Source of the DNA: a phage
Strand: one strand, 5' to 3'
Sequence record: PX880100.1
Length of the DNA: 64,000 nucleotides
Part shown: positions 1 through 64,000 of the stretch, in pieces
Layout: each line of letters starts with the position of its first letter
Numbering within the stretch: the first letter of the stretch is position 1
Translations under genes and position numbers: made by a program
The notes under the pieces: generated by a model
What the model saw: the letters and a program-made list of their open reading frames with translations, nothing else
Database searches by the model: none
What the model was told of the DNA's origin: nothing

Positions 1-1704
1 AATACTGGATTCATCCGGGAACTCATAAGCATGAGCTTTTGACAGCATCTTACGGTGATGATTATAAAATGCTACTGGTTTATCAAACTCAATCAAAGAG
101 CCATATGCTTCAATTGTTTCTGCACTAATATCCCCATCAGATAATATAATAATTTTTGCAGTTGCAAGAATGTCCCGAAGAACCTGAATACATTCACGAC
201 GTTGTTTAACAACCGGGGCGAATAATAGGTCATTCATTACAGCATCACATTCATCGATAAAGATTGCATCAATTTGACCAATAAAACTCTTGAACTTATG
301 CAAAGAGTGAATAGTTGTGGACATACGGTCAATAGCACCACGCTTAAAATTAAGCATATCTACAGACTTATCATATTGTCCTGCACTGAATTTCTTAGCA
401 TTTGAAGACACCAGCGCTCTAGTATTGGTAATTGCTAAGAAATTACCTTTAATAACTCCCGAATCTAACCAACGCACAACCGCCGTAGTTTTACCTGTAC
501 CTAGACTTGCTTTTACAAAAGTCATATAACCTTCTGGTGGCACAGTATTTAATTTCAAGAAGTTATCAGTTTCTAGAGAATTAGTTTCTAGCTTTTTAAG
601 TGGAATACCTTTTAAAACATCTGGTATATCACGTTTAGAATTATTAACAAATGCTTTCAGAGCCTGTTTACGACCATTATTAAAGTAATCTTGAATATTG
701 CGACTATTATCTTTAGTTGCAATATATTCTGATAAGGCTGGACGAATTTCTTTTTCTAGCCATGCAAAATCAACACCATCCTCCAAAGCTCTATGATAGA
801 GTTTAGGGATAATACGTAGATACACCCCATCCTCAGCTTCTTCTAGTTCGCTGATAGTTTCCTCTACTTTATCAGAGGCAGCTTTTTTACCTTTAATTTG
901 ATCGAGTAAAGAGTAAAACTCCTCCTTAAACTCACCTCTAGTTGTTTCATAGTCAACCAGATTATTGGGTAAATTTACTTTAGAACCCTTAACAAATACC
1001 AGACGTGAAGCACCCTCCGCTTTAAACGGATCTACTATACCATCAATAAATAACGGATCTGCAAAATAATGGAGCTGTACGGAAGAGTAATAAGCTAAGT
1101 CGGCAATATCAAAGCCATACTTTTGTCTACTACTTTCGTTGATAGATGTAAATAAGAATTTGATTTGACCCTGAGTTACTTTAACATTAGATTCTAGTAT
1201 TAAGTGCATTCGGATACCTGGTTTTAGCCCAGCCGAAGACGATGCATGAGCAATAAACCCTGCATCAAGAGGAAACATATCCTCACTAATACTATTTAAC
1301 ATTCTAATAATATGTCGAGCCATGCCAACAAGATCAAACTTGTTACAACCACCTGTATCTACAATACCATCCACGTCCATTGCAATTATATGACTTGGGT
1401 TAGATACATTAAAGTTGCCCTTCTTACGTCGCACATTATTTTTAGGTGCAAGACATCGACCTCGTACCGCAACGATATGAGGGTCAGACGTTAAACGTCT
1501 CATAAGAGGAAGCATTTCTACTAGGGTTTGAGGATCAACTTCATCAATTACATCAAACTTGAAGGGCATTGAAGCTGGTTTACCTTCAGGATGCTTTGAG
1601 GAAAATCTTTTAGCAAAAAGATAGTCTTCTGCTTTAACTTCTCGCCAATTGCCTGTGGCTAAATCGCGATGAAATCCTGCATGACCTTGTAGGATTGAGA
1701 ACAC
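1..1704 (-). CDS. DNA replication P-loop ATPase (primase/helicase-like), partial, runs off window start; probable GTG start at 1704
   Basis: Minus-strand frame open to window edge; Walker A GTGKT; AGGAG 7 nt upstream of GTG; absent from ORF track (truncated, non-ATG start). Confidence 0.55.
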   Translation of the reverse strand, partial: MFSILQGHAGFHRDLATGNWREVKAEDYLFAKRFSSKHPEGKPASMPFKFDVIDEVDPQTLVEMLPLMRRLTSDPHIVAVRGRCLAPKNNVRRKKGNFNVSNPSHIIAMDVDGIVDTGGCNKFDLVGMARHIIRMLNSISEDMFPLDAGFIAHASSSAGLKPGIRMHLILESNVKVTQGQIKFLFTSINESSRQKYGFDIADLAYYSSVQLHYFADPLFIDGIVDPFKAEGASRLVFVKGSKVNLPNNLVDYETTRGEFKEEFYSLLDQIKGKKAASDKVEETISELEEAEDGVYLRIIPKLYHRALEDGVDFAWLEKEIRPALSEYIATKDNSRNIQDYFNNGRKQALKAFVNNSKRDIPDVLKGIPLKKLETNSLETDNFLKLNTVPPEGYMTFVKASLGTGKTTAVVRWLDSGVIKGNFLAITNTRALVSSNAKKFSAGQYDKSVDMLNFKRGAIDRMSTTIHSLHKFKSFIGQIDAIFIDECDAVMNDLLFAPVVKQRRECIQVLRDILATAKIIILSDGDISAETIEAYGSLIEFDKPVAFYNHHRKMLSKAHAYEFPDESSI

Positions 1705-2275
1705 AACAATACTCCTGTGTTGGAAATGAAATAAGTTTTCTTTAGGACTATTCAGAAAGAATAGAACAACTGTTACTGTCAATTTCTCAACAAATTAATT
1801 GCAAATACTGAAGTGGGGTGGCAACTTCCACTTTCACGCTACACTGCCGCTTCACTATACCGCACAAATCCTTGAGGATGGCCGCTAAGCCAGATTTGCT
1901 CACCTAATGCTTCATGTACTAGCTCATACTAGATGTAGTATACCTTACGTCATCACTTCTCAGAGTTTTTCACTCTTCCCGTCTCACTTCACAACCACCT
2001 CACACTAGGTTGCTTCGAGGCCTTACCAGGGTTCCTACGGGATGTAGATCGCTAAGTATTCTATTAATTATTTGTTTAAAAACCAACACGTAACAGTTAA
2101 AACAACCCTTAATGGGGCAGCCTAACTGTTCCGTATCGCGGATTGTAAACAAGAAAAATTAGCAAAATCAATTTTTACTAATGTCTCTCGATTCAATATA
2201 AATATTATATCAAGATTTTGGGCATCCTGCAAGTAAAATTTTCCGGATGGTGCTATCATTGGTCTTGAGTACGAG

Positions 2276-2300
2276 TAAAACCGAGCCAAAATGACTCGGT
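2276..2300 (-). terminator. Rho-independent terminator after 2309..2506 gene
   Basis: Minus-strand hairpin AACCGAG-loop-CTCGGTT followed by U-tract. Confidence 0.5.
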
Positions 2301-2308
2301 TATGTAGA

Positions 2309-2506
2309 TTAGACACTTAAAATACTTCTAATCTCTTCTATATACTTATCTACTTTTTTAGCATCTACTTTACTTAGTTTTCCTATGTCAAAATCAGGAT
2401 CAGTAAACATTCTAGCTATCTCTATCTCTAGAGACTTACTAATTTTCCCTGTAGTATTCCACTTAGAAATCTTACCTTTTATCTTCCAAAATTCCTTATT
2501 CATCAT
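2309..2506 (-). CDS. hypothetical small protein
   Basis: ORF track; ATG overlaps stop of restored upstream reading frame (coupling). Confidence 0.4.
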   Translation of the reverse strand: MMNKEFWKIKGKISKWNTTGKISKSLEIEIARMFTDPDFDIGKLSKVDAKKVDKYIEEIRSILSV

Positions 2507-2889
2507 TTAACCCCGGAACATATATCCCAACACGGTTTAATTGTTCTTTAGCTTCTTTGAGAATATCTGGAGTGTACTCCCAAATATCATCTTCCACCTG
2601 TAAAAAAATGGGGCGAACAACCATCATCCGGCACACGACATATGGCCAAACAACGTGGATGGAACAAAGAGAAATTTAGGGCAACAATTAAACCCATAGC
2701 AGACAATTCATTCCAATCCAATTCCCATTCCCCGGCGTATCCAGACAGGAAAACGCCAATGCATGGATCATCTATTTGCTGCTCAGGAAAAGTGAAAGAG
2801 ACTTGTCTTACCCCCAACCAACGTTGTAGCAGCTTCTCCGCACGTTTCACCAAACTAGGATCAATCTGACGCCAATATACTTGTTCCAT
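2496..2889 (-). pseudogene. frameshifted paralogue of 2899..3327 (intact N-terminal ORF 2587..2889; C-terminal part in +1 frame after an A7/T7 run at 2602-2608)
   Basis: N-terminal CIG and W-EL-MGL-ALN-LF motifs shared with neighbour; C-terminal W-Y-P...L-R-G...PGL block is only in the shifted frame. Confidence 0.5.
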
Positions 2890-2898
2890 TCTGCCTCC

Positions 2899-3327
2899 TT
2901 AAGCAGTTAAACCTGGGATCATATACCCGAAACGGCGAAGTTTTTGGATACCATCATTCACTTCTTCTGGTGAGTAAGACCAACCATAACGTTCATTAAC
3001 CTGAAAACCAGGAGATTCACTAGTTTTATAGTTAACAACGAGGCGATGCTTAGCAGACATAAACAGCTTATAGTTTAACGCAAAAACTAAGCCCATTTCA
3101 TCTAACTCTTTCCAGCCGACAATCTCTTCAAGGCCCTCTTCTACCTGAACAATTAAACCAATACAGGGGGCCTCATCAATATCATCTTTAAAAGCAAAGG
3201 AGATTTCGTTATTCTCACACCATATTTTCAAGGAGTTAATAGCCTCATTATACAGGCTAGCCGGGAGAGTACGCCAAAAGTTAACCAAAATTGGGTTAGC
3301 TTCTTTAGAGAAGACATTATTAAACAT
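2899..3327 (-). CDS. hypothetical protein, paralogue of 2496..2889
   Basis: ORF track; shared motifs with adjacent gene. Confidence 0.5.
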   Translation of the reverse strand: MFNNVFSKEANPILVNFWRTLPASLYNEAINSLKIWCENNEISFAFKDDIDEAPCIGLIVQVEEGLEEIVGWKELDEMGLVFALNYKLFMSAKHRLVVNYKTSESPGFQVNERYGWSYSPEEVNDGIQKLRRFGYMIPGLTA

Positions 3328-3329
3328 AT

Positions 3330-3842
3330 TTACACCTTAAATTGTTGTAGGGCTTTACACATTTCAAGATCTGGACTAAATTCTAACATATAGCTAACAG
3401 CTTTTAAATCCTGAAGATTTATCCCGGTCCTACCGTTGACTATAACCGTTGGATACTGATACATCATAGCACCCCCATCATCAAGCACACACCAATGTTT
3501 GAGCTTATGCTTTTCAACGAAGCGAAGAACAGAATTACCCCTAGATAATCCACCCCCAGTAAAATCCGTTGTACCAAGAAAACGATCGATAAGACCTAAT
3601 CCGGTCATAATCTGAACGTTCTCCATCTCATTTCTGACAGAGAACCAAGATGATACTCCAACAATCATTATCGGAGAAGGACGAATAAAGTCCTGAAAAG
3701 CCTTGAGAAGCGGTTTGAAAACCCAGTCACTTCCAAAGAAAATCTTTTCATCATCAGGTGCATGATGGTGGGAGATGCTTGAATTGAGCACCCCATCAAT
3801 GTCCAGAAAAATAATTGGAGTATTACTTATTTCCTGACACAT
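3330..3842 (-). CDS. HAD-superfamily phosphatase/hydrolase
   Basis: N-terminal FLDIDGVL (DxDG[TV]) motif I. Confidence 0.6.
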   Translation of the reverse strand: MCQEISNTPIIFLDIDGVLNSSISHHHAPDDEKIFFGSDWVFKPLLKAFQDFIRPSPIMIVGVSSWFSVRNEMENVQIMTGLGLIDRFLGTTDFTGGGLSRGNSVLRFVEKHKLKHWCVLDDGGAMMYQYPTVIVNGRTGINLQDLKAVSYMLEFSPDLEMCKALQQFKV

Positions 3843-4638
3843 GAGGTCTACCCCCTAAATGAGCTTCTACACGAGCAATAAAATCAGGATCACTGAAAGC
3901 ATCTACCGCACCTTTACTCCAGTAAGGGATACCGCGTTCTTCCAGCTGGTACATCTCACTACGAGTCATACCTTGATAGCCAGGTTCCGCCGCTAGGGCA
4001 CTATCATAGTAGTTAACAACCATTAGCTTGGCAGCAGTCAAATTAAGAACAGGAAATAGTTCCCAGTAGAAGTTAATTACTTGGTTAGAGCAACCAACCA
4101 CAATGATCATATCTTGACTGGTAATACCATCAAAAACATTGTACATTTCCGCATATGCTGGAGCATGCTCTCCAAAGAAGATTACATTAGGTTTAACCCA
4201 TTTATAATCATCTGGATCAATAGAATTGTATCCTACATCAATAATCCGTTTATTGCTACTATTGTAGCTATCAGCTACAACAACCTCTTTTAAATATCCG
4301 TGAATGTGCAGAATGTCACTATGTGGAACGCCAGCACGCTCAATAAGGTCATCAACGTTGGTAGTCAAGTTTACTACTTGACCTGGATATTGTTTATACC
4401 ATTCACCAATACGCAAATGCGCAAGATTGGGTTCAACAGTTTTTAGCTCTTCACGACGCCTGTTGTAAAACATATGGGTTTTATGATAAAAATTACCACG
4501 AAAGGCATGAATATTGCATACCTCTTCTAAGTCATAATCATCCCACAATGCTTTACCACTAGCAGTATCAGTACGGAAGGCTCGTACACCGCTTTCAACA
4601 CTCAAACCTGCACCGCTAATAACAATTAATCTACGCAT
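3823..4638 (-). CDS. Sir2-family (sirtuin-like) NAD-dependent deacylase/ADP-ribosyltransferase, apparently zinc-less
   Basis: GAGLSVESGVRAFR Rossmann motif, NVDDL, HIHG catalytic His; no CxxC zinc pairs. Confidence 0.7.
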   Translation of the reverse strand: MRRLIVISGAGLSVESGVRAFRTDTASGKALWDDYDLEEVCNIHAFRGNFYHKTHMFYNRRREELKTVEPNLAHLRIGEWYKQYPGQVVNLTTNVDDLIERAGVPHSDILHIHGYLKEVVVADSYNSSNKRIIDVGYNSIDPDDYKWVKPNVIFFGEHAPAYAEMYNVFDGITSQDMIIVVGCSNQVINFYWELFPVLNLTAAKLMVVNYYDSALAAEPGYQGMTRSEMYQLEERGIPYWSKGAVDAFSDPDFIARVEAHLGGRPHVSGNK

Positions 4639-4852
4639 TTTTCACCTGTTCTCTGAAGTTTTGCCCAATACTGTCTAATAGCTCAGCTAATTCTTTATTG
4701 CCTTTCTCCATTAAGGTATTAGCAATAACTTCTAGCATAGTAGCGCAGGATTCAATACCATCCTTATAGCCAGTTTCCCAGTGCTGCATTAATGCGTTTT
4801 CCAAAGCGGCGTTTAAACCCTTATCTGGTAGCATCGGCTTCGAGAATGCCAT
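4631..4852 (-). CDS. hypothetical protein
   Basis: ORF track, operon context. Confidence 0.4.
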   Translation of the reverse strand: MAFSKPMLPDKGLNAALENALMQHWETGYKDGIESCATMLEVIANTLMEKGNKELAELLDSIGQNFREQVKNA

Positions 4853-5045
4853 AAAGTTTCTCCTCTAGTTCCATAACACGATTTTCATAAGAGGCACGCA
4901 ACTTTTCAATTGCCAGCGCACGCACTGTAACCTCATTAGAATTAATAGCTAACTGGGCCAGATCTTCTGTTTCCATACGTCCGTTGTAAATTAAGCGATA
5001 TTTAAGGTGCTTCACATTCTTAGTCATTATTAAACTCCACTGCAA
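4821..5045 (-). CDS. hypothetical protein
   Basis: ORF track, operon context. Confidence 0.4.
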   Translation of the reverse strand: MQWSLIMTKNVKHLKYRLIYNGRMETEDLAQLAINSNEVTVRALAIEKLRASYENRVMELEEKLYGILEADATR

Positions 5046-5400
5046 CTGTTTCTAGGTCTTCATCAGAAAAACTAGAGTATATATCTTTAAGATACTGTTT
5101 AATACTCCAAGTAATATCTTCATACCCATTGGGGCTACGTTGGTATACTTTTAACACTCTATTATACACAAATTCAAGATTACATTTTACTTCATCTCTG
5201 TCTTCATCAAACAAGCAATATGGGTTATAAGGCGATACATCTAGATTTGTTCCTACCCAATCGCCAATAATGGTAGGGTATGCAACACCCTCTATACGCG
5301 AGTAATCACCTGTGGCAGCAAAGACAGCCTCCGCAATATCATCCACACCCAGATGGAAACTACCACATGTAGATTCAACTATATAAGGCTTTAATTTCAT
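5020..5400 (-). CDS. hypothetical protein
   Basis: ORF track; first gene downstream of nrdD. Confidence 0.45.
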   Translation of the reverse strand: MKLKPYIVESTCGSFHLGVDDIAEAVFAATGDYSRIEGVAYPTIIGDWVGTNLDVSPYNPYCLFDEDRDEVKCNLEFVYNRVLKVYQRSPNGYEDITWSIKQYLKDIYSSFSDEDLETVAVEFNND

Positions 5401-5499
5401 ATTTTTCTCCTCTCAAATTTATAAATCTATTATATATAAATTTTTGGCTGAAAGCAAATAAAATAAAAGCCAGGTCGACTAGCAACCCGGCTGATTAGC

Positions 5500-7374
5500 T
5501 TATTTAGCTCGAATATCCTGATGTTTCACCCTGCCCATAACCTCGTGCTGTTTGCCGGGGTTAAATGGACGAGCACCCGGATTTCCAAGATACCCACAAA
5601 CTCGACGAGTTACTTCAAGAGTTTCGGGGTCATGATTACCACAGATAGGGCACTTAAATCCATCTTCGGATGCTATTGTTTCACCTAAGAATCCACATTT
5701 ACCACAAGAATCCACTGGAGTATTAATACCGAAGTAATGAACCTTACTAGCCGCATAATTAATAACCCATTCCAGTGCATCTGGGAATCGTTTCATATCC
5801 GGTAGTTCTACATAGGAAATGCACCCACCAGAAGCAATCGGAGTAAAGTTAGACTCATAATCAAATTTCACGTTAGGAGCAACTTTACGTTCCACATCAA
5901 GGTGGTGAGAGTTAGTGTAGTATCCTTTGGACAGAATATCTTCATGCTCCGGGAAATATTCACGGTCTAGACGACAAAAACGGTCGCATAGGGATTCTGA
6001 TGGTGTAGCATACAGACTATAACCTAGTTTAGTTTCTTCCTTCTTCTGATCGACTCTATCCCGCATGTACTGCAATACACGCTGAACAAACTTGATGCAG
6101 GTCTCGGACATTGTGTCTACATCTTTGCCAAACATGAACTGTAGCATTTCATGGCAGCCAATATACCCTAGAGATACAGAAGCACGGTTATAGAAATGAT
6201 CGAATACATATTCCTCAGGCCCCAAGCGTAACCCAAAGGCTCCTGACATATAGAGGATGGGTGCAGCTTTAGCTTGAATGTATTTTAAGCGATCAACTCT
6301 CCACTCCAACGCTTTTAATGCTGTATCCACACGTAGCTCAAGCAAATCAAAGAATAGGTCAATATTTCCCTCAGCTTCGATAGCAATTCTAGGCAAGTTT
6401 ACAGAAACAACACCTAAGTTATTACGACCGGCAGTTTCACCATCTTCTGTAGCAGCTAGGAATGAACGACAGCCCATAGAAACTTTGTAGTCCCCAGTAA
6501 CTTCCACAACCTTATCATAGCTGATATAATCTGGATACATACGTTCAGCAGTACATTTCATAGCTAACTTCTTGATGTCATAATTAACATCTCCTGGTTT
6601 CATGTTAACACCATCACGAAGTACAAATACCAGTTTCGGGAAGATAGCTGTACGTTTATTGATACCTAAACCATCCATGCGTACTTTCAGTATTGCTTTC
6701 TGTACTAGACGTGCTTCCCAAGAAGTTCCTAGACCAAAACCAAAGGTAATAAATGGACTCTGACCGTTAGAGTTGAACATTGTATTGATTTCATACTCTA
6801 GACCCTGACAGGCATCATAGACTTCCTTTTCAGTCATCTCCGTAGCCATTACTGATGCTTTGGCTTCATCCTTAGTCCAACGTTTTGCAAACGCATGATT
6901 TTTGTCATAGGATTTACGAACATAAGGGGCTAATACTTCATCAAGGCGATCTACAGAAGTACCACCATACTGATGGGAGCTAACCTGAGTGATAATCTGA
7001 GCAGTAATAGCCGCCGCAGTAGTAATAGAGTTTGGAGTGCTAATTTCAGCATTACCAACCTTCATACCATTCTTCAACATATCTTCCAGAGCTACCAGAC
7101 AACAGTTAGTCATGCCTAATGCAGCATAATCAGCATCATGGAAATGAATATCCCCAATCATATGAGCATTTCGAATCTGAATTGGCATTTCTTCTAGAAT
7201 CAGATACTTACTCAATTCACCTGCAAGCATATCCCTTTGTGTAGGGAAACGTTCTGAGGGTTTATTAGCATTATTAAACAGCAGCTCTTCATCTGCTGAC
7301 CCTTCGATAATCTCTTTGCAGTTTCTAATTAACGCCTGCATTTCTTTATACTTTAGTTCTTCATTGCGATTCAT
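5500..7374 (-). CDS. nrdD: anaerobic ribonucleoside-triphosphate reductase (class III RNR)
   Basis: 624 aa; C-terminal CPICG...RRVCGYLG zinc ribbon plus glycyl radical motif. Confidence 0.9.
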   Translation of the reverse strand: MNRNEELKYKEMQALIRNCKEIIEGSADEELLFNNANKPSERFPTQRDMLAGELSKYLILEEMPIQIRNAHMIGDIHFHDADYAALGMTNCCLVALEDMLKNGMKVGNAEISTPNSITTAAAITAQIITQVSSHQYGGTSVDRLDEVLAPYVRKSYDKNHAFAKRWTKDEAKASVMATEMTEKEVYDACQGLEYEINTMFNSNGQSPFITFGFGLGTSWEARLVQKAILKVRMDGLGINKRTAIFPKLVFVLRDGVNMKPGDVNYDIKKLAMKCTAERMYPDYISYDKVVEVTGDYKVSMGCRSFLAATEDGETAGRNNLGVVSVNLPRIAIEAEGNIDLFFDLLELRVDTALKALEWRVDRLKYIQAKAAPILYMSGAFGLRLGPEEYVFDHFYNRASVSLGYIGCHEMLQFMFGKDVDTMSETCIKFVQRVLQYMRDRVDQKKEETKLGYSLYATPSESLCDRFCRLDREYFPEHEDILSKGYYTNSHHLDVERKVAPNVKFDYESNFTPIASGGCISYVELPDMKRFPDALEWVINYAASKVHYFGINTPVDSCGKCGFLGETIASEDGFKCPICGNHDPETLEVTRRVCGYLGNPGARPFNPGKQHEVMGRVKHQDIRAK

Positions 7375-7403
7375 TATACTCTCCTTCTCTAACTAAGACT
7401 ACT

Positions 7404-7432
7404 ATTATAACTCATTCGAGGGCGGATGTCAA
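7404..7432 (-). promoter_or_regulatory. sigma70-type promoter for nrdD operon
   Basis: TTGACA-17 bp-TATAAT on minus strand. Confidence 0.6.
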
Positions 7433-7483
7433 CAATATTTTACTATAAAGTTCTGTAACATGATCTGAGTCAAAAAATTTTAT

Positions 7484-7512
7484 TTGCCAATCTCTATTAA
7501 AAATTGTATAAT
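7484..7512 (+). promoter_or_regulatory. sigma70-type promoter (rightward)
   Basis: TTGCCA-17 bp-TATAAT. Confidence 0.5.
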
Positions 7513-7623
7513 CACGCACTCGTGCACGCGATATAAAATGATTATCTAGTATCACACATCTCACGTTAAAAGCAAGCAAATTTTTTATTTAAATGCAATA
7601 TCATAGGCTTATTTAAAATTGTA

Positions 7624-7652
7624 GTTGCTTTTTACTGTATATATTGGTATAA
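7624..7652 (+). promoter_or_regulatory. early promoter upstream of phoH
   Basis: TTGCTT-17 bp-TATAAT. Confidence 0.55.
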
Positions 7653-7717
7653 TATATTTGTAAGTTGATAAACAAGATCTTTTTGTTGATCCTCTGTTAG
7701 CGAAGTACACTATAGGA

Positions 7718-8479
7718 GTGTTATTTATGGGAAAAGCACGTCAAAAAAGAGAGAACCGCAATGGTTCAAGAAAGCGTGGCAACAAGTATGAGAATAACGT
7801 AATTCAGGCTGATTTTTCTAATGATTACGCTAACCCAGTTGCTAAATCCCTAGTAGGTAAAAACCGCGAGCAAAAATCATATATCAATATGATCAAGAAC
7901 AACACAGTGACTGTGGGTATTGGTGAGCCAGGTACAGGTAAAACCTTTATTCCGTCTGTTCTTGCAGCTCAGGAACTTGTAGACATTCACTCAGATATTG
8001 AGCAAGTGATCCTCGTACGTCCTAATGAACCTCTAGGTAAGTCTCTTGGTATGCTTCCTGGTGATCTAGCGGAAAAGCTAGAGCCTTGGTTGGAGCCAAT
8101 AGCTGATGGTATGAAATGGGCCATCGGCGATCATGCATATAAAGGATATGTCGAACGTCAGAAAATTAAATTTTTGGCTATCGAACATGCTCGTGGCAGA
8201 ACTTTCAACAACTCCTATGTAATTGTCGACGAAGCTCAGAATATTTCCGTTGAGGCAATGATTTGTCTCCTAACTCGTGTAGGGCAAGACTGCCGTTTAA
8301 TTATCTGCGGAGATATAGCTCAGAAAGACATTAAAGGTGACTCAGGTCTAGCACTCCTTATGGAAGTCTATGAGAAATACGAAAATGCCCCCTTCTCAAT
8401 GATCGAATTGATTGATAACGTTCGTTCTGTTGAGTCTAAAGCATTCTATGATATTTTTAAAGACATGGGGAAGGTGTAA
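7718..8479 (+). CDS. phoH: PhoH-like ATPase
   Basis: Walker A GEPGTGKTF; Walker B VIVDEAQN. Confidence 0.85.
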   Translation: MLFMGKARQKRENRNGSRKRGNKYENNVIQADFSNDYANPVAKSLVGKNREQKSYINMIKNNTVTVGIGEPGTGKTFIPSVLAAQELVDIHSDIEQVILVRPNEPLGKSLGMLPGDLAEKLEPWLEPIADGMKWAIGDHAYKGYVERQKIKFLAIEHARGRTFNNSYVIVDEAQNISVEAMICLLTRVGQDCRLIICGDIAQKDIKGDSGLALLMEVYEKYENAPFSMIELIDNVRSVESKAFYDIFKDMGKV

Positions 8480-8480
8480 T

Positions 8481-8723
8481 ATGGGAAACGTCGTTCATCT
8501 GAGCCGTAAAACTAAAATACATCGTACTTCACTGAGTGCTGCTAATATGATTACACGTAAGGAAGGGGAAGAAAGTCCTAAGACAACCCTAGCGTGGAAA
8601 ATTGTAACCTCAAATCCAAATAAACCATTCAATTATAACGAGCTAAGCACCTCTATAGATATTCTATTAAAAGAAGTAGCTAGAGCTAAAGTAATTGAAC
8701 AAGCTAAAAAGCTAGACTGGTAA
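8481..8723 (+). CDS. hypothetical protein
   Basis: ATG one nt after phoH stop; track ORF 8412..8723 trimmed to this ATG. Confidence 0.4.
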   Translation: MGNVVHLSRKTKIHRTSLSAANMITRKEGEESPKTTLAWKIVTSNPNKPFNYNELSTSIDILLKEVARAKVIEQAKKLDW

Positions 8724-8844
8724 TATACAGGGCCTGGGTATGAAAATACTCGGGCCTTTTCTATCAGAAAATTTTATTTGCCTAATGACCGATAATAAAG
8801 TAGAATATTCCTTAAATCCTGATAACTATAAAAAGGAAAGCCAA

Positions 8845-11175
8845 ATGAGCCATCGCATTGAAAAAGTAATTAAACGTGACGGTACTGTAGAAGACTTTGC
8901 TCCTGAAAAACTCAATGGTTGGGCAGAGTATGGTTGCAAAACAGTTGATGTAAGTTGGTCAGCCATTACTATGGCTGCTCAAAAAACTCTACCTAAAGGG
9001 GTTGTAGATTCCGATACTCTGATGGACGCATTAATTAAGGCTGCCGAAAGTCTTATCAAAGATAACCCAGCATATGATGTGCCCGCAAAGGAATTACGTC
9101 TTGCGCAAATGCGTAAACGTCTTTATGACTCTTTCGAACCGCCTTCTCTGCGCTTCTTCCACGACCATATGGTTAGCGTAGGTGCATGGGAAGACATGAG
9201 TGCATGGATTACCGATGAGCAATTTGAAGCTCTGAATCAGGTTATCGACCATGATCGTGACCGTCTTTTTACTAGTGGTGGACTGAAGCAGTTCTTTGAT
9301 AAGTATTCCCGGCGTAACATAGCCACTGGTGAAATTTATGAAACTCCGCAGTTTGCCTACATGGGTATGGCAATGGCGATGCTATCTCAACCTAACTGGA
9401 CAATTCTAGATGCAATCGACCTCTACAACGCAATGTCACTCCACAAAATCAACGTTCCTACGCCGCCACTGGTTGGTCTGCGCTCTAGTGACCGTGGATT
9501 TGCTAGTTGCTGCCTCGTGGATTCCACTGACACGTTGGATTCAATCGACACCGCCGAGCACATCGTCTTCAAAATGGTCGCAGCCAGAGCGGGAATCGGG
9601 TATCATCTTGAAAGCCGATCAATTGCTGATCCGGTGCGAAATGGGGCATTCCCGCATTCCGGAAAACTGCCATATTATCGACACATTGACCGCTCAGTAA
9701 AGGCTAATACTCAGCAAACTCGTGGTGGTTCTGCTACAGTGTCTTATCCATACTTCGATCCTGAAATCATTCAATTGATGCAGGTTAAGCAACAACGTGC
9801 TACAGATGAGAATAAAATCGATAAGATGGATTATTCTCTGAGCTTCAACAATCTTTTGTTAAAACGTTATCTGAAAAATGAAGATATTACGCTAATGTCA
9901 TACTTCTATGCTCCAGAAGTTCATGAAGCGTTTTATAGTGATGACGAGGCTAAATTTGAAGAAATCTACGTGGCAGCGGAGAAACGTGTGGCATCTCTTA
10001 CAAAGATCGACCACGAAGGAAAAACAGTTCCAGCAGCTCCTAAAGTCTGTGCAAAAGAAATCCTAGATACTTGGCTACGTATCCGAATGGAAACAGGACG
10101 TATGTATGCTCATCACATCGGGGAATCTAATCGTCACGGTAACTTCCTTGATCCGATCCGTATGACAAACCTTTGTGTTGAAATTACTCAGCCTACACGC
10201 CCGTTCCATCATATCACAGAGCTGTATAAGACAAAAGAGCAGCTTGATCAAATGAAGCCGGAGGATATTGGTGAAGTATCTCTGTGTAACTTAGGTGGTG
10301 TTGTACTTGGACGCATGGAATCTCTGGCTGAGTGGGAAAAAACTTGCTACATCCTTCTGAAATTCGTTGATACAATTATTGAAATTCAGGATTATCCATT
10401 CCCAACTATGGAATATACGGCTAAGAAACGTCGTAATGTTGGTATTGGCCTGATGAACGCAGCAGGTGCAATGGCAGCAGAAGGTCTGGCTTATGAAGGT
10501 ATTGAAGCCCGTAACTGGATTCACCGTGAGGCTGAAAAACTGTCTTACTTTCTGCATAAAGCCTCTGTACGCCTAGCTAAAGAACAGGGTGCATGTGAGT
10601 GGTTTGATCGTACTAAACCATCTAAAGGAATTCTGGTAATCGACACTTACAAGAAAACTGTTGATGAACTGGTATCCGTAGGTCTAGAAATGGATTGGGA
10701 GTCTCTGCGTGCAGATATTCTGAAATATGGTATGCGTAACTCTGTTCTGACTGCTCAGATGCCGGGAGAAAGTTCTTCTGTTCTGTTAGGTGTTACTAAC
10801 TCTATTGAACCGCCTCGTAAGATTGTATCTATCAAAGGTAGTGCAGTGAATAAAGTAATTGCAATTGCTCCGGGTGCAACCGATTGGGAAACGTTAATGA
10901 GCTATAAACTGGCTTATGATGTAGATCGTATTGAGTGGATCAAATGGGTAGCAACTATGCAGAAATTCTTCAGTCAGTCTATCAGTACGAATATGTACTA
11001 TGACTACACCAAGTTTGAGAATGAAATCATTCCTGGCCCAGTAGTAGTTCGTGATTTCATGACTGCTGTTAAGTATGGTTGGAAGACTTTCTATTACGCA
11101 AACTTCAACACCGCTAATGGTGGTGGTGCAGGAGAAGAATCCGCAGGCTGCGCTTCTGGTGGTTGTACCATCTAA
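8845..11175 (+). CDS. nrdA: ribonucleoside-diphosphate reductase large subunit (class Ia)
   Basis: ATP-cone-like N-terminus; NLCVEI active-site region; start trimmed to ATG with upstream AAGGAAAG. Confidence 0.9.
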   Translation: MSHRIEKVIKRDGTVEDFAPEKLNGWAEYGCKTVDVSWSAITMAAQKTLPKGVVDSDTLMDALIKAAESLIKDNPAYDVPAKELRLAQMRKRLYDSFEPPSLRFFHDHMVSVGAWEDMSAWITDEQFEALNQVIDHDRDRLFTSGGLKQFFDKYSRRNIATGEIYETPQFAYMGMAMAMLSQPNWTILDAIDLYNAMSLHKINVPTPPLVGLRSSDRGFASCCLVDSTDTLDSIDTAEHIVFKMVAARAGIGYHLESRSIADPVRNGAFPHSGKLPYYRHIDRSVKANTQQTRGGSATVSYPYFDPEIIQLMQVKQQRATDENKIDKMDYSLSFNNLLLKRYLKNEDITLMSYFYAPEVHEAFYSDDEAKFEEIYVAAEKRVASLTKIDHEGKTVPAAPKVCAKEILDTWLRIRMETGRMYAHHIGESNRHGNFLDPIRMTNLCVEITQPTRPFHHITELYKTKEQLDQMKPEDIGEVSLCNLGGVVLGRMESLAEWEKTCYILLKFVDTIIEIQDYPFPTMEYTAKKRRNVGIGLMNAAGAMAAEGLAYEGIEARNWIHREAEKLSYFLHKASVRLAKEQGACEWFDRTKPSKGILVIDTYKKTVDELVSVGLEMDWESLRADILKYGMRNSVLTAQMPGESSSVLLGVTNSIEPPRKIVSIKGSAVNKVIAIAPGATDWETLMSYKLAYDVDRIEWIKWVATMQKFFSQSISTNMYYDYTKFENEIIPGPVVVRDFMTAVKYGWKTFYYANFNTANGGGAGEESAGCASGGCTI

Positions 11176-11234
11176 TATTAACAAGGGGACGTATGTCCCC
11201 TTTATTAGGCCTTTTATGGCTGTAATTTTAAATT

Positions 11235-11717
11235 ATGGAAGAAAAATACAAAGAAATAGCGGGGTTATTTGATTATAATCCAGAAACAGGGATATTTACC
11301 CATAAAGCTAGAGAAGATAAATCCTTCAATACTAGATTTGCTGGCAAAGAGGCTGGTTCTCTAGAAAAATGCTCTGGATATATTGTAATGCAAGTAAAAG
11401 GCACTAAGTATTACGCGCATATCCTAGCATTCCTTATCGTTAATGGGTATATTCCAAAAGAAGTAGATCACGATAATAGAATACGGCATGATAACCGAGC
11501 TATTAATTTAAAGGCCTCTGACAGACACAGTAATGGTAAAAATGTCGGGGCGCACAAAGATAATAAATTAGGTATTAAAAATATTCACCAAAAAGCTAGT
11601 GGATCTTACCAGGTACAGATAGCCCGTAAAGGTGTAAAATATACTAAAACATTCAAAGAACTTGAGGATGCTATAGAGTGGCGCGATATGAAACTATTGG
11701 AGCTTGATAGTTTATAA
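11235..11717 (+). CDS. HNH homing endonuclease with AP2-like DNA-binding domain
   Basis: HNH_3-like HILAFLIVNGY...DHDNRIRHDNRAINL; AP2-like SGSYQVQIARKGVKYTKTF; sits between nrdA and nrdB. Confidence 0.7.
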   Translation: MEEKYKEIAGLFDYNPETGIFTHKAREDKSFNTRFAGKEAGSLEKCSGYIVMQVKGTKYYAHILAFLIVNGYIPKEVDHDNRIRHDNRAINLKASDRHSNGKNVGAHKDNKLGIKNIHQKASGSYQVQIARKGVKYTKTFKELEDAIEWRDMKLLELDSL

Positions 11718-11783
11718 TTTTACTTGCTAATCGCTACCTGATTTGCTATAATATTCCTGAAATAGTGAGAAAGAGGAAAATCA

Positions 11784-12929
11784 ATGACTACTTTACTAAA
11801 CCTGAATTGGGATCATACTAACGCTGATCTTTTCCTGGGCGATTCTCTAGGTATCGCAGATTATGTACGTGTAGCACATCCAGAACTAGAACGTCTGGCA
11901 CTTCTGCAACGCTCTCAATTTTGGACTGAAACTGAAATCAGTCTGGAAGCAGATAAGAAACAATGGCCCAATCTCCCACGTGAAATCCAGGAAATCACAC
12001 TCCTGAACTTAGCATGGCAGACTCAAACAGATTCCTTTATCAGTCGTGCTCCTGAAGCAGCTATTATGCCGCTTGTAAGCCGTCCAGAATTGGAAGGTAT
12101 GCTCAAGCAGTGGAGCTATTTTGAAGACCTGCATAGTCGTGCTTATAGTAATATTATTCGTAATGTGCTGACTGATCCAGCAGAATTTATTGATTCTGTA
12201 ACCAAAAACCAAGAAGCATTCGCACGTATCGCTGATTCTGTTGAGCTGTTCGATGAACTGTACCAGTTAGGTCAGTATTTCATCGCGGTACGTGATCATC
12301 GTGGTGACAATACATATCCAGAAACTGAGTTCCCTGAAGTTAAGCGTGAAACTCAGGCTAAACTGTTAGATGCTTATTTTGCAATCTACGGTCTGGAAGC
12401 AATGCAGTTCTACGCATCCTTTGCATGTACTTTTGCTCTAGCAGAGAACGATATTCTGCAAGGTATTGCTAAAAATCTGCAATTAATCGCTAAAGATGAG
12501 GCTCTGCACACCCAGATGTCTAAAACAATCATCCAGATTATGTTCCAGCAGTTTGACAAAGATCTGGTAGATGAAGCAGTGGCTAAAGCACCAGCACAGC
12601 TCCTGAAAACTCTAAAAACTGAGATTGAATGGGGTCATTTCATTTTCAAAGGTCGTAGTCTGATTGGTTTGAATGCAGAACTTCTAGAAGAATACTTGTA
12701 CTTTGTGGGGCGTAATGCATTTATGCACATTGGTGTAGAATGGCCTAGTCACTTACCAGTAATCACTAAAAACCCTATTCCGTGGATCATGAACTGGTTG
12801 GATACTACTTCTCTACAGCCTGCTCCACAAGAAATCCAGATTGGTGCAGCCTACCGTGTAGGTCAGGTAACTGAGACCTCTACTGATACTCTGGAAGATC
12901 TGGGCAATGAATTTGGAGATTTCCTATGA
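11784..12929 (+). CDS. nrdB: ribonucleoside-diphosphate reductase small subunit
   Basis: 381 aa, ferritin-like R2 protein with EDEALHT iron-ligand region. Confidence 0.85.
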   Translation: MTTLLNLNWDHTNADLFLGDSLGIADYVRVAHPELERLALLQRSQFWTETEISLEADKKQWPNLPREIQEITLLNLAWQTQTDSFISRAPEAAIMPLVSRPELEGMLKQWSYFEDLHSRAYSNIIRNVLTDPAEFIDSVTKNQEAFARIADSVELFDELYQLGQYFIAVRDHRGDNTYPETEFPEVKRETQAKLLDAYFAIYGLEAMQFYASFACTFALAENDILQGIAKNLQLIAKDEALHTQMSKTIIQIMFQQFDKDLVDEAVAKAPAQLLKTLKTEIEWGHFIFKGRSLIGLNAELLEEYLYFVGRNAFMHIGVEWPSHLPVITKNPIPWIMNWLDTTSLQPAPQEIQIGAAYRVGQVTETSTDTLEDLGNEFGDFL

Positions 12930-13459
12930 TTACAGCAATGTATGCAGTTGGGCCGAATGGGGAGTTCGGCCTCCGAGGTAAGCTTCCCTGGGGTTCTTTT
13001 AAAGAAGAACTAGATGCTTTTTATTCACAATTAGATGTACTAAATCCTGATAATATTATTATTGGGGCAGGTACTTATTTAGCTCTTCCATATGCCGTTA
13101 GGGAACGTATGATTGGAGCTTCTGACCTATTTATTCGTGCTGATCGTCCACTGCCAGATGATATTACACATGATATTTACACTCCCATATCAATGATAGG
13201 TGATACATTACCTACTTTTCTAAAAGATCAGCAAACAGTAGTTCTAGGTGGAGCTAATCTTCTTCTAGAAATGTATCAACATGGGCATATTGAAAGTGCT
13301 TTTGTATCTACAATCTTTAGTGAACAGAAGCTAGAGGCAGATACACACCTAGATAGTATGATACTGGATTATAACTATGAATCCACTCGATTAGTCTATG
13401 CAGTTGGCGCAAACAGTGATAACAGCCTGCGATTTGTACAGGAATTGGTTACTTATTAA
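12926..13459 (+). CDS. dihydrofolate reductase
   Basis: N-terminal MYAVGPNGEFGLRGKLPW; overlaps nrdB stop and thymidylate synthase start. Confidence 0.7.
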   Translation: MITAMYAVGPNGEFGLRGKLPWGSFKEELDAFYSQLDVLNPDNIIIGAGTYLALPYAVRERMIGASDLFIRADRPLPDDITHDIYTPISMIGDTLPTFLKDQQTVVLGGANLLLEMYQHGHIESAFVSTIFSEQKLEADTHLDSMILDYNYESTRLVYAVGANSDNSLRFVQELVTY

Positions 13460-14298
13460 TGCAACAATACTTAAAAATTTTGACAGATGTAATTTTACTA
13501 GGTGAACCCCGTAATGACCGTACAGGAACAGGCACAGTTTCAATTTTTGATTCCTATGCTAAGTTTGACCTACGTGAAGGGTTCCCGGCTGTAACTACTA
13601 AACGCCTGGCCTGGAAATCAGTAGTAGGAGAACTCTTATGGTTCCTATCTGGGTCTACAAATCTCCATGATCTGCGTGTATTCACATTTGGTCGTGACGA
13701 AGGACAGTGGACTATCTGGACCCCAAATTATGAAGACCAAGCTATAAGTATGGGGTATGATAAGGGTAACCTAGGACCAGTATATGGTAAACAGTGGCGT
13801 AACTTTGGTGGGCGAGATCAGATTCTAGAACTTATTGAAGGACTCAAGAATAATCCTCATGGCCGCAGACATCTAGTTTCTGCATGGAACGTAGCTGAAC
13901 TAGACAAAATGGCGTTACCACCATGTCACTACGGCTTCCAGTGTTATGTAAGTAACGATGGATACCTAGATCTTAAATGGACACAACGTTCTGTAGATTG
14001 TTTCCTCGGTTTACCTTTCAATATTGCTAGTTATGCTTTATTAACGCATATATTAGCAAAACTGACAGGATTAAAACCTCGTTATCTTATCTTTAGTGGC
14101 GGTGATACTCATATCTATAATGACCACATGGAACAGGTAGAAGAACAGGTAAAACGTAAACCTCGTGCTTTACCTACTCTAGTAATGCCAGAGTTTGTAG
14201 ATCTTTACGATTTATTAGAAAATAATACGGCAGCTTGGTCATTCCATTTAGAGGGGTATGATCCTCACCCAGCTCTTAAAGCTAAGATGTCTTCTTAA
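13459..14298 (+). CDS. thymidylate synthase
   Basis: RRHLVSAWN and catalytic-Cys PCH motif. Confidence 0.85.
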   Translation: MQQYLKILTDVILLGEPRNDRTGTGTVSIFDSYAKFDLREGFPAVTTKRLAWKSVVGELLWFLSGSTNLHDLRVFTFGRDEGQWTIWTPNYEDQAISMGYDKGNLGPVYGKQWRNFGGRDQILELIEGLKNNPHGRRHLVSAWNVAELDKMALPPCHYGFQCYVSNDGYLDLKWTQRSVDCFLGLPFNIASYALLTHILAKLTGLKPRYLIFSGGDTHIYNDHMEQVEEQVKRKPRALPTLVMPEFVDLYDLLENNTAAWSFHLEGYDPHPALKAKMSS

Positions 14299-14390
14299 CT
14301 CAAATAGCCCTTCGGGGCTATTATATTTAAATTTCATTTGCTTACTGAGTGAAATTTAGATATAATATATTTTATAAATCGGAGACAACT

Positions 14391-14645
14391 ATGGGACTCT
14401 TTAAAAAGAAAGTTTATTTAACACAAAGTCAAGAACGTAGGTTCTTAGCTCTGTCTCAATATTATCACTTACCTTTCGATCATTTTGTAGAACGGGCGTT
14501 AGAACAATTCCTAGAAAAGGAATTAAAGGCAATTAGACCTGAACCGCCAAGAGTACCAAATGATGCACAGAGAGGTCATCCATGTATTCCTCCTATGCCG
14601 CCAATTCCTCCAGCGACTAGGGTAATTATAGAAGGCGAAAACTAA
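14391..14645 (+). CDS. hypothetical proline-rich protein
   Basis: Track ORF trimmed to ATG after GGAG; follows promoter. Confidence 0.4.
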   Translation: MGLFKKKVYLTQSQERRFLALSQYYHLPFDHFVERALEQFLEKELKAIRPEPPRVPNDAQRGHPCIPPMPPIPPATRVIIEGEN

Positions 14646-14914
14646 TGTCTATTCTTTTATCTGCTTTAGAAGCAAAACAAAATACTATTGCTGTTATTAA
14701 ACAGGAAGTACTTAATCTAGAGTCACTTATTGCCGTAGAGATTGATAAAGCAATCAAAGAAAAAGAATTTAACTGCCATATTCAGGGATTAACTGAATAT
14801 TCAGAAAACGCCAGAAACAGCGTTATGCAACGACTCACTAAACTAGGCTATGTCGTAGAAGCTAAGTATGAGCAGCGTGAAGGTTTTTGGCTTGAAATTG
14901 ACTGGAGCAAATAA
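14645..14914 (+). CDS. hypothetical protein
   Basis: ORF track; overlapping start/stop coupling. Confidence 0.4.
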   Translation: MSILLSALEAKQNTIAVIKQEVLNLESLIAVEIDKAIKEKEFNCHIQGLTEYSENARNSVMQRLTKLGYVVEAKYEQREGFWLEIDWSK

Positions 14915-15390
14915 TGTCGGTTTTCCACATTTACACAGATGGTGCTTGTAAGTCTAACCCAGGTCCAGGTGCTTGGGGTTTTATTGTCTATGATGATAAC
15001 GACGATCGTTTAGGTTCTAAATCTGGTTATAATCCTAAAACTACAAATAATGAGATGGAACTCACAGCTATTGTAGAAGCTCTACGTTGGTCTGTTAAAA
15101 AAGATAATAGACCAATTGCTATCTATACTGACTCTGCTTATTGCAAAAATGGCATGGAAAGTTGGATGTTTTCTTGGCAAAAGAAAGGCTGGAAGAAAGC
15201 AGATGGTGAAGTTCCTCTTAATCTAGAACTTTGGCAGGAAGCATTTAAATTAACACAGCAGTATATCAACTTTCATAATACTAATCCTACCTTTATTAAG
15301 GTTAAAGGGCATTCTGGTATTAGTGGTAATGAAGCTGTAGATGCATTGTGTAATACAGTTATTACCGAGCAAGAACTTGCCGATATGTAA
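14914..15390 (+). CDS. rnh: ribonuclease H
   Basis: YTDGAC...ELTAI...YTDS...HSG..NE.D RNase HI motifs. Confidence 0.85.
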   Translation: MSVFHIYTDGACKSNPGPGAWGFIVYDDNDDRLGSKSGYNPKTTNNEMELTAIVEALRWSVKKDNRPIAIYTDSAYCKNGMESWMFSWQKKGWKKADGEVPLNLELWQEAFKLTQQYINFHNTNPTFIKVKGHSGISGNEAVDALCNTVITEQELADM

Positions 15391-15466
15391 TAAATAAATT
15401 AAAAATTTTCTTGCTTAAAGCCCTCTAATTTAGTATAATATTCGTATTGAAAGTGAGGAGGGCTTT

Positions 15467-15745
15467 ATGCGAATTTATAACTCAAATTCACTAGGATTTA
15501 AACCATTGAGAAAACGTGCACAATCACCTCGTCAAATAAGAAAGGCTAATATTGGTGAGCCAGAAACACGTCTTCCACCCCCTCCAGAACAACGTTTAGT
15601 TTATCTGGACGAAGAATTAGCTAAACGCGAAAGAAAAGCTCAAGAAGAGATTGAGCGTAAGAAAATGTGTACTGCTCCGGCGTATAATAAAGGAGCGTAT
15701 CAATATGTCTCAGATGCTGAACAAGCTAAGATGGTTGGTAGATAA
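15467..15745 (+). CDS. hypothetical protein
   Basis: ORF track; promoter and GGAGG upstream. Confidence 0.45.
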   Translation: MRIYNSNSLGFKPLRKRAQSPRQIRKANIGEPETRLPPPPEQRLVYLDEELAKRERKAQEEIERKKMCTAPAYNKGAYQYVSDAEQAKMVGR

Positions 15746-15761
15746 TTTTTAAAAAATTCAT

Positions 15762-15790
15762 TTGCTAAACGCTTCAAATTCTCGTATAAT
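15762..15790 (+). promoter_or_regulatory. N25-like early promoter
   Basis: A-tract, TTGCTA-17 bp-TATAAT, then CATAAATTGAT. Confidence 0.65.
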
Positions 15791-15828
15791 ATACTTCATA
15801 AATTGATAAACAAAAAGGAAAACAAATA

Positions 15829-16344
15829 ATGGCTAAGCAGAAAAACGCAAAAACTCAAGCAGCTCCGGCAGTTAAAACTTTCCCGCAGACTGAGGCTAAT
15901 CGCAAAGCTCGTCTGGAACGTCACCTGCGTAAGCATCCTACCGATGCTCAGGCTGCTCAAGCACTGAATAATCCGGCTCCGATTCGTCAGAAGCCTAAAG
16001 CTAAAAATGCCACCCGTAAATCCTACAAAATGGTTATGTATGTAGAAAATTACGGACACAAATCTGTCCCAGTTTCCCTGAGCTTCAACGCTGGGGCTGA
16101 ATTGTTCTCTCGTAATGGTATGTCTATGAAAGACTATGAGAAGGCAGTTAACCAGAAACGTAAACCAACAGCAGATGTATTGCGTGATACTCGTGGACAG
16201 TTTGGTTCTGTTAAGCCAAATATCTTTGGCGTAGAGTATAGTAAAGATAATGTTCGTGCTCTGTGTTACGGTGTAGGCATTAAGTTCACGGGTGATTCTG
16301 CTCGTAAATCTGCTAAACCAGCTCGCAAGCGTAAAGCGAAGTAA
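15829..16344 (+). CDS. hypothetical highly basic protein
   Basis: K/R-rich termini; host-optimal codons (ctg, cgt, ggt). Confidence 0.5.
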   Translation: MAKQKNAKTQAAPAVKTFPQTEANRKARLERHLRKHPTDAQAAQALNNPAPIRQKPKAKNATRKSYKMVMYVENYGHKSVPVSLSFNAGAELFSRNGMSMKDYEKAVNQKRKPTADVLRDTRGQFGSVKPNIFGVEYSKDNVRALCYGVGIKFTGDSARKSAKPARKRKAK

Positions 16345-16407
16345 TAGATAAATAGGGGCAGAAGCCCCTACAATCTACTAATTCTCTAACTAATCAAGGA
16401 TATTTTT

Positions 16408-16623
16408 ATGTTCTCTAAGAAACCACGCTCCGTTACTGAAATCGTTGCTTCCTTTACCACTATCACTGATGAGCTTCAAGCTCGTATTGAGGCTGATCAA
16501 AAAATTGCTGCGGATATTCAGAAACAGCAGGAAGAACTCGCTTTAAAGTTGGCTGAAACCAACAAGAGTGAAAAATCTGCCCAAACTATTATGGAAAATA
16601 TCCTTAAACTGCTGGGCAAGTGA
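16408..16623 (+). CDS. hypothetical protein
   Basis: ORF track; terminator hairpin downstream. Confidence 0.45.
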   Translation: MFSKKPRSVTEIVASFTTITDELQARIEADQKIAADIQKQQEELALKLAETNKSEKSAQTIMENILKLLGK

Positions 16624-16664
16624 TTTAAATCAGGGGGCGAAAGCCCCTCTTATTTGGAGAAACT

Positions 16665-16901
16665 ATGCGTAATTTTGTAGCAAAGAATGATTTTAACCGT
16701 GCTAGCACTCATAAGTCCGCTAGAGATTATACACGACTTTCTAGTCATGAGGTAATGGATACCTGTTATGAAGAGCTGGAAGGTAGCTGGAATGAGTGGC
16801 CCGACTTCTCTATGGAAGAGAACTGGGATGTCAGTGAGGATATGCTTCCTGGTTTTAAAGACCCCAAGAAGTGGGAGTCTATTAAAGAGACAGCTCTTTA
16901 A
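16665..16901 (+). CDS. hypothetical acidic protein
   Basis: ORF track. Confidence 0.4.
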   Translation: MRNFVAKNDFNRASTHKSARDYTRLSSHEVMDTCYEELEGSWNEWPDFSMEENWDVSEDMLPGFKDPKKWESIKETAL

Positions 16902-16929
16902 TAGTTTTCTACACAATAAAGGATAAGTT

Positions 16930-17631
16930 ATGAAAGTAAAACCATTTGGTATGCTAGATATTGAATCTCTGGGAACTCCAGGAGATTGTGGTACTACTCA
17001 TATCGCAATGCCTTCTTTCGCTTTTGTGGCTATGCATGGAATTGATAAAGACCCTGATCTAATATTTGTTACTTTGGATGTACAAGATCAGCTTAATTCT
17101 GGTGCCAAAGTTACAGCATCTACTCTAGCATTCTGGATGGATCAAGCTAAAAATAGCCCGTCTGCTATCCACATTATGGAAGCTATGAAGGAACGTAATC
17201 CAAAACTGATTGCCTTCCAAAATGGTAAACATCATTGCACTAATAAACTCGGCTCTAACTATGCTGCCTACTCTATGGCTAAAAATATTATGGAGTTGGC
17301 TTTAGGCGAAAATGCTTTGTATTATGGCAACGGTCCAGAGTTTGATATGACTATCTACTCTGCAAACACGTTCCATGCTGGAACCAATGAAGAGGTAGTT
17401 CCGTGGAAATTCTGGAATTTGGGTAATGTTCGATCTCTTCGTAACCTCTGGATGCAAGCTGGATACAGTTATAAAGCTCTAGAGACCGAAGGTATTAGCT
17501 GGGCAATAGCTAAAATGGAGAAGATGGACACCATTCGTTATGGGATCTATCCGGTTAAGCACGACCCAGCATTTGATGCCTTAGTTGAAAGCTATTGTGT
17601 TGCAGCTATGATCGAAAAAATGAAAATTTGA
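16930..17631 (+). CDS. DEDDh-type 3'-5' exonuclease (DnaQ-like)
   Basis: LDIESLG exo motif I; C-terminal H-x4-D (HDPAFDA). Confidence 0.55.
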   Translation: MKVKPFGMLDIESLGTPGDCGTTHIAMPSFAFVAMHGIDKDPDLIFVTLDVQDQLNSGAKVTASTLAFWMDQAKNSPSAIHIMEAMKERNPKLIAFQNGKHHCTNKLGSNYAAYSMAKNIMELALGENALYYGNGPEFDMTIYSANTFHAGTNEEVVPWKFWNLGNVRSLRNLWMQAGYSYKALETEGISWAIAKMEKMDTIRYGIYPVKHDPAFDALVESYCVAAMIEKMKI

Positions 17632-17701
17632 TTTGCTTCCGGCCCCAAAATTCTGTATAATATATTCATAAATTTGAGAAAACAACAAAAGGAAAACAAA
17701 T

Positions 17702-17884
17702 ATGCCAGTATCTAAAAATGTTCGTAAAAATGGTAAGAAAGCTACTCGTAATCTGGGTATCCGTCGTATGGCTGAACGTCAATCAGGTGTCCAGAAAATC
17801 TTTGATCTGCTAAATCGTGCTAATCCTAAAATTGATAACAGTAAAGATACTGTTCTGCGTACCTTACTGGCAATGGGTCTGTAA
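17702..17884 (+). CDS. hypothetical small basic protein
   Basis: Promoter cassette upstream; host-like codon usage. Confidence 0.45.
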   Translation: MPVSKNVRKNGKKATRNLGIRRMAERQSGVQKIFDLLNRANPKIDNSKDTVLRTLLAMGL

Positions 17885-17936
17885 TAGACCAACTTTAAAC
17901 AAATTCAAATCTTAAACTTCATATAAGGAAGAAACA

Positions 17937-18575
17937 ATGACCACTCGTATTTCTAAAACTCGTGCTCTGGCAACCATCAAATCTCTGGAAGCTAAAATCC
18001 GTAAAGCTACTGAACAACAGCTTCTGATCGCTGTTGGTGAAGGTAAGGATAAAAACCAGGTTGTAGTTGGCGCTGCAATCGAAGTAGCTGATCTGTCTAC
18101 TCGTATTAAGACTGATTTCCAGTCTCTGCTGGATATGATGTCCCAGCGCGATCGTATCAAAGCTGCTCTGATTAAAAGCAATGCGGAAACAATCGTTGAG
18201 ATTGGCTCTCGTAAGATGACTGTTGCGGAAGCAATTGAAGCTAAGCGTTCTATGGAACTTAAAGCTCAACTGCTGGCTAACATGCGTAAGCAGTTCCATG
18301 CCGCTACAGTTAAGTTTAATGCGCAGAAAGCACAGTTTGATGCTAAATATGAGCGTTTGCAGGATAGCATGGCTACCCGCGATAAGAAAACTTCCGAAGA
18401 TGAAGTTAAAATGCAGCTCAACCTGCTGGAACTCAAGAATACTCCATTCTTGATTGATCCGCTGGAACTGGAGAAGCTGATTAAGCAGCATGACGAGGAA
18501 TACCAGGACTTTGCAACAAATGTTGACTTTGTTCTGTCCGAGTCTAACGCCTCTACCTTCATTGAAGTAGAGTAA
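17937..18575 (+). CDS. hypothetical coiled-coil protein
   Basis: ORF track; strongly host-optimal codon usage. Confidence 0.5.
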   Translation: MTTRISKTRALATIKSLEAKIRKATEQQLLIAVGEGKDKNQVVVGAAIEVADLSTRIKTDFQSLLDMMSQRDRIKAALIKSNAETIVEIGSRKMTVAEAIEAKRSMELKAQLLANMRKQFHAATVKFNAQKAQFDAKYERLQDSMATRDKKTSEDEVKMQLNLLELKNTPFLIDPLELEKLIKQHDEEYQDFATNVDFVLSESNASTFIEVE

Positions 18576-19017
18576 TAATTTAAAAGCTAGTAAATCGGTA
18601 GACGAAAGCCCAAGCATCTTACCTCGCAGCAGCGGTTGAAATACGAGGTTAAATAAGACCGCTGACCATACTATAAAGTATAATCTATTGGAGATTATGT
18701 TTATTACACCAGCCTTTTAAGCTGACACGTAAGAACAAAGCGTCGTTGATATTACCGACACAACTTCAAAGATCAACATTTAAGTATGAAAGCTGAAAAG
18801 TTTAAAGAACTCAAACTTCTAAACTTCTAAAGCTAAAAGATGCAAAGTATTCGTTGATGATTCAAACCCTAGATCAAAGGTACATGGCTCATAAGATATG
18901 GCCTGTGGCGCCTCTAGGCTGTTTATCGGTTTACTAGTTTCACAATTTAAAAATGTATTTGCTAATTTATTAAGTTATCTGTATAATATATTTTTAAATT
19001 GATGAAACGAGGCTATT

Positions 19018-19335
19018 ATGACTTTTCATATTTTGATTGATGATGTGCGTAATCTTCACGGAATGGACATTATCATTCGAACCCCAGAAGCCGCTGTAGA
19101 GTTTCTGAATAAAACTGATACCACCGGCCATTTCGTTTATATGGATAATGACTTGGCTGTAGATGGTATGGAAGGTTATCAAATTCTTCGTTTACTCTTA
19201 GAATTTGGGCAGAGACCAAAGAAAGTGGTACTAGTAACCTCGAACCCAGTAGCTAAGCAAAATATGCGTAATGATTTGCTTGACTTAGGGTATAAAGAAA
19301 ATCCCAATCGTGTTGAATATGATTGGCAGGAGTAA
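19018..19335 (+). CDS. hypothetical protein
   Basis: ORF track after promoter cassette. Confidence 0.45.
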   Translation: MTFHILIDDVRNLHGMDIIIRTPEAAVEFLNKTDTTGHFVYMDNDLAVDGMEGYQILRLLLEFGQRPKKVVLVTSNPVAKQNMRNDLLDLGYKENPNRVEYDWQE

Positions 19336-19790
19336 AAAGAATGAAGGCAGCTTTGCTTTTAGTAGCTGCCCTTACCTTCAGCTTTAGTAGTCAGGCATCG
19401 CACGATGCAAAAGAAATAGATTGCATTGCTAAAAATATCTATTTCGAAAGTCGTGGTGAGGGCATAAAGGGAATGACGGCGATTGCACATGTTACTAAAA
19501 ACCGTGTAAACTCCGGTAAATTCCCAGATTCCTACTGTAAAGTAGTATATCAGTCTAACCAGTTCTCTTGGGTATCTAAGAGACCAAAAGTTGATAAAAC
19601 TGATGAGGCTTGGCAAACCGCTAAGAATTTAGCTAGAGTGATATACTACGTTGATTTACCACAAGATCCTACATATGGAGCACTTTACTTCCATAGTGGT
19701 AAAGATAAACCTTACTGGACAAAGAAGTTTAAGAAAACAACTAAGATTAAGGGACATACGTTTTATAAACCTGTTGTCACTAAAACTTAA
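19323..19790 (+). CDS. SleB-like cell-wall hydrolase with signal peptide
   Basis: N-terminal signal sequence; Hydrolase_2-like NIYFESRGEG and KFPDSYCKVVYQ..QFSW. Confidence 0.6.
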   Translation: MAGVKRMKAALLLVAALTFSFSSQASHDAKEIDCIAKNIYFESRGEGIKGMTAIAHVTKNRVNSGKFPDSYCKVVYQSNQFSWVSKRPKVDKTDEAWQTAKNLARVIYYVDLPQDPTYGALYFHSGKDKPYWTKKFKKTTKIKGHTFYKPVVTKT

Positions 19791-19858
19791 AAATTTACTT
19801 GCTTAAATACTTAAATTTCCGTATAATACTTCCATAAATTAATGAGAGGAAGCGAAAT

Positions 19859-20029
19859 ATGAAATCAGTTGTAATTATTGGTGTTAACACTCGCGGTATT
19901 CGTACTACGAAAACTGTTAAAACTTCCAACGTTGCTGAGATCACTACGAACCCTAAAAAGTTTGATTTCGCCAAAGTCTCAGCAGTTATGACAGAACAAT
20001 CTTTTAACCAAGCGTTAGGAATGAAATAA
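19859..20029 (+). CDS. hypothetical small protein (56 aa)
   Basis: Hand-translated; below track cutoff; promoter cassette and GAGAGGAAG upstream; stop overlaps next ATG. Confidence 0.45.
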   Translation: MKSVVIIGVNTRGIRTTKTVKTSNVAEITTNPKKFDFAKVSAVMTEQSFNQALGMK

Positions 20030-20472
20030 TGGAAGAGAATATTTTAGATGTTTTGCGTAGAGCTTTGCAGGATTCTAAGTTTAATGGTTCTGATAAAGAA
20101 GTCGCTAAAAGCTATCAGACCATAATCGGGGATCTTCAGCGTATTGATAAAGATTTCATCACTTCTGAACAATTTGTGTCTTATCTCAAAGCTCAACTAA
20201 AAAGCATTAACCAGATGAAAGCTAAACTTCATGGTCAAGATCTTGATAGTTATAGCTTGCAGTCCGCTCAGTATGAATACATTCTAAATAAGTGGTTGCA
20301 GGAGTATCTGCCTCCTCAGTTATCTGATACTGAGATTCGTAAATACTTTGCAGAATTAGTTAAGCTAAACCCTGGAATTACAAAAGGTATGCTGATGAAA
20401 GCGATTAAGGAAGAATTTCCTGGGCGTTATGATGGTGGTACTGCTGCTCAGATTGCTGGCGAATTTAATTAA
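20029..20472 (+). CDS. GatB/YqeY-domain protein
   Basis: C-terminal EYLPPQLSDTEIR...GMLMKAIKEEFPGRYDGG resembles YqeY family. Confidence 0.55.
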   Translation: MEENILDVLRRALQDSKFNGSDKEVAKSYQTIIGDLQRIDKDFITSEQFVSYLKAQLKSINQMKAKLHGQDLDSYSLQSAQYEYILNKWLQEYLPPQLSDTEIRKYFAELVKLNPGITKGMLMKAIKEEFPGRYDGGTAAQIAGEFN

Positions 20473-20480
20473 AAATTTAT

Positions 20481-20509
20481 TTGCTAAATGCTTATAAATT
20501 CTGTATAAT
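20481..20509 (+). promoter_or_regulatory. N25-like early promoter driving an ORF-free RNA region
   Basis: TTGCTA-17 bp-TATAAT; no ORF for about 0.8 kb downstream. Confidence 0.6.
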
Positions 20510-20732
20510 ATATTCATAAATTAGAGAACAGCGAGCCGATTACGCTGAGTGCAGAATCCCAACCGGAGCGCATTGAATAGAGTCGGTGGGTTAGTTGTAA
20601 AACTAGTACACAGGGGGCGGCAATCCCGGTTAGTGGCTAGAACGTGTAAAATGAGGCGTCTGAAACCTCTCCCCTAAACTCTTCTCTAATTTATAAATAG
20701 TGGGGTGTGGAAATCACTTATGTAGTAACACT

Positions 20733-20804
20733 GCCGTCCTAGTATAATTGGTATTATCAAGCCGTAACTGGTGGAAGATGTAGGTTCGAATCCTACGGTC
20801 GGTA
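20733..20804 (+). ncRNA. tRNA-like element (canonical T-arm, anticodon arm unresolved)
   Basis: GTAGG-TTCGAAT-CCTAC T-arm and 6/7 acceptor pairing; no clean anticodon stem. Confidence 0.3.
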
Positions 20805-21306
20805 AGAACTGGATAACTGATGCTTTTAACGTAAAAGCTTCCGAGGTTAGTTGCGCACTGCCTAAACCACGCGGTAGTTGGTTCCAGACTAACCAACCAG
20901 TCTGCTGAATAGTTTTATTACGATTTAACTATGTCCAGGCTAAAGAAGAACTTTAGAAGGTATTCTAGGATAGTGAAGTTCTTTCTCCACATCGGAGTAG
21001 TTTTTCAAGCTATCCACAAAGTGGGAAATGCTGACATGAGAGATGTCACTAATGGTGCACAATAGCACAGGTAATTCGCGATAATTCCTGTTGAGTAGCA
21101 GCAAAAGGCGGGAAGTCATGACCCCAAGCCTAACCGAGTCCTCAATATACCGCAGGACATAACCACTAAGTCACCCTGACTTAAACTGGAAAATAATAGA
21201 CGTTACTGTATTTTGTCTTGAAATACTTAATGAGTGAGACTTATGACTCTCCCGGTATCGTCTGTATTTTTAAGAGTTTTTACGAGAGTTCTTAAAAATA
21301 CTTAAA

Positions 21307-21381
21307 CGGGGTGTAGTCTAAGGGAGAGGCAGGAGTCTTCTAAATTCCTTTATGCAGGTTCGAATCCTGTCACCTCGGCCA
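21307..21381 (+). tRNA. tRNA-Arg (anticodon UCU)
   Basis: Hand-folded cloverleaf; T-loop TTCGAAT; encoded CCA. Confidence 0.65.
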
Positions 21382-21415
21382 ATTTTATTAACTGTAACTA
21401 AAACAAAGGAAATAT

Positions 21416-22363
21416 ATGTTTAATACTAAAAATATGAAAGAACTGACTTCTGAGCAGAAAGTAATTCGTACTATTAAACGTTGGGGGATTGGTGCTGTAG
21501 TTGGTTTAGCAGGTTTAGTTCTAGCTCTTAACTCCTATACCGTTGTTCAAGACGGTACTGTTAAGACCCAGACTTTCTTGGGTAAAGTTGATCCTAATCC
21601 AGTATTACCTGGTTTCCATGTTGTAAATCCTTTTGCTTCTTTTGATACTTTTAGTACTAAAGATATTGCTCTAAAATTAGATAAACTTCAGGTTCCTAGT
21701 CAGGATAAGTTTAAATCCACTGTTGACCTGACTGTTATGTTGCAGTTTGATGGTTCTAAAGCACCGATTAACCGTATTAATGCAGGTAATCAGGATCAAG
21801 CGTTAGACAAATATGTAACTGAAAAATTACTGTCTACTATTCGTGAGTTTGGTAAGTCTGTACCTAAAGCACAAGATTTATTTGATGCTAAAATTCAGGC
21901 TCAATTGCAAACTGCAATTCAACAGGAAGTTGAAGAGTATGCACGCCCATATGGTTACACAGTTAAGCAGGTGTTCCTTCAGGATATTACTTTGCCACCG
22001 GTAATCATGGAACAGGTACAGAATACCAAAGTTCGTGAAGAACAGGTTAATGCTGCTAAAGCTGAATTAGCTCGTGTTGAACAGGAAGCACAGCAAAAAG
22101 TTAAACAAGCAGAAGCAGATCGTGAAGCTCGCAACAACCAAGCTATTGCTAATGAACGTGACGCAGATGCTAAACTGTACGCAGCTAAGAAAGAAGCTGA
22201 AGCTAACGCCGCATTGCAACGTACCATTACTCCTGAGATGATTCGCTGGAAGCAACTGGAAGTTGAAATGATCCGTGCTCAGAAGTATCAAGGTGGTGTA
22301 CCACAGACGGTAGTTGGTACTGGTTATGATGGCCAAATGATCATGGATATGCGTAATAAATAA
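21416..22363 (+). CDS. SPFH/band-7 domain membrane protein (prohibitin/HflC-like)
   Basis: N-terminal TM helix; SPFH-like core; long coiled-coil C-terminus. Confidence 0.6.
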   Translation: MFNTKNMKELTSEQKVIRTIKRWGIGAVVGLAGLVLALNSYTVVQDGTVKTQTFLGKVDPNPVLPGFHVVNPFASFDTFSTKDIALKLDKLQVPSQDKFKSTVDLTVMLQFDGSKAPINRINAGNQDQALDKYVTEKLLSTIREFGKSVPKAQDLFDAKIQAQLQTAIQQEVEEYARPYGYTVKQVFLQDITLPPVIMEQVQNTKVREEQVNAAKAELARVEQEAQQKVKQAEADREARNNQAIANERDADAKLYAAKKEAEANAALQRTITPEMIRWKQLEVEMIRAQKYQGGVPQTVVGTGYDGQMIMDMRNK

Positions 22364-22387
22364 TACCCGCATGTAACATCTGAAGTA

Positions 22388-22421
22388 AGCCCTGCGTTTC
22401 CTGGAGAGCGCAGGGCTTTTC
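22388..22421 (+). terminator. Rho-independent terminator
   Basis: AAGCCCTGCG...CGCAGGGCTT hairpin then TTTT. Confidence 0.6.
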
Positions 22422-22459
22422 TATATAATGTAATTATAAAACTAACTAGGAGATTAAAC

Positions 22460-22978
22460 ATGGGTGTTGATGAATTAACACAGCATCTTCTATCTAGAGG
22501 ATTTGATGCAGATAAATATCATTGCTGGTTAAGTCCGGAAGGATGGCTAACAGTCCCGTTGTATGATTTCTCTGGGATGTTGAGGGGCTATCAAACTTAT
22601 AATCCTTCTGCTCCAAAAGGTCATGGTAAGTATCCCTTTGAAGCTAAATATTTTACCTATTCTACTACCCAGTGTGTATGGGGATTAGAAACTCTCAATG
22701 GAGATGAAAAAGTAGTATTGATCGCTGAATCTGTATTTAAGGCAGTTGCGTTACATAACGCTGGTTATCCAGCCCTAGCAATGTTGGGTTCTTCTCCAGG
22801 AAAAGCGTTATTAAAGCAACTGAAATTATTACCTTTTAAATTGGTAGCTGTCGGGGATAACGATCCTGCGGGTGAAAAATTTGCTAGAAAATTAAACGGC
22901 TTTGTTTCTCCTGTAGATGTGGATGAGATGTCTACCGAAAACTTGAAAAATTTTCTTGCTATGAAGCTAAATTTCTAA
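22460..22978 (+). CDS. hypothetical protein, possible Toprim-like fold
   Basis: IAES and GDNDPAG acidic motifs resemble Toprim. Confidence 0.4.
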   Translation: MGVDELTQHLLSRGFDADKYHCWLSPEGWLTVPLYDFSGMLRGYQTYNPSAPKGHGKYPFEAKYFTYSTTQCVWGLETLNGDEKVVLIAESVFKAVALHNAGYPALAMLGSSPGKALLKQLKLLPFKLVAVGDNDPAGEKFARKLNGFVSPVDVDEMSTENLKNFLAMKLNF

Positions 22979-22999
22979 TATAATATATCTTATAAATTC

Positions 23000-23088
23000 G
23001 GAAGAATAGCATAACGGTATTGCAGCAGATTGCTAATCTGTCGGTTTGAAATATAGCCTTGTGGGTTCGATTCCCACTTCTTCCGCCA
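23000..23088 (+). tRNA. tRNA-Ser (anticodon GCU), long variable arm
   Basis: Perfect acceptor stem; T-arm GTGGG-TTCGATT-CCCAC; encoded CCA. Confidence 0.7.
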
Positions 23089-23094
23089 AATTCT

Positions 23095-23172
23095 GGTTCT
23101 CAAGCTCATATGGTATGAGCACCCAGCTCATAACTGGAAGGTACGTAGGTTCGAATCCTCGGGGAGCCACCA
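23095..23172 (+). tRNA. tRNA with CAU anticodon (Met/fMet/Ile2)
   Basis: Acceptor GGTTCTC/GGGAGCC; anticodon loop CTCATAA; weak T-stem. Confidence 0.5.
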
Positions 23173-23390
23173 ACTTAATTAGGGGATTACAAGTGGAATT
23201 ATACATAGTTTATGTTGTGTTTATTCAAGATAGAGAATACCCTGATGAATATAAAAAAGGATATAGGTTAGCCAGAGCTACCTCTGAAGTCCAAGCTATG
23301 GATAAAGTGGCAGATTATATGATTACGGTAGAAAACGTACACTATATCGACTACCTTGAGGCCTCAAAAGTAATTGACTAAGGAGACTAT

Positions 23391-23576
23391 ATGTCCAAGT
23401 TTCAAGAACTCAAGCAAGAGCTAGAAGAATGTGCCTGCCCTGAGTGTAGGGGAATTGGTGAAAGTTCTGATGCAGAAGCAGGAGATACTTTTTGCAATAT
23501 CTGGGTTTGCCCAAATTGCAATGGTACAGGTATTAATCCTAACTGTGGTATTTCTCTAGATATTGAAAGAGGGTAA
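23391..23576 (+). CDS. small zinc-ribbon protein
   Basis: CPECRG...CPNCNG paired CxxC. Confidence 0.45.
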   Translation: MSKFQELKQELEECACPECRGIGESSDAEAGDTFCNIWVCPNCNGTGINPNCGISLDIERG

Positions 23577-23677
23577 TATCTGTGAAACTAAAAGATTATT
23601 ATATTGGTTGGTTTGTGGGACTAGTAGTAGGATTTTCACTAGGCTATAATATGTATCAACTAATAAACTGATTACAC

Positions 23678-23754
23678 GGGGGTGTAATCGAATTGGCATA
23701 GGTACTGGACTTAAAATTCAGGTTTTGTGGGTTCGAATCCCACCACCCCTACCA
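23678..23754 (+). tRNA. tRNA, anticodon UAA (Leu-type) with short variable arm
   Basis: Acceptor GGGGGTG/CACCCCT; T-arm GTGGG-TTCGAAT-CCCAC; loop CTTAAAA. Confidence 0.5.
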
Positions 23755-23769
23755 AATTAAGGAAATAAG

Positions 23770-23937
23770 ATGTATAGACCTCCACCTCCGCCAACACGTC
23801 GTTCTAGAGAAGTTATCCTCATGGAATTGACTAAAAACTTCAAGGCAACTCTTGAAGATAGAGATTTAGGCACGGATGAAGACATTGATTTTATTTGTAG
23901 ACTATTAAAGATGAAACTGGAGAAACAACATGGCTAA
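23770..23937 (+). CDS. hypothetical small proline-rich protein (55 aa)
   Basis: Hand-translated; AAGGAAA upstream; stop overlaps next ATG. Confidence 0.4.
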   Translation: MYRPPPPPTRRSREVILMELTKNFKATLEDRDLGTDEDIDFICRLLKMKLEKQHG

Positions 23938-24136
23938 TCCTGAAATTACCGCACAACGTTTCATGCTTAAAGGCATGATTGCTGAAGCAGGTATGACTCA
24001 AGAGGTTGCAGACTTTCATAAGCAAATTCTTGATATTATAACTCTAGCTAAAGAGACTGGAGAAAAAGAGCACGCAGCAGCAATTATGGCTATATCTCTT
24101 ATTAGTCTAGACTTGGCTGAAGAATCTGGAGTTTAG
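23930..24136 (+). CDS. hypothetical protein
   Basis: ORF track. Confidence 0.4.
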   Translation: MANPEITAQRFMLKGMIAEAGMTQEVADFHKQILDIITLAKETGEKEHAAAIMAISLISLDLAEESGV

Positions 24137-24226
24137 CTCCTCCAAATAGAATTTTTAAAAATGTACTTGCCTTTTGCTTTAAATTTCTGATATAATAGTT
24201 ATATAAATTGATGAAGGAGTTAACTA

Positions 24227-24502
24227 ATGCAAAATCGTGTTATAGCAACTGGTATTGAAAGTGCAATCTGTAAATCCTGGGAAGGCTGGGAAGGTGAGAT
24301 TGAATGGCTTTATTTCTATGATGTAGAACTTCTGCCGGAAGTTAAAGCTAAATGTGTTGAAGCTGGAATGGCTCCAGATGCAAAAGCTGATATTGATATT
24401 TCAATGTCTGAACTTAAAGGCCGTGTAATTACTGTTAGTGATGAGGGTGAAGAAGTTTTCGAACTTCCATTCTCCTTAACTGTCACTCCTAAGTTCGACT
24501 AA
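24227..24502 (+). CDS. hypothetical protein
   Basis: ORF track; promoter cassette and AAGGAG upstream. Confidence 0.45.
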   Translation: MQNRVIATGIESAICKSWEGWEGEIEWLYFYDVELLPEVKAKCVEAGMAPDAKADIDISMSELKGRVITVSDEGEEVFELPFSLTVTPKFD

Positions 24503-24584
24503 CTAATACAGCACTGAGCAAGTTCTTTAAAATTTGACTTGCTCAGTGCCTTAAAACTTGGTATAATAGTTATCTAATTTGGAA

Positions 24585-24634
24585 ACATATTTAAAAGTGT
24601 TTAAACTAGTATTTGAATACTTTTAAATATGTTG
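24585..24634. repeat. perfect palindrome, 15-bp arms (AACATATTTAAAAGT / ACTTTTAAATATGTT)
   Basis: Read directly; between promoter and tRNA-Tyr. Confidence 0.8.
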
Positions 24635-24735
24635 GATTAGTATCGTAGAGGTAGCGAAGCAGACTGTAAATCTGCCGACTCGGAAGGGTCTCGGGTGGTT
24701 CGACTCCATCATCCATCATCCATCATCCAACACCA
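24631..24735 (+). tRNA. tRNA-Tyr (anticodon GUA) with 14-nt heptamer expansion before the 3' acceptor strand
   Basis: Anticodon stem GCAGA/TCTGC; T-arm GGTGG-TTCGACT-CCATC; ATCCATC x2 inserted before ATCCAAC-A-CCA. Confidence 0.5.
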
Positions 24736-24742
24736 AATTTAA

Positions 24743-24819
24743 GTCCTGTTAGACAAACTGGTAAAGTCACTACCCTTTCAAGGTAGGATTTGCGGGTTCG
24801 ATCCCCGCACAGGACGCCA
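24743..24819 (+). tRNA. tRNA-Glu (anticodon UUC)
   Basis: Perfect acceptor and anticodon stems; T-arm GCGGG-TTCGATC-CCCGC; CCA. Confidence 0.7.
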
Positions 24820-24827
24820 ATTTCTGC

Positions 24828-24904
24828 ATTCCTAGAGTGTTACTGGACAGCATGTCGGTCTCCAAAATCGTACGGTCTAGGTTCGAGTCCTAGTAGGTTT
24901 GCCA
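24828..24904 (+). tRNA. tRNA-Trp (anticodon CCA)
   Basis: T-arm CTAGG-TTCGAGT-CCTAG; loop CTCCAAA; acceptor has two U-U mismatches. Confidence 0.5.
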
Positions 24905-24910
24905 AAATTT

Positions 24911-24985
24911 GCACCTTTAGCTGAGATGGATTAGCGCTTGCCTGAAGAGCTTGAGAGGTTCGTTCGATACGAACAGGGTGCACCA
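24911..24985 (+). tRNA. tRNA-Phe (anticodon GAA)
   Basis: Acceptor GCACCTT/AGGGTGC; T-arm GTTCG-TTCGATA-CGAAC; anticodon stem imperfect. Confidence 0.5.
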
Positions 24986-25002
24986 AATTGAGGGGGCTGC
25001 TG

Positions 25003-25275
25003 ATGCATCCTGAAAACTTCTTTATTTACTGCGCTGATAAGTCGCTGAAACGTAGAATTAACAAAGTCTATCATTATCGTGCTAGTCAACAGCCTTATGT
25101 ATATGCTTTTGACGGTGATCACATTCCATTAGAACAATTATCTTGTGATTACATGATATTGAAGAACTTTGACGAGACAAAGATCTCAAGCGTTCATAAT
25201 CGACAGAATCCCTTAACGTGGAAATATAAGAAGAAAAAGAAAGGCATCAAATTCTTAAAAAATGTAGTTGCTTAG
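25003..25275 (+). CDS. hypothetical protein
   Basis: Track ORF trimmed to first ATG after GAGGGGG, clear of tRNA-Phe. Confidence 0.4.
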   Translation: MHPENFFIYCADKSLKRRINKVYHYRASQQPYVYAFDGDHIPLEQLSCDYMILKNFDETKISSVHNRQNPLTWKYKKKKKGIKFLKNVVA

Positions 25276-25307
25276 TTTCCAAAAGTTCTGTATAATAATT
25301 ACATAAA

Positions 25308-25550
25308 TTGAACTGGAGAAGCAACATGACAGAACAAGAATTGAATGAACGTAAGCTGGTAATGCTCCGCTTACTAAACATTTTCTCTGGTATGGATGGG
25401 GGTATTGACTTTGTTCATCTACGTTCTTTTGTAGAAGAAGCAGAAGGTGAATCTATCACTAAAATCCTTAAACATATGGGTTTACTATTAGATGCTGCTG
25501 GTGTAGCAACGGAATATAACCTCGAAGATCTACCGGAGCGTATTAAATGA
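25308..25550 (+). CDS. hypothetical protein
   Basis: ORF track; promoter cassette and GGAGAAG upstream. Confidence 0.45.
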   Translation: MNWRSNMTEQELNERKLVMLRLLNIFSGMDGGIDFVHLRSFVEEAEGESITKILKHMGLLLDAAGVATEYNLEDLPERIK

Positions 25551-25735
25551 AGAAGCCAAAAGCTAAATTAGTTAAGTTCGACTGTTGTGACACAGAAATC
25601 TTATTCACTAAGTTTGGTGAATTTAAGATGTGTGAATGTGGAACATGTGGTTATGATCATGGTGATGGATATTATTGCAGGACTCTTGGACCAGCAAATC
25701 TAATCCACTTTTCATGGCCGGAAGATAAAGAATAA
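25547..25735 (+). CDS. small Cys-rich protein
   Basis: CC..., CECGTCGYDHGDGYYC; overlapping start. Confidence 0.4.
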   Translation: MKKPKAKLVKFDCCDTEILFTKFGEFKMCECGTCGYDHGDGYYCRTLGPANLIHFSWPEDKE

Positions 25736-25737
25736 TT

Positions 25738-25812
25738 GCATCCTTGTCCGAGTGGCTTAGGTGACGGTCTGCAAAATCGTCTAGGTTGGTTCAATTCCAG
25801 CAGGGTGCTCCA
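25738..25812 (+). tRNA. tRNA-Cys (anticodon GCA)
   Basis: Acceptor GCATCCT/AGGGTGC; loop CTGCAAA; T-arm GTTGG-TTCAATT-CCAGC; weak D-stem. Confidence 0.55.
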
Positions 25813-25818
25813 AATTCA

Positions 25819-25901
25819 GGGTCGTTAGCCAAGCGGTTTGGCGGTGGACTGTTAATCCATGTCGAAAGACAACGTAGGTTCGAATCCTACACGGCCCGCC
25901 A
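25819..25901 (+). tRNA. tRNA, anticodon GUU (Asn-type) with 13-nt variable arm
   Basis: Good D-stem and anticodon stem; T-arm GTAGG-TTCGAAT-CCTAC; CCA. Confidence 0.55.
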
Positions 25902-26003
25902 AATTCTGTGTAGAGTTAAGTAAACCGGTAGCCAACCAGCTATCATTGCTGACATCGAATTCAGCCACAGATACCATTTTCATTAATAACTGAGGAAACA
26001 AGC

Positions 26004-26189
26004 ATGTCCAAGAATGTAATTGCGCAGCTAGAAGTTCATCGTGATAGCACTATCAACAATATTGAAGTTGAGAAGAAATACATCGAAGAACTTAAACATG
26101 ATATACTAGTAAGTCTCAACCGTCTTAATGTACGAAAAGAGTTTCTTAAAGAACTTAATGCAGCTATTGAAAAACTCAAAGCTGAGTAA
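26004..26189 (+). CDS. hypothetical protein
   Basis: ORF track; GAGGAAA upstream. Confidence 0.4.
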   Translation: MSKNVIAQLEVHRDSTINNIEVEKKYIEELKHDILVSLNRLNVRKEFLKELNAAIEKLKAE

Positions 26190-26198
26190 ATGAATTAT

Positions 26199-26275
26199 GC
26201 GACCGGGGCTGGCTTGGTAATGGTACTCCCCTGTCACGGGAGGGAATGTGGGTTCAAATCCCATCGGTCGCGCCA
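26199..26275 (+). tRNA. tRNA-Asp (anticodon GUC)
   Basis: Perfect acceptor and anticodon stems; T-loop TTCAAAT; CCA. Confidence 0.7.
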
Positions 26276-26292
26276 AATAAGGTAGGTTAGCT

Positions 26293-26451
26293 ATGGAACG
26301 TAGAGAGTTTACTCCAGAAGAGATAGAGCAGATAAAAGAATCTGCTACGAAAAATGCTAGAATATCTCTGTCACTAGAAGGTATCATTATTAGTGATGTA
26401 AACTTTGAAAAAATCAAAGCCATAGCTGATGAACTGGAAAAAGTAATTTAA
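26293..26451 (+). CDS. hypothetical small protein (52 aa)
   Basis: Hand-translated between tRNA-Asp and tRNA-Lys. Confidence 0.35.
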   Translation: MERREFTPEEIEQIKESATKNARISLSLEGIIISDVNFEKIKAIADELEKVI

Positions 26452-26452
26452 T

Positions 26453-26528
26453 ACATCCATAGCTCAATGGTTAGAGCTACCGCCTCTTAAGCGGAGGGTT
26501 CTAGGTTCAAGTCCTAGTGGGTGTACCA
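26453..26528 (+). tRNA. tRNA-Lys (anticodon CUU)
   Basis: Canonical D-arm TAGCTCAATGGTTAGAGC; T-arm CTAGG-TTCAAGT-CCTAG; CCA. Confidence 0.7.
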
Positions 26529-26554
26529 AACTAAACTAGCACGAGAAATATACT

Positions 26555-26902
26555 ATGCGTAATGCTAAAGAAGAGTTGTTACTTGCCTTAAAAAATACTA
26601 ATTCTGAAGTTAAGTGTATTAAAATAGAATTCGGGTATTATGGGGACAAAAAAGTTTGGGTATTACCTCTGGGGTATACAGAAGAAGATATTGGGGATTT
26701 TCTTAATAACCTAGACTTTGAGTATGATTCTGGTTATGGTGGACAACTACTTTATGGTAATGTATGGTTTGCCGATGGAACCTGGCTAGAACGTGGGGAA
26801 TATGATGGAGCTGAGTGGTGGGAATACAAGGCTACTCCAGCAATTCCAGAGGAATGCCGAACAATTAATGGTGAAGTAGATAATACTTTAAGGTTAAACT
26901 AA
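26555..26902 (+). CDS. hypothetical protein
   Basis: ORF track. Confidence 0.45.
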   Translation: MRNAKEELLLALKNTNSEVKCIKIEFGYYGDKKVWVLPLGYTEEDIGDFLNNLDFEYDSGYGGQLLYGNVWFADGTWLERGEYDGAEWWEYKATPAIPEECRTINGEVDNTLRLN

Positions 26903-27295
26903 TAAAATTTCAGTGCAGAACACGGAGCTAGCAATTCGGAAGTGCTGACTCATGATAAGCTGCCTATGTACTTGCAAAGCGGTCGTGTCCAAGACTCGGA
27001 CTCTTGCACTGAAAACAATCAAACATTCTAGCGTGGTTGATGGGGAAACCAGCTTGGCTAGGGCAGAAGCTCGTTCGATTCGAGTGAAAGAATGGTTCTC
27101 GTAAGTCCGCACAAGTGATAATAGGTTCGAGTCCTGTCTAGAATGACACTATAAAGTTTACTTATTATGTAGGTTCCGATAGATCGGCGGGTCTATTCTG
27201 GCATTTAAGAGAGGTCTCGCAAACTTCTTTGTCAGCCGTGGGGTTGGTAGCCTCCAGGTGGCCTACACAATAAGTAAATTTATTAAAAATTCATT

Positions 27296-27324
27296 TGCTA
27301 TTTCTCTTAATTATCTGTATAATA
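27296..27324 (+). promoter_or_regulatory. N25-like early promoter driving tRNA-Pro/tRNA-CAU
   Basis: TTGCTA-17 bp-TATAAT; followed by SD plus ATG with only 3 codons, then tRNAs. Confidence 0.6.
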
Positions 27325-27518
27325 TATTTTATAAAGTGAAGAGAAGGAAAGCAAAATGAAACACAAGATAGCTCAAGTTTTTATGGCATTATGGTGTATG
27401 CCAATAGCTATAACAGCATTTAATCTAGATACTTTTACTATAGAAGAAAAATGTATCGGATTAGTTAGTGGCTTTAGTATGCTTGGCTTATCTTTGTTGT
27501 GGTTGAAGAAATAATATT

Positions 27519-27596
27519 CTCCGTGTAGCTCAGTTTGGCCAGAGCGTTTCGTTTGGGGCGATAGGGTCGGGGGTTCAAATCCTCCCACGGAGACCA
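27519..27596 (+). tRNA. tRNA-Pro (anticodon UGG)
   Basis: Acceptor CTCCGTG/CACGGAG; D-arm GCTC...GAGC; T-loop TTCAAAT; CCA. Confidence 0.6.
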
Positions 27597-27602
27597 AACA
27601 AT

Positions 27603-27680
27603 TGCGGGTTAGATCTCTGGTAGAGATCGCTAGTCTCATAAGCTAGAAAGAGGTAGGTTCGATTCCTGCACCCGCTTCCA
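27603..27680 (+). tRNA. tRNA with CAU anticodon (Met/fMet/Ile2)
   Basis: D-stem GATC/GATC; anticodon stem CTAGT/GCTAG; T-loop TTCGATT; CCA. Confidence 0.6.
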
Positions 27681-27700
27681 TTTTAATAGAGGATTTCGAA

Positions 27701-27868
27701 ATGAAAGTATTTCGATTAGTAGTAAGTGACAAACGCTTAGGTAAGAATACATCAAAATCCTTACTTGCTCATTATGGTAGAAATTGGGATGAAGTAATGG
27801 CAGAGTTTAGTACTAATCACTCTTACTTGAAAGTTCACTCTATTAAAGAAGTATACAATGGTTACTAA
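27701..27868 (+). CDS. hypothetical small protein (55 aa)
   Basis: Hand-translated; SD-like upstream; ends 2 nt before tRNA-Lys. Confidence 0.4.
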   Translation: MKVFRLVVSDKRLGKNTSKSLLAHYGRNWDEVMAEFSTNHSYLKVHSIKEVYNGY

Positions 27869-27869
27869 T

Positions 27870-27948
27870 AGATCGCTAGCTCAATAGGTTTAGTAGCATC
27901 CGACTTTTAATCGGAAGGTTCTGGGTTCAAGTCCCAGGCGATCTACCA
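27870..27948 (+). tRNA. tRNA-Lys (anticodon UUU)
   Basis: Perfect acceptor AGATCGC/GCGATCT; anticodon stem TCCGA/TCGGA; T-loop TTCAAGT; CCA. Confidence 0.7.
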
Positions 27949-27952
27949 ATTT

Positions 27953-28026
27953 GCTCGGTTAGTTTAATGGGAGAACCCCGTCTTTACATGGCGGTTGAGA
28001 TAGTTCGATTCTATCACCGGGTACCA
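27953..28026 (+). tRNA. tRNA-Val (anticodon UAC)
   Basis: T-arm GATAG-TTCGATT-CTATC; anticodon stem CCGTC/GGCGG; CCA. Confidence 0.65.
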
Positions 28027-28045
28027 ATTAACTCAAAATAAGGAA

Positions 28046-28405
28046 TTGCAAATGCAATTATCAAGCAAGATTCAAGGTTATTTCGGTCATGTGACAATGG
28101 AGTTCGCTATCTCTAAAGGTTGGGACTTCGAACAAGATTTAGCTGAGTTCTACAAAGATATTGATCTGAACGTACCGTACATGGGACTTTCTACTGGTCA
28201 GGAGATCACAGAAGCCGATGTATTCAAGGCAAGTCAAGGTGAGGTAACACCTAGTTTTGCCGAGTTCTGGTTAGGCATTACGTTAAAAGAAGATGCACCA
28301 GATAGTGGTGTACTAATGTCTAGTATGCACTCTGGAAGTTCCGATTACCTTTTCATTAGCGATGTTAAGGAAATACAAGAAGTCTGCAAAAATGTACTTG
28401 CTTGA
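28046..28405 (+). CDS. hypothetical protein
   Basis: ORF track; AAGGAAT upstream. Confidence 0.45.
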   Translation: MQMQLSSKIQGYFGHVTMEFAISKGWDFEQDLAEFYKDIDLNVPYMGLSTGQEITEADVFKASQGEVTPSFAEFWLGITLKEDAPDSGVLMSSMHSGSSDYLFISDVKEIQEVCKNVLA

Positions 28406-28664
28406 TGCTTAATTTCTTGTTATAATATTTATATAAATTGATGAGGAGAAATCCTCATCATAGTTCACTAAGGTATTAGCTCGACCTAGGACTGGCTGCC
28501 AAAAAGCACGATCCCTACGATTCGGGAGAAGTTCTAGATTGGTCCACTAGATTCAGCGGCAACTGAATAGTGTATTGGGTTTGCGAGATGACGTAGTTCC
28601 TTCCGCTCTAAGCGAAGGTGCTGTAGTTACGCCGAGCTAATAGCCTTAGTAAACTAAAGAATTT

Positions 28665-28743
28665 GGGGAATGGGTCTGCATGGAGTGGACACCTCGCTTG
28701 CACCGAGGACATCAGAACGGTTCGATTCCGTTATTCTCCACCA
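28665..28743 (+). tRNA. tRNA-Ala (anticodon UGC)
   Basis: Anticodon stem CCTCG/CGAGG; T-arm AACGG-TTCGATT-CCGTT; CCA. Confidence 0.65.
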
Positions 28744-28748
28744 AATAC

Positions 28749-28825
28749 GCGTGATTGATGGAATTGGCATACATACCGTCCTTAGAAGTCGGGTTTTGAG
28801 GGTTCGAATCCCTTGTCACGCACCA
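28749..28825 (+). tRNA. tRNA, anticodon UAG (Leu-type) with short variable arm
   Basis: Perfect acceptor GCGTGAT/GTCACGC; T-loop TTCGAAT; loop CTTAGAA. Confidence 0.5.
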
Positions 28826-28937
28826 AATTTGATGGTCAGAGTAAATTAAACCTACTATCTCGGTTGAGCTGTTTTAATGGGTTCGAATCCCAGCGAGGCG
28901 TAACTGCCTGGTGTGATAGAGGCATCATCTTATTATT

Positions 28938-29028
28938 GGAAGAGCAAATCGAATTGGCGACGAAAACCGCTTGGAAAGTGGCTGACTGGTAAAACGGCTT
29001 GAGAGTTCAAATCTCTCCTCTTCCGCCA
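28938..29028 (+). tRNA. tRNA-Ser (anticodon GGA), class II
   Basis: Perfect acceptor GGAAGAG/CTCTTCC; T-arm GAGAG-TTCAAAT-CTCTC; long variable arm; CCA. Confidence 0.6.
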
Positions 29029-29040
29029 AACAATTTATAT

Positions 29041-29135
29041 GGTAGGTCAATCCAATGGCTGGCGTGGGACTCCGACTTGAAATCGGTTGATCGTAGTGAT
29101 ACGGTGTAAGGGTTCGATCCCCTTACCTACCTCCA
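29041..29135 (+). tRNA. tRNA-Ser (anticodon UGA), class II
   Basis: Perfect acceptor GGTAGGT/ACCTACC; T-arm AAGGG-TTCGATC-CCCTT; 20-nt variable arm; CCA. Confidence 0.6.
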
Positions 29136-29501
29136 AATCTTGAAGTATGCCGGAATCGGTAGACGGGGCTGCCTAAAAGGTTTATAGGGAACATCCACTC
29201 CCTGCAACATACCCCATAAAGCGGCTGAGATAAATGGTCTATCTCGTGAAGGTTCAAGTCCTTCTGCTTCTTGATACATCAATGGCTCAAAGTGTAACGG
29301 CGCTATTTGATGCGCTTAGTAAGACTTCCCCGACATGCGTTCGGGAGTAAGCTGCTAAGGCTAGAGTAGAAGAGTTTCTGAGAGCCGCCACAATTGAAGA
29401 TTCGTACTCGTCTTGAGCTGCGTGCAATAGGAGATAACTTGATTAGTATTCTAGAACATGCTAATTGAGGAAGGTTTCGCTAACCCTGCGAGTTTTCAAT
29501 T

Positions 29502-29578
29502 GTGGCTATATCATAATTGGTTAATGATCCTGATTGTGAATCAGGCCTATGTGGATTCGAATTCCACTAGCCACCCCA
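29502..29578 (+). tRNA. tRNA-His (anticodon GUG)
   Basis: Perfect acceptor and anticodon stems; T-arm GTGGA-TTCGAAT-TCCAC; CCA. Confidence 0.7.
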
Positions 29579-29603
29579 AATTAACTTAAATAGGAAATAA
29601 AAT

Positions 29604-29798
29604 ATGGCTGATTTCTGCAAACAATGCTCCATTGATATGTGGGGCAGAGATACTGGTGATCTTTCTGGTTTGATTACAGAAGCTGAAGTTAAAGAAGGCT
29701 ACGGTGCTGTTGTGATTTGCGAGGGATGCGGAGTTATTCGAGTAGATCATGAAGGCAAACGTTTGGAAGAATCTGAGCCAACAACAATTTTTCCGTAG
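29604..29798 (+). CDS. small zinc-ribbon protein
   Basis: CKQC...CEGC; AGGAAAT upstream. Confidence 0.45.
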   Translation: MADFCKQCSIDMWGRDTGDLSGLITEAEVKEGYGAVVICEGCGVIRVDHEGKRLEESEPTTIFP

Positions 29799-29810
29799 AA
29801 TAAAAATTAT

Positions 29811-29886
29811 TGGGATGTAGATCAATTGGCAGATCGTCGGCCTCTGACTCCGAAGGCTCCACGTTCGATCCGTGGCATCCCAGCCA
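29811..29886 (+). tRNA. tRNA-Gln (anticodon CUG)
   Basis: Perfect acceptor TGGGATG/CATCCCA; D-stem GATC/GATC; T-arm CCACG-TTCGATC-CGTGG; CCA. Confidence 0.65.
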
Positions 29887-29892
29887 AATAAT

Positions 29893-29968
29893 TGGAGAGT
29901 AGTGTAACGGTTAGCACAACGGCCTTTGACTCCGTTAATGGTAGGTTCGATTCCTCCTTCTCCAGCCA
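29893..29968 (+). tRNA. tRNA-Gln (anticodon UUG)
   Basis: Paralogous anticodon arm to previous tRNA; T-loop TTCGATT; CCA. Confidence 0.6.
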
Positions 29969-29976
29969 AATAATAA

Positions 29977-30052
29977 GCGGTTAAGCACACGGGTTGTGTC
30001 GCAGGCCTTCCAAGCCTCGCTGAGTAGGGTTCGATTCCCTCTAGCCGCTCCA
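29977..30052 (+). tRNA. tRNA-Gly (anticodon UCC)
   Basis: Acceptor GCGGTTA/TAGCCGC; loop CTTCCAA; T-loop TTCGATT; CCA. Confidence 0.55.
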
Positions 30053-30068
30053 ACTTTAAGGGGACATT

Positions 30069-30290
30069 ATGCACGTTTTTGAGTTTCGTAATAAAAGTAC
30101 CGATAAACGAGTTATTGTTATCGGGGAAACATACCGAGCATACGAACAAACTGACGGCTCTGTTATCCTGAATGACGAAAAAGGAGGTTTTAGCTTTTAT
30201 CCCAAAGAAACTTACGAAGAATTTCGTACAAAGTTTCTTCTACCAGACTGGCTAGAAGTAGCGCAGCAACGAGAACCCGAAGATGGCTGA
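30069..30290 (+). CDS. hypothetical protein
   Basis: ORF track; SD-like AAGGGGA upstream. Confidence 0.45.
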   Translation: MHVFEFRNKSTDKRVIVIGETYRAYEQTDGSVILNDEKGGFSFYPKETYEEFRTKFLLPDWLEVAQQREPEDG

Positions 30291-30447
30291 TAACCTAAAA
30301 GTCAAGATCGATAAACAAAAGAAACGTGTCGAAGTAGAGATTGGTGAAGAACGTGTAGCCTTCACCTTTGAATTTCTACAACAAATGGCAATGACAGTTA
30401 TGACTGATAAGTCTCCTGTTATTGAAAAAGAAATCCCGTTGAAATAA
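30283..30447 (+). CDS. hypothetical small protein (54 aa)
   Basis: Hand-translated; ATG overlaps upstream stop (ATGGCTGA). Confidence 0.35.
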   Translation: MADNLKVKIDKQKKRVEVEIGEERVAFTFEFLQQMAMTVMTDKSPVIEKEIPLK

Positions 30448-30456
30448 CGGGCTATC

Positions 30457-30531
30457 GCTCCTAAAGCATTGTTGGCGATGCAGTTGCCTTGTAAGCATCT
30501 GAACCGGGTTCGATTCCTGGTGGGAGCACCA
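30457..30531 (+). tRNA. tRNA-Thr (anticodon UGU)
   Basis: D-stem GCAT/ATGC; T-arm CCGGG-TTCGATT-CCTGG; CCA. Confidence 0.6.
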
Positions 30532-30546
30532 AATTTAAAAATTCAT

Positions 30547-30575
30547 TTGCTTTCTCTCTTATTTCTTGTTATAAT
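30547..30575 (+). promoter_or_regulatory. N25-like early promoter
   Basis: TTGCTT-17 bp-TATAAT, then ATAAATTAATGAGAGGG. Confidence 0.65.
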
Positions 30576-30605
30576 ATTTATATAAATTAATGAGAGGGAA
30601 GCCAA

Positions 30606-30899
30606 ATGAAACGTTATCTTTCTGTTGTGTTCCAAACTGGTGGTCAGCGCTATACTTACGAATTTCCTGGCTCTTGGAAAGTCAAAGAAGGTGATCAAGT
30701 AGTTGTATTAACACCGCGTGACGGGTATAAGGTAGTAACGGTTAAGCAAGTATTTTCAAAAGACTATGAACCGTCTAAGTCTATTAACTATAAGATGATT
30801 CATGGTGTAGTTCGTCAAGTACCACGAGCGGAAGTCGAAATCAAAGTAGATAAAGATGATAAACTTAAATATACCTCTTGCATAGACGAGTTGCTATAA
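30606..30899 (+). CDS. hypothetical protein
   Basis: ORF track; promoter and SD upstream. Confidence 0.5.
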   Translation: MKRYLSVVFQTGGQRYTYEFPGSWKVKEGDQVVVLTPRDGYKVVTVKQVFSKDYEPSKSINYKMIHGVVRQVPRAEVEIKVDKDDKLKYTSCIDELL

Positions 30900-31105
30900 T
30901 GAGGATTACTTTTACAGAAAAGATTATGAGTAATGGTGTTATGATCATTACCGCATGGGACAGTAATCAGTGGTGTAGTGTTTCAGGTATTAAGCCTGAA
31001 GAACAAACACTAGAAAATATCTCAAAGATTAAGCGAAGAATGGCAGAACGTGCACGACTTCCAGGTGCACCTAGAAATGGCAAACGTTCTGCTGTGAAAT
31101 GTTAA
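30878..31105 (+). CDS. hypothetical protein
   Basis: ORF track; start uncertain. Confidence 0.35.
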   Translation: MHRRVAIMRITFTEKIMSNGVMIITAWDSNQWCSVSGIKPEEQTLENISKIKRRMAERARLPGAPRNGKRSAVKC

Positions 31106-31106
31106 T

Positions 31107-31183
31107 GCTTCGGTAGCTTAGCGATCTAAAGCACTCGGCTGATAACCGAGAGATCGGGGGTTTAAATCCCTCCCGGAGTACCA
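31107..31183 (+). tRNA. tRNA-Ile (anticodon GAU)
   Basis: Perfect anticodon stem CTCGG/CCGAG; T-loop TTTAAAT; CCA. Confidence 0.6.
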
Positions 31184-31279
31184 AATTTAGGAATTAAGAC
31201 TATGCGTCCAGGAAAGTTTAGAAAAGCTAATTGGTCTAAAGAGTATAAAGAATACTTACTTAGTCTAGTAAAACATAAC

Positions 31280-31355
31280 AGTTAGTTGGCAGAGTGGTTA
31301 TGCACCTCCTTCATACGGAGCGACTACAGTGGTTCAAATCCACTACTAACTACCA
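31280..31355 (+). tRNA. tRNA with CAU anticodon (Met/fMet/Ile2)
   Basis: Perfect acceptor AGTTAGT/ACTAACT; T-arm AGTGG-TTCAAAT-CCACT; CCA. Confidence 0.6.
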
Positions 31356-31392
31356 TTAAAACAGCTAGAGATAGCTAAATATAGGAGCAATT

Positions 31393-31587
31393 ATGTTAAC
31401 AGTTAAAATAATGTCCACTGATGGTGGTGAGCAGATTCATGTTGGTAAAAGCGTAGGGTTTAACCCCAGAAATAAAAGCATAGCTATTTCTGGAATAGAT
31501 CAAGCAATCTTCTTAAAAGAAGATGAAGTAGCATACGTTATGAACCAAACCGGTAAGACAGTTTCTGTATATCGTGGTAAACTATAG
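31393..31587 (+). CDS. hypothetical protein
   Basis: ORF track; AGGAGCAA upstream. Confidence 0.45.
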   Translation: MLTVKIMSTDGGEQIHVGKSVGFNPRNKSIAISGIDQAIFLKEDEVAYVMNQTGKTVSVYRGKL

Positions 31588-31629
31588 AGAATAAAGAGCT
31601 GAGCCAATTTCTAACATCAGGGAGATCTA

Positions 31630-31998
31630 ATGAAAGCATATCAAAATCTTAAATCTGGAGTAATCAACCTCGTTCATGAAAATCAGATCATTCAACTATA
31701 CTCCGATAACGGTGAACTTAAACAGAAAGTTCTAGTTGAAGACCTAGAAGGTATCACACCACAATTCGATCCCGAAGCCTTCCGTGAGGTCAAAGTGGAA
31801 GTCGCCCCTCAAATCGAAGGTGGTCAACACCTAAACGTCAATGTGTTAAGCCGTGATCAGCTTTTGGATGCGCAGAAACATCCTGAAAAATACCCTCAAT
31901 TAACTATCCGTGTTTCAGGGTACGCTGTACGTTTTAACGCACTGACGCGTGAACAACAGAACGACGTTATTAGTCGTACATTTACTCAGGCGATGTAA
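31630..31998 (+). CDS. grcA: autonomous glycyl radical cofactor (GrcA/YfiD-like)
   Basis: C-terminus [10 protein letters not shown]...[20 protein letters not shown] matches the glycyl-radical domain signature RVSGY. Confidence 0.75.
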
Positions 31999-32079
31999 TG
32001 GGGTTTGGATACGGTTTCTCCGAACTACGCAAGGTAGTCGAGCAAACTCCATTTATCTCTCAAGTTTTAGGAGAAATGT

Positions 32080-32394
32080 GTGGATCGAGCATTAAGACGT
32101 CATCACCGCCAACGTGTGAAGAACAACCGCAAGAAGTATTGGACAGTCTTTCCACATGAAGAAAGCCCTAAGCGGTTAGGTATTATCACTACTACTCCTT
32201 GCATCTGTTCTTGTTGGATGTGTGGGGACCCTCGCAAATACTATAAGAATAGTAAAGCAGGCATGAAAATTTCGGAGATTAGAAAAATGGAAGCAATGAT
32301 TATGGGCATCTCAAATGATGAATTTGATGGCTTTGTAGGATTCGGAGAAGGAATTAGCTCAGGCTGTTTCGAAGATGAACGCCCCGATCTGTAA
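32080..32394 (+). CDS. hypothetical basic Cys-rich protein
   Basis: ORF track; terminator immediately downstream. Confidence 0.4.
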   Translation: MDRALRRHHRQRVKNNRKKYWTVFPHEESPKRLGIITTTPCICSCWMCGDPRKYYKNSKAGMKISEIRKMEAMIMGISNDEFDGFVGFGEGISSGCFEDERPDL

Positions 32395-32403
32395 TTAATA
32401 ACA

Positions 32404-32440
32404 AACCCCAGCTATTGAATAAGTAGTCTGGGGTTTTTCT
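32404..32440 (+). terminator. Rho-independent terminator
   Basis: AACCCCAG...CTGGGGTT hairpin then TTTTT. Confidence 0.6.
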
Positions 32441-32515
32441 GTATACAGGTAAATAATCTATGTATAATAAAATTCATCCACATTAGGTTAATTTAAAAGA
32501 CTTAATGGAGGTAAT

Positions 32516-32863
32516 ATGAGCCGTACTTATCGTAAACAATCTGGTGATCAGTGGTGGAAGTCTAAAGAACACTTCTCTCAAGAATATTCTTTCTTCAAAG
32601 AAAATGGCTACTGGATTCGTGTTATTTATGCCAAATCCTGGGACGACATCAAAAAAGAAATGAAGGAAGCAACCATTCGTAATGAGAAAAAGGATGGTTA
32701 TAACTGGAATTCCATTAGTAAGAATGTTAAGTGGCACTCTAATAAAATGGTTCGTCAAGGGAATCGTCAAGAACTCCACCGCGTGATGAAAGATCCAGAA
32801 AATTACGATTATAATCGCGATCATGACATGCGTAAGCGTGGGTTATGGTGGTGCTATGACTAA
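32516..32863 (+). CDS. hypothetical Trp-rich protein
   Basis: ORF track; GGAGG upstream. Confidence 0.45.
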   Translation: MSRTYRKQSGDQWWKSKEHFSQEYSFFKENGYWIRVIYAKSWDDIKKEMKEATIRNEKKDGYNWNSISKNVKWHSNKMVRQGNRQELHRVMKDPENYDYNRDHDMRKRGLWWCYD

Positions 32864-32939
32864 ATTCTGAAATAATTCATTTGCTAAACCTCTCTTTTCT
32901 TGCTATAATATATTTATAAATTGATGAGAGAGGTTTGAA

Positions 32940-33221
32940 ATGAAAAATCGCCTAGACTGTGCCATTCATGTTCTTGAACATGATGTTACTGGAACCTGTA
33001 TGTCCTACCATGAAGCAGGTCGTTTAATTAAAGAACGTGTGGCAGATGTGTGCGGATTGAAGATTACTGCTGAGGAAGCTGATGATCTTTTAGGTCAAGC
33101 ACTGGAGAAAACCGAAATGTTCCTCTGCGATTCTTGTTCTTGGTGGTGTGAAGCTCACGAACGTTCTTTCAACGATTATGATGTATGTCGTGATTGTAGT
33201 GGGGAGGATGAAGATGAATAA
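32940..33221 (+). CDS. hypothetical Cys-rich acidic protein
   Basis: ORF track; promoter cassette upstream. Confidence 0.45.
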   Translation: MKNRLDCAIHVLEHDVTGTCMSYHEAGRLIKERVADVCGLKITAEEADDLLGQALEKTEMFLCDSCSWWCEAHERSFNDYDVCRDCSGEDEDE

Positions 33222-33513
33222 GTTTATTATTGCACTGATGATCTCCGCAGTTAGTTTCGGTTCTCTGGCGTCTACCAAAGTTTCTATGAAAAATGGTAAT
33301 GTTAAAGTCCAACAGAGCGGCATTATTACCGAGTATGGTAAAGTTCGTGATGTTAAAGAACGTAATGGTAAGGTAGAAATCTATACTAATAAAAACTTCT
33401 CTACTCCAGCCGTTACTATTAGCAAACGCGGTGAAATAACCACTCAACGTACTAATAGCTCCAGTTCTTTTACTTGTCGTTATGATTGCGACTTTGAAGG
33501 TGAAGATGAATAA
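33214..33513 (+). CDS. secreted protein with signal peptide
   Basis: MNKFIIALMISAVSFGSLAS signal sequence; start trimmed to ATG 6 nt after GGAGG. Confidence 0.45.
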   Translation: MNKFIIALMISAVSFGSLASTKVSMKNGNVKVQQSGIITEYGKVRDVKERNGKVEIYTNKNFSTPAVTISKRGEITTQRTNSSSSFTCRYDCDFEGEDE

Positions 33514-33901
33514 TTTAGACCCTAGAATTAAATTTGCAATTACAGAAATCCAAGATCAAATTGATGAGGACTTCACTGTTTGGTCAAGGTCTGGTAATGG
33601 AGAATATTGCCAGCTTTATAGCATGAAAATGGGTATCTCAATTGAGCTTAATATCAACTCTGAAGGCAGAGTAGAAGCCCAACCCATGTTCAGTGTTCCA
33701 GGCTTCTCTGGATTTGTTGCAGGTATAAAATTGTGTCTACCAAATAACCATCTTCATCGAGTTATTTGTCAGCTAGAGACTATTAAGCATTTCTTGCCAG
33801 AAGATAACATTAATGACTACTACCACGAAGTTGTAGCAGCTCATATGATGAAAGAATCTAAACGTCGGAGAGAAGAACGTGAAAAGACTAAACATCAATA
33901 G
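33506..33901 (+). CDS. hypothetical protein
   Basis: Track ORF 33482..33901 trimmed to ATG overlapping upstream stop. Confidence 0.4.
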   Translation: MNNLDPRIKFAITEIQDQIDEDFTVWSRSGNGEYCQLYSMKMGISIELNINSEGRVEAQPMFSVPGFSGFVAGIKLCLPNNHLHRVICQLETIKHFLPEDNINDYYHEVVAAHMMKESKRRREEREKTKHQ

Positions 33902-34175
33902 CACAGTGCAGATTCCAGCAACTAAGGATGTTTTAACATTCCTACGGAGTGAAAACGCTCAGTTTTGGCATGATCATGTTGTAAAGAACGGTAGTACTCC
34001 AGATGTAGTTGCCTTTGCTAAAAAACGTATCGAAGAATATAAAGATCCAGAGATTAAAGATGGGATGATTACTATGCAATTGTGGGTAGCCATGAATACG
34101 TTTGGACCTACTATGAGTCTAGGAGTTACTCCACTGTTTACTAATATTCTAATTAATGAAAAGGATCTGAAATGA
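33879..34175 (+). CDS. hypothetical protein
   Basis: ORF track. Confidence 0.4.
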   Translation: MKRLNINSTVQIPATKDVLTFLRSENAQFWHDHVVKNGSTPDVVAFAKKRIEEYKDPEIKDGMITMQLWVAMNTFGPTMSLGVTPLFTNILINEKDLK

Positions 34176-34456
34176 TTATCTCTCCATTTGCTCTTTGGTT
34201 CGTCATTGGATCTATAGTAGCTATTTACAGCTTGGTTGATGATCTGTATATTTCTAAGAATAAAGATGTAATATTATACGTTATACATAAAACTCGACCG
34301 TTAGATCTGCCTCCTCTTGATGATAAAACATTACTCAGATGTGCTAGATCTATGATATTTATTGTGGATATTCTTCTAGGCCCAACATCTGTATTTTTCT
34401 TTTATAGAAAGACTCGTAATATGAAAAAATTTAAAGCTGAAATGCAGAATACCTAA
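34172..34456 (+). CDS. hypothetical membrane protein
   Basis: Two hydrophobic segments. Confidence 0.4.
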   Translation: MIISPFALWFVIGSIVAIYSLVDDLYISKNKDVILYVIHKTRPLDLPPLDDKTLLRCARSMIFIVDILLGPTSVFFFYRKTRNMKKFKAEMQNT

Positions 34457-34566
34457 AGAACTCGCGTAGGACCGAGTTGCGTCACCTGCAGCTGTTACGG
34501 ATAAGGGAGTCGTGCCCCTTAGTGCGGTAAGTGGTGAGGTGGCTGCTAGCCATAACTGGAGATAAT

Positions 34567-34911
34567 ATGACTACATTACTAATTCTTGTTACAACTTGGT
34601 TTTTAATCGGTGCTGGATATGCGATAGCTATTATTAGACATCTGGACGAATATTCTGCTGAATGGTTTGTTAAGTATCTACGTATTGATGATCAAGAACA
34701 GAAGTTTAAAGATGAAAAGCAGAAAAAAGCAGTAAATAATATGACAGCCAAAGAATGCTTGTTCTACATGCGTATTGTAGGGTTCTTTGGACTATTAGTT
34801 GCTGGCCCAATTGGTTCTACCATTGCCCCGTATAAAGAAACAGTTGCTGACATCAAATTGTGGAGAAATGCAGGGGTACTACGCAAAGCTAGAGAAACTA
34901 ATATTACATAA
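34567..34911 (+). CDS. hypothetical membrane protein
   Basis: Track ORF trimmed to ATG after GGAG; two predicted TM helices. Confidence 0.4.
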   Translation: MTTLLILVTTWFLIGAGYAIAIIRHLDEYSAEWFVKYLRIDDQEQKFKDEKQKKAVNNMTAKECLFYMRIVGFFGLLVAGPIGSTIAPYKETVADIKLWRNAGVLRKARETNIT

Positions 34912-35066
34912 GATTGATATTAAAATCAACTTACTAGCAAAAGCAAATAATGACAAAGCCCAGCCTGCAAAGTTGCGACTGGGCTATTTTTATAATAAAA
35001 TTTTAGTTGCTTAGATGCCCAAACTTTTGTATAATATGTTTATAGATTGAGGCAAGAGGATTAAAT

Positions 35067-35765
35067 ATGAGGATTATTTCTAAGTTCGCCGATGTGTATG
35101 ATTTGCAGAACAGTTTGTTAGACCCAGATCGTGTTTGGGAACGTAAAACTGAAGAGTTGCTGGTTAAAGTAACCGATGATGCAGAAAAGAACATTGTGCA
35201 CACTCGCCAGGTATTTCGTGATGGTTCGCTATCTTTCCGTGGTGATTTCGAATATTTTGTAAACCCACTATTTGTTGCAGGTGAAGTTTACTGGTTACAC
35301 GAGCTATACTGCTGGCATCCAGCATTTAGCTTCAAAACGTTTAATCTCGACACTATGTTCGATAAAATGGAAGAGATGGGATTGCATGCTCGTTCTTACT
35401 TAATGGATAAGAGTCGCGGAGATGTTCGTGAAACAATGCGTGATTTGCTCGCTGAAGCAAAACCTAAAGCAGAACGTATCTTATCCGAACTGCGTGTACC
35501 GATTGCATATGTGAAAGGTATTAAAAAGAACGATAACGATGATGTTCGTAACTTCGTGATTCAGACTAACATTCGTTTCCATCAGTCAGGTATTCCGTGG
35601 CAGGAAATTGAAAGTAACTTATACCGTTTACACCAAGTTCTCGAACAGTATATCTTTGGAGTACTAGGAACTGGTGAGCCTGATATGATTAAAGTATCAG
35701 ATAAAGACAGGTTAGCAGCGCATGGATTTGATACAAAAACTTCTTTCAGGAATATGGCACGGTAA
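35067..35765 (+). CDS. hypothetical protein
   Basis: ORF track; promoter cassette and AGAGGA upstream. Confidence 0.5.
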   Translation: MRIISKFADVYDLQNSLLDPDRVWERKTEELLVKVTDDAEKNIVHTRQVFRDGSLSFRGDFEYFVNPLFVAGEVYWLHELYCWHPAFSFKTFNLDTMFDKMEEMGLHARSYLMDKSRGDVRETMRDLLAEAKPKAERILSELRVPIAYVKGIKKNDNDDVRNFVIQTNIRFHQSGIPWQEIESNLYRLHQVLEQYIFGVLGTGEPDMIKVSDKDRLAAHGFDTKTSFRNMAR

Positions 35766-36171
35766 GTGGTATATCCTGGGAGCAGGTCTAGCGATAGGCA
35801 TCGGGTTTGGTACTTATCACTTAGTAGATAAAGTGGAGACTCTAGCAGGTGATCTTGCAGTAGCTACTAAAAAGATCTCTTCTCTAGAGACTTCGCTTAA
35901 TAAGGTGAAAGCTGAAAGCGAACTTCGTGAGACTAGAATGAATCAGTATTTCACGATGAATAACATTTCGCAAACAGATCTAGACAAAAAGATTAAGCAG
36001 TTAGATAAAGCTCTTAGTCGACAAGATATTATAGCTGCAAAGCCTGGATTGGTAACATTAATTGCTAAAAAGCAGAGTAAAGAGTTCGAGGAAAGATTAG
36101 CGTGTTTAACTGGAAACTTGGAATACTGCTCGCAGCCGCAATCACAATCACAGGCTGTGCAGAAGAAATAA
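35722..36171 (+). CDS. membrane-anchored coiled-coil protein (possible i-spanin)
   Basis: N-terminal TM helix then coiled-coil; overlaps downstream lipoprotein gene. Confidence 0.4.
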   Translation: MDLIQKLLSGIWHGKWYILGAGLAIGIGFGTYHLVDKVETLAGDLAVATKKISSLETSLNKVKAESELRETRMNQYFTMNNISQTDLDKKIKQLDKALSRQDIIAAKPGLVTLIAKKQSKEFEERLACLTGNLEYCSQPQSQSQAVQKK

Positions 36172-36455
36172 AACCAGAGCCATCTCATGAGTTAAAGCAA
36201 GCTCATGTAGACTGGCCTAAAGGACTTCAACCGTGTAGCTTTGACTTTAAGTTTGAAAAGAAATTAGCTACAAATGGAGAAGATGGCGTAGTAGTTGTTG
36301 TACCATATAAAGATTGGAATATGTTGGCAAAATGCCGTGAGGCAGAATATTCATATATTTCACGACTGACTGGTATGGTTTGCTTCTATCGCCAAGATTT
36401 ACAAGAAAAACGTTGCTTAGTTTACTATCCACCAATTAACAATAGGAAAGATTAA
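36102..36455 (+). CDS. lipoprotein (possible o-spanin)
   Basis: Signal peptide with lipobox ITGC; overlaps upstream gene by about 70 nt. Confidence 0.4.
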   Translation: MFNWKLGILLAAAITITGCAEEIKPEPSHELKQAHVDWPKGLQPCSFDFKFEKKLATNGEDGVVVVVPYKDWNMLAKCREAEYSYISRLTGMVCFYRQDLQEKRCLVYYPPINNRKD

Positions 36456-37207
36456 TGTCAGTATTAGTCGGTTTACATGGTGAAGCTGGTTCGGGAAAAG
36501 ATACCGTTGCAAAATTAATTATCGATTGGTGTAATGACACGTATCCAACGTGTTTATCCCGTCGTTATAGTTTTGCTAAGCCCGTTTATGAACTTGCATC
36601 CGTAATCCTCGGTGTAACTCCAGAGTTTCTAGGAGAGCGCAGGGGAAAAGAGATTGACCAATGGTTTACGGTCACACAATCTCAGTTGGAGCGAGCCAGG
36701 GATGTATGGTTTAAGTACGGTATCGATAAGTTCGAAGATTTCTCGTACGTTTGGCCTATTTTTGAGGAAAAATATCTTAATCCTCAACAACTTATATCAG
36801 AGAATAAAGAAGACGGTCTTTATAGTTTATTTATTTCTCCGAGAAAAATGTTACAGCTCGTAGGAACAGAGCTAGGAAGGCAGCTGGTGCATGAACGCAT
36901 TTGGCTCATAATTCTGGAGCAATCCATCTCTAAAGACGACCCAGATGTCGCCGTAATAACAGATGTTAGATTCCCCAATGAAGGAGAGCTACTCAGAGAA
37001 ACAAACCATTTAGATATGGATTCTTTGATAGTAAATGTAGTACCAGCTGAGCAGAAGTTCACTATTAAATCAGATCATCCATCTGAAAGTGGTATTCCTG
37101 CAAAATATATTACTCACGAATTAGTTAATAAATTCGATGGTATCAATAACCTTAAACTAGAAGTTTATAACTTCTGTGACTTAGAGCTAGAACCACTAGT
37201 TGGATAA
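36455..37207 (+). CDS. deoxynucleoside monophosphate kinase
   Basis: N-terminal P-loop GEAGSGKDT, as in phage dNMP kinases. Confidence 0.7.
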   Translation: MSVLVGLHGEAGSGKDTVAKLIIDWCNDTYPTCLSRRYSFAKPVYELASVILGVTPEFLGERRGKEIDQWFTVTQSQLERARDVWFKYGIDKFEDFSYVWPIFEEKYLNPQQLISENKEDGLYSLFISPRKMLQLVGTELGRQLVHERIWLIILEQSISKDDPDVAVITDVRFPNEGELLRETNHLDMDSLIVNVVPAEQKFTIKSDHPSESGIPAKYITHELVNKFDGINNLKLEVYNFCDLELEPLVG

Positions 37208-37219
37208 TCAAGGATCGCT

Positions 37220-37819
37220 ATGACTAATAAAAAAGAAGAAAAGACTAACCTGTTTCACTCCATTCGCCAATCTAATGAGTATACCTTTTTCTTTGATGAA
37301 GAATTAGGCCCGCCGGATGAATACCGTGATTTATCAATGGTACTTATGCAGGCAAATGAGGACGACGAAATTAATCTGATGATTAATGGCCCAGGTGGTT
37401 ATGTTGATACTGCTGCACAGTTATCTAACTTAATTGCTAATTGCCGTGGAACAGTTATAGGGCATCTGGTTGGTCCTAGTGCTTCTGCTTACTGTACAAT
37501 TTTCCTATCCTGTCATGGATGGGTAGTACATCCACATGCTACGCTAATGGGACACACGTTCTCTGGCGGATTCTGTGAGAAGGGTCAAGAAATCAAGAAA
37601 GCCTATGAATCTTACAACAAGTTCGTAGAAGATATGATGCTAGATGTCTACTATCCGTTCTTCTCAATAGACGAAATCGACGAGATGGTAAAAGACAACA
37701 AAAATATCTATCTAGATAGCAAAGAAATCCATAAGCGTATTGAAATCTTGGCGAAATATCGATCTGAGCAGTATAATAAAGCCCAGTTACCTCAATCCGA
37801 GGAGTATAACGAAGAGTAA
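37220..37819 (+). CDS. ClpP-like serine peptidase (S14 family)
   Basis: INGPGG, GPSASA (Ser) and H motifs resembling the ClpP triad region. Confidence 0.5.
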   Translation: MTNKKEEKTNLFHSIRQSNEYTFFFDEELGPPDEYRDLSMVLMQANEDDEINLMINGPGGYVDTAAQLSNLIANCRGTVIGHLVGPSASAYCTIFLSCHGWVVHPHATLMGHTFSGGFCEKGQEIKKAYESYNKFVEDMMLDVYYPFFSIDEIDEMVKDNKNIYLDSKEIHKRIEILAKYRSEQYNKAQLPQSEEYNEE

Positions 37820-37826
37820 GTAGTTT

Positions 37827-37859
37827 TAAGCCAGGGTTTAACGACCCTGGCTTTTCTTT
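37827..37859 (+). terminator. Rho-independent terminator
   Basis: AGCCAGGG...CCCTGGCT hairpin then TTTT. Confidence 0.7.
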
Positions 37860-37975
37860 TATCTAAAATTCTTCTTGACAACGACAAAATTTTGTGCTCC
37901 AAAGAAAATCTTTAAAAACACATTGTAATTTTCCTCCAAAATTAGTATAATGGTACTGGTTAGAGGAGGTTACAA

Positions 37976-38632
37976 TTGGAAAAGTTCTTACAATTATTAA
38001 CGGTACTGCTCCAAGAAGCGAAAGATCCAGCATCGCTTCTTAAACGTCTGCTAACTATCTTAGTTGCTGTCATTATTTTCTTATTTGTTAGTAATACTAG
38101 CGAGGTGATGTCATTCTTAAAGACTTTCTCCACGTCTGCGGTTCTACAGGATGTTCAAACTCAAAGGATAGATAACTTTCCTAATGTAGCTAGAGAAAAG
38201 AGCATGGTACTCTTTTCTCAAACGGGTGCGGATGCTGTTTTTGTAGTCAAGTATAAACCCGATGCCATTAATGATTATTCTAACATTATTGCATGGGAAA
38301 GCAATGCGCAATTAGATAGGGCTGACTTGGCCGATAAAGCAGTAAATAAAACGTCTGAGCTATACAGACGTCACTTAGAGGGCTTTAACTACGCATCGGA
38401 TTTAAGTGTAAGAGTAAATAAATATACGGGGTTAAATATACCTGCGTTTAAGAATGTTACTTTTAATTACATATACACTTGTCCATATTTCAATCTAAAC
38501 AATATCTATGCTGGATATATTGGTATTGCTTGGAAAGATAATCCTGTAGATGCAGCCGATTCTGAGAAATTCAAGGAATATTTAACAAAGCTCTGTTCCC
38601 CACAACAGAGATCTTTAGGTAGATCAATATGA
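37976..38632 (+). CDS. hol: putative holin (TTG start)
   Basis: Hydrophobic N-terminal segment; immediately upstream of endolysin with overlapping stop/start; GAGGAGG SD. Confidence 0.45.
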   Translation: MEKFLQLLTVLLQEAKDPASLLKRLLTILVAVIIFLFVSNTSEVMSFLKTFSTSAVLQDVQTQRIDNFPNVAREKSMVLFSQTGADAVFVVKYKPDAINDYSNIIAWESNAQLDRADLADKAVNKTSELYRRHLEGFNYASDLSVRVNKYTGLNIPAFKNVTFNYIYTCPYFNLNNIYAGYIGIAWKDNPVDAADSEKFKEYLTKLCSPQQRSLGRSI

Positions 38633-39042
38633 GTTTTAAATTTGGTAAAAACAGCGAAAAACAATTAGCTACCGTTAAGCCAGAGCTACAAAAAGTAGCT
38701 CGTAGAGCTTTAGAATTATCTCCATATGATTTCACGATCGTACAGGGTATTCGTACAGTAGCACAAAGTGCCCAGAATATTGCTAATGGTACCTCATTTT
38801 TAAAAGATCCTAGTAAAAGCAAGCATATTACTGGGGATGCGCTTGATTTTGCTCCATATATTAATGGCAAAATTGATTGGAATGACTTAGAAGCATTTTG
38901 GGCGGTTAAAAAGGCTTTTGAACAAGCGGGTAAAGAACTAGGTATTAAACTTCGTTTTGGTGCTGATTGGAATAACTCCGGAGACTATCACGATGAAATA
39001 AAACGTGGTACCTATGACGGCGGTCATGTCGAACTAGTTTAA
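38629..39042 (+). CDS. lys: endolysin, L-alanyl-D-glutamate peptidase (M15-like)
   Basis: 137 aa; H..D and DGGH metal-ligand pattern; lysis-cassette context. Confidence 0.7.
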   Translation: MSFKFGKNSEKQLATVKPELQKVARRALELSPYDFTIVQGIRTVAQSAQNIANGTSFLKDPSKSKHITGDALDFAPYINGKIDWNDLEAFWAVKKAFEQAGKELGIKLRFGADWNNSGDYHDEIKRGTYDGGHVELV

Positions 39043-39051
39043 TTAATAACT

Positions 39052-39077
39052 GAGGCGGGAATATTCCCGCCTTTTTA
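39052..39077 (+). terminator. Rho-independent terminator
   Basis: GGCGGGA...TCCCGCC hairpin then TTTTT. Confidence 0.7.
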
Positions 39078-39119
39078 GGCAAAGGGGGCTTTAATAATTT
39101 TTGAAGATAGGAGAAAGCC

Positions 39120-39536
39120 ATGTTTGCAGAACTATTCACTATGATGCTGCTAGGTATCTGGAAAATAAGTCTAGTAGTATTCGTTTTAATGATAGTCTTC
39201 ACTATCATTGCATTAACTACCCGAAATAGCTTATTAATAAAGGTTATTCACGGACTAGAGTATATAATTATGGGTTCATTCGGCGTTTGTAAATGCAATT
39301 GCCATAGAGATACGAAATATTGTTGGTTATGGATGGAACTAGAGAATCCTATATCCATAGCTTTGGCTGTTTCATTCGGTATGATTCTTATGGCCCTTAC
39401 TCTAGCATTAATACCTTTGATGTTAGCTGGGGGAGTTACAGCGTATTTCACCCTTTTCTCCCCGATACTTATGTACTCAATTTACCCAGTAACTATGTAT
39501 CTAGTTAGGAAAAAATTTATACATGCAGTAGATTAA
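39120..39536 (+). CDS. hypothetical polytopic membrane protein
   Basis: Three or four hydrophobic helices. Confidence 0.4.
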   Translation: MFAELFTMMLLGIWKISLVVFVLMIVFTIIALTTRNSLLIKVIHGLEYIIMGSFGVCKCNCHRDTKYCWLWMELENPISIALAVSFGMILMALTLALIPLMLAGGVTAYFTLFSPILMYSIYPVTMYLVRKKFIHAVD

Positions 39537-39611
39537 GATAAAAAAGTAGTTGACTTTTAGCCCTAGTTATTATATAATATATACATAAATTAGTTAAGAG
39601 AGGTATATATT

Positions 39612-40043
39612 ATGTCTGATCGTTTCTATACTCAAATGGCGGAGCATTTTCGTATACCACATTACGAGCTAAACATTGCACTCCGTGATCATGACTCTCC
39701 TGAGTACAAAAAGCTCGAAAAGAAAGCGGAAAAATCTATTGATACAAAGGTAGGTGCATCTATGTCTAAGGGCAAAAAGTTAACTCGTCTTGATCTTAAT
39801 AAAATTTTAACTGAACTTTTGGGTACTGATATTGAGGGTGCTAAATTACCGCTTATTGTACTAGAGACTATGATTAAAAAGGTCAAAAATAAAGAATATA
39901 AGAAGGTAGAAGTCCCAGAAGGCAGATTAAAGGCTCCTTATCAGGAAGCATTAACCGAGTGTTTGGGTGTAAATCTTGATCTGAGCACCGCAACCGTAAA
40001 AACTATGAAAAACTTCTTAGAGGCCATTAATAACTATGAGTAA
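39612..40043 (+). CDS. hypothetical protein
   Basis: ORF track; promoter TTGACT-17-TATAAT and GAGAGG upstream. Confidence 0.5.
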   Translation: MSDRFYTQMAEHFRIPHYELNIALRDHDSPEYKKLEKKAEKSIDTKVGASMSKGKKLTRLDLNKILTELLGTDIEGAKLPLIVLETMIKKVKNKEYKKVEVPEGRLKAPYQEALTECLGVNLDLSTATVKTMKNFLEAINNYE

Positions 40044-40326
40044 ATTAGTATATCTATTGAAAGGTTCCACCTGCAATCCTTGCAAGATGTTTGAGCCAGT
40101 ATTTGATAAAGTAGTCAGTGACTATAATTTGGAAATCCATAAAGAGACTGATAATACAGAATTAATGCAGAAATTTGGTGTGCGCCAAGTTCCTGTAGTA
40201 GTTCTAGCAGATCGCTTACCTAATGGTCGAGTAGAAGCCAATCATATTTTGATTGGACGTCAGCTTCGTAAAGAAACTATGCACGAAGCTATTAAAAATT
40301 TCCTGGATGATAATCCAGAGGACTAA
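40036..40326 (+). CDS. thioredoxin/glutaredoxin-like protein
   Basis: CNPC redox motif in a small alpha/beta protein. Confidence 0.55.
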   Translation: MSKLVYLLKGSTCNPCKMFEPVFDKVVSDYNLEIHKETDNTELMQKFGVRQVPVVVLADRLPNGRVEANHILIGRQLRKETMHEAIKNFLDDNPED

Positions 40327-40423
40327 TAAACAAAGCCTGATCTTAGCGGATCAGGCTTTTATTTTACTTGCTTTTTGCTAAAAATTTTGGTATAATACTT
40401 ATATAAATTGATTGGAGGATTAA

Positions 40424-40669
40424 ATGTTAGCGGAACAGGCAAAACGTTTAGCCAGGATAAATAGAGCTGCCCTTCTTAAGAGCAGAAAGAAACCATATAA
40501 ATATGTTAAAAAGAGAATAGTTTCTTCTGTGGGGATTGGAGGTTCTTTTGTACAGTTTAATCGTGATGAAATCAGTTATGAGGCTATAAAAGCCCTCTAT
40601 AAAGAGGGTTATACTCTACAACTATCTAATGATTATGGCACAACTATTTTAACTGTTATTTGGGAATAA
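40424..40669 (+). CDS. hypothetical protein
   Basis: ORF track; promoter cassette upstream. Confidence 0.45.
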   Translation: MLAEQAKRLARINRAALLKSRKKPYKYVKKRIVSSVGIGGSFVQFNRDEISYEAIKALYKEGYTLQLSNDYGTTILTVIWE

Positions 40670-41535
40670 TTATGAAAAAAGAATTTAATGTACATAAAAC
40701 TCTAGTAGTGCCAGATGACGCCAACTTGTTTTTCGTCGGTGATATTCATGGATGCAATGATTTGCTAGAAGATGCACTGAAATTAGCTGGGTATAATAGC
40801 AAAAAAGATTGCTTAGTATGTGTTGGTGACTTAATTGACCGAGGCACACAAAACCTACAAGTTTTAGCCAAATTCCTGTATAATCCACATTTTGTCAGTG
40901 TCCGTGGTAATCACGACCAGTTTATGATTGCAGGAGATTGGGCTAATTGGATGTATAACGGTGGTATATGGGCTATGGAAGAGCTGGATGCAGACACCAT
41001 TAAAAATATCGCCGAAGATATGGCTGAAAAAATGCCAGTATTCCTAACTGTTAGACATCGTGGTAAGAAGTATGGTGTTGTTCATGGTGGTGTACCTTTT
41101 ACATACAAAGAATGCGGTAATGAGGTAGAAACCCCAGTATGGGATAATCTTATTGCACAAGTAGAAGCAGCTAAGGAAGACCCACATGACCATCCTGGAT
41201 ACCATATTGAACCATATTTATGGGATCGAGATGTAATCCAAGAAATAGGCTTCTACTTGTCCAAAAACGGTGAGGAACATCCGTATTTTCAGCGTTATGC
41301 AGGATTTAAAGAAAAATACATGGTAGAAGTGCCCGAAGTTAAAGGGGTAGATTTCGTGTTTCATGGACATACTGGAGTACCTTACCCACTTCTTTATAAA
41401 AACCGTGTTTACCTTGATACTGGCGGTGTTTTCAACGGGCAGTTGACGGTTGCGCAAGTTAACGATGAAACTGGCAAAATCACCACATTTACCACAGACA
41501 AAAATAATAGCTGCGGTGTACAGAGGATTCTTTAA
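40660..41535 (+). CDS. Ser/Thr protein phosphatase (calcineurin-like metallophosphatase)
   Basis: GDIHG, GDLIDRG and GNHD metallophosphatase motifs. Confidence 0.75.
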   Translation: MGIIMKKEFNVHKTLVVPDDANLFFVGDIHGCNDLLEDALKLAGYNSKKDCLVCVGDLIDRGTQNLQVLAKFLYNPHFVSVRGNHDQFMIAGDWANWMYNGGIWAMEELDADTIKNIAEDMAEKMPVFLTVRHRGKKYGVVHGGVPFTYKECGNEVETPVWDNLIAQVEAAKEDPHDHPGYHIEPYLWDRDVIQEIGFYLSKNGEEHPYFQRYAGFKEKYMVEVPEVKGVDFVFHGHTGVPYPLLYKNRVYLDTGGVFNGQLTVAQVNDETGKITTFTTDKNNSCGVQRIL

Positions 41536-41834
41536 TGAATGATAGAATGAAAGAGGTACGAGAAGAATTACAAGCCATGCATATTGATGCCCTTCGTTGG
41601 AGGGCATTAGTTAATGCTTTCGTCAAAGGAGATACCGGAGTAATATATTCTGGAATAGCAGTCAATTTTTGTTTTAATTCTCCTGCTGAAATAGAGATAG
41701 AGACAAGGCTTACTACCTATCTTAATGAGGTAGACCTTAAGGAAGGAGAGACTCCTGAGGAGTTTAAAACCAAAGTGTTAACCTCTTGGGTTGATAGTTT
41801 AATACAGAATAAGGAAAAGAGTAATGAAAGTTAA
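41535..41834 (+). CDS. hypothetical protein
   Basis: ORF track. Confidence 0.4.
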   Translation: MNDRMKEVREELQAMHIDALRWRALVNAFVKGDTGVIYSGIAVNFCFNSPAEIEIETRLTTYLNEVDLKEGETPEEFKTKVLTSWVDSLIQNKEKSNES

Positions 41835-42414
41835 ATTCTGGTCAGACTTGCACTTAGACCACCCTGGAGCGTTACGTTTCCGTCCGTGGTTTAAGAACAT
41901 GAAAGAGCACGATGAGTATATTCTAGATACTTTGTCCAAGCATATTGGTAAGCGAACAAAACTTATTTTGCTAGGGGATATTGCAGTAGGTCGTGAAGGT
42001 CTGGCCAAATTAAAGTCGGTTATCCACAATGTTCCTAACCAACTCATTATGGGTAATCATGATGCGGAACGTCAAGGACTGAGCATTAGGGACTTAGCAG
42101 AAGTTTATGATGATATTCAGGCTCTAGGTAAACAGACTGGAGGTGGCAAAAAGTTTTGGCTATCTCACTGCCCTTTACATCCTAATGAACTTCGTGGCAA
42201 ACTAAATATTCACGGACATGTACATACTATTTCTTTACGTGACCCACGTTATATTAATGTCTCATTTGAAATGAGTAAAACTCCAGTTCCACTAGAGGAT
42301 ATTGTGTCTGGTAAGTTTACTAGCTATGACAGAGTAGTTAATTGTACTACCGGTGAAGTATTACAAATAGGGGAAGATGTAGCTGCTGTATTACGTGGTG
42401 ATATAAATGTCTGA
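41824..42414 (+). CDS. metallophosphoesterase
   Basis: DLHLDHP, GDIAVGR, GNHD and HGHVH motifs. Confidence 0.65.
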   Translation: MKVKFWSDLHLDHPGALRFRPWFKNMKEHDEYILDTLSKHIGKRTKLILLGDIAVGREGLAKLKSVIHNVPNQLIMGNHDAERQGLSIRDLAEVYDDIQALGKQTGGGKKFWLSHCPLHPNELRGKLNIHGHVHTISLRDPRYINVSFEMSKTPVPLEDIVSGKFTSYDRVVNCTTGEVLQIGEDVAAVLRGDINV

Positions 42415-42581
42415 GTATATAGCTGAGGCTATTATTAAACGAATCATACAAGCGATAGCAATACTTATAATCCTTTGTATTGCTATTGGTACGGGATTAG
42501 GCATTTTAATTAAAAGTTTTATTTGCTAAAATGCTTAAGTTTCTGTATAATTACTTTATAAATTGATGAGAAGGAATCAAA

Positions 42582-43013
42582 ATGAACAAAGTTGATAAAG
42601 CTCTAGTTTTCGCAGCAGCAGATAAGTTTGAACAAGTTAAGGCAACTTTCCGAACCCTGTTCCAGTCTTACGTTCAGGATAAGTCTAATCCTATTTCTGA
42701 ACGTTTGATGGTCTGGGAATGCCATGCCTGCAATGCCCTATTAATTGCGGATTATCGTAGCGATATAGATAAAGATCTGTGCGAAATCCTTATCCCTGAG
42801 GAGGCAGAACGTTATCAGTTAATCTCTTTCCAAGATTTGGCGGAACATATCATTCCTGATGATCTTTGGGATAAATACTACGGTGATCCTGAGGACGAAG
42901 GAATGACTCCAGAAGCCTGTATTGAGCTGATCTGCAAAGATCATCCTGAAATTGCAGAGAAATTTGAAAAAGTTTTTGCTTCTGAGTTCTCCGGCGTTGT
43001 TAACGATTGGTAA
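42582..43013 (+). CDS. hypothetical protein
   Basis: ORF track; promoter cassette upstream. Confidence 0.45.
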   Translation: MNKVDKALVFAAADKFEQVKATFRTLFQSYVQDKSNPISERLMVWECHACNALLIADYRSDIDKDLCEILIPEEAERYQLISFQDLAEHIIPDDLWDKYYGDPEDEGMTPEACIELICKDHPEIAEKFEKVFASEFSGVVNDW

Positions 43014-43091
43014 GTAATTAAAAAATTCAGTTGCTTTAAGCCTTAAAATTCTGTATAATAAGTTCATAAATTAATGAGAGAGGAAATTCTA

Positions 43092-43343
43092 ATGGAAAAC
43101 ATGACTAAAAACGAAATGGCTAACGTTCTGGCAATTCTCCTCGACATGCAGGGTTTTGAGGGTCAGCTCATGAAGATGTCTATTCCGGCAATGAAAAAGA
43201 TGTATGATTCTCTGAATAAGAATGCTATGGCGTTCAACCTCGCAAAACAGGAAGCACGTTTTGCGAAAGAGCATCAAGCGACTGCCGAACGTCGTGCAGC
43301 ATCTTTTGAGCGTGAAGTTAAGCAACTGAAAGGTAAGAAATAA
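43092..43343 (+). CDS. hypothetical protein
   Basis: Track ORF trimmed to ATG after GAGAGG. Confidence 0.45.
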   Translation: MENMTKNEMANVLAILLDMQGFEGQLMKMSIPAMKKMYDSLNKNAMAFNLAKQEARFAKEHQATAERRAASFEREVKQLKGKK

Positions 43344-43506
43344 TGGAAAGGGTATCAATTGCACTCCTATCATTACTTATAGGAATACTAGTATATAATA
43401 TGGTTGCTCTTAACATACACTTAACCGAAGTAGACAAGTCTCTCCATGAGCTAAATGTAGAGATTTGCAAAGTAACTCCAAATAACGAAAAATGTAAGGG
43501 TATTTA

Positions 43507-43788
43507 ATGTTAATTGAAATTCTTATTGGATTGTTAGTGCTTATGACACTAGCAGCGATTGGTGGGATTATTGGTATTGTAAGCATACGAAAAAATATGG
43601 AGAGTATGCTTATTACTAATAGTGGACTCCACTGTCGCTTAATAGAACAAGAACAAGATATTGAACTAGCACAAAGACGCTCAGATATTCTAAAAGAAAA
43701 ACTAAACAATATTGAAGCAATAGTTGGGAATACAAAATTACCTAATAAAGTGATGCGTGCACAGATAATTACGGAGATTAAAAAATGA
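43507..43788 (+). CDS. hypothetical membrane protein
   Basis: N-terminal TM helix. Confidence 0.4.
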   Translation: MLIEILIGLLVLMTLAAIGGIIGIVSIRKNMESMLITNSGLHCRLIEQEQDIELAQRRSDILKEKLNNIEAIVGNTKLPNKVMRAQIITEIKK

Positions 43789-44030
43789 TGATGTTTATTC
43801 TAGCGTTTTATCTAATTGTGGTTGGTGTACTGGTTACTAAATACCACACATGGACGCCAAAGAATGTTGTTAAGGTAGCCTTATTTGTTATCCCAGTTCC
43901 ACTTATTATCTTTTCTATGTTACTGGTGATGTTAGTTGGTAAAGTAACAAAAACCGATATTAAACGTATTGCTGATGAATTACAACAGTCTTGTGATATG
44001 GTAGAGGATATTCTCAAAGATGAAGCTTAA
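43785..44030 (+). CDS. hypothetical membrane protein
   Basis: Two hydrophobic helices. Confidence 0.4.
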   Translation: MMMFILAFYLIVVGVLVTKYHTWTPKNVVKVALFVIPVPLIIFSMLLVMLVGKVTKTDIKRIADELQQSCDMVEDILKDEA

Positions 44031-44346
44031 TTTTAATGAATTAAATACCTTACATGAGATACTACAGTTTGTAAATAATAATATTAGTATTCCAGATGAT
44101 ACATTAGAAGTTCTCACGTTAATCGAGAAAAAGGTAGGAATTGAGATTGAGGACTCTTGGAAACCACTCTCTGTATTAACACCACTTAATATGAAAGTGA
44201 TAGTTAAAAATATTGATACTGGTGAAGAGTGTGAAATGATTCGTAAAGAACTAGCTGATAGCTATTCACCAAAGTCTGTAGTAATGTACCATGATGATAC
44301 CGCTAAGACTCTACAGACAGCTAATTACGTATGGCGTCTCCCATGA
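44020..44346 (+). CDS. hypothetical protein
   Basis: ORF track. Confidence 0.4.
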   Translation: MKLNFNELNTLHEILQFVNNNISIPDDTLEVLTLIEKKVGIEIEDSWKPLSVLTPLNMKVIVKNIDTGEECEMIRKELADSYSPKSVVMYHDDTAKTLQTANYVWRLP

Positions 44347-44445
44347 TTGATTTAGTACCAATTACTGCGGGGCTACTAGCACTATTAGTGCTCGCAGTTT
44401 TTATTATTGTGGAGCAGGCCAAAGTAATAAGGAGACTTAAAAACA

Positions 44446-44646
44446 ATGATAAAACGTCTTGTTTATCAGGCACCAAAGATTGTAACTGAGTATTTTGTAT
44501 TACTGCCTCAGATTGTATTTCTAACAGCGTTATTTAATATACTTTTTCAACATCTAGGAATAACGGAAAATATCTTCTACACTTCTGAACTACTTCCTTT
44601 TATGTACGAAGGCATCATCGTGGCAATTAACGGAGTTCGTAAATGA
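44446..44646 (+). CDS. hypothetical protein
   Basis: ORF track. Confidence 0.35.
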   Translation: MIKRLVYQAPKIVTEYFVLLPQIVFLTALFNILFQHLGITENIFYTSELLPFMYEGIIVAINGVRK

Positions 44647-45104
44647 CAGCACTACAACAACTACAGAATTACTGGTTTGATAACCAATTTAACGATCTCT
44701 TTATCCAGTTATTTGTCGAAACGAACGGACGCTTCAACTACCGATTCTTTAATAAGTTTCACGAAACAAAATTCTCGCATACAGAAATTAATGCAGCGAT
44801 CCAAGACCTAACTGGTTCTAAAGTAATCCAGTATCGTGAAGTCTACTTCACACCAGATTGTTTTGGGTTTGAATTGTTTAAGAAAGCATATAAATTTGGT
44901 AAGTTTGAAGATGCTCGTCAATGGGTTTACGATTTCTGGTACAACACTGATATTGTTCCTAGTCGTGTGCTGATTCTTAACTGGATTGCTAAGCAACATC
45001 CACCTAAAGCTCAATCGTCCTTCTTACCAACTGACACAGGAAATCTCTACCATGACAGAAAAGAAAAATCCATTGCTGGAGCAGATGAAGGAATGGGAGA
45101 GTAA
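44643..45104 (+). CDS. hypothetical protein
   Basis: ORF track. Confidence 0.4.
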   Translation: MTALQQLQNYWFDNQFNDLFIQLFVETNGRFNYRFFNKFHETKFSHTEINAAIQDLTGSKVIQYREVYFTPDCFGFELFKKAYKFGKFEDARQWVYDFWYNTDIVPSRVLILNWIAKQHPPKAQSSFLPTDTGNLYHDRKEKSIAGADEGMGE

Positions 45105-45423
45105 TATTGAATCTGGTCTAGTAGACGGAGAAGATATTGTTAACTCTATGTTAGAAGTAACAATAGATAATATTAACCCTATTTTGGCCAGTGAAACCTC
45201 AGATCTTATAGGACTTTCTAGTACTTTCGATTCTTTAGCTAAATTAGCTTTAGATGATGAAGAGATAACCAAAGAAGATCTCGCCTCAGCTATGAATATG
45301 GCTATTAACGCTTACATTGGCAAACGTACCGATGAACTTGACAAACAAATCAAAAAGCGTGATACAACGTTAAATCTTATGGAAACGGCCACTATTTTAA
45401 GAAGTGGTAAACAACTTCATTAA
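45052..45423 (+). CDS. hypothetical acidic protein
   Basis: Track ORF trimmed to ATG after AGGA; terminator downstream. Confidence 0.4.
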   Translation: MTEKKNPLLEQMKEWESNIESGLVDGEDIVNSMLEVTIDNINPILASETSDLIGLSSTFDSLAKLALDDEEITKEDLASAMNMAINAYIGKRTDELDKQIKKRDTTLNLMETATILRSGKQLH

Positions 45424-45430
45424 TTCTAGA

Positions 45431-45458
45431 GGCCAGGACTTAATTGTTCTGGCCTTTT
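45431..45458 (+). terminator. Rho-independent terminator
   Basis: GGCCAG...CTGGCC hairpin then TTTT. Confidence 0.65.
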
Positions 45459-45681
45459 GTGTTTCAAGGAACTTCAAATGCAAGTATATGTCCTTACTAG
45501 AGATATAAATGAGTATAATCAGGATGGAGAGTATTTTGTAAAAGTATTCGCTGAAAAGCCAAGTAAACAACAATTATTAGATGCTGGAGTACCAGAAGAC
45601 CAGGCTAAGTGTATACTACAAGATAAAGAGTTTACTGGTGATGCTTACGAATGTTTCTACCTTAGCTGTGAGAATATCTAA
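45457..45681 (+). CDS. hypothetical protein
   Basis: ORF track. Confidence 0.4.
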   Translation: MCFKELQMQVYVLTRDINEYNQDGEYFVKVFAEKPSKQQLLDAGVPEDQAKCILQDKEFTGDAYECFYLSCENI

Positions 45682-45682
45682 T

Positions 45683-46129
45683 ATGAGAGAAAAAGTAAAT
45701 GAATTATTAATCGAGGAAGCTAACAACTTCCCAATAAATAGGTTTATCAAATCGGATGGATCTATTAATAGAACTAAGATTAAGCAGCTACATCCCGACT
45801 TTCAACAAGAAGCGCTAAACCTTATATTTATCAAGAAAGCTGTTGCAGCTCATGGAGTTTTCTTTGGGTATGAACGTGTAAATTATAAGACAATGCAACA
45901 GCAAGTAGAGATCTATTGTCCAGATCATGATGGTTATTACTGGCAAACTGCTAGATCTCATTTAGAAGGGCATGGTTGTCGACTGTGTGCACACAAGGTT
46001 GTGCAGCGTGTCACGGATTATGGAACTTATACAGTACCAGCATGTTATCATAAATTTGTAATTGACGATAATCATATAGTTTGGTATAATAAGTTTTCAA
46101 AGTTAAGAATGGAGATAAATAGTGAGTAG
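45683..46129 (+). CDS. hypothetical Cys/His-rich protein
   Basis: CPDHDGYYW...HGCRLCAH; start trimmed to internal ATG. Confidence 0.35.
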   Translation: MREKVNELLIEEANNFPINRFIKSDGSINRTKIKQLHPDFQQEALNLIFIKKAVAAHGVFFGYERVNYKTMQQQVEIYCPDHDGYYWQTARSHLEGHGCRLCAHKVVQRVTDYGTYTVPACYHKFVIDDNHIVWYNKFSKLRMEINSE

Positions 46130-46412
46130 CTATATTATATGGTCAAACCCATTAGCAGCACTTAGTAACAAACTATTTAAAACAACGTGGGGATATAATG
46201 AAATAGACTTAAGCAGTCGCCCAATATCAAATACATGCTCTCTAGTCCCAGATCTGTATAAAGTAGTAATAAATAGCGTAGAATATTTGGTTGACGAATT
46301 TGATAGAAGACATATACTAGAGGGCATTTATGATAACAATACATCAATGAATGAATTGATAGAACATGCCCAAATGTGTGATAAAAGCTGGATGTTAATA
46401 TGGAAGTCATAG
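46122..46412 (+). CDS. hypothetical protein
   Basis: ORF track. Confidence 0.4.
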   Translation: MSSYIIWSNPLAALSNKLFKTTWGYNEIDLSSRPISNTCSLVPDLYKVVINSVEYLVDEFDRRHILEGIYDNNTSMNELIEHAQMCDKSWMLIWKS

Positions 46413-46633
46413 CAATTATTTTAGTAATTATGTTATTCATCGTAATACTTGTATCTTTTGCTATTATGCATAGAGCCAGAGAATTAGCAGAAGATGTAGT
46501 AAAATTACGGGGTGAGTTGGCCGCTCTCAAACTACAACGTGAAGCTCTCAAGCTATTCGTAGCTCAAGGTAGCGTGGAGCATACAGCGGAAGACTTCATC
46601 ATATATCTCAAACGTTACATGGGAATCAAATAA
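46400..46633 (+). CDS. hypothetical membrane protein
   Basis: N-terminal TM helix. Confidence 0.4.
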   Translation: MEVIAIILVIMLFIVILVSFAIMHRARELAEDVVKLRGELAALKLQREALKLFVAQGSVEHTAEDFIIYLKRYMGIK

Positions 46634-46818
46634 TGGAAACTCTTTTTCTTTTAATGCTCGTAGGTTCACTGCTATTAATACTAGCACTTCTGCTAATCTG
46701 CAACATTCTTAATAATAAGAATCTAGAGTTAAAGTGTGAGAACCAAATCCTTAACCGTGAACTTAAACAATATAATCTAGCAGCCCATAAACTGTTAGAC
46801 AAACTGGAGAATAAATAA
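46633..46818 (+). CDS. hypothetical membrane protein
   Basis: N-terminal TM helix. Confidence 0.35.
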   Translation: METLFLLMLVGSLLLILALLLICNILNNKNLELKCENQILNRELKQYNLAAHKLLDKLENK

Positions 46819-47432
46819 TGTTTACACAACAACCTATTCAAGTAGTACCAGACCATGAACTGAACACATGGGATTATAGCTTTAAAGATTTAACTGCTAC
46901 TGTACAATTCAAATCTATGAAGCTAACATTTGCACACACTGACCTTAGAGCCTGTAAAGATCTTGAAAGTAAGCTCGAAGATGCTCGTAAGATTTTTGGC
47001 ACGGCTCGCATCCCGGCTGATAACCTGATTAATGCACTGATCGATGCAGGGTACAAACTTGTGAAGACTGAGGTAAATCGTCCCAGTACCCCAGTGACTA
47101 TTAGAGATCCGTGGCAATCAGGGCCAATCGCAATGCTAAATAACTCCGATAAAAGATTAATGTCGGATATGCACAATGTTCCTTGTGGGGGTGTGATAAG
47201 TAGTACGCAGTCATATAAGTTTGCGGAAGATTACGGCCCATCTGTGCAGTTAAAACATACTCAAGAAGCTTTTGAATCTGATATACGAAGCGCAGCACCT
47301 GCGGATGCTGGAGTTTCTAGGAGTTCTGTTTGTACTACTCATTTTAATAATCCTAGTAAACATGGAAGTTTAGAGGATGCTATTATGGAGGCGTTAGGAG
47401 CTGCTCTTAATGAAGATAAGAGAGGTAATTAA
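46818..47432 (+). CDS. hypothetical protein
   Basis: ORF track. Confidence 0.45.
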   Translation: MFTQQPIQVVPDHELNTWDYSFKDLTATVQFKSMKLTFAHTDLRACKDLESKLEDARKIFGTARIPADNLINALIDAGYKLVKTEVNRPSTPVTIRDPWQSGPIAMLNNSDKRLMSDMHNVPCGGVISSTQSYKFAEDYGPSVQLKHTQEAFESDIRSAAPADAGVSRSSVCTTHFNNPSKHGSLEDAIMEALGAALNEDKRGN

Positions 47433-48322
47433 TGGGATTTTATAGTAATAGAAAACCAAAAGGTGTAACTGGTAAATTCGCAGTTGAAGAAAGACCTTTT
47501 CCACCAGTAGATGTAGAGAAACTACGTGAACTTCTAGAAATGCTAGAAGGTTGCCATGAACGTTGTTATTCTGAACTCTCTTTAAATGAGAAACGTGTTG
47601 TTGAGATGTTCTGTATTCGTTCAGCTAGAACAGCTAAAGGTACTTCTCCAAAAGATGAAGTAAAAGAATACAGAGTTCTAGTGATGCATGCTTGGGCACA
47701 ACGTTTTGCAGTTCATTCACTTCAGGAATGGTTTAATCTTCCAGCATATAAAGATTTCCATGTTTATGAAGATGAAGTTATGAATTATAATGAGTTGTAT
47801 GGTTTGTCTTTCAAAAAGACAGGCTCACCGATGCATGATGCACTCAATTCATTCCCTGATCATTACCTTCCAGTTCGTGAATACAGAGATCGTGAAGGAA
47901 ATAAACCCTGCTTCACTATTTGGAACAAGTCTAAGACGATATCTGATCTAGATAATTATTGGTTCCGCACAAAAGAAGGATTCCTAGGAACAGAGCCTTT
48001 ACCTAAGGATCTCAAACCTATCCTTCCGCCTGCGAAACCTAAGCATGAAGTAACGATTGCTATTAATAGAATAATTCTAGGAGCAGATGATCTTACTAAA
48101 CAAATCGCCGCAGTTATCGCAGTTCTATTTGATGGTACAAATTCTTCTGCACGTTATGAGAAGCTAACAGGTAACAAATTGCAGATACCTAACGAGTTAT
48201 ATGAGAGTTCGTGCAAGATCTATGATAATTTTAGTAAAGTAGATTACCCCGTGAGGTCCATCAAAGAACTCATGGAGTATGCGGAGATGGGGATGAAAGG
48301 AAATCTCATGTTCGATGAATAA
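47432..48322 (+). CDS. hypothetical protein
   Basis: ORF track; last early-type gene before repeat region. Confidence 0.45.
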   Translation: MGFYSNRKPKGVTGKFAVEERPFPPVDVEKLRELLEMLEGCHERCYSELSLNEKRVVEMFCIRSARTAKGTSPKDEVKEYRVLVMHAWAQRFAVHSLQEWFNLPAYKDFHVYEDEVMNYNELYGLSFKKTGSPMHDALNSFPDHYLPVREYRDREGNKPCFTIWNKSKTISDLDNYWFRTKEGFLGTEPLPKDLKPILPPAKPKHEVTIAINRIILGADDLTKQIAAVIAVLFDGTNSSARYEKLTGNKLQIPNELYESSCKIYDNFSKVDYPVRSIKELMEYAEMGMKGNLMFDE

Positions 48323-48659
48323 ACTCTACTTGACGTTATGATTTCTGCATGTTATAATAACTCTATGAAATAACATAGAATAAAGAGATCCACCCGGATA
48401 CGGATAGTGGATGGGAAACTTCTATTTCCCCCGTAGCTTGTCGGAGGGCTAGGGAAATCTTAAGAAGTTTTGTACCATCTCACGCAATTCGTATCCCAGG
48501 GGTGGAGCATCTCTTCCAATCTTTGGGGGATCTTATATTTAAATTAAAGGTAAAACTTTTGACCACATAATTTACATTCAAGATGATACACTTGTTGCCA
48601 CCGCTCTTCCTAGGATGGCACGACACTTTCTAGTAGACTCCTAAGTTTCTAGGAAAATC

Positions 48660-49398
48660 CTGTCGTATTTGCACATATTATAGGGCAGTTTCTCTCCTGC
48701 TATAAATATCCTAGGCCGGTTTTCCTACACAGGGCGGTTATTGGGAGGGCGGTTATTTCTAGAAGACATTTTTCCAAAACACATTTCCAGAATTCATTGT
48801 CGGATTCGCACATTGTGTTTCTAGAAATTTATGGTCGGATTTGCACAATCGCCTAAGTTTTTAGGAACATATAATCTCCTGAAAATGGCAGCATTATTTC
48901 GGGCCGAAGGCCCATGATTGCCTGAGTTTTTAGAGCCACAAGAATTTTCGCTTGTCAAGCTATTTTGCCCCATTTAGCTAATAAAATTTTACCTTTTCTG
49001 CACTTATCTCAAATTAACCCAAATCTTCTCAACTCTTCCCCAAAATCCCCGCAAATCAGGTGCTCCGCACCAAACATGCACCTCTCTCACAGTTCTCTCA
49101 AATTTTTCTCGCTCTCTCAACTTCTCCCCGAACTCATACAATCACACACCCTCTAATCGAAGTCACAAAAATCTTGTCGGATTCGCACAAATAAACCCAT
49201 GTCGGATCTGCACATACTCTAGCTAATTCCACAGGATTGATGCGCAGCATCGGATTGCTGGAGTTTTTGGGAAAATTCATTGTCGGATTTGCACACTATA
49301 AAAATTTTTCGGGTCGGATTTGCACACTACCAAAAATTGTCGGATTTGCACATACACGCCCACGCGTAATCCATGGGGGCAAATGTCGGATTTGCACA
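48660..49398 (+). repeat. nine direct copies of the 15-bp motif TGTCGGATTTGCACA at irregular spacing (injection-stop-like region)
   Basis: Copies near 48660, 48798, 48834, 49175, 49199, 49280, 49312, 49338, 49384, all same orientation. Confidence 0.85.
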
Positions 49399-49441
49399 AA
49401 AGCGCAGGGCAATTGCCCTGCTCGCCTGAATGCGAATAAAA

Positions 49442-49612
49442 ATGAGAATGATTCTCATTTAAAAAGCGGAATGCGAATGATAATGATTCGTATTTAAGAA
49501 TGGAAATGAGAATTATTCAGGAAGTGAAACGATTCTCATTTAAAAAGTGGAATGATTATTAGTTACATAGTAAAACGCGAATGATAATGATTCGTATTTA
49601 AGAATGGAAGAG
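49442..49612. repeat. tandem repeats with embedded palindromes (AATGAGAATGATTCTCATT; CGAATGATAATGATTCG...)
   Basis: Two copies of each ~40-bp unit; related palindrome at 49939-49957; 18-bp palindrome GCAGGGCAATTGCCCTGC at 49404-49421. Confidence 0.8.
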
Positions 49613-49620
49613 AGAAACAC

Positions 49621-49810
49621 TATTATTTAAGTTATCCACAGACTTATTAACAGCACGATTTGACTTGACAGAATCCTAGCCATTTTGAGGCGTTATTAAC
49701 AGACTTATCCACAGCTTATCCTACTGTATAAATATACAGTATTCCTACGCAGTGAATAATTCTAATATAGCGTTAAAACGTCCTAGATCGCATTCTAACG
49801 CGTTTAATTT
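49621..49810. repeat. left ~180-bp inverted repeat with two consensus DnaA boxes (49632-49640, 49705-49713)
   Basis: TTATCCACA x2; imperfect reverse-complement match to 53280-53460. Confidence 0.75.
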
Positions 49811-50107
49811 TGTTGGGGATACTAAAACAAGGGCAAAATTGGAGGAGGCTTAGAAATTAGTTAGCTCGCTAACGATCACACAAGGCGACACGTAACACCC
49901 TAACCATTAGCAGGCTAACCATCGCGGGCGCGGTCAAATGAGAATCATTCTCATTTGAGAATTGGGGGCACTTCCCGATAGTTGCGCCCCGTGATTATTA
50001 CAGTAGTGGGCAACCGTTACGTTTTGCCCACTCCCGCCACTCATCTTGATACCTAGACTTGCGACGGCGTACTAAAAACCGTTTATACCAGTGATTAAAC
50101 CATTGTT

Positions 50108-50341
50108 TCATAAATCCTCCTCCGGTAGTCGATGCGTGATTTTTTCCTCCTCCCCGTAGGAATCCGCCAAATGCTGATAATAACCATCGTGATCATAAAT
50201 CACTTTATCATACTCGCCACGCTCGACCGCTTGCCGATTCTCCGGCGTATCGGGCACATAAAAAACATCAACCATTGTACTAGTTTTGGTCACAATAATT
50301 TTATTGCTCATAATAACTCCTAGTAAATATATTTTTGCCAA
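50108..50341 (-). CDS. hypothetical protein
   Basis: ORF track; GC-richer module. Confidence 0.4.
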   Translation of the reverse strand: MAKIYLLGVIMSNKIIVTKTSTMVDVFYVPDTPENRQAVERGEYDKVIYDHDGYYQHLADSYGEEEKITHRLPEEDL

Positions 50342-50411
50342 TAGTGGCGAACGTTATCGCCACCAGCGGAATCATTAGCTGCCTCAACATTACCAACGAA
50401 AATATATAATT

Positions 50412-50795
50412 TCATTGCGCCACCTTTCGAAACGCTGTTTCAATACTATCAGCGGTGGATTGAATATACGCGCCTTTCATTATCAGGCGCTCGGTGCACA
50501 CCTTGCGGAAAATATTAATAAAATCATCTTCATTTTCTGCAATTAACGCTTCACCCATAACCTGAACATCACAAGATGCAAAGGTCAAAAATTGAAACGC
50601 TAGTTCACGGGCAACGACCGCATTGATTTTATAATGCGCCTTGCCCTCATAAATATTAATAACGCCCTTATAAGCGGGTGAAAGCTGATTCAAATAGTTT
50701 GCTAGTAATGCCGGACGGCAATTAGCAACAAAACGATTGCCTTCATAAATAACCATTTTATAACACCCCACGAAACGCAGCGTAAAAGGTGGCAA
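50412..50795 (-). CDS. hypothetical protein
   Basis: ORF track; start uncertain. Confidence 0.4.
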   Translation of the reverse strand: MPPFTLRFVGCYKMVIYEGNRFVANCRPALLANYLNQLSPAYKGVINIYEGKAHYKINAVVARELAFQFLTFASCDVQVMGEALIAENEDDFINIFRKVCTERLIMKGAYIQSTADSIETAFRKVAQ

Positions 50796-50970
50796 AGTGT
50801 TTAACCGTTTCAGCGATCACGTTGCCGCGCTTGTCGAATTTTTTCTCAGTAACACGAAAGGCATTTTTATTACGTGCTACATATTCGATTTTACAGTCTT
50901 CACGCTCGAACGTGTTAACGTCCACCAGCTTAAAGCCTTTCGAACGTGCAAGGGAAACGTTACGAATCAT
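50758..50970 (-). CDS. hypothetical protein
   Basis: ORF track. Confidence 0.35.
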   Translation of the reverse strand: MIRNVSLARSKGFKLVDVNTFEREDCKIEYVARNKNAFRVTEKKFDKRGNVIAETVKHFATFYAAFRGVL

Positions 50971-51168
50971 TTTTATTCTCCTTTACCAGTCATGCAGCCC
51001 AGCAGATAAGAAAACGCAGCAATTACCGCGCCAATAATAACGGCGTGAACACCGAAAGCTATTGCAAACAACGATAAAATAGCGCCCAAGATACCCGCCA
51101 GAATAGCTCGAAAAATAATCATTTTTATTCTCCTAGTCAGTGGGGGATATAATATCCCCCGTTACTAA

Positions 51169-51399
51169 TTACATTAAAACAATTTTTGCAGCTTGTTTTT
51201 TAGTACAGTGTTCCGCTTTCAGCGTGTCCAGCAAAAAGCCCGCCGTTTGCTGATCGATTTTATCGGCGTTGTATAGTTCTTGGATGGTGTTATAAGTTTT
51301 AGCAATGCCGAACTCCTGCACCATTTCATGAATGATTACGCGATTAGACACCCAACCTTGAGCGGTGAACAGATGACTAGCAGAAGAGTATGCAACCAT
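51169..51399 (-). CDS. hypothetical protein
   Basis: ORF track. Confidence 0.4.
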   Translation of the reverse strand: MVAYSSASHLFTAQGWVSNRVIIHEMVQEFGIAKTYNTIQELYNADKIDQQTAGFLLDTLKAEHCTKKQAAKIVLM

Positions 51400-51503
51400 T
51401 TTAAGCCTCCAAATTTTTGGGAAATTTTCAATCCACCGTTTTGGTGTAAAGGCATTATAACAAAAAAGGCCACCATAAAAGGCGACCTTTACAAAACTTT
51501 ACA

Positions 51504-51998
51504 TTAGACTACCTGCAAGGATTCAATATTGAAACATCGTTTCAATTCGTCATGCAAGACAGCATATTCCTCCCATCGGGTACTATCAGGAATATAAACA
51601 AGCTGTTTTAGTCGATTTGCGTATATTACCGCTTTGTTACCAACTATCTCGACGCCACCATATTTAATAATTAATTTCATGACGGAATTAATAGGATCGC
51701 CGCCGTTTACATATGTGCCGGATTTACTTAACTGATAATGATAAAGACTTGCGTATACGTTTTCATTCTCATACCATTCGCCCGTTTCCTCATCCTCATA
51801 TCCATCGCTACCAAAACGAGAAGCATTATCAATAGCCATTTCGTGAGCTAAAGCGTCCAGATCCGTACCAGCAGGAACAAAATATTCCTCGGTATTCCCT
51901 TCCCCGCAATAGCCAGTATGACAATCGACTAAAATGATCATATCATGTTTAGCCGTGCTCACTTCTCCTAGCGAGAAGCCGTATTTTTCCTCAGCCAT
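51504..51998 (-). CDS. hypothetical protein
   Basis: ORF track; SD-like sequence upstream. Confidence 0.5.
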   Translation of the reverse strand: MAEEKYGFSLGEVSTAKHDMIILVDCHTGYCGEGNTEEYFVPAGTDLDALAHEMAIDNASRFGSDGYEDEETGEWYENENVYASLYHYQLSKSGTYVNGGDPINSVMKLIIKYGGVEIVGNKAVIYANRLKQLVYIPDSTRWEEYAVLHDELKRCFNIESLQVV

Positions 51999-52063
51999 TT
52001 ATTAGTCTCCTATTAGTTAACAAGGGAATAGTAAAGCGGGGAAATAATCCCCACTAGATATTA

Positions 52064-53074
52064 TTACTCGCTTTCGGTGTTAGTGGTAAAAGTAGAAATA
52101 TCGATACCTTTTACCATTTCATCAATCATTTCAGCGATGTTAAAACTTTGCACCATTTCCAGCATTGCCGCTTCCATAGCTGCGCCTGCTACCGCTTTCG
52201 CCTTTTGGTTACTCGGTGCGTACTGGTCAACCGCTACACTCAGCAGGTTGGCAATCACTACTCGACCAATAGGCGTATCGATATAACCTTTGATCATGAA
52301 CGGTGCTTTTTTAGCCGCTACTTTCGTAATTTGAGTCAGTGCAATTTTACCCGCTTCCAGTTTTGCAGCATTTACAACAGCGGATTTATTAGCGGCAACG
52401 ATGTTAGCAATCTTGGTCATGGTATTTTTTCCTTTGTTTTCAGTAGTTTGAGTATTAACATTTTGAGTGTTAGAATTTACAGCATGGTTTTCTACGCTGT
52501 CAATAATCTGATCTTCATCTTTCCAGAAAGAAAAACCAGCGCTTTCTATATCCCCATCATAAATATACGGGTATAACTCCCGTGGTAACAAAAAATTACC
52601 ATCGCCATCAAAAGCCATTATACCAGTATATTGAGATCCGTCGTTATCCGGCTTATGCCATCCAGCGGGTAAATACTTCCAGATAACATCTAAAAATCCC
52701 TCAATGCTAGAAAGTCCATTTATCAGATCAAGCCCAATAAGCTCGAAACCATTTATATTAAATGATTGACGGCCTGAATTGCTATGATACGCAACAATAT
52801 TATTACCCTGCGCAATAATAAAATCGGCATCCGGCCCCGCTCCCCTGCCTGTAAAGATATGGCAATCCCGATTATATAAAACTAGCGTTGCCCCTTGTTT
52901 ATATAACGGCAAAAAACCATCCATATCATAAGCGTCATAATCATCAAAAAAGTTTTGATGAATAGTCTCAATCTTGTTAATAAAATGTTTAATGCTGGTT
53001 GACTTGCTACCGTCCAGCAGGTTGCGCAGCGCCCCCTTTAATACGGTAGCATTATCAGGTTGATACAGCCTCAT
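52064..53074 (-). CDS. hypothetical protein (about 336 aa)
   Basis: Track ORF 52064..53242 trimmed to ATG 9 nt after GAGGGAGG. Confidence 0.5.
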   Translation of the reverse strand: MRLYQPDNATVLKGALRNLLDGSKSTSIKHFINKIETIHQNFFDDYDAYDMDGFLPLYKQGATLVLYNRDCHIFTGRGAGPDADFIIAQGNNIVAYHSNSGRQSFNINGFELIGLDLINGLSSIEGFLDVIWKYLPAGWHKPDNDGSQYTGIMAFDGDGNFLLPRELYPYIYDGDIESAGFSFWKDEDQIIDSVENHAVNSNTQNVNTQTTENKGKNTMTKIANIVAANKSAVVNAAKLEAGKIALTQITKVAAKKAPFMIKGYIDTPIGRVVIANLLSVAVDQYAPSNQKAKAVAGAAMEAAMLEMVQSFNIAEMIDEMVKGIDISTFTTNTESE

Positions 53075-53279
53075 TTGTTCGGCCTCCCTCGTTAATCGGT
53101 GAGTGAATGATATAGATATTTGTCCACTAGGGGCAAGAAAAAAGAAAATGTTTTTTATTCCTTGCCTAGCGCCTATTTTTATGCTAACCGCGCAGCGGTG
53201 CAATAAAGAGCAAACCACGGCGAAGCCACCAGGGCGACGCATTAAGGCTTTACTTTAATATTACCCCGCAGCGTTTAGC

Positions 53280-53460
53280 TCGTTAGAATGCGTTTTAAGC
53301 CGCTTAAAATTGATTGCAGTTGTTAACACTACCTTTTTACCCTGTATATTTATACAGTAGAATAACCTGTGGATAAGTCTGTGCAAAAGTCCTTATATCG
53401 CCGCCTATCGTGTCAAATTATTTTGTGCTGTGGATAACGTTGTGGATAACTTAAATGATA
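53280..53460. repeat. right ~180-bp inverted repeat with three consensus DnaA boxes on minus strand
   Basis: TGTGGATAA at 53368, 53429, 53441; reverse-complement partner of 49621-49810. Confidence 0.75.
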
Positions 53461-54180
53461 GTGGTTCTCACTTAGCTAGATGATTTCTTATAGTTATTAT
53501 TTCTCATTAATTTATATGTATATTATATATCATGAAATAATTAGTTAGCTAATGAGATTTTCCGTGATTAATAGTCAGCTAATAGTTTAGGCTGTTACAA
53601 TCCACCAGCATGATTATCATCCTAGCAATTATTAGCCTGCTATCTTTCTGATGCATACTAACAAATAAAAGTCAATTAATTTATTTCATAAAATAAGTAG
53701 TTATCCACTGGAAAATAAAAGTCAAGTGGATAACTAGGAAAATTTCATTTTTGCTTTTGGGGATAAGTTATCAACAGGGCTAGAATGCGCCTAAAACGCC
53801 CTAGAACGTGATGAAGTTTTTAGCCATCCCATCATAAGGGGATAAGCCGTTTATCGCTGCCACGAGCTTTTTAGATTTTGTCAAGTAGGGGAAAGCAAAT
53901 ATAAATGAAAAAATTACTTGCCTATTTGCTTTATTTTGTGGTATTCACGCGCCCGTTTCTTTTAATTTTAGGCCATCGCCGCACGGTGTCCGGTGAGTTT
54001 TGTCTTTACGTTTCTTTACAAAAATAAGGTTGCGCCATTTTTGGGAATCCCCTATTATTTATCACGTAGGGCGGCAATGACGAACTACACGGCGGGAAGT
54101 TTACCGCCACGCTCTTTAAAAATTGGGTACATCTTAAAGCCTATCGGCGGTAAACTTATTCATTATAAGGAATCGACGAT

Positions 54181-54384
54181 ATGAAACAAACTCTTTTGAT
54201 CACTGGTAAGCCTATTAAGGCACTAGATAGCAAAACAAAAAATTTGTTGACAGTAGCGCAAAGATCGGTAAAATATCGATTTAAGCAGTACAAGAAAGGT
54301 CGCCAGCAAGGTCTGGAAATGATCTGGCGAAATATTATGATTGACCTGAAAGAAAATCATAAAAAACTGCAAAAAATTGTTTGA
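54181..54384 (+). CDS. hypothetical basic protein (pre-early block)
   Basis: ORF track; AAGGAAT upstream. Confidence 0.4.
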   Translation: MKQTLLITGKPIKALDSKTKNLLTVAQRSVKYRFKQYKKGRQQGLEMIWRNIMIDLKENHKKLQKIV

Positions 54385-54610
54385 CAACCTAGCCGATAGG
54401 TTTTAAGATGTACCCAGTTCGATAAGAGCGATAACTTGATAAAATTTGACGGTCGGTGCTTACCATAATGCACCCCGCCCCCTAACGGGATATAGCGGCC
54501 TACGTGGAGTTCTTTAAATTGATTATAGCGGCGGGAGGATTGTTACTTATTACCTGCTACCTTCTAGCAGGTAATGCGGAACAATCCATCAAATAACTGG
54601 AGTTTATACT

Positions 54611-54862
54611 ATGCAAAACGTTATTACCGCGCCAAAAATTGGTCAATCCGTCTTTATTCCTTTCGTTACTAAAACGGATGAATTAACCGGAAAAGCCGAA
54701 CGCATTAAAGGTGCGGCGCTTATGCCGTTCGATACAATCGACGCGGTATACGCTGAAAATGAACGCAGTAACAACGGCAAGCCCGTTTTTAGCGTTCGCG
54801 TTAAATCCGGCGATGTTGTAAAGGTTGTTCAACGCAACGAAAAATGGGAAGCTGTTTTGTAA
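54611..54862 (+). CDS. hypothetical protein (pre-early block)
   Basis: ORF track; GGAG upstream; terminator hairpin downstream. Confidence 0.45.
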   Translation: MQNVITAPKIGQSVFIPFVTKTDELTGKAERIKGAALMPFDTIDAVYAENERSNNGKPVFSVRVKSGDVVKVVQRNEKWEAVL

Positions 54863-54963
54863 TTTAGTGTTAACTTTATATTCCCCTGAAATATGGGGAA
54901 TATAACGATTAACATTAAGTTAATCATTAAATCCCTTAAATTAAACTAATAGGAGTTTTTACC

Positions 54964-55371
54964 ATGACTAACGCAAAAACCGCAAAATTCGCATGGAATG
55001 AAGAAAACACTCAGAAAGCTGTTACCATGTACCAGCAGTTAATCAACGAAAACGGTTTAGATTTTGCAAATAGCGACGGCCTGAAAGAGATTGCAAAAGC
55101 AGTAGGCGCGGCCTCCCCCGTATCCGTTCGGTCAAAATTGACCAGTGCAAAAGCCTATCAAAAAAGCGATAAGCCGCGTAAAGTTGGCGGCGGTAGCTCT
55201 GTGCGTAAAGCTCACTATGTGCGAGTAATTGCAAAACACGCTATCGATTCCGGTATTATCAAAGACGCCGATGATCTGGCAAGCCTTGAAAGTGCTAAAC
55301 TGGAAACGCTGGACGCGGTGGCGCAACTGTTAGGCGTTGCCGATGAAGTAAAACAAGCCGCAGGCGAATAA
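54964..55371 (+). CDS. A2: A2-like pre-early protein
   Basis: 135 aa, upstream of A1-like gene, matching T5 pre-early layout; identity from size and context only. Confidence 0.5.
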   Translation: MTNAKTAKFAWNEENTQKAVTMYQQLINENGLDFANSDGLKEIAKAVGAASPVSVRSKLTSAKAYQKSDKPRKVGGGSSVRKAHYVRVIAKHAIDSGIIKDADDLASLESAKLETLDAVAQLLGVADEVKQAAGE

Positions 55372-55461
55372 TAGTTATACCTTGCCCCCTTCTAGTAAGG
55401 GGGCAATAATATAACTGTTTAGCGATAGTTATTTTCTTCCCTTAAATCAGGAGTTTTAAAA

Positions 55462-55659
55462 ATGGTTTTCTTTCCTACTGAATCTTTAATTCTAGGCTTA
55501 TTTATTATGGCGGCCTCGTTATTGTTCGCTTATTTTCAAAATGATTTAGATTCATATTATTTTAAGCGTAAGTCTAAATTGGCAAAGCGTTTAGGTCTGA
55601 TTTGTTTTATTGCCGCCGTTGCTTGTGGTGTTAGTTCTAGCCTTATGCCTTTAAATTAA
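55462..55659 (+). CDS. hypothetical small membrane protein
   Basis: Two hydrophobic helices. Confidence 0.4.
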   Translation: MVFFPTESLILGLFIMAASLLFAYFQNDLDSYYFKRKSKLAKRLGLICFIAAVACGVSSSLMPLN

Positions 55660-55749
55660 TGTTGCAAATTATAACGCCTATTGTTCGAGGCGTTATATTT
55701 GGCAATATTGCCATTATTAATCTAATCCCTTTAATGGAGTTTTATTACT

Positions 55750-57414
55750 ATGATTATTTCCGCAGAAAAACAAACCGTTATCCTGAAAATGGCCGCTGAC
55801 TTTAATTTCTATGGTAAACGTCTGCGCGCTACTAAACTGGAAGTCTGCGACGATATTTCGAAAGCGGTATACGATACTACTAAACACTCCACCGCCATTT
55901 GTGATTGGTTGGAAGCAAATAAGCCAGCGAAACCAAAAGCGGCAAAAGTAGCAAAAGCCATTAAAAACGATGAGCGCCCAGAAGCGGCTGGGATTGTTTC
56001 TAGCACGGTTGAGCAATGGGAAGTAAAACAAGGTAAACGCTTTATTATTACGTCGATTCAGAATAATACTTTCCCGCATAAAAACTTTTTAGCCTCACTG
56101 GAGCAATTTGCTAAATATATCGGTGCTGATTTGCTTGTTTCTAAGTATATTTATAATAAAAACGGCTTCCAGAATGGAGAAGGTGCGGATGGAATCAAAT
56201 ATGATTCCGCTTTTGATAAATATATTTGCAGCAAAAACGTGTTTTTAAATAACCGCCGTTTCGCTTTCATGGCTGAAATTAATGTTTTGCCAACCGCAGA
56301 TTATCCGCTTTCTGGATTCGCAGAAACTGCAACGGCTTTAAATATTGAAGGTCTGGCAATTGGTCACGCTAAAATTACCGCTGAAAGTGTGCCAGCTTTG
56401 AAAGGTGAAGTAGTGCGCCGCATGTATTCAACCGGAACGGCAACGCTCAAAAACTACATTCAGCAGAAAGCAGGACAGAAAGCGGAAGCACTTCATAACT
56501 TCGGTGCGCTGATTGTTGAGTTCGACGACGACGGGGAATTTTTTGTTCGCCAGCTTGAAACAATGGACGAAAGCGGGGTGTTTTATGATCTGAATGTTTG
56601 CGCTACTCCTGCCGGATGCTATGAAACATCGGGGCATGTTTTAGGCTTGCAATACGGCGATATTCACGCCGAAAAATTAGATGACGATTGCGCCGCTGCG
56701 TCATGGGCTGGCGAAAATAGCTTGCTTGATATTCTTAAACCAAAATATCAGTTTGTGCACGACGTTCACGATTTTACATCGCGCAATCATCATAACCGCG
56801 CGTCGGGTGTATTCCTAGCAAAACAGTACGCCGCCGGACGTGATAAAGTTCTGGATGATCTTATCGATACCGGTCGCGTGCTGGAGTCGATGGAACGTGA
56901 TTTTAGTCAAACGATCATCGTAGAATCTAATCACGATTTGGCGCTATCCCGTTGGCTTGATGATCGTAATGCTAACATCAAAGACGATCCCGCGAACGCG
57001 GAACTGTATCACCGCCTGAATGCTGCAATCTATGCGGCAATCGGTGAACACGACGAAACGTTTAACGTGCTAGATTATGCGTTGCGCAAGGTTGCAGGTT
57101 GCGAGTTTAACGCCATTTTTCTGACCACTGACCAATCTTTCAAGATTGCAGGCATTGAATGCGGCGTACACGGTCACAACGGCATTAACGGCAGCCGTGG
57201 CAATCCTAAGCAGTTTAAGAAATTGGGCAAGTTAAACACCGGACACACTCACACTGCCAGCATTTACGGCGGCGTATATACCGCTGGCGTTGCTGGTAGT
57301 CTGGATATGGGTTACAACGTGGGCGCGTCAAGCTGGACGCAAACGCATTTAATTACCTATGCAAACGGTCAGCGCACTTTGATTGACTTTAAGAATGGTA
57401 AATTCTTTGCGTAA
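55750..57414 (+). CDS. A1: A1-like pre-early protein (metallophosphatase-like)
   Basis: 554 aa; GDIH and ESNHD metallophosphatase-like motifs; context with A2 and dmp. Confidence 0.6.
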   Translation: MIISAEKQTVILKMAADFNFYGKRLRATKLEVCDDISKAVYDTTKHSTAICDWLEANKPAKPKAAKVAKAIKNDERPEAAGIVSSTVEQWEVKQGKRFIITSIQNNTFPHKNFLASLEQFAKYIGADLLVSKYIYNKNGFQNGEGADGIKYDSAFDKYICSKNVFLNNRRFAFMAEINVLPTADYPLSGFAETATALNIEGLAIGHAKITAESVPALKGEVVRRMYSTGTATLKNYIQQKAGQKAEALHNFGALIVEFDDDGEFFVRQLETMDESGVFYDLNVCATPAGCYETSGHVLGLQYGDIHAEKLDDDCAAASWAGENSLLDILKPKYQFVHDVHDFTSRNHHNRASGVFLAKQYAAGRDKVLDDLIDTGRVLESMERDFSQTIIVESNHDLALSRWLDDRNANIKDDPANAELYHRLNAAIYAAIGEHDETFNVLDYALRKVAGCEFNAIFLTTDQSFKIAGIECGVHGHNGINGSRGNPKQFKKLGKLNTGHTHTASIYGGVYTAGVAGSLDMGYNVGASSWTQTHLITYANGQRTLIDFKNGKFFA

Positions 57415-57470
57415 TTAAATTATTTCCCTAGCGGCTTGAAATAAAGCCGCTATTATAGGAGTCACAAAAA

Positions 57471-57728
57471 ATGAAAGTTACATTACCCAAAACATTGGAC
57501 GAAAAAGTATTCATTTCACCGGATGAAATGGAATCCGATAAAGTTTACAGCTTCGGGCCTATCCTAGCCTCCAAAACTGATACTGATGGTATTATTTCCG
57601 TCGATTCCCGTGATAATGATATTGTTCCTTTTGATGACGATGGCGCTTTTTATGAGTGGTTAAGCGATAATAATTTACCCGTAAACGGTGAATTAACGCC
57701 GTACCAGATGCAGATTATTATCAAATAA
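57471..57728 (+). CDS. hypothetical acidic protein
   Basis: ORF track; GGAG upstream. Confidence 0.4.
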   Translation: MKVTLPKTLDEKVFISPDEMESDKVYSFGPILASKTDTDGIISVDSRDNDIVPFDDDGAFYEWLSDNNLPVNGELTPYQMQIIIK

Positions 57729-57766
57729 ATTAAATCCATTATTAAACTAATTGGGGTTTTATAAAT

Positions 57767-58159
57767 ATGAAAAAGCAAAATATTCCATTCGATCGCGCTC
57801 AATCTTCCATTGTTCTGGTTTATTCTAATGGTGAACGTTACCACGTCGAGGCGGGGCACGTTATTGATGATCTGTTAGATTTCAATGACGCTTTGCAGGT
57901 TACTACGTTTGCCTATACGCAGGGCAAACTAACCAGCCATATTAAAGCAAAAGGTGTTTATGTTGACACGGTGAAACAAGAAACGATTATCATCGACGCC
58001 GTAAAATCCGGTCTAGCCTTTGCAGTTGTCGCGCCTTGCCTCGCTTGCCTCGATGATCAATTGATCAGCGCAAAAGTATATACTTGTGCGGGGATTCGTT
58101 CCAGCGTATCCGGTGAAGATGTTAGTTTTATTGCCGATGCGTTGGCTTATGGTCTTTAA
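57767..58159 (+). CDS. hypothetical protein
   Basis: ORF track. Confidence 0.4.
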   Translation: MKKQNIPFDRAQSSIVLVYSNGERYHVEAGHVIDDLLDFNDALQVTTFAYTQGKLTSHIKAKGVYVDTVKQETIIIDAVKSGLAFAVVAPCLACLDDQLISAKVYTCAGIRSSVSGEDVSFIADALAYGL

Positions 58160-58239
58160 TAGTTAATTTATTATTACCCGCTATCTACAAGCGGGTAATG
58201 CTGAATTAATCTAATCCCTTAAATGGAGAACGTAACAAA

Positions 58240-58974
58240 ATGAATAAAGCTATTATGAATATTTCCCGCAGCTTCCCGCATATTTCCCGCGTTATGATTT
58301 GGGATTTAGACGGCACTATCGTTAATTCTTTCCATCGTGTAGCGCCTTGCTTTGATAGTGAGGGCAATTTAGATTTAAATAAGTATAAAAATGAAGCGTG
58401 TAAACATCATTTAATAATGCAGGATTCTTTATTGCCATTGGTTGAATACATGCGCCAATGTATGAATGACGCAAATACTTTAAACATTATTTGTACCGCT
58501 CGACTAATGAGCAAATCAGATTATTACTTCCTGCGTAAACAAGGTCTGCGCGGTCGTGGTAATAGTAATATCCGCGTGTTTTCCCGTGATACACTACACA
58601 AATATTTTGAAGCTGATAAAGTTAGCGAGATATACCACAGTAAGGACGCAGTTTATAAATCTTATTATTTTGAATTATTTAAACAGTTATATCCGAACGC
58701 TGATTTTACAATGATTGATGATCATAAAGGTGTATTATCAGCGGCGGCATCATACGGATTTAAAACGCTGGACGCACAAGCCGTTAATGATATTCTATCA
58801 ATCGGCGTGGCATTGATAGGTGAAACCTTTATTGATGAATCTCTCGACGATGATAATGATTATCAGTTCCTAGCTGATCGTTTGAAATTATGCTGGGAAG
58901 GTATGACCGAGGAAGAACGCGCAGAATATAGTTGCAGCCCGCAACAATATATTGAGAAATTAAAAGTTGCGTAA
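58240..58974 (+). CDS. dmp: 5'-deoxyribonucleotidase (HAD-like)
   Basis: 244 aa; N-terminal MIWDLDGTIVNSF (DxDGT); pre-early context. Confidence 0.65.
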   Translation: MNKAIMNISRSFPHISRVMIWDLDGTIVNSFHRVAPCFDSEGNLDLNKYKNEACKHHLIMQDSLLPLVEYMRQCMNDANTLNIICTARLMSKSDYYFLRKQGLRGRGNSNIRVFSRDTLHKYFEADKVSEIYHSKDAVYKSYYFELFKQLYPNADFTMIDDHKGVLSAAASYGFKTLDAQAVNDILSIGVALIGETFIDESLDDDNDYQFLADRLKLCWEGMTEEERAEYSCSPQQYIEKLKVA

Positions 58975-59125
58975 TAATTAAAGTTGAAATAGTCACGGTG
59001 TGTAATGATAACATGCCGTGACTATTAGCTTGCTAAGTACCGGGCGGTAATGAGACTCATTCTCATCTGGGAGGCCACTGGACACACCTCCATGTGTAAT
59101 CTTATGAAATTTGGCAAAAGTCAAA

Positions 59126-59371
59126 TTAGCGCATAGAAGGGTCATCAAACCTGTGTTCTGGTCTGAACTCACGGAATCTCTTCCGCGACGCCCGAGATCC
59201 ATCTGACCACTCCCGCTCAAACTCCGCACGTTTCTCGTCAAACTTCCGCTCCCTTTCCGCAATCTCCCGAGACACTCCCGCAATATATTTACGATGCTTG
59301 TTAATTGCCGCAGTTGTCCCGAAAACTCCCGCGAGTATCCCGATAATAAAAGCAATTACAATACTAAACAT
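59126..59371 (-). CDS. hypothetical membrane-anchored protein
   Basis: N-terminal TM helix then charged tail. Confidence 0.4.
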   Translation of the reverse strand: MFSIVIAFIIGILAGVFGTTAAINKHRKYIAGVSREIAERERKFDEKRAEFEREWSDGSRASRKRFREFRPEHRFDDPSMR

Positions 59372-59558
59372 CTAATTCCCTCTCAATTTGCAGAATACGG
59401 GTGCTATCACAACGTTGGAGTAATACTAGCTTTTCTAGAGCAACTTGTTGTTGTTTTACCTGAGCTTCTAGAGTTTTTAGGCGAATGTACACAATACGAG
59501 AGGCAATAAAGATTATCCAGACTAATATTACCATTAGTGTAATTGCTACTTCCATCAT
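59364..59558 (-). CDS. hypothetical membrane-anchored coiled-coil protein
   Basis: N-terminal TM helix. Confidence 0.4.
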   Translation of the reverse strand: MMEVAITLMVILVWIIFIASRIVYIRLKTLEAQVKQQQVALEKLVLLQRCDSTRILQIERELDV

Positions 59559-59967
59559 TTACGTTTCCCCGATAGTAAGGTTTCGATTCTAGCTAAATGA
59601 TTATCTAAAATACACTGCCCAATAATCACAATCCCTAGTAGTGCAATAATTACCCATTCCATTAGATCCACCCCGCCATAGCTGCTAACCAAAAACCTAT
59701 GAAGATTAGGAATAATACAAAACCAAATCCGTAAATATTAACCCACGCTTCGTATACTTCTCCGCGTCTGTTCTTTCTTTTATTTGACATATCTTTCGTA
59801 CTCCCGTAAATGTGGTATTTTAAATTATTTTATAATTTGTGCATAACCAACCATGCTTGTGACTTCCTAGAAGGACTTCTACTTTTCTTACATAGTGGTT
59901 TCTGCCAATACACCATCCAAAAAATAAAAAATTTAGTTTACTTGGATGTCTTTTTGCTTTATACTAA

Positions 59968-60234
59968 TTACAGGTAGTTAGATTGCTCTAGTTTAAATTT
60001 ACAATCCCCGTATTTAAGATCAAACTGACTGAGATCCCACCACCCAAATTTAGTACGGAGTTGTACTACTGGAAAGCGATCTCCCTTAATACGAACTTTT
60101 TGAACCTTGAGGCCATAATGTTCTTCTCCCGCACCACCAAAAGATTTTACAAATCCAGTACAAAATGGTTTGGGAGCAGGTGCACAACCAGATAACATAA
60201 CTGCGGCAACTAGTGCAATCACAAACTTTTTCAT
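59968..60234 (-). CDS. llp: Llp-like lipoprotein (receptor-blocking, superinfection exclusion)
   Basis: Signal peptide with lipobox LSGC; divergent from adjacent RBP gene as in T5 llp/oad. Confidence 0.65.
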   Translation of the reverse strand: MKKFVIALVAAVMLSGCAPAPKPFCTGFVKSFGGAGEEHYGLKVQKVRIKGDRFPVVQLRTKFGWWDLSQFDLKYGDCKFKLEQSNYL

Positions 60235-60265
60235 ATTTATCTCTCCATTTCTAATTTATGAGTAT

Positions 60266-60294
60266 ATTATAGCAAAATAGAGAGATAAAAGCAA
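60266..60294 (-). promoter_or_regulatory. early-type promoter for llp
   Basis: Minus strand TTGCTT-17 bp-TATAAT then CATAAATTAG. Confidence 0.55.
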
Positions 60295-60319
60295 ATACAT
60301 TTTTATAATAGGAGATTAT

Positions 60320-62077
60320 ATGGGTTTTTTCGCTGGTAAATATAGCGATGGTAAGACCGTACTATCTTTAAATACTGAATCTGGTGGTGACATTAATCGT
60401 CACTATAGTCCAAATGCCAATAGTATTTTTCATAGTGATATGCCATTTGTCCTAGTTGATGGTACTTATGAGTCTGGGTTAGGTGATGCCGGTAATGGGT
60501 TTTTTGTATGTCAAATGCCCGCTGACATAATAAATATTAAATCTAACGATCCTGGTAGAGTTATACTAACTGCTATTGAGATAAATGGTACTCACAGAGC
60601 CTTTCTTAATGGTACTCAGAGTAAGGTAGGTCAAACTATAGTTGCTACTCAGGCAGATCCTTTTAGATCTTTTGCTAGCGTTTCCCAGACTAGTGGGTTC
60701 GCTTTTGGTAATAGCCTGGCATCTGGCACATATAACTATAATCCATCTATAGGGCATGAAGAATCTATCTCTAGAAATGGTACTGGTGGAACCACCCTAC
60801 ATAGTACGTACCATGGTATAGTTAGGCCAGGTGCAGGGGCTCCAGTAGGGGTTACTGTTGCAGAAGCTTTTGCACAGTTGGGTTTTCCTACTAATAGTAG
60901 TACAGTACCTATAGATGGGAATAACCAAAATTACTGGGATCCAGGATGGATGTCTCCTTTAGGATCAGCACACAGAGGGCACGATTGGTTCTATGTTTGT
61001 AACTCTAACATACGGGGGTATGGTGGGGTAAGACAAGGTCTTCCTGGTAGTGTAAATACTATGTATCATGATGGGGGTAATAGATTTGTTTGTAGGGGTT
61101 CTACAACTAATTTAGCTAATCAATCTGGTGATTCTACAATACTACAAGATTGGTATAACATAACTCCTACTAAGGTTATTTGGTACGTTTTGAATTTAAG
61201 ATACTCAAATGGTGGTATGAGTATCTCTGGTAATCCTTTTACTGGTTCAGATATTCTTATATCTCCTTCTAATTTCATAATTAAAGGGGTTAGTCTTCCC
61301 AATACTGGATACAAGTTTATTAACCAGAACGCTTTCGGTAACTTAGGTTATAGACCAGATATGGAATATATTGGAAATAATGCAGCGTACACTGGGGCCT
61401 TTGGGGATACCACCGCAAGGTGTGAACTTGTAGGTTCTAGTAACGGGAGTTTATGGTCTCCTGTGGACTATGGGGGGGCTAAGTCTCAAATTAGTATTTA
61501 CAAATTCGGAGCTGGTAAGCAATGGTATGTAAACTCCAATGATAATACTATCGGTAATGAACACGGGGTTGTTTGGGGACCATCAGCAGTTCCATTACGA
61601 CTTTTTGGTGGAAATGTAGGTAGTTCTTATATGGGAGATGATATTACTCCCAGCTACCCGGGAACAGGAGATAGATACGTTGGTTTATCAACTATTGGGC
61701 TAGGTATACCGGGTGGCAATGCTACAGTAATTCTTACCACTGAAGTTATATCAGGTAATCTTAACTGTGCAGGTGTTCCTGCTAATACATGGAATAACGG
61801 TGTGTTTCAAGTGCAGGGAAGAAGAGCATATAGTTATAGTAATGGAGACGCGATATTCCACCAGATTTTAACACTACCAGTAGGGTATTTAGTACCTTTT
61901 CATACTACATCTGCTTTTAGATACACACCTAACAATGCCCTAAGTAGAAATAGTTTTATATACACTGCTAAAAATCTGGGGAACGGAAATGTAGAGTTAG
62001 GGGTAGTTATGCACGTAAGTTTAGGTAGTGCAGTTTTTCTACCTAGATTAAGAGTAACAGTTCAACGCCTTACCTAA
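60320..62077 (+). CDS. receptor-binding tail protein (pb5/Oad-like)
   Basis: 585 aa, Gly/Asn/Ser/Thr-rich; MGFFAGK start and QRLT end recalled as pb5-like; adjacent llp. Confidence 0.7.
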
Positions 62078-62087
62078 AGGAGGAAAT

Positions 62088-62570
62088 ATGGCAAATGATG
62101 TATTAGTACCAGATCTTATGTCCCCTGAAGGGATGGATGTGATTGAAGCTTATTTACAGTGCGGAAGTGATGTGCCTTCTGCCGCACGTAGTCTTGGAAT
62201 GTCCGAAATTGCTTTCCGAGATATTATGAATCGTAGCGAAGTTAAGAACTACTTAAACGATATTTTTATGGAAAGTGGATTCCGTAACAGAGATCGTTTG
62301 TTCGGTGTTCTAGATGAAGTTATTAAACGTAAGCTAGAGGAACTAGAAGAAACTGGCATGGGTTCTGACCAGGATATTATGGATATTCTCTGGAAGGCAC
62401 ATAAAATGAAGATGGAAGAGATGAAAATGATGGTGGAACTAGAAAAAGCTAAAGCTGCCGTACGAGCTCCAGCTAACCAGACCAATATCCAGAATAACAT
62501 TATTGCTGGAGCTGGGGATCAAAACTACATGGACTTAATTACTTCCCTAGCTACTGGAGGTAAGAAGTAA
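62088..62570 (+). CDS. putative terminase small subunit (HTH)
   Basis: HTH-like [17 protein letters not shown]; immediately upstream of terminase large subunit. Confidence 0.45.
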
Positions 62571-63886
62571 TGGAAGTATCAAGACCCTACGTTAACACAG
62601 TAGATGTTATTGATTTCGGAATAGATAAACGTTTCTTTCGTCTACCTGTTTCGGGAATACTAGCACAAGAAGGTATTACACCTAATGGTCCTCAAATAGC
62701 AATCATCAATGCTTTAGAAGATCCTAGACATCGTTTTGTAACGGCGTGTGTGTCACGCCGTGTAGGCAAATCCTTTATAGCATATACACTTGGGTTCCTA
62801 AAATTGTTGGAACCTAATGTGAAAGTGTTAGTAGTTGCTCCCAACTACTCACTGGCCAACATCGGATGGTCTCAGATTCGTGGTCTTATTAAGAAGTATG
62901 GCCTACAAACCGAACGTGAAAACGCTAAAGATAAAGAAATAGAGTTGGCTAATGGTTCTTTGTTTAAACTAGCTTCTGCGGCGCAGGCTGACTCCGCAGT
63001 TGGACGTTCATATGACTTTATCATCTTTGATGAGGCGGCAATTTCCGATGTAGGTGGTGATGCCTTTAGAGTTCAGTTGCGTCCTACCCTAGATAAACCA
63101 AACTCTAAGGCTCTATTTATCTCTACTCCTCGCGGTGGTAACTGGTTTAAAGAGTTTTATGCCTATGGATTTGATGATACATTGCCTAACTGGGTATCTA
63201 TTCATGGTACATATCGTGATAACCCACGTGCTGACCTGAATGACATCGAAGAAGCACGTCGCACAGTTAGTAAAAACTACTTCCGCCAAGAATACGAGGC
63301 TGACTTCTCTGTATTCGAAGGTCAGATCTTTGATACCTTTAATGCTATCGATCATGTTAAAGATCTCAAAGGTATGCGTCACTTCTTTAAAGATGATGAA
63401 GCATTCGAAACGTTGCTTGGTATTGACGTTGGCTATCGTGATCCTACAGCAGTTCTTACTATTAAGTACCACTATGATACAGATACCTACTATGTATTAG
63501 AAGAGTACCAGCAGGCGGAGAAAACCACAGCTCAGCATGCTGCGTATATTCAGCACTGTATAGATCGTTATAAAGTTGATCGTGTTTTTGTTGACTCTGC
63601 AGCAGCTCAGTTCCGCCAGGACTTAGCTTATGAACATGAAATTGCATCAGCTCCAGCTAAAAAATCTGTCCTAGATGGTCTAGCGTGTTTGCAAGCATTA
63701 TTCCAACAGGGTAAAATTATTGTAGATGCCTCATGTTCCTCATTAATTCATGCATTGCAGAACTATAAGTGGGACTTCCAAGAAGGTGAAGAGAAATTAT
63801 CACGTGAAAAACCACGTCATGATGCTAACTCTCACCTTTGTGATGCGCTCCGCTATGGAATTTACTCTATTTCCCGTGGTAAATAA
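62570..63886 (+). CDS. terL: terminase large subunit
   Basis: 438 aa; Walker A-like RRVGKS, Walker B IIFDEAA, C-terminal nuclease-like acidic residues. Confidence 0.8.
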   Translation: MEVSRPYVNTVDVIDFGIDKRFFRLPVSGILAQEGITPNGPQIAIINALEDPRHRFVTACVSRRVGKSFIAYTLGFLKLLEPNVKVLVVAPNYSLANIGWSQIRGLIKKYGLQTERENAKDKEIELANGSLFKLASAAQADSAVGRSYDFIIFDEAAISDVGGDAFRVQLRPTLDKPNSKALFISTPRGGNWFKEFYAYGFDDTLPNWVSIHGTYRDNPRADLNDIEEARRTVSKNYFRQEYEADFSVFEGQIFDTFNAIDHVKDLKGMRHFFKDDEAFETLLGIDVGYRDPTAVLTIKYHYDTDTYYVLEEYQQAEKTTAQHAAYIQHCIDRYKVDRVFVDSAAAQFRQDLAYEHEIASAPAKKSVLDGLACLQALFQQGKIIVDASCSSLIHALQNYKWDFQEGEEKLSREKPRHDANSHLCDALRYGIYSISRGK

Positions 63887-64000
63887 ATAAGTATAGGATG
63901 GGATACTACTCAGTTGGTATCCCATTCCTGTATTTTAAAATCCCCTTTACAAATTCGATACGATTATGTATACTATATTCATACAGTTGAGGAGAACACT

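What the first reader, a model, noticed from the sequence alone, without database searches (positions are those of the whole stretch)
25904..29500. Several further tRNA-like or structured elements I could not resolve into canonical tRNAs
Unresolved stretches: 25904-25976 (5-bp stem with 8-nt TΨC-like loop then A-CCA; one alternative fold exposes a UCA triplet); 26903-27290 (about 390 bp ORF-free with two T-arm-like hairpins); 28450-28660 (starts with a hairpin right after a promoter); 28842-28905 (clean T-arm, no CCA); 29141-29500 (T-arm at 29248-29264, several hairpins). These may be pseudo-tRNAs, tRNA-derived regulatory RNAs, or genuine tRNAs with non-canonical pairs that hand folding missed.
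Basis: seen in the sequence. Interest (0 to 1): 0.5.

Follow-up and report, generated by a model that had tools for sequence, protein, structure and literature searches.

The report
Known T5-type small stable RNA genes
The unresolved stretches are the genes for the small "stable" and tRNA-like RNAs that T5-like phages carry between their tRNA genes. They have been catalogued for decades but still have no known function, and one of them proves to belong to a widespread phage RNA family built on a tRNA scaffold.

Summary
The window is a T5-like coliphage, 99.4% identical to AKFV33 over this region. All but one map at 85-100% identity onto RNA genes already annotated in the BF23 tRNA-region record AJ604530:
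- RNA3: 25904-25976
- RNA2: 27024-27147
- RNAIV: 27167-27269
- RNA 2H: 28474-28645
- RNA1: 29139-29283
- RNAI: 29284-29390
- RNAIII: 29395-29500

The depositors describe all of these as of unknown function. The 28842-28905 T arm lies in an unannotated 112-nt spacer that looks like a tRNA remnant.

None is a decoding tRNA. RNA1 and RNA2 are full tRNA bodies whose anticodon loop is replaced by a 48-61 nt structured insert, and RNA3 is a D-stem-less tRNA mimic ending in ACCA. Comparative analysis supports the folds: 13 of 36 pairs in RNA1 and 25 of 31 in RNA2 show compensatory changes.

The new result is that RNA2 belongs to a family absent from Rfam. It occurs in tRNA arrays of unrelated phages and is essentially absent from bacterial genomes.

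The most likely mode of action is co-transcription with tRNAs, excision by tRNA-processing enzymes, and non-decoding action in trans. That function is inferred, not shown.

The parts
25904..25976 (+). RNA3: a 73-nt tRNA-like RNA. It has a 6-bp acceptor stem plus U1.U72, no D stem, a 6-bp anticodon-like stem with a 6-nt loop, a T arm with an 8-nt loop, and an A-CCA end. It starts 2 nt after the CCA of tRNA-Asn.
   Evidence: 98.6% identical to BF23 rna3, annotated 'tRNA-like RNA with unknown functions'. In the tested fold 98.4% of cells are paired and 3 pairs changed on both sides, against 0 in the slid controls. MFE z = -3.0.
26909..27017 (+). Structured spacer upstream of RNA2, not annotated in any record examined, closed by a 10-12 bp helix (UUUCAGUGCA/UGCACUGAAA).
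   Evidence: It is present only in the subset of T5-like phages whose match covers the whole query. It varies too little to test covariation, and its MFE z is -1.1.
27024..27147 (+). RNA2: a tRNA body (acceptor, D arm, 5-bp anticodon stem, T arm at 27121-27137, no CCA). The anticodon loop is replaced by a 61-nt insert that carries a second T-arm-like hairpin (27070-27084) and the conserved GGGY, AAUGG and CGUAAnUCCGCA segments.
   Evidence: 96.8% identical to BF23 rna2. Scores 149.7 bits against covariance model R1. Family covariation: 23 of 31 and 25 of 31 pairs changed on both sides.
27167..27269 (+). RNAIV: a 103-nt multi-branched RNA with a closing helix and three hairpins. The loops UCGGCGGG and CUCGCAA stay the same while their stems covary. 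It ends about 25 nt before the next promoter.
   Evidence: 96% identical to BF23 rnaIV, annotated 'stable RNA with unknown functions'. The consensus fold (RNAalifold) has 36 pairs, 10 with compensatory changes. MFE z = -2.0.
27295..27324 (+). T5-type early promoter (TTGCTA-17-TATAAT) that ends the RNA2/RNAIV unit and drives tRNA-Pro, tRNA-Met and following genes.
   Evidence: Promoter scan and the AKFV33 regulatory feature.
28398..28427 (+). T5-type early promoter, at the position of promoter P13b in the BF23 record, driving the hairpin, RNA 2H, tRNA-Ala and tRNA-Leu.
   Evidence: AKFV33 regulatory feature and BF23 promoter P13b.
28439..28460 (+). Hairpin at the 5' end of the transcript (9-bp stem, 4-nt loop).
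28474..28645 (+). RNA 2H: a 172-nt RNA closed by a 10-bp helix, with 3-4 internal hairpins. Two of these hairpins are swapped for different or longer modules in Epseptimavirus-type relatives. It ends 19 nt before tRNA-Ala.
   Evidence: 96.5% identical to BF23 rna2H, annotated 'stable RNA with unknown functions'. Alignment. The consensus fold (RNAalifold) has 49 pairs, 9 with compensatory changes.
28826..28937 (+). Unannotated 112-nt spacer between tRNA-Leu(UAG) and tRNA-Ser(GGA). It holds a T arm (28878-28892) flanked by a 4-bp acceptor-like pairing (CUCG/CGAG). It is probably a tRNA remnant or minihelix.
   Evidence: 100% identical to BF23 3769-3880, which is unannotated. T5 has an HNH endonuclease gene at this site. 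Only 8 near-identical variants were found; two substitutions in L036 keep the CUCG/CGAG pairing through wobble pairs. MFE z = -1.0.
28938..29028 (+). tRNA-Ser(GGA), a class II tRNA with a weak anticodon stem. It is a real gene in BF23, is flagged 'pseudo' in one T5 record, and is missed by ARAGORN.
   Evidence: 100% identical to BF23 tRNAS2. Rfam gives only 19.7 bits, to the tRNA-Sec model. Fold.
29139..29283 (+). RNA1: a class II tRNA body (core 29141-29271). It has a Leu-like D arm, a 6-bp variable arm, a T arm at 29248-29264, a 6-bp acceptor stem plus U.U, and no CCA. The anticodon arm is extended by two further helices ending in the invariant loop AACAUCCACU (29190-29199). A small trailer hairpin follows.
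   Evidence: 85.5% identical to BF23 rna1, annotated 'tRNA-like RNA with unknown functions'. Across 28 distinct homologues 95.2% of cells are paired and 13 of 36 pairs changed on both sides, against 1-4 in the slid controls.
29284..29390 (+). RNAI: a 107-nt RNA with a 5-bp terminal helix (GGCUC/GAGCC) followed by G-CCA, and conserved GUAACGG and GAAGAGUUUCU segments.
   Evidence: 89.7% identical to BF23 rnaI, annotated 'stable RNA'. The Sugarland homologue has GGCCC/GGGCC plus ACCA. The consensus fold has 31 pairs, 4 with compensatory changes.
29395..29500 (+). RNAIII: a 106-nt RNA closed by a 12-bp helix, abutting the 5' end of tRNA-His.
   Evidence: 98% identical to BF23 rnaIII, annotated 'stable RNA'. 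MFE z = -2.5. It is almost invariant, so covariation cannot be tested.

Best explanation
These stretches are the genes of the small stable RNAs of T5-like phages: three tRNA-like RNAs (RNA1, RNA2, RNA3) and four other structured RNAs (RNAI, RNAIII, RNAIV, RNA 2H). One tRNA-remnant-like spacer lies among them.

Shown:
- They lie on the tRNA strand, inside the early tRNA operons, and abut tRNAs to within 0-20 nt.
- Each is closed by a helix joining its 5' and 3' ends.
- RNA1 and RNA2 are complete tRNA bodies in which a conserved structured 'payload' replaces the anticodon loop, so they cannot decode.
- RNA3 and RNAI end in NCCA.

Inferred:
- They are transcribed together with the tRNAs by host RNA polymerase.
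- They are cut out by the host tRNA-processing enzymes (RNase P at the 5' side of tRNA-like ends, RNase E and 3' exonucleases) and accumulate because tRNA-like or closed ends protect them. This is the principle of the engineered 'tRNA scaffold'.

My commitment on function:
- They act in trans as non-decoding RNAs.
- The tRNA-shaped ones present their conserved loops or a tRNA-like surface to a tRNA-recognising host or phage factor. The most plausible role is as mimics or decoys in the conflict over host tRNAs and translation.
- They are accessory genes, not essential ones.

Estimated likelihoods: identity about 0.95, biogenesis about 0.7, trans-acting non-decoding function about 0.5, and the decoy or mimic role specifically about 0.3.
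For: Identity:
- The region is 99.4% identical to AKFV33.
- Element-by-element matches to the BF23 misc_RNA features are 85-100% identical.
- The same features are annotated in DT571/2.

Not tRNAs:
- ARAGORN and Rfam give no call on any of them.

Selected structure:
- RNA1: 13 of 36 pairs with compensatory changes and 95.2% of cells paired, against 40-50% in slid controls.
- RNA2 family: 23 of 31 and 25 of 31 pairs.
- RNA3: 3 pairs.
- RNAIV: 10 of 36 pairs.
- RNA 2H: 9 of 49 pairs, with module swaps that keep the helices.

Payload conserved more than scaffold:
- The RNA1 terminal loop AACAUCCACU is invariant in all but one of 28 distinct homologues, including Klebsiella and other genera, while its stem covaries.
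- In the RNA2 family, acceptor identity is 0.29 and anticodon-stem identity 0.41. The GGGU.G segment, which the search pattern did not require, has 0.67 identity.

Scaffold logic:
- Replacing a tRNA anticodon stem-loop with a structured RNA gives chimeras that E. coli processes and protects (PMC3401473).
- Ordinary tRNAs align end to end to the RNA2 model with the insert deleted, scoring 15-32 bits.

Accessory nature:
- DT571/2 lacks RNA1, RNA2 and RNAIV.
- The viable T5 mutants del(29191-32442) and del(30661-38625) appear to remove most of these genes. I inferred this from mapped coordinates.

Phage-specific distribution of RNA2:
- It sits on the tRNA strand of tRNA arrays in 10 loci from unrelated phages.
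- Among 185,579 bacterial and archaeal genomes only one true hit was found, on a contig with a phage-like tRNA array.
Against: - No transcript, processing-site or binding data were available. That the RNAs are stable rests only on the depositors' annotation wording. For RNA1-3 the wording is 'tRNA-like' or 'putative', so these may never have been seen as RNA.
- Folding energies are mostly no better than shuffled controls.
- No target emerged. The complement of the RNA1 loop is not enriched in the window.
- RNA1 and RNA2 lack an encoded CCA although every tRNA of the cluster has one, which could weaken RNase P processing.
- The elements are individually dispensable and often deleted. That also fits weak or purely cis roles.
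- The conservation of CGUAAnUCCGCA in the RNA2 family is partly built into the search pattern (ascertainment).
Confidence: 0.6

Rival explanations
1. The elements act only in cis. On this view they are self-folding spacers. They keep neighbouring tRNA precursors from mispairing, set RNase P and RNase E entry sites, and cap transcript ends, with no function once released.
For: - Every element is closed by a helix joining its own ends and abuts a tRNA or a promoter.
- The 28439-28460 hairpin sits at a transcript 5' end.
- RNAIV and RNA2 lie at the end of an operon.
- The elements are gained and lost individually without loss of viability.
- Established E. coli tRNA operon processing depends on RNase E and RNase P sites between genes (PMC2190699, listed).
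Against: - An insulator needs only pairing, not invariant loops. Yet the RNA1 loop AACAUCCACU and its variable-arm loop, the RNAIV loops and the GGGU/AAUGG segments of RNA2 stay fixed while the stems covary.
- RNA2 is kept as a complete tRNA-shaped unit in unrelated phages with different neighbours.
- The depositors describe RNAI, RNAIII, RNAIV and RNA 2H as stable RNAs, meaning they accumulate.
Confidence: 0.2
2. They are decaying tRNA genes and recombination debris. On this view they were left by the frequent deletions and homing-endonuclease traffic in this region, are still transcribed, and have no function.
For: - The region is a known deletion hotspot (PMC12483538; PMC11464382).
- HNH endonuclease genes replace spacers in relatives.
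- The 28826-28937 spacer looks like the 3' part of a tRNA.
- RNA3 has a defective D region and an 8-nt T loop.
Against: - Compensatory substitutions maintain nearly all helices of RNA1 and RNA2.
- RNA2 persists in Demerecviridae, a T4-like Acinetobacter phage and very large uncultivated phages.
- Debris would not keep an invariant 10-nt loop across genera.
- This reading remains plausible only for the 112-nt spacer.
Confidence: 0.12
3. Some are genuine decoding tRNAs whose inserts are introns removed after transcription. An example would be RNA2-type genes as intron-containing tRNA-Pro(GGG).
For: - ARAGORN calls one divergent family member (L113) a 93-nt 'tRNA-Pro (ggg)'.
- The Rfam tRNA model scores two members at 47-51 bits with a large insertion.
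- The insert sits exactly where tRNA introns sit.
Against: - In most members the conserved GGG is 3-4 nt from the stem, not 2, and is not preceded by the usual U33.
- The inserts are 25-75 nt, far below the size of self-splicing group I introns, and Rfam finds no intron or ribozyme.
- Bacterial hosts are not known to have a tRNA splicing endonuclease (my own knowledge).
- The insert, not the tRNA body, is the conserved part.
- In RNA1 the two sides of the would-be loop vary (CU/AA, CG/AA) and form an internal loop of a continuous covarying arm.
Confidence: 0.04
4. The stretches encode small proteins, as annotated in several GenBank records.
For: 'Hypothetical protein' CDSs overlap RNA2 in phiR2-01 (g056) and in PMBT31, overlap RNA1 in Klebsiella phages, and in T5 ORF060 adjoins this region. 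ORFs of 30-72 aa exist in the window.
Against: - These ORFs are not conserved between records, and most records annotate nothing there.
- Substitutions come as paired changes on the two sides of helices.
- Length variation occurs as hairpin-module swaps.
Confidence: 0.03

Closest known systems
Stable and tRNA-like RNAs of phages T5, BF23 and DT571/2 (misc_RNA features rna1, rna2, rna3, rnaI, rnaIII, rnaIV, rna2H of GenBank AJ604530; also KM979355)
   Same: The order and strand are the same, and the sequences are 85-100% identical element by element. These are the same genes.
   Different: - The window lacks BF23's tRNA-Gly(GCC) and the 147-nt spacer between RNA2 and RNAIV.
- It also lacks ORF trn2.14 between tRNA-Ser(UGA) and RNA1.
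- RNA1 is the most diverged, at 85.5%.
- The 112-nt Leu-Ser spacer and the 26909-27017 element are annotated in none of the records examined.
Canonical tRNA (Rfam RF00005)
   Same: RNA1 and RNA2 have an acceptor stem, D arm, anticodon stem and T arm, with the usual conserved G18G19-type and GUUCRAnYC loops. Divergent RNA2-family members even pass the Rfam tRNA threshold.
   Different: - They have no 7-nt anticodon loop. A 48-61 nt structured insert takes its place.
- RNA1 and RNA2 have no CCA.
- RNA3 has no D stem and has an 8-nt T loop.
- No tRNA predictor calls the copies in the window.
Engineered tRNA-scaffold chimeras (Ponchon and Dardel approach, as described in PMC3401473)
   Same: The architecture is the same: a tRNA whose anticodon stem-loop is replaced by a structured RNA. 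In E. coli such chimeras are processed and protected like tRNAs.
   Different: Here the design is natural and phage-encoded, and the payload is the evolutionarily conserved part. Processing of the natural RNAs has not been shown.
Phage T4 species 1 and species 2 RNAs (rnaC, rnaD)
   Same: They too are small stable RNAs of unknown function at the end of a phage tRNA cluster. rnaC has a T arm next to its 3' end.
   Different: No detectable homology. The RNA2 covariance model finds only T4's tRNAs and not rnaC or rnaD. A local resemblance (UCGAUUCGAG...CGUAAG) did not hold up.
tmRNA and bacterial Y-RNA-like YrlA (RNAs that combine a tRNA-like domain with another domain)
   Same: They pair a tRNA-like module recognised by tRNA enzymes with a non-tRNA module.
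   Different: - Neither matches: ARAGORN finds no tmRNA and Rfam gives no tmRNA or YrlA hit in the region at E <= 10.
- The topology differs. In YrlA the tRNA-like part is the insert (my own knowledge).
- There is no tag reading frame.
Bacterial tRNA genes interrupted by group I introns
   Same: The insertion is in the anticodon loop of a tRNA gene.
   Different: The inserts are 25-75 nt rather than more than about 200 nt. They give no Rfam intron hit and have no anticodon context around the insertion.

Membership tests
T5/BF23 small stable and tRNA-like RNA genes (AJ604530 annotation) | Sequence homology to the annotated rna1, rna2, rna3, rnaI, rnaIII, rnaIV and rna2H features | tested here: met
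   BLAST of each BF23 feature against the window gave 85.5-98.6% identity over the full length.
T5/BF23 small stable and tRNA-like RNA genes (AJ604530 annotation) | Same position and strand relative to the flanking tRNA genes and promoters | tested here: met
   The order is Asn-RNA3..., RNA2-RNAIV-promoter, promoter-RNA 2H-Ala-Leu, and Ser-Ser-RNA1-RNAI-RNAIII-His, as in BF23.
T5/BF23 small stable and tRNA-like RNA genes (AJ604530 annotation) | Accumulation as discrete stable RNAs in infected cells | not testable with these tools
   Only the depositors' wording is available: 'stable RNA' for I, III, IV and 2H, and 'tRNA-like' or 'putative' for 1-3.
Canonical tRNA | Cloverleaf with acceptor, D, anticodon and T arms | tested here: met
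   Met for RNA1 and RNA2. Not met for RNA3, which has no D stem, or for RNAI, RNAIII, RNAIV and RNA 2H.
Canonical tRNA | 7-nt anticodon loop presenting an anticodon | tested here: not met
   - RNA1: the loop is replaced by two helices and a 10-nt loop.
- RNA2: a 61-nt insert.
- RNA3: a 6-nt loop CAACCA without U33.
- ARAGORN and Rfam make no call.
Canonical tRNA | Encoded or added 3' NCCA and aminoacylation | tested here: inconclusive
   RNA3 (ACCA) and RNAI (GCCA) encode it. RNA1 and RNA2 do not, while all cluster tRNAs do. Charging cannot be tested here.
RNA2-type tRNA-scaffolded phage RNA family (defined here, model R1) | Significant full-length match to the covariance model, well above ordinary tRNAs | tested here: met
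   The window copy scores 149.7 bits. Divergent members score 30-74 bits, and most are above the 15-32 bits of ordinary tRNAs.
RNA2-type tRNA-scaffolded phage RNA family (defined here, model R1) | Helices maintained by compensatory changes | tested here: met
   25 of 31 pairs changed on both sides. 93.4% of cells are paired, against 33-50% in slid controls. The alignment was fitted to the model, which favours the structure.
tmRNA | tRNA-Ala-like domain plus a tag reading frame | tested here: not met
   ARAGORN finds no tmRNA. Rfam gives no tmRNA match of note in 20000-32500.
YrlA (Y RNA-like, RF02553) | Match to the Rfam covariance model | tested here: not met
   No hit in the window region at E <= 10.
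T4 species 1/2 RNAs (rnaC, rnaD) | Detectable homology | tested here: not met
   Model R1 finds only tRNAs in the T4 locus L008.
Group I intron-containing tRNA | Intron with a group I core (more than about 200 nt) in the anticodon loop | tested here: not met
   The inserts are 48-61 nt and there is no Rfam intron hit.

The most novel reading that the evidence does not exclude
RNA2 is the T5 representative of a widespread, uncatalogued class of phage RNAs. The class consists of natural 'tRNA-scaffold' molecules.

In them a freely drifting tRNA body carries a conserved payload of roughly 25-75 nt in place of the anticodon loop. The payload has a GGGU/AUCC helix, usually a second T-loop hairpin with an AAUGG partner, and a CGUAA segment.

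The family lies in tRNA arrays of unrelated phages: Demerecviridae, a T4-like Acinetobacter phage, 86-570 kb uncultivated phages, and marine, soil and gut metagenomes. It is essentially absent from cellular genomes.

If it acts in trans, for example as a two-elbow tRNA mimic that titrates a tRNA-binding defence nuclease or a processing or modification enzyme, it would be a new kind of phage counter-measure RNA. It would also give the first functional handle on the 40-year-old 'stable RNAs of unknown function' of T5. RNA1 would be a second, independent example of the same design.
Probability: 0.35. Interest if true: 0.7.

Novelty: already known. Interest (0 to 1): 0.45.

Why it matters
The elements themselves are not new. 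They are annotated in BF23 and DT571/2. Recognising them prevents their being reported as novel tRNAs or mis-annotated as small proteins, as several GenBank records do.

What matters is that their function has stayed open since they were first catalogued. The comparative data here turn that into testable questions:
- RNA1 and RNA2 are natural tRNA scaffolds with conserved payloads.
- RNA2 has relatives in many unrelated phages with tRNA arrays.
- All are accessory genes in a region already linked to escape from tRNA-targeting defences such as PARIS and to triggering of the DRT9 defence system.

A trans-acting tRNA mimic would add an RNA-based layer to the phage-host conflict over tRNAs.

Tried and rejected
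1. **Homology of RNA2 to T4 species 1 RNA.** A shared UCGAUUCGAG...CGUAAG stretch looked promising. The covariance model finds only T4's tRNAs, so this was rejected.
2. **Pattern scan for RNAI.** The pattern GTAACGG-N45-75-GAAGAGTTTCT gave 42 hits in viral contigs. Apart from T5-like and Sugarland-type phages, the 26 new hits inspected were chance matches with no terminal helix or CCA. RNAI is therefore only shown for Markadamsvirinae (the T5-like subfamily) and Sugarlandvirus.
3. **Target search for the invariant RNA1 loop.** Its complement occurs in the window no more often than in shuffles.
4. **Ancestry of RNA1.** The tRNA body with the insert removed finds nothing in E. coli genomes.
Those bases lie at the edge of a covarying stem.
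6. **Reading the conserved GGG of RNA2 as an anticodon.** The spacing and the lack of U33 argue against this, despite one ARAGORN call.
7. **RNA3 homologues outside Markadamsvirinae.** None was found in the loci held.
8. **Literature searches.** No paper in the searchable library assigns a function to, or gives a modern description of, these RNAs.
9. **Folding-energy z-scores as evidence.** They are mostly not significant.
10. **Two alternative pairings in the RNA2 insert.** GGGY with RUCC, against (U/C)GG with CCG, could not be told apart from the sequences.

Full report
**What the window is.** The stretch 25700-29650 is 99.4% identical to Escherichia phage vB_EcoS_AKFV33, and 551 phage records match it, nearly all T5-like (family Demerecviridae). 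It lies inside the phage's tRNA cluster at 20.7-31.4 kb, with all genes on the + strand. ARAGORN finds 24 tRNAs in the window and Rfam adds two more.

**Checking the observation.** All the described features are present:
- 25904-25976 has a 5-bp stem with an 8-nt loop followed by A-CCA.
- 26903-27290 holds two T-arm-like hairpins, at 27070-27084 and 27121-27137.
- A 9-bp hairpin at 28439-28460 directly follows the promoter that AKFV33 annotates at 28398-27.
- A T arm lies at 28878-28892.
- A T arm lies at 29248-29264.

Two details need correcting. The 26903-27290 stretch is not strictly ORF-free, because ORFs of 50 and 72 aa are listed. The 'UCA triplet' fold is not supported (see RNA3 below).

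**What the elements are.** The BF23 tRNA-region record AJ604530 carries misc_RNA features for exactly these places. BLAST of each feature against the window gives the following map:

| BF23 feature | Depositors' description | Window coordinates | Identity |
|---|---|---|---|
| RNA3 | tRNA-like RNA with unknown functions | 25904-25976 | 98.6% |
| RNA2 | tRNA-like | 27024-27147 | 96.8% |
| RNAIV | stable RNA with unknown functions | 27167-27269 | 96.1% |
| RNA 2H | stable RNA | 28474-28645 | 96.5% |
| RNA1 | tRNA-like | 29139-29283 | 85.5% |
| RNAI | stable RNA | 29284-29390 | 89.7% |
| RNAIII | stable RNA | 29395-29500 | 98.1% |

Other points from the same comparison:
- The 28826-28937 spacer holding the 'clean T arm' is 100% identical to an unannotated BF23 spacer.
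- tRNA-Ser(GGA) at 28938-29028, which ARAGORN misses, follows it directly.
- DT571/2 annotates the same RNAs.
- The window lacks BF23's tRNA-Gly(GCC) plus 147 nt between RNA2 and RNAIV, and ORF trn2.14 before RNA1.
- T5 has an HNH endonuclease gene in place of the 112-nt spacer.

So the finding re-detects catalogued genes whose function the depositors call unknown. I found no paper in the searchable library that assigns them one.

**RNA1.** I compared twenty-eight distinct homologues from T5-, Epseptimavirus- and Sugarland-type phages and one further lineage (L073).
- They fit a class II cloverleaf. It has a 6-bp acceptor stem plus a U.U pair, a Leu-like D arm (GCCGGAAUCGGUAGACGG), a 6-bp anticodon stem, a 6-bp variable arm and a T arm.
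- Two further helices extend the anticodon stem, ending in the loop AACAUCCACU.
- In this fold 95.2% of cells are paired and 13 of 36 pairs changed on both sides, against 1-4 in the slid controls.
- The terminal loop and the variable-arm loop stay the same (one substitution in one T5-derived copy) while the stems change.
- There is no anticodon loop and no CCA.

**RNA2.** The consensus fold (RNAalifold) of T5-like, Sugarland and phiR2-01 copies gives an acceptor stem, a D-like arm, a 5-bp anticodon stem and a T arm. The anticodon stem encloses a 61-nt insert. The insert holds a GGGY/RUCC helix, a hairpin with a T-loop sequence (GUUCGAUUC), and the conserved segments AAUGG and CGUAAnUCCGCA.

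A BLAST hit in the T4-like Acinetobacter phage 133, inside its tRNA cluster, prompted a wider search. I scanned for the pattern CGTAANTCCGCAC-N6-18-GGTTYRANYCC and checked the hits with covariance model R1. True members, by model score:
- Sugarland: 112.8 bits.
- An 86-kb uncultivated phage (L058): 73.7 bits.
- Phage 133: 61.5 bits.
- Proteus phage Stubb: 55.9 bits.
- 359-kb and 570-kb contigs: 44.7 bits.
- About 16 further divergent metagenome contigs: 30-62 bits.

Ordinary tRNAs match the model end to end with the insert deleted, at 15-32 bits. This shows that the body of RNA2 is a tRNA.

Among 185,579 bacterial and archaeal genomes the pattern hit twice. One hit was chance. The other was a 167-kb contig carrying a phage-like tRNA array.

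In ten loci with enough sequence, the element lies on the tRNA strand within or beside a tRNA array. Several short contigs have no neighbouring tRNA, so that association is not universal.

Across 24 distinct members, 25 of 31 pairs changed on both sides and 93.4% of cells are paired, against 33-50% in slid controls. This alignment was fitted to the model, which favours the structure.

Among members less than 85% identical to each other, identity varies sharply by region:
- Acceptor stem: 0.29.
- Anticodon stem: 0.41.
- GGGU.G segment of the insert: 0.67.
- Inner T-loop: 0.75.

The CGUAAnUCCGCA segment was required by the pattern, so its conservation is partly built in.

One member (L113) has a minimal insert in which a GC-GAAA-GC hairpin replaces the T-loop hairpin, and AAUGG is missing too. 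This fits the idea that the two parts interact like a T loop and a D loop to form a second 'elbow'. That idea is my inference.

Rfam's tRNA model scores some divergent members as tRNAs with a large insertion, and ARAGORN calls L113 'tRNA-Pro(ggg)'. I do not read the GGG as an anticodon. Its spacing from the stem is wrong in most members, and the U that normally precedes an anticodon (position 33) is absent.

**The other elements.**
- **RNA3** fits an acceptor stem, a 6-bp stem with a 6-nt loop and a T arm with an 8-nt loop, with no D stem. In this fold 98.4% of cells are paired and 3 pairs changed on both sides, against 0 in the controls. It ends in ACCA.
- **RNAIV** is a closed multi-branch RNA with conserved loops on covarying stems. 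Its consensus fold has 36 pairs, 10 compensatory, though much of that signal comes from one divergent sequence.
- **RNA 2H** is closed by a 10-bp helix. Two of its hairpins are replaced by different or longer modules in Epseptimavirus-type phages while the helices are kept. Its consensus fold has 49 pairs, 9 compensatory.
- **RNAI** has a 5-bp terminal helix followed by GCCA. The Sugarland homologue has the compensating helix GGCCC/GGGCC followed by ACCA.
- **RNAIII**, the 112-nt spacer and a further unannotated element at 26909-27017 (10-12 bp closing helix) vary too little to test.

Folding-energy z-scores range from -0.6 to -3.0. Only RNA3 and RNAIII are clearly better than shuffles. The case for structure is therefore comparative.

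**How they most likely work.**

Shown:
- The elements lie on the same strand as the tRNAs and inside promoter-defined tRNA operons.
- They are within 0-20 nt of tRNA ends.
- Each is closed by a helix of its own ends.
- RNA1 and RNA2 are tRNA bodies with payloads, and RNA3 and RNAI end in NCCA.

Inferred from established knowledge of E. coli tRNA operon processing (RNase E, RNase P and 3' exonucleases; PMC2190699): they are excised with the tRNAs and persist because their ends are tRNA-like or closed.

Engineered RNAs of the same design, with a structured RNA in place of a tRNA anticodon stem-loop, are processed and protected in E. coli (PMC3401473). That makes this route credible for RNA1 and RNA2.

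The function is not known. The pattern of conserved loops on freely covarying scaffolds argues for sequence-specific action in trans.

The genes are also dispensable. DT571/2 lacks RNA1, RNA2 and RNAIV. The viable T5 deletion mutants appear to remove most of the set, which I inferred from mapped coordinates. Dispensability points to an accessory role.

The same region supplies the tRNA that defeats the PARIS defence system and is a deletion hotspot that matters for another defence system, DRT9. My best guess is therefore tRNA mimicry or decoy action toward a tRNA-recognising factor, at about 0.3.

The main rivals are purely cis-acting insulator or processing elements (0.2) and non-functional debris (0.12, plausible mainly for the 112-nt spacer). 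Intron-containing decoding tRNAs and small proteins are unlikely.

**Comparison with known families.** The elements are members of the T5/BF23 stable-RNA set by sequence and by position.
- They are not canonical tRNAs, because the anticodon loop test fails.
- They are not tmRNA or YrlA, because Rfam and ARAGORN give no match.
- They are not group I intron-bearing tRNAs.
- They are not detectably related to T4 species 1 or 2 RNAs, although they resemble those in being unexplained stable RNAs at a phage tRNA cluster.

RNA1 and RNA2 work like tRNA-scaffold chimeras.

**Verdict.** As a finding it is already known.

The added value is fourfold:
- An exact map of the elements in the window.
- Comparative support for the folds.
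- The recognition that RNA1 and RNA2 are natural tRNA scaffolds.
- The discovery that RNA2 has relatives across unrelated phages and is not in Rfam.

Whether that family has been described elsewhere I could not establish.

Noticed in passing
window 29977-30052: tRNA-Gly(UCC), 100% identical to BF23 tRNAG1, is missed by ARAGORN. In Rfam it appears only as a sub-threshold tRNA-Sec match of 30.9 bits.
   Followed up: partly
window 23095-23169: A tRNA found by Rfam (38.2 bits) but not by ARAGORN. It sits where BF23 annotates tRNA-Ile2 (anticodon CAU).
   Followed up: no
window 20523-21306: This is the counterpart (97.6% identical) of BF23 'RNAX', a 784-nt 'stable RNA with unknown functions' upstream of tRNA-Arg. 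It contains a tRNA-like segment at 20733-20804 (Rfam 35.5 bits), which one T5 record flags as a pseudo-tRNA.
   Followed up: no
window 25819-25901: tRNA-Asn is 83 nt long, with a small hairpin (GUCGAAAGAC) in the variable region. That is unusual for an Asn tRNA.
   Followed up: no
window 26909-27017: A further structured spacer with a 10-12 bp closing helix lies just upstream of RNA2. None of the records examined annotates it, and it is present only in a subset of T5-like phages.
   Followed up: partly
L005 8986-9132; L051 6072-6212; L003 4573-4746; Klebsiella phage records: Several GenBank records place 'hypothetical protein' CDSs over or directly beside RNA2, RNA1 and neighbouring RNA genes. 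Given the compensatory base changes, the overlapping ones are probably mis-annotations.
   Followed up: partly
window 27147-27167 and 29135-29139, compared with L004: The window differs from BF23 by clean absences of tRNA-Gly(GCC) plus 147 nt and of ORF trn2.14. T5 carries an HNH endonuclease gene in place of the 112-nt Leu-Ser spacer. Identity to AKFV33 and to TUMS_E3 also alternates from element to element, so the region is mosaic.
   Followed up: partly
L053 12400-12474; L106 7053-7127: Uncultivated phage contigs that carry RNA2-like genes also carry tRNAs with a CUA anticodon (amber-suppressor type, labelled 'Pyl' by ARAGORN). In L106 this tRNA lies directly next to the RNA2-like gene. L053 packs 36 tRNAs into 13 kb.
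   Followed up: no
L006 2457-2605 (Klebsiella phage Sugarland): Between the RNAI homologue and tRNA-His, Sugarland has a different sequence closed by a helix of about 16 bp, in the position that RNAIII occupies in T5-like phages. This may be a structural analogue without sequence similarity.
   Followed up: no

Follow-up and report, generated by a model that had tools for sequence, protein, structure and literature searches.

The locus considered here raises the question of whether two overlapping phage genes, the first encoding a membrane protein with a coiled coil and the second a lipoprotein, together constitute an i-/o-spanin pair, even though the holin and endolysin genes lie some distance downstream. 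An earlier sequence-only reading of the same DNA had proposed such a pair from gene layout and protein architecture, while noting the separation from the holin and endolysin. The window, by which we mean the whole 64,000-nt stretch of DNA that was analysed (sequence record PX880100.1), is from a T5-like phage (Tequintavirus); between positions 35000 and 39200 it shares 98.7% identity with Escherichia phage IME178, and about 450 GenBank records match this region, nearly all of them from Tequintavirus and Epseptimavirus phages of Escherichia and Salmonella. The features at the centre of the question are:

35722..36171, + strand: predicted i-spanin gene, 149 aa, ATG start (ORF; homologue of T5.045 and T4 PseT.3)
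36102..36455, + strand: predicted o-spanin gene, 117-aa precursor, GTG start (ORF; homologue of T5.044 and T4 PseT.2)
36102..36171, + strand: 70-nt dual-coding overlap, two different frames (ORF listing and raw sequence)

Both ORFs were recovered at these positions in the ORF listing and in the raw sequence, with the second starting inside the first and in another frame, as had been read. In one frame, the overlap encodes the C-terminal tail of the i-spanin (aa 127-149, including C128 and C136); in the other frame, the same nucleotides encode the signal peptide, lipobox, and first mature residues of the o-spanin. The pair thereby has the gene layout of a two-component spanin, and its architecture class is "overlapped" (70-nt overlap, different frame).

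Family searches point in the same direction for each protein. The 149-aa product matches phrog_739 ("Rz-like spanin"; E 4.2e-37) and the 117-aa product matches phrog_812 (likewise "Rz-like spanin"; E 5.1e-30), these being the very families matched by T4 PseT.3 and PseT.2 (E 1.3e-37 and 5e-42, respectively). By BLASTP, the i-spanin is 27% identical to PseT.3 (E 2e-5) and the o-spanin is 28% identical to PseT.2 (E 7e-7). Far closer are the T5 proteins, with 127 of 139 residues identical to T5.045 (91%; 139 of 149 residues covered) and 112 of 117 identical to T5.044 (96%; full length). A protein belongs to the T5 i- or o-spanin family of SpaninDB (Kongari 2018) if it shares 40% identity or more with a family member across 40% or more of the length, and both proteins lie above these thresholds; the SpaninDB-style classification that had been suggested as a check thus places the pair in the two T5 families. 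The T5 RefSeq record labels T5.045 and T5.044 Rz-like spanins and remarks on their resemblance to the T4 PseT proteins; phage DaisyDussoix is one of those whose records name ORFs identical to the present pair i-spanin and o-spanin. Pfam and NCBIfam scans returned neither protein above any model cut-off. A sub-threshold match to FtsL (20.9 bits against a cut-off of 50) was set aside, as we take it to reflect a shared layout of membrane helix followed by coiled coil and nothing further. A search with the o-spanin sequence against solved structures found no relative at E up to 1.

Our reading, which we hold with high confidence, is that 35722..36171 and 36102..36455 encode the two-component i-/o-spanin of a T5-like phage; the earlier proposal is thus upheld by the PHROG families, the identity to T5.045 and T5.044, the families and key residues shared with T4 PseT.3 and PseT.2, and the DaisyDussoix annotation. 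The assignment draws directly on gene structure, targeting signals, homology to T5.045/T5.044 and PseT.3/PseT.2, purifying selection on both frames, and conserved synteny. The pair is nonetheless already known, as a published and catalogued T5-family spanin (T5 RefSeq record, SpaninDB), with nothing new in its identity.

Within the i-spanin, three segments merit description:

35767..35826, + strand: predicted N-terminal membrane helix, aa 16-35, WYILGAGLAIGIGFGTYHLV, glycine-rich (best Kyte-Doolittle window)
35827..36018, + strand: predicted helical, coiled-coil-prone periplasmic segment, aa 36-99 (heptad enrichment; low-confidence AlphaFold)
36040..36054, + strand: KPGLV motif, aa 107-111 (alignment of eight i-spanins; BLASTP against PseT.3)

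The N-terminal transmembrane helix named in the sequence-only reading corresponds to the hydrophobic segment at aa 16-35. Its Kyte-Doolittle mean over 19 residues is 1.42, which falls below the classical cut-off of 1.6, and the call is therefore moderate rather than strong. The segment is conserved in T5, and an equivalent one is present in all i-spanin homologues once their annotated starts are corrected. It is preceded by K6 and K15 and followed by D36, E39, and D44. Taken together, the sequence fits a predicted N-in/C-out topology, with a single N-terminal membrane helix and most of the protein on the periplasmic side.

The coiled-coil periplasmic domain, also claimed previously, finds support in heptad periodicity and in a helical, albeit low-confidence, model. 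Across aa 36-79, the a/d heptad positions are occupied by V-L-L-A-I-L-L-V, a score reached by 0.1% of shuffles (P=0.001), and aa 84-100 are similarly enriched (P=0.011 versus shuffles). Single-sequence AlphaFold, at low confidence (pLDDT 63.8), gave a helix at 16-79, a short break, and a second helix at 84-99. The i-spanin accordingly has a helical, coiled-coil-prone periplasmic domain. Further along, the KPGLV motif keeps K107, P108, and L110 unchanged from the T5-like phages to T4 PseT.3 in the eight-sequence alignment, and the periplasmic cysteines C128 and C136 form a C-x7-C tail encoded within the overlap.

For the o-spanin, the relevant elements are:

36088..36092, + strand: Shine-Dalgarno-like GAGGA (read from the sequence; 9 nt between the motif and the o-spanin GTG)
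36147..36158, + strand: predicted lipobox ITG/C, aa 16-19, cleavage at the slash (regex, PROSITE-type pattern)
36381..36416, + strand: C-terminal cysteine pair C94...C105, in MVCFYRQDLQEKRC (aligned with the PseT.2 cysteines)

The N-terminus reads MFNWKLGILLAAAITITG up to the cleavage point and CAEE beyond it, with one n-region Lys, a hydrophobic core, and a lipobox, matching the PROSITE-type lipoprotein pattern. The mature protein is predicted to start at Cys19 (TGT, 36156-36158), which would carry the lipid, and the residue at +2 is Ala and not Asp. The o-spanin would thus be exported by way of a lipobox-bearing SPII signal peptide, and the absence of Asp at +2 fits outer-membrane sorting. 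For the homologue in Klebsiella phage Sugarland, the annotators' LipoP call was SPII with cleavage at 18-19, the same position as here, and G18 and C19 are invariant among eight aligned o-spanins. Lack of a functional lipobox had been named as an observation that would refute a spanin; what we find instead is a canonical ITGC by pattern and a LipoP-supported homologue.

Beyond Cys19, the o-spanin contains C45, C78, C94, and C105. The last two align with the cysteine pair of PseT.2, without which the T4 spanin does not function, and C94, Y96, E102, and C105 are invariant across the eight aligned o-spanins. In the same alignment, C45 and C78 co-occur or are both absent, and since they come and go together they may form an intramolecular disulfide. 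Each of the two proteins is predicted to offer at least one periplasmic cysteine for an intermolecular disulfide. The mature o-spanin comprises 98 aa with 7% proline and is predicted to be structured; its single-sequence AlphaFold model (pLDDT 49.4) is too poor for use.

One might ask whether 36102..36455 is a chance open frame, with only the first gene being real. Spurious ORFs of up to 99 aa occur near the pair in this A+T-rich genome, meaning that ORF length alone is no evidence here, and the o-spanin CDS is omitted or shortened in many GenBank records. Among the about 450 related records, many have the genes as "hypothetical", the overlapping o-spanin missing, or a truncated stub in its place: (i) in IME178, the best match, both spanin genes are labelled "hypothetical protein"; (ii) in HMD-7 and BUCT632, the o-spanin is annotated as a 132-nt stub; (iii) in EscoHU1, its CDS is absent from the annotation; (iv) in PR1 and phiR201, the annotated i-spanin starts downstream of the membrane helix; and (v) in Proteus M4H10_20, the annotated o-spanin start is 8 codons late. 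Variation among eight relatives, at 86-98% nucleotide identity, speaks otherwise:

i-spanin, single-coding part: 101 of 335 sites variable, 72 of these at third codon positions
o-spanin, single-coding part: 76 of 284 sites variable, 51 of these at third codon positions
i-/o-spanin overlap (70 nt, dual-coding): 6 of 70 sites variable
overlap with the upstream gene (44 nt, dual-coding): 3 of 44 sites variable

Variability is lower in the i-/o-spanin overlap (6/70) than in single-coding sequence (177/619; Fisher p=1.6e-4). All eight relatives keep both ORFs open, the lipobox ITGC, and every cysteine, and their o-spanin start codon is either GTG or ATG. Both reading frames are under purifying selection. 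Beyond these relatives, homologues in five other Demerecviridae genera range from 36-43% identity down to about 24%, with the two genes still adjacent; the i-/o-spanin overlap there measures 88 nt in Sugarland, 34 nt in DU_PP_V, 49 nt in PR1, and 34 nt in Proteus M4H10_20. The open frames, lipobox, cysteines, third-position bias, and low variability of the overlap raise the pair above what chance would yield. Against a fortuitous second frame, in particular, stand the third-position bias of 51/76 in the o-spanin's own frame, a start that varies solely between GTG and ATG, a lipobox and cysteines conserved down to 24% identity, and a PHROG match at E 5e-30; we thus reject a chance second ORF as refuted by the conservation data, and give it next to no credence. 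The practical value of the present analysis accordingly lies in annotation, as the pair is inconsistently annotated and a reader given only the sequence outdid many of the records; for discovery it carries little weight, the finding being correct but ordinary.

Downstream of the o-spanin gene, the neighbourhood is arranged as follows:

36455..37207, + strand: dNMP kinase gene (phrog_139, E 5.9e-52; Pfam DNMK)
37220..37819, + strand: Clp-like protease gene (phrog_1827, E 6.5e-90; Pfam CLP_protease, E 4e-8)
37828..37853, + strand: terminator-like hairpin, 11-bp stem then T-rich tail (pattern match)
37923..37951, + strand: promoter-like site TTGTAA-17-TATAAT, ahead of the holin gene (pattern match)
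37976..38632, + strand: holin gene, 218 aa, T4 gpt type (Pfam Phage_holin_T, E 2.8e-112; phrog_860)
38629..39042, + strand: endolysin gene, 137 aa, M15-type peptidase (phrog_465, E 1.3e-54)

The o-spanin stop codon and the ATG of the dNMP kinase gene overlap by a single base. Against Pfam Peptidase_M15_4, the endolysin scored 24.4 bits, just below the 25-bit cut-off, and it is annotated as lys/endolysin in T5. The hairpin at 37828..37853 is strong and is predicted to terminate the unit to which the spanin genes belong. The records of T5, Sugarland, and PR1 have an annotated terminator at the corresponding position, and that of T5 also has a promoter there; promoter-like matches are, in total, no more numerous in this region than after shuffling.

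The dNMP kinase and Clp-like genes that had been read between the spanins and the holin/endolysin are thus confirmed, and the gap from o-spanin stop to holin start amounts to 1,520 nt. Where the earlier account erred was in treating this distance as unusual. The order i-spanin, o-spanin, dnk, Clp protease, holin, endolysin is kept in six Demerecviridae genera (Tequintavirus, Epseptimavirus, Sugarlandvirus, Priunavirus, Novosibvirus, and Hongcheonvirus), such that separation from the holin and endolysin is the norm in this family. The T4 spanin genes are likewise remote, being described in Kongari et al. 2018 (PMC6139136) as not beside the T4 holin and endolysin genes. With the arrangement conserved and T4 alike, we reject the distance from the holin as an argument against a spanin role.

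The position of the pair does, however, invite another explanation, namely that the lipoprotein modifies the envelope or excludes other phages in the manner of T5 Llp, with the upstream membrane protein unrelated to it and the overlap a mere matter of gene packing. A non-lysis lipoprotein does exist in T5-like phages, since Llp blocks the FhuA receptor (PMC4342426), and the pair shares its unit with genes of nucleotide metabolism instead of adjoining the holin; moreover, our literature searches turned up no direct experiments on the T5 pair, nor on any T5-family spanin. Llp-like exclusion is nevertheless contradicted by the homology of the o-spanin to PseT.2, with which it shares a PHROG family and both essential cysteines; Kongari et al. 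2018 (PMC6139136) report Cys-to-Ser data by which both PseT.2 cysteines are essential, and complementation of the lambda RzamRz1am lysis defect by pseT.3/pseT.2. Unrelated neighbours would also sit poorly with two genes that are adjacent in six of six genera and linked even where a homing endonuclease has been inserted between them. For Shivani and phiR201, that paper describes a GIY-YIG homing endonuclease gene between the i- and o-spanin genes (PMC6139136); in phiR201 we observed the insertion (about 700 bp). On the strength of the PseT.2 homology we reject an Llp-like exclusion lipoprotein, which we regard as highly improbable, in favour of the spanin pair.

Judging from its architecture and from about 27% identity to T4 PseT.3/PseT.2, the pair most likely completes lysis by disrupting the outer membrane of the host. 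Extrapolating from work on lambda and T4 with respect to localisation, complex formation, disulfide linkage, membrane fusion, and expression timing, the process might unfold as follows. The i-spanin would sit in the inner membrane as a type II protein, its helical periplasmic domain reaching toward the outer membrane. The o-spanin would be exported, lipidated at Cys19, and Lol-sorted to the inner leaflet of the outer membrane, a destination it should reach because its +2 residue is Ala and not Asp. Binding of the two through their periplasmic C-terminal parts would then yield a complex that spans the periplasm, with homodimers probably locked by disulfides, involving C94/C105 on the o-spanin side, as for T4 PseT.2, and perhaps C128/C136 on the i-spanin side. 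Restrained by the peptidoglycan mesh, such complexes would accumulate harmlessly, as they could given that their genes lie in the upstream transcription unit with the dNMP kinase and the Clp-like protease. When the T-type holin has fired and the wall has been digested by the M15 endolysin, the freed complexes would oligomerise and their coiled coils collapse; this collapse would fuse the inner and outer membranes, removing the last barrier to phage release.

True spanin homologues could still be dispensable or degenerate in this phage, with the outer membrane being broken in some other way. In the laboratory, lambda can do without its spanins when cultures are shaken and no divalent cations are added, which lends this possibility some colour. 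Kongari et al. 2018 (PMC6139136) also include a section on spanin-less phages. A degenerate pair would, however, be hard to reconcile with purifying selection on both frames and with signals and cysteines that are intact in eight close and six distant relatives; we thus consider dispensability very unlikely and retain a functional spanin pair as the preferred reading.

Among known systems, T5 itself is the nearest. Kongari et al. 2018 list ten members each for the T5 i-spanin and o-spanin families, in the overlapped class, and state an overlap of 70 bp for the T5 spanins (PMC6139136); the 70-nt overlap, the lipobox ITGC, and the cysteines of T5 equal those found here. Downstream, T5 again matches, with dnk, the Clp-like protease, terminator plus promoter, holin, and endolysin. 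The differences lie upstream: the i-spanin of T5 departs from that of the window in its first ~10 residues, and T5 carries the HNH homing endonuclease gene hegF just upstream of the i-spanin gene. The window is without hegF, and therefore its homologue of T5.047 runs 44 nt past the start of the i-spanin gene, an arrangement shared, along with the N-terminus LSGIW, by Klebsiella phage Sugarland. Shivani and phiR201 represent the separated architecture within the T5 family; their proteins are homologous, with cysteines as here, and their spanin genes do not overlap because a homing-endonuclease gene of about 700 bp intervenes.

T4 PseT.3/PseT.2 resemble the present pair in combining a type II membrane protein that has a coiled coil with a structured lipoprotein. 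Common to both are the KPGLV motif in the i-spanin and a C...YR..L.E..C end in the o-spanin. In contrast, (i) the T4 spanin genes are classed as separated, whereas here they overlap by 70 nt; (ii) the C-x7-C tail (C128, C136) of Demerecviridae i-spanins is missing from T4; (iii) the o-spanin has two cysteines (C45, C78) more than PseT.2; and (iv) T5-like o-spanins bear a 12-residue C-terminal extension that T4 lacks. The strictly conserved i-spanin/o-spanin/dnk/Clp block, transcribed separately from the holin and endolysin across the six genera, may reflect a functional link and not just inheritance of gene order, e.g., processing or control of the spanins or holin by the protease, or the extra cysteines (i-spanin C-x7-C, o-spanin C45/C78) may define a disulfide scheme unlike those of lambda and T4; we consider such novelty very unlikely. 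Complementation of the T5 pair and mutagenesis of the extra cysteines would make a modest, useful addition to spanin biology.

With lambda, the relationship is one of design. Sequence similarity to Rz/Rz1 was not detectable: at E up to 1, Pfam gave no match to an Rz or Rz1 model, and its only matches to any family were two at chance level. Rz1 lies wholly within Rz and is proline-rich and unstructured with 40 aa in its mature form, whereas the o-spanin here has 98 aa when mature and its gene overlaps only in part; the lambda spanin genes sit in the lysis cassette, whereas this pair is outside it. In lambda, function needs disulfide-linked homodimers (Kongari et al. 2018, PMC6139136). As in Rz/Rz1, an inner-membrane protein of type II, helical in its periplasmic part, is predicted to pair with an outer-membrane lipoprotein whose gene uses a different frame of shared DNA; judged by this analogy, the pair would work like Rz/Rz1 from outside the Rz/Rz1 sequence families.

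The o-spanin encoded in the window carries two additional cysteines, at the following codons:

36234-36236, (+), o-spanin C45
36333-36335, (+), o-spanin C78

In the o-spanin alignment, C45 and C78 co-occur in most Demerecviridae proteins, and both are missing from the o-spanin of Providencia phage PR1 and from T4 PseT.2; this joint presence or absence suggests that the pair may form an additional intramolecular disulfide particular to Demerecviridae o-spanins.

Several public records misannotate these genes. The annotated "o-spanins" of HMD-7 (L002 1825-1956) and BUCT632 (L014 703-834) are 132-nt stubs without a signal peptide, the o-spanin CDS is absent from the EscoHU1 record (L015), and that of Proteus phage M4H10_20 (L006 3525) is given a start 8 codons too late. 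For the i-spanins of PR1 (L005 3208) and Yersinia phage phiR201 (L007 3055), the annotated start lies 3' of the membrane helix, which is restored by an in-frame upstream ATG. In phiR201, the otherwise overlapped pair is separated by an intervening gene, an arrangement already described in Kongari 2018 (PMC6139136):

L007 3413-4111, homing-endonuclease gene between the phiR201 i- and o-spanin genes

The phiR201 i-spanin retains both cysteines; its extreme C-terminus is different.

The ORF listing also places a reading frame across the i/o overlap, most likely spurious given the A+T-rich genome:

35943-36188, (-), antisense ORF of 81 aa

Farther upstream lies a tRNA cluster, in keeping with the tRNA region expected in T5-like phages:

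21307-31355, (+), 24 clustered tRNA genes

Small predicted multi-pass membrane proteins are encoded on the flanks of the spanin and holin units, with transmembrane domains as given in the T5 record:

34172-34456, T5.049 homologue (2 domains)
34531-34911, T5.048 homologue (2 domains)
39120-39536, T5.039 homologue (4 domains)

The i-spanin start itself is overlapped by a conserved upstream gene:

35067-35765, T5.047 homologue (phrog_4243)

This overlap spans 44 nt (35722-35765), of which 3 sites vary in the comparison with 8 close relatives. In T5, the HNH homing endonuclease hegF is inserted at the T5.047/i-spanin junction, whereas the window is hegF-free, and the i-spanin N-termini of the two phages differ. 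Because the LSGIW N-terminus of the window's i-spanin resembles that of Klebsiella phage Sugarland, the hegF-free arrangement looks, from these sequences, to be ancestral.

Follow-up and report, generated by a model that had tools for sequence, protein, structure and literature searches.

Oriented 15-mers around the terminal-repeat end of a T5-like phage, at the homologue of the T5 injection stop region

By sequence comparison, the window analysed here (the whole stretch of 64,000 nucleotides of phage record PX880100.1) comes from a T5-like phage (Demerecviridae), with its orientation reversed relative to T5. T5 1-50000 is colinear with the window in reverse orientation, positions 48524-49833 are 87% identical to T5 9317-10661 over 1354 nt, and the phage records matching this region (456) are nearly all T5-like; the relationship to T5 assumed in the preliminary description is thus borne out. 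The repeat region is flanked by A1, A2 and dmp on one side and by homologues of T5.018 and T5.019 on the other, where the left terminal repeat (TR) has its right end, between the pre-early genes and the early ones. Pfam gave no match for either of the two genes that border the array towards the early genes. The region had been called essentially ORF-free, and only ORFs of ≤86 aa overlap it; the T5 records annotate no CDS in the equivalent stretch.

Judged by homology (about 87%), the region 48660-49620 is the counterpart of T5 'Repeat Region 3', which holds the annotated injection stop signal. NC_005859 gives the 'injection stop signal (iss)' at 9140..10149, equivalent to about 49000-50010 of the window, and AY587007 (Wang et al. 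2005) gives direct repeat D copies 1-12, direct repeat C, palindromes C-J and the LTR end. Through the alignment, the nine 15-mers are copies 9 to 1 of T5 'direct repeat D' (DRD) in AY587007, and the palindromic units are, in T5 terms, direct repeats C/E and palindromes E-J (Table 1). The feature is already described and named, and the observation itself contains nothing beyond the GenBank and literature record. The homologous T5 locus (Heusterspreute et al. 1987; Wang et al. 2005; Davison 2015, 2020) has the same order of elements, namely DRD 9 to 1, TR end, direct repeat A tract, 7.9% nick site, palindrome J, C/E units, paired DnaA boxes and palindrome D, and the same flanking genes. Only small variants separate the DRDs of the two phages (copy 9 reads TGTCGTATTTGCACA and copy 5 contains ..ATCTG..), and the palindromic units differ in number and sequence; in the window assembly the TR is present as one collapsed copy. 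Position, homology and the set of elements (nine DRDs, C/E units and paired DnaA boxes) are those of a T5-type iss region, and its putative role is a cis-acting halt of DNA transfer once about 8% of the genome has entered. The stop of T5 at this point and its restart have been a question since the 1960s, and papers up to 2026 call them poorly understood.

Table 1. Elements in and around the repeat region, in window coordinates (TR, terminal repeat; DRD, direct repeat D)
Feature	Position	Strand	Remarks
Isolated weaker DRD-like copy, TGTCGGATATGCACA	47161..47175	+	within the gene homologous to T5.019; T5 'direct repeat D copy 10'
DRD copy 9, TGTCGTATTTGCACA	48661..48675	+	outer cluster, unique DNA outside TR; PWM 21.8 bits; homology to AY587007
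DRD copy 8, TGTCGGATTCGCACA	48798..48812	+	outer cluster
DRD copy 7, GGTCGGATTTGCACA	48833..48847	+	outer cluster; 85 bp short of TR end
Inferred right end of long TR	48932..48933		TR about 48933-59084 of the window
G-depleted (C/T/A-rich) tract	48960..49170	+	GC skew -0.61 to -0.67; holds T5 'direct repeat A' copies
DRD copy 6	49175..49189	+	inner cluster, within TR
DRD copy 5, TGTCGGATCTGCACA	49200..49214	+	inner cluster
DRD copy 4, exact consensus	49281..49295	+	inner cluster
DRD copy 3, GGTCGGATTTGCACA	49312..49326	+	inner cluster
DRD copy 2, exact consensus	49338..49352	+	inner cluster
Homologue of T5 '7.9%' major single-strand nick	49361..49408	+	upstream element CACGCGTAATCCATGG, then AA^GCGCAGGG
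DRD copy 1, exact consensus	49384..49398	+	inner cluster; in nick-site spacer
18-bp perfect palindrome, GCAGGGCAATTGCCCTGC	49404..49421		T5 palindrome J
Tandem palindromic units, e.g. TGAGAATGATTCTCA, TGATAATGATTCGTA	49437..49616		T5 direct repeats C/E, palindromes E-I
Two DnaA-box pairs, 3 bp apart within a pair	49632..49713	+	T5 IRC'-spacer-IRD'
LexA (SOS) box look-alike, TACTGTATAAATATACAGTA	49722..49741		19/20 against consensus; T5 palindrome D

Through the window search, we found nine copies of TGTCGGATTTGCACA at 0-1 mismatch, all on the + strand and spaced 137, 35, 342, 25, 81, 31, 26 and 46 bp from one to the next, which confirms the nine direct 15-mers of single orientation and irregular spacing first noted here. 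The array is not uniform: an outer cluster of three copies and an inner cluster of six lie 327 bp apart, and the gap between them includes the G-depleted tract, placed just inside the TR end. The equivalent tract of Vibrio phage VF16 appears G-poor by eye in the printed sequence. The DRD motif, taken from 95 copies, is asymmetric and sharply bounded at 14-15 nt, [T]GTCGGATT[T/C]GCACA; the sole variable position in its core is T or C (73:21), and CGGA in the 5' half is nearly invariant. In T5, further DRD copies occur within genes, in T5.019 and as a tandem pair in D13.

Chance is excluded as the origin of such an array: with ≤2 mismatches allowed, 11 matches occur in the window, where Markov-1 random sequence gives 0.05; at ≤3 mismatches the chance expectation is 1.5 matches in the whole window. 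A degenerate CRISPR array, already doubted in the preliminary description, was rejected from the irregular spacing (25-342 bp), the repeat of just 15 bp and the lack of a cas gene in the T5 stretches read (1-50000 and 76500-82500). A structured RNA gene had been left as a possibility, and a promoter-like site upstream (48330-48358) means that the + strand might be transcribed; it was rejected because the region has no Rfam family match (best E = 0.59, far below gathering scores) and the inner cluster shows no folding advantage over shuffled sequence (z = -1.8 and -0.2). We regard all three explanations as extremely improbable.

The array is conserved among relatives. The loci of T5, EPS7, DT57C, saus111K, S113, NBEco002 and GreteKellenberger, and those of Klebsiella IME260, Pectobacterium My1, Enterobacter KKP_3711 and Serratia Kamaji, each carry 8-11 DRD copies on one strand with diverged spacers, and the spacing is conserved among close relatives only. 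The oriented array is kept in every Demerecviridae lineage sampled, as far as the Vibrio phages, and the loss of the motif among related phages, named beforehand as the finding that would speak against binding sites, did not appear. The DRD variants seen in Demerecviridae include TGTCGGATTTGCACA, ..GCACT and NNNNATTTTGCACC, and there are lineages without DRD too.

In the Vibrio phages the motif is altered to NNNNATTT(T/C)GCACC while the DnaA and LexA-like boxes remain at consensus. The 15-mers seem to follow the phage lineage, and their drift beside unchanged host-type boxes argues for a phage-encoded reader. Two distant metagenomic relatives were also compared; one is without DRD but has TTATCCACA boxes, and the other is without both. 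At the locus of the relative that has the TTATCCACA boxes, another short repeat is over-represented. The repeats are regarded as likely protein-binding sites in the literature as well, in agreement with the iterated binding sites proposed from the first inspection.

The inferred right end of the TR is within a CCTRAGTTTYTAG motif, the last of four copies (48640, 48815, 48852, 48921). The T5 TR ends at NC_005859 10219, which is AY587007 10139, and the records of HASG4, SPC35 and L6jm terminate at exactly the equivalent position, GAGCCACA.... In all cases examined (T5, HASG4, SPC35, L6jm, saus111K, chee158, IME260, My1 and VF16) the TR right end lies between the DRD clusters, where clearly independent determinations are those of T5 and VF16 only, several database ends may have been set by T5 homology, and the shared ancestry of the lineages means that the recurrence does not represent independent events. 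The copies outside and inside the TR number six and five in IME260, three and six in My1, and two and seven in Vibrio VF16, the end of the last being set by PhageTerm. The Salmonella phages bastian and phagemcphageface, whose records carry no usable TR annotation, stand outside this comparison. In these nine phages the array adjoins the cut site of the mature genome end, as is expected of a terminase site. The outer cluster, beyond the annotated iss, is in DNA present only once, so that three of the nine 15-mers belong neither to the TR nor to the iss.

Considering this position, we tentatively favour, with somewhat less than even confidence, the DRDs as a recognition array for genome-end formation by the terminase. 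The copies would be oriented iterated sites for a phage-encoded sequence-specific protein, preferably the small terminase subunit, and the two clusters bracketing the TR end would flag the cut for the right genome end and set its orientation. Packaging may start at this junction: in T5 the left end is injected first, which would make the right end the first to be packaged, a direction taken from the general last-in-first-out rule and not from T5 data. A small terminase is encoded in the window at 62088-62570 (phrog_3802, E = 1e-90); its structural model is of low confidence (pLDDT 59), too poor for a fold search, and its sequence gave no significant match in the PDB (best E = 0.3). No mapped pac or cos site of T5 was found in the literature consulted, and no cleavage motif common to both repeat boundaries was found beyond a 10-mer. 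A pure end-recognition role would leave the DRD copies within T5.019 and D13 unexplained. The irregular spacing was counted against end recognition, and so was the left TR end, near which no DRD was found.

The inner cluster runs into the homologue of the T5 7.9% nick. Through alignment of four T5 nick contexts, the nick is predicted between 49401 and 49402; for T5, NC_005859 has it at 9748/9749 of the minus strand. The sequence RRGCGCRGG occurs only three times in the window, each time at a T5 nick homologue. The last DRD copy abuts the 7.9% nick, and 362 nt separate the tandem pair from the 64.8% nick. We rejected the idea that the DRD determines the T5 nicks, since the other two major nick sites are without DRD and have their own common upstream element.

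Palindrome J follows. It is the most conserved element among ten relatives (0.98), and the T-run after it on the - strand makes it look like a terminator of pre-early transcription. The preliminary description had put this palindrome among the downstream units; it lies between the last 15-mer and the units, and the units themselves were recovered as a 76-nt unit present twice (49437-49512 and 49541-49616, at 82% identity) and six members of a 26-nt family, including AAATGAGAATGATTCTCATTT at 49440-49460. The palindromic units resemble the Fur-box 7-1-7 consensus TGATAATNATTATCA, with 12/14 matches at 49443 and 49939 and 13/14 in T5, DT57C, EPS7 and saus111K; window-wide, four such sites were observed against 0.88 expected (Markov-1), a modest enrichment.

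Beyond the units, the DnaA pairs read TTATCCACA-gac-TTATTAACA and TTATTAACA-gac-TTATCCACA, with consensus boxes at 49632 and 49705, and TTATCCACA occurs six times in the window against 0.65 expected (Markov-1). The LexA look-alike has the CTGT-N8-ACAG form with an AT-rich core and is close to TACTGTATATATATACAGTA; a second copy lies at 53340 (two observed against none in 60 Markov-1 random sequences), and the box is kept in T5, EPS7, DT57C, IME260 and Vibrio phages. The LexA-like and Fur-like resemblance is absent from Davison (2020) and gave no full-text match, in a scope that left Davison (2015) and Heusterspreute et al. (1987) outside.

The strong DnaA boxes lie 230-320 bp away from the DRDs, and the 15-mers could themselves be low-affinity DnaA boxes, in an extension of the DnaA model of Davison, the TTATCCACA pairs nucleating a DnaA oligomer that spreads over the nine weak sites of one orientation as at oriC. 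The DRD 3' half ATTTGCACA matches the relaxed consensus TTWTNCACA at 8/9, the variant TGTCGGTTTTGCACA of EPS7 and S113 at 9/9, and this half is the part kept in the Vibrio phages. However, in the 8/9 match position 1 is wrong, the variable T/C of the DRD falls on box position 4, and the nearly invariant CGGA lies outside what DnaA would read. Low-affinity DnaA arrays at oriC keep an 11-bp register, against 25-81 bp here. The pattern of motif conservation, together with the distant relative having boxes but no DRD, led us to reject DnaA as the reader of the 15-mer, and we hold this explanation very unlikely.

The 15-mers of one orientation, the paired DnaA boxes and the 210-bp strand-asymmetric tract also have superficially the layout of a plasmid origin, so an iteron-type replication origin, with the tract as its easily melted part, or a plasmid-style partition site was considered; we give it hardly any credence. 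For iterons a spacing of about 22 bp is usual, and the DRD spacing is irregular. No Rep, ParA or ParB gene is adjacent in the T5 stretches read, and the partition-like locus suggested earlier is rejected, as no ParA/ParB-type gene is annotated there; moreover T5 is virulent and does not need partition. In the literature, the T5 origins seen by electron microscopy are near the genome middle, and the replication genes are silent while only first-step DNA is in the cell.

The literature estimate for the end of first-step transfer falls at about 49450 of the window. All nine DRDs lie beyond it, on the not-yet-transferred side, and the Fur-like palindromes, DnaA boxes and LexA-like box lie on the transferred side. 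The injection-stop locus of the preliminary description is consistent with the homology to the annotated iss, but the 15-mers as the stop itself find less agreement, both from this position and because the literature favours other iss candidates, namely the inverted repeat IRD'-spacer-IRC', which carries DnaA boxes, and the DRE units. The transfer stop occurs without phage protein synthesis, and in Davison's proposal membrane-bound host DnaA holds the incoming DNA, by analogy with oriC.

For the array a part in DNA transfer is just as natural, as its inner cluster is inside the annotated iss beside the estimated stop. The DRDs would then be part of the transfer device: polar sites beyond the pause, bound successively on entry by the pre-early A2 protein (with A1), would serve as a handle or Brownian ratchet by which second-step transfer is restarted and driven on, or alternatively a virion or host factor on the DRDs would cause the stop. 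We consider such a device a serious possibility, though on balance unlikely. The inner cluster starts about 50 bp past the estimated end of first-step transfer, and the single orientation of all copies is what a polar process predicts. The 740 bp from the nick to the outermost copy correspond to about 250 nm, roughly the reported tail length, so the array would span the tail at the pause. A2, encoded at 54964-55371 of the window, is annotated as DNA-binding and needed with A1 for transfer (phrog_1725), and in the literature A1 and A2 belong to a small set of pre-early genes that every T5-like phage has kept.

The AlphaFold model of A2 (moderate confidence) consists of two small helical domains, whose weak best folds are HTH types (transposase HTH, Myb, homeodomain, CENP-B) that could read an asymmetric 15-mer; however, these matches are non-significant (best E = 0.47), and A2 gave neither a Pfam nor a PDB sequence match. 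Purified A2 reportedly bound DNA without sequence specificity in the work of Snyder and Benzinger in 1981, which counts against the transfer role. A newly made phage protein cannot cause a stop that needs no phage protein synthesis, and the DRDs are on the side still outside the cell. The three to six copies in unique DNA, and the TR end always falling in the array gap, would also be left unexplained.

Returning to end recognition by the terminase, the pause would be the work of the other half of the region. The Fur-box-like palindromes, paired DnaA boxes and LexA look-alike are on the side that would be inside the cell at the pause, and these host-type sites are probably occupied by resident host proteins as the pause signal proper, as Davison proposed for DnaA. 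Of this mechanism of two halves, the sequence work establishes the homology, the motif statistics, the conservation and the placement with respect to TR end and nick; the protein-DNA contacts and the functions are all inferred, and our confidence in it also stays somewhat under an even chance. We might further speculate, as an unlikely case, that the region is one composite cis element, in which the DRD array is the packaging site long sought in T5-like phages, the small terminase binds both clusters and cuts between them to form the right genome end, and resident DnaA, LexA and Fur on the cell-side half set the pause. If true, such an element would specify genome-end formation and two-step injection together, and would explain the near-equal length of the transferred segment and the terminal repeat. 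The comparative picture splits the region into separate testable hypotheses, one for the 15-mers bracketing the TR end and one for the host-type boxes on the transferred side; the candidate proteins are named (small terminase, A2, DnaA, LexA and Fur), and the single-copy outer cluster can easily be edited.

Terminase sites flanking a cut are found in phage lambda (cosQ-cosN-cosB, with the R1-R3 sites for gpNu1) and in SPP1 (pacL-pacC-pacR). By analogy, the DRDs may be short iterated elements on both sides of a genome-end site, oriented relative to the packaging direction, with the larger cluster on the side expected to be packaged first. Unlike lambda and SPP1, T5 has 10-kb direct terminal repeats instead of cohesive or headful ends, and the DRDs are candidate terminase sites, the nearest of them 85 and 242 bp from the end, with the other TR boundary lacking an array. 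In T7, short repeat arrays (SRL and SRR) are said to adjoin the terminal repetition, as described by Dunn and Studier in 1983. Here too short direct repeats adjoin a direct terminal repeat, and in both cases phage DNA is transferred in stages, although the two motifs show no relationship, the T7 repeat measures just 160 bp and the role of SRL/SRR is likewise unproven. With E. coli oriC and plasmid iteron origins, in the analogy drawn by Davison, the region has in common paired consensus DnaA boxes beside repeats of the same orientation, and it differs from them in having no initiator gene and a DRD core that is not DnaA-box-like.

The window carries 24 tRNA genes and matched 456 phage records, T5-like in nearly all cases. 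It is colinear with T5 1-50000 in reverse orientation. T5 position 1 corresponds to about 59084 in the window, past which the genes of a receptor-binding protein and of the small and large terminase follow; therefore, the assembly contains a single collapsed copy of the long terminal repeat (TR), at about 48933-59084. Window 48524-49833 showed 87% identity with T5 9317-10661. In the T5 record NC_005859, an "injection stop signal (iss)" is annotated at 9140..10149, about 49000-50010 in the window, and the 7.9% major nick at 9748/9749. The T5 record AY587007 (Wang et al. 2005) lists direct repeat D (DRD) copies 1-6 within the left TR, copies 7-9 immediately outside it, copy 10 in ORF019 and copies 11-12 in the exo2/D13 gene, and also marks direct repeat C copies 1-4, palindromes C-J and the TR end. 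Given these annotations and the literature, the feature is already known and is not a discovery; the injection-stop locus proposed in the preliminary description agrees with the existing T5 annotation.

Through motif search of the window, we found nine plus-strand copies of TGTCGGATTTGCACA with at most one mismatch each, while about 0.05 matches at up to two mismatches are expected by chance. Three of the copies make up an outer cluster and the other six an inner one, and the 327 bp between the clusters hold a strongly G-depleted tract (48960-49170). With the nine copies, the palindromic units downstream and only short ORFs overlapping, the dense and essentially ORF-free array first noticed was confirmed. 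The partition-like locus suggested beside it was unsupported, and an iteron origin or partition site is quite improbable. It is most improbable that the region is an RNA, a CRISPR locus or a chance product; for the structured RNA, Rfam search of the region gave no match and the folding of the inner cluster was unremarkable.

Coordinates of the features in the window
Feature	Position	Strand	Description
DRD copies (starts)	48661, 48798, 48833, 49175, 49200, 49281, 49312, 49338, 49384	+	TGTCGGATTTGCACA, at most one mismatch
18-bp perfect palindrome	49404-49421		follows last DRD copy
Tandem palindromic units	49437-49616		76-nt unit twice and a 26-nt family of six members
DnaA boxes, two pairs	49632-49713		3 bp between boxes of each pair
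LexA-box look-alike	49722-49741		TACTGTATAAATATACAGTA, 19/20 matches, near-consensus
LexA-box look-alike, second	53340-53359		CCCTGTATATTTATACAGTA, near-consensus
A2	54964-55371		encoded in window
A1	55750-57414		encoded in window
dmp	58240-58974		encoded in window

In a genome-wide scan, all high-scoring DRD sites were on one strand. A DRD-like site, TGTCGGTTTTCCACA (17.5 bits), is located far from the array at 14915-14929 on the same strand; Kenya-K41 has no site of that score there. The D13 (SbcC-like) gene contains a tandem DRD pair at 78935 and 78950 in T5 (L018) and at 76222 and 76237 in Kenya-K41 (L016). This pair, copies 11-12 of AY587007, codes for VQILQVQIRQ; it shares the strand of the array and is 362 nt away from the 64.8% nick.

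The motif pooled from 95 copies of 11 loci is [T]GTCGGATT[T/C]GCACA, asymmetric and sharp-edged; a weak A-tract lies 5-9 nt upstream of it. Each locus examined, from Tequintavirus, Epseptimavirus, Klebsiella IME260, Pectobacterium My1, Enterobacter KKP_3711 and Serratia Kamaji, carried 8 to 11 copies on a single strand, with the spacings kept among close relatives only. Among ten close relatives, conservation of the DRD columns (0.89) was somewhat above that of the spacers (0.78-0.84); the highest values were 0.98 for palindrome J, 0.945 for the LexA-like box and 0.93 for the DnaA region. The Vibrio phages Ceto and VF16 retain the array with the motif NNNNATTT(T/C)GCACC, frequently arranged in 15-bp tandems. 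A nick-like site, GCGCAG, comes next, and GTTATCCACAAC and ACTGTATATTTATACAGT boxes also follow the array; the expected conservation in related phages held as far as these. We found no DRD in two distant metagenome-assembled T5-like phages, L026 (14400-16900) and L027 (14700-17300), in which A1 is about 45% identical, a long non-coding gap is present and the pre-early gene order is inverted. Both loci are enriched in short repeats other than DRD: L026 has TGACCCTAAGCTG-like repeats and ATGAAAGAAGTCTTTCA in its place, and in L027 the reverse complement CAGCTTAGGGTCA is over-represented; TTATCCACA boxes number three in L027 and none in L026.

Since the host-type boxes remain at consensus and the 15-mer changes from one phage lineage to another, the comparison points to a phage-encoded reader of DRD and argues against DnaA. 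DnaA was also rejected from the motif itself: the sole variable core position falls on DnaA-box position 4, and CGGA, outside the bases that DnaA would read, hardly varies. That the DRDs are weak DnaA boxes is accordingly unlikely.

The T5 TR end, at 10219 in NC_005859 and 10139 in AY587007 (80-nt offset), corresponds to 48932|48933 in the window, 85 bp past the outer cluster and 242 bp ahead of the inner cluster. The HASG4, SPC35 and L6jm records have their last base exactly there. An annotated or measured TR end also lies within the cluster gap in saus111K and chee158, in IME260 (6 copies outside, 5 inside) and in My1 (3 outside, 6 inside), and so does the PhageTerm-set end of VF16 (2 outside, 7 inside); these recurrences are not independent events, since the lineages have a common ancestry and T5 may have served as the template for some record ends. 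A second short motif, CCTRAGTTTYTAG, is present in four copies (48640, 48815, 48852 and 48921), with the inferred TR end inside the fourth, and a GC hairpin, GGGCCGAAGGCCC (48901-48913), is located 20 nt outside the TR end.

Davison estimated the end of first-step transfer at AY587007 9618, which maps to about 49450 in the window, within the first palindromic unit; therefore, all nine DRDs would be on the side still outside the cell, and the palindromic units, the DnaA boxes and the LexA-like box on the side already entered. The nick and the outermost DRD are 740 bp apart, about 250 nm, close to the reported tail length of BF23.

We tentatively favor a two-part reading, in which the DRDs are phage-protein sites marking the right-end cut and the cell-side half is a host-protein pause signal. 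A phage-encoded protein, with the small terminase as the most likely candidate, would recognize the clusters as oriented sites, and they would mark the cut producing the right genome end. T5 injection begins with the left end; by the general last-in-first-out rule, packaging would then begin with the right end. With its DnaA, LexA-like and Fur-like sites, the cell-side half might act as pause signal via resident host proteins. The main rival takes the DRDs as a handle or ratchet for A2/A1 during second-step transfer; it suits the annotated iss, the array polarity and the conservation of A2, but leaves the outer cluster and the link to the TR end unexplained, and we consider it somewhat less likely. 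Structure prediction favored neither the small terminase nor A2.

Homologues of the T5 major nicks at 39746, 22336 and 9748 are located at 22407, 36636 and 49401 in the window, and a further T5 site is at 78573. Their common features exceed the published Pu^GCGC: an upstream element of about CAYNYGTAAYNNTCGR, some 22-37 nt ahead of the nick, and ^GCGCRGG after it. RRGCGCRGG occurs at 3 of the 85 plus-strand GCGC in the window, each time at a nick homologue. Past the last early gene, window 48330-48545 (+) contains a near-consensus promoter (TTGACG-17-TATAAT with TG extension), then about 180 nt with a long hairpin of very high stability (-71 kcal/mol, z = -5.9) and with a terminator-like stem. 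In T5, the corresponding stretch, 10640-10880 (-), has another sequence but folds just as well (z = -6.5). We regard the element as a candidate small RNA; it is not annotated in T5 and has no Rfam match.

Two LexA-like boxes were found in the window versus none expected, one in each of the two T5 repeat regions that also bear DnaA boxes, and they are kept from T5 through Ceto and VF16. TTATCCACA occurs six times in the window versus 0.65 expected, five of them within the two T5 repeat regions. Fur 7-1-7 matches at up to two mismatches number four versus 0.88 expected, and the palindromic units match the Fur consensus at up to 13/14 positions in T5, DT57C, EPS7 and saus111K. Some 230 bp from the left genome end, the 3′ end of dmp holds a perfect Fur-box palindrome, TGATAATGATTATCA, at 58851-58865 (T5 233-247), and T5 and Kenya-K41 also have it; at up to one mismatch, 0.03 matches are expected in random sequence. 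The unrelated Escherichia phage tuntematon (Phapecoctavirus), a 150-kb myovirus, has a similar cluster of Fur-like units, GCAAATGATAATGATTCGCATTT and AAATGAGAATGATTATCATTT, in an intergenic 'repeat_region' (L009 2500-2610), which hints that a host protein common to coliphages recognizes the palindromic units.

Neither LexA nor Fur is mentioned in Davison 2020 or was returned by full-text search, the 1987 and 2015 papers being outside its scope. Papers of 2023 and 2026 describe functional studies as lacking and the mechanism as poorly understood. According to Davison, the repeat region runs 270 bp past the TR into unique DNA, paired DnaA boxes bound by membrane-bound DnaA would stop injection, and the likely iss is the IRD'-spacer-IRC' element with the DRE units, no role being given to DRD. 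Beside this proposal, the worth of our analysis is a sharper and more testable subdivision of the region.
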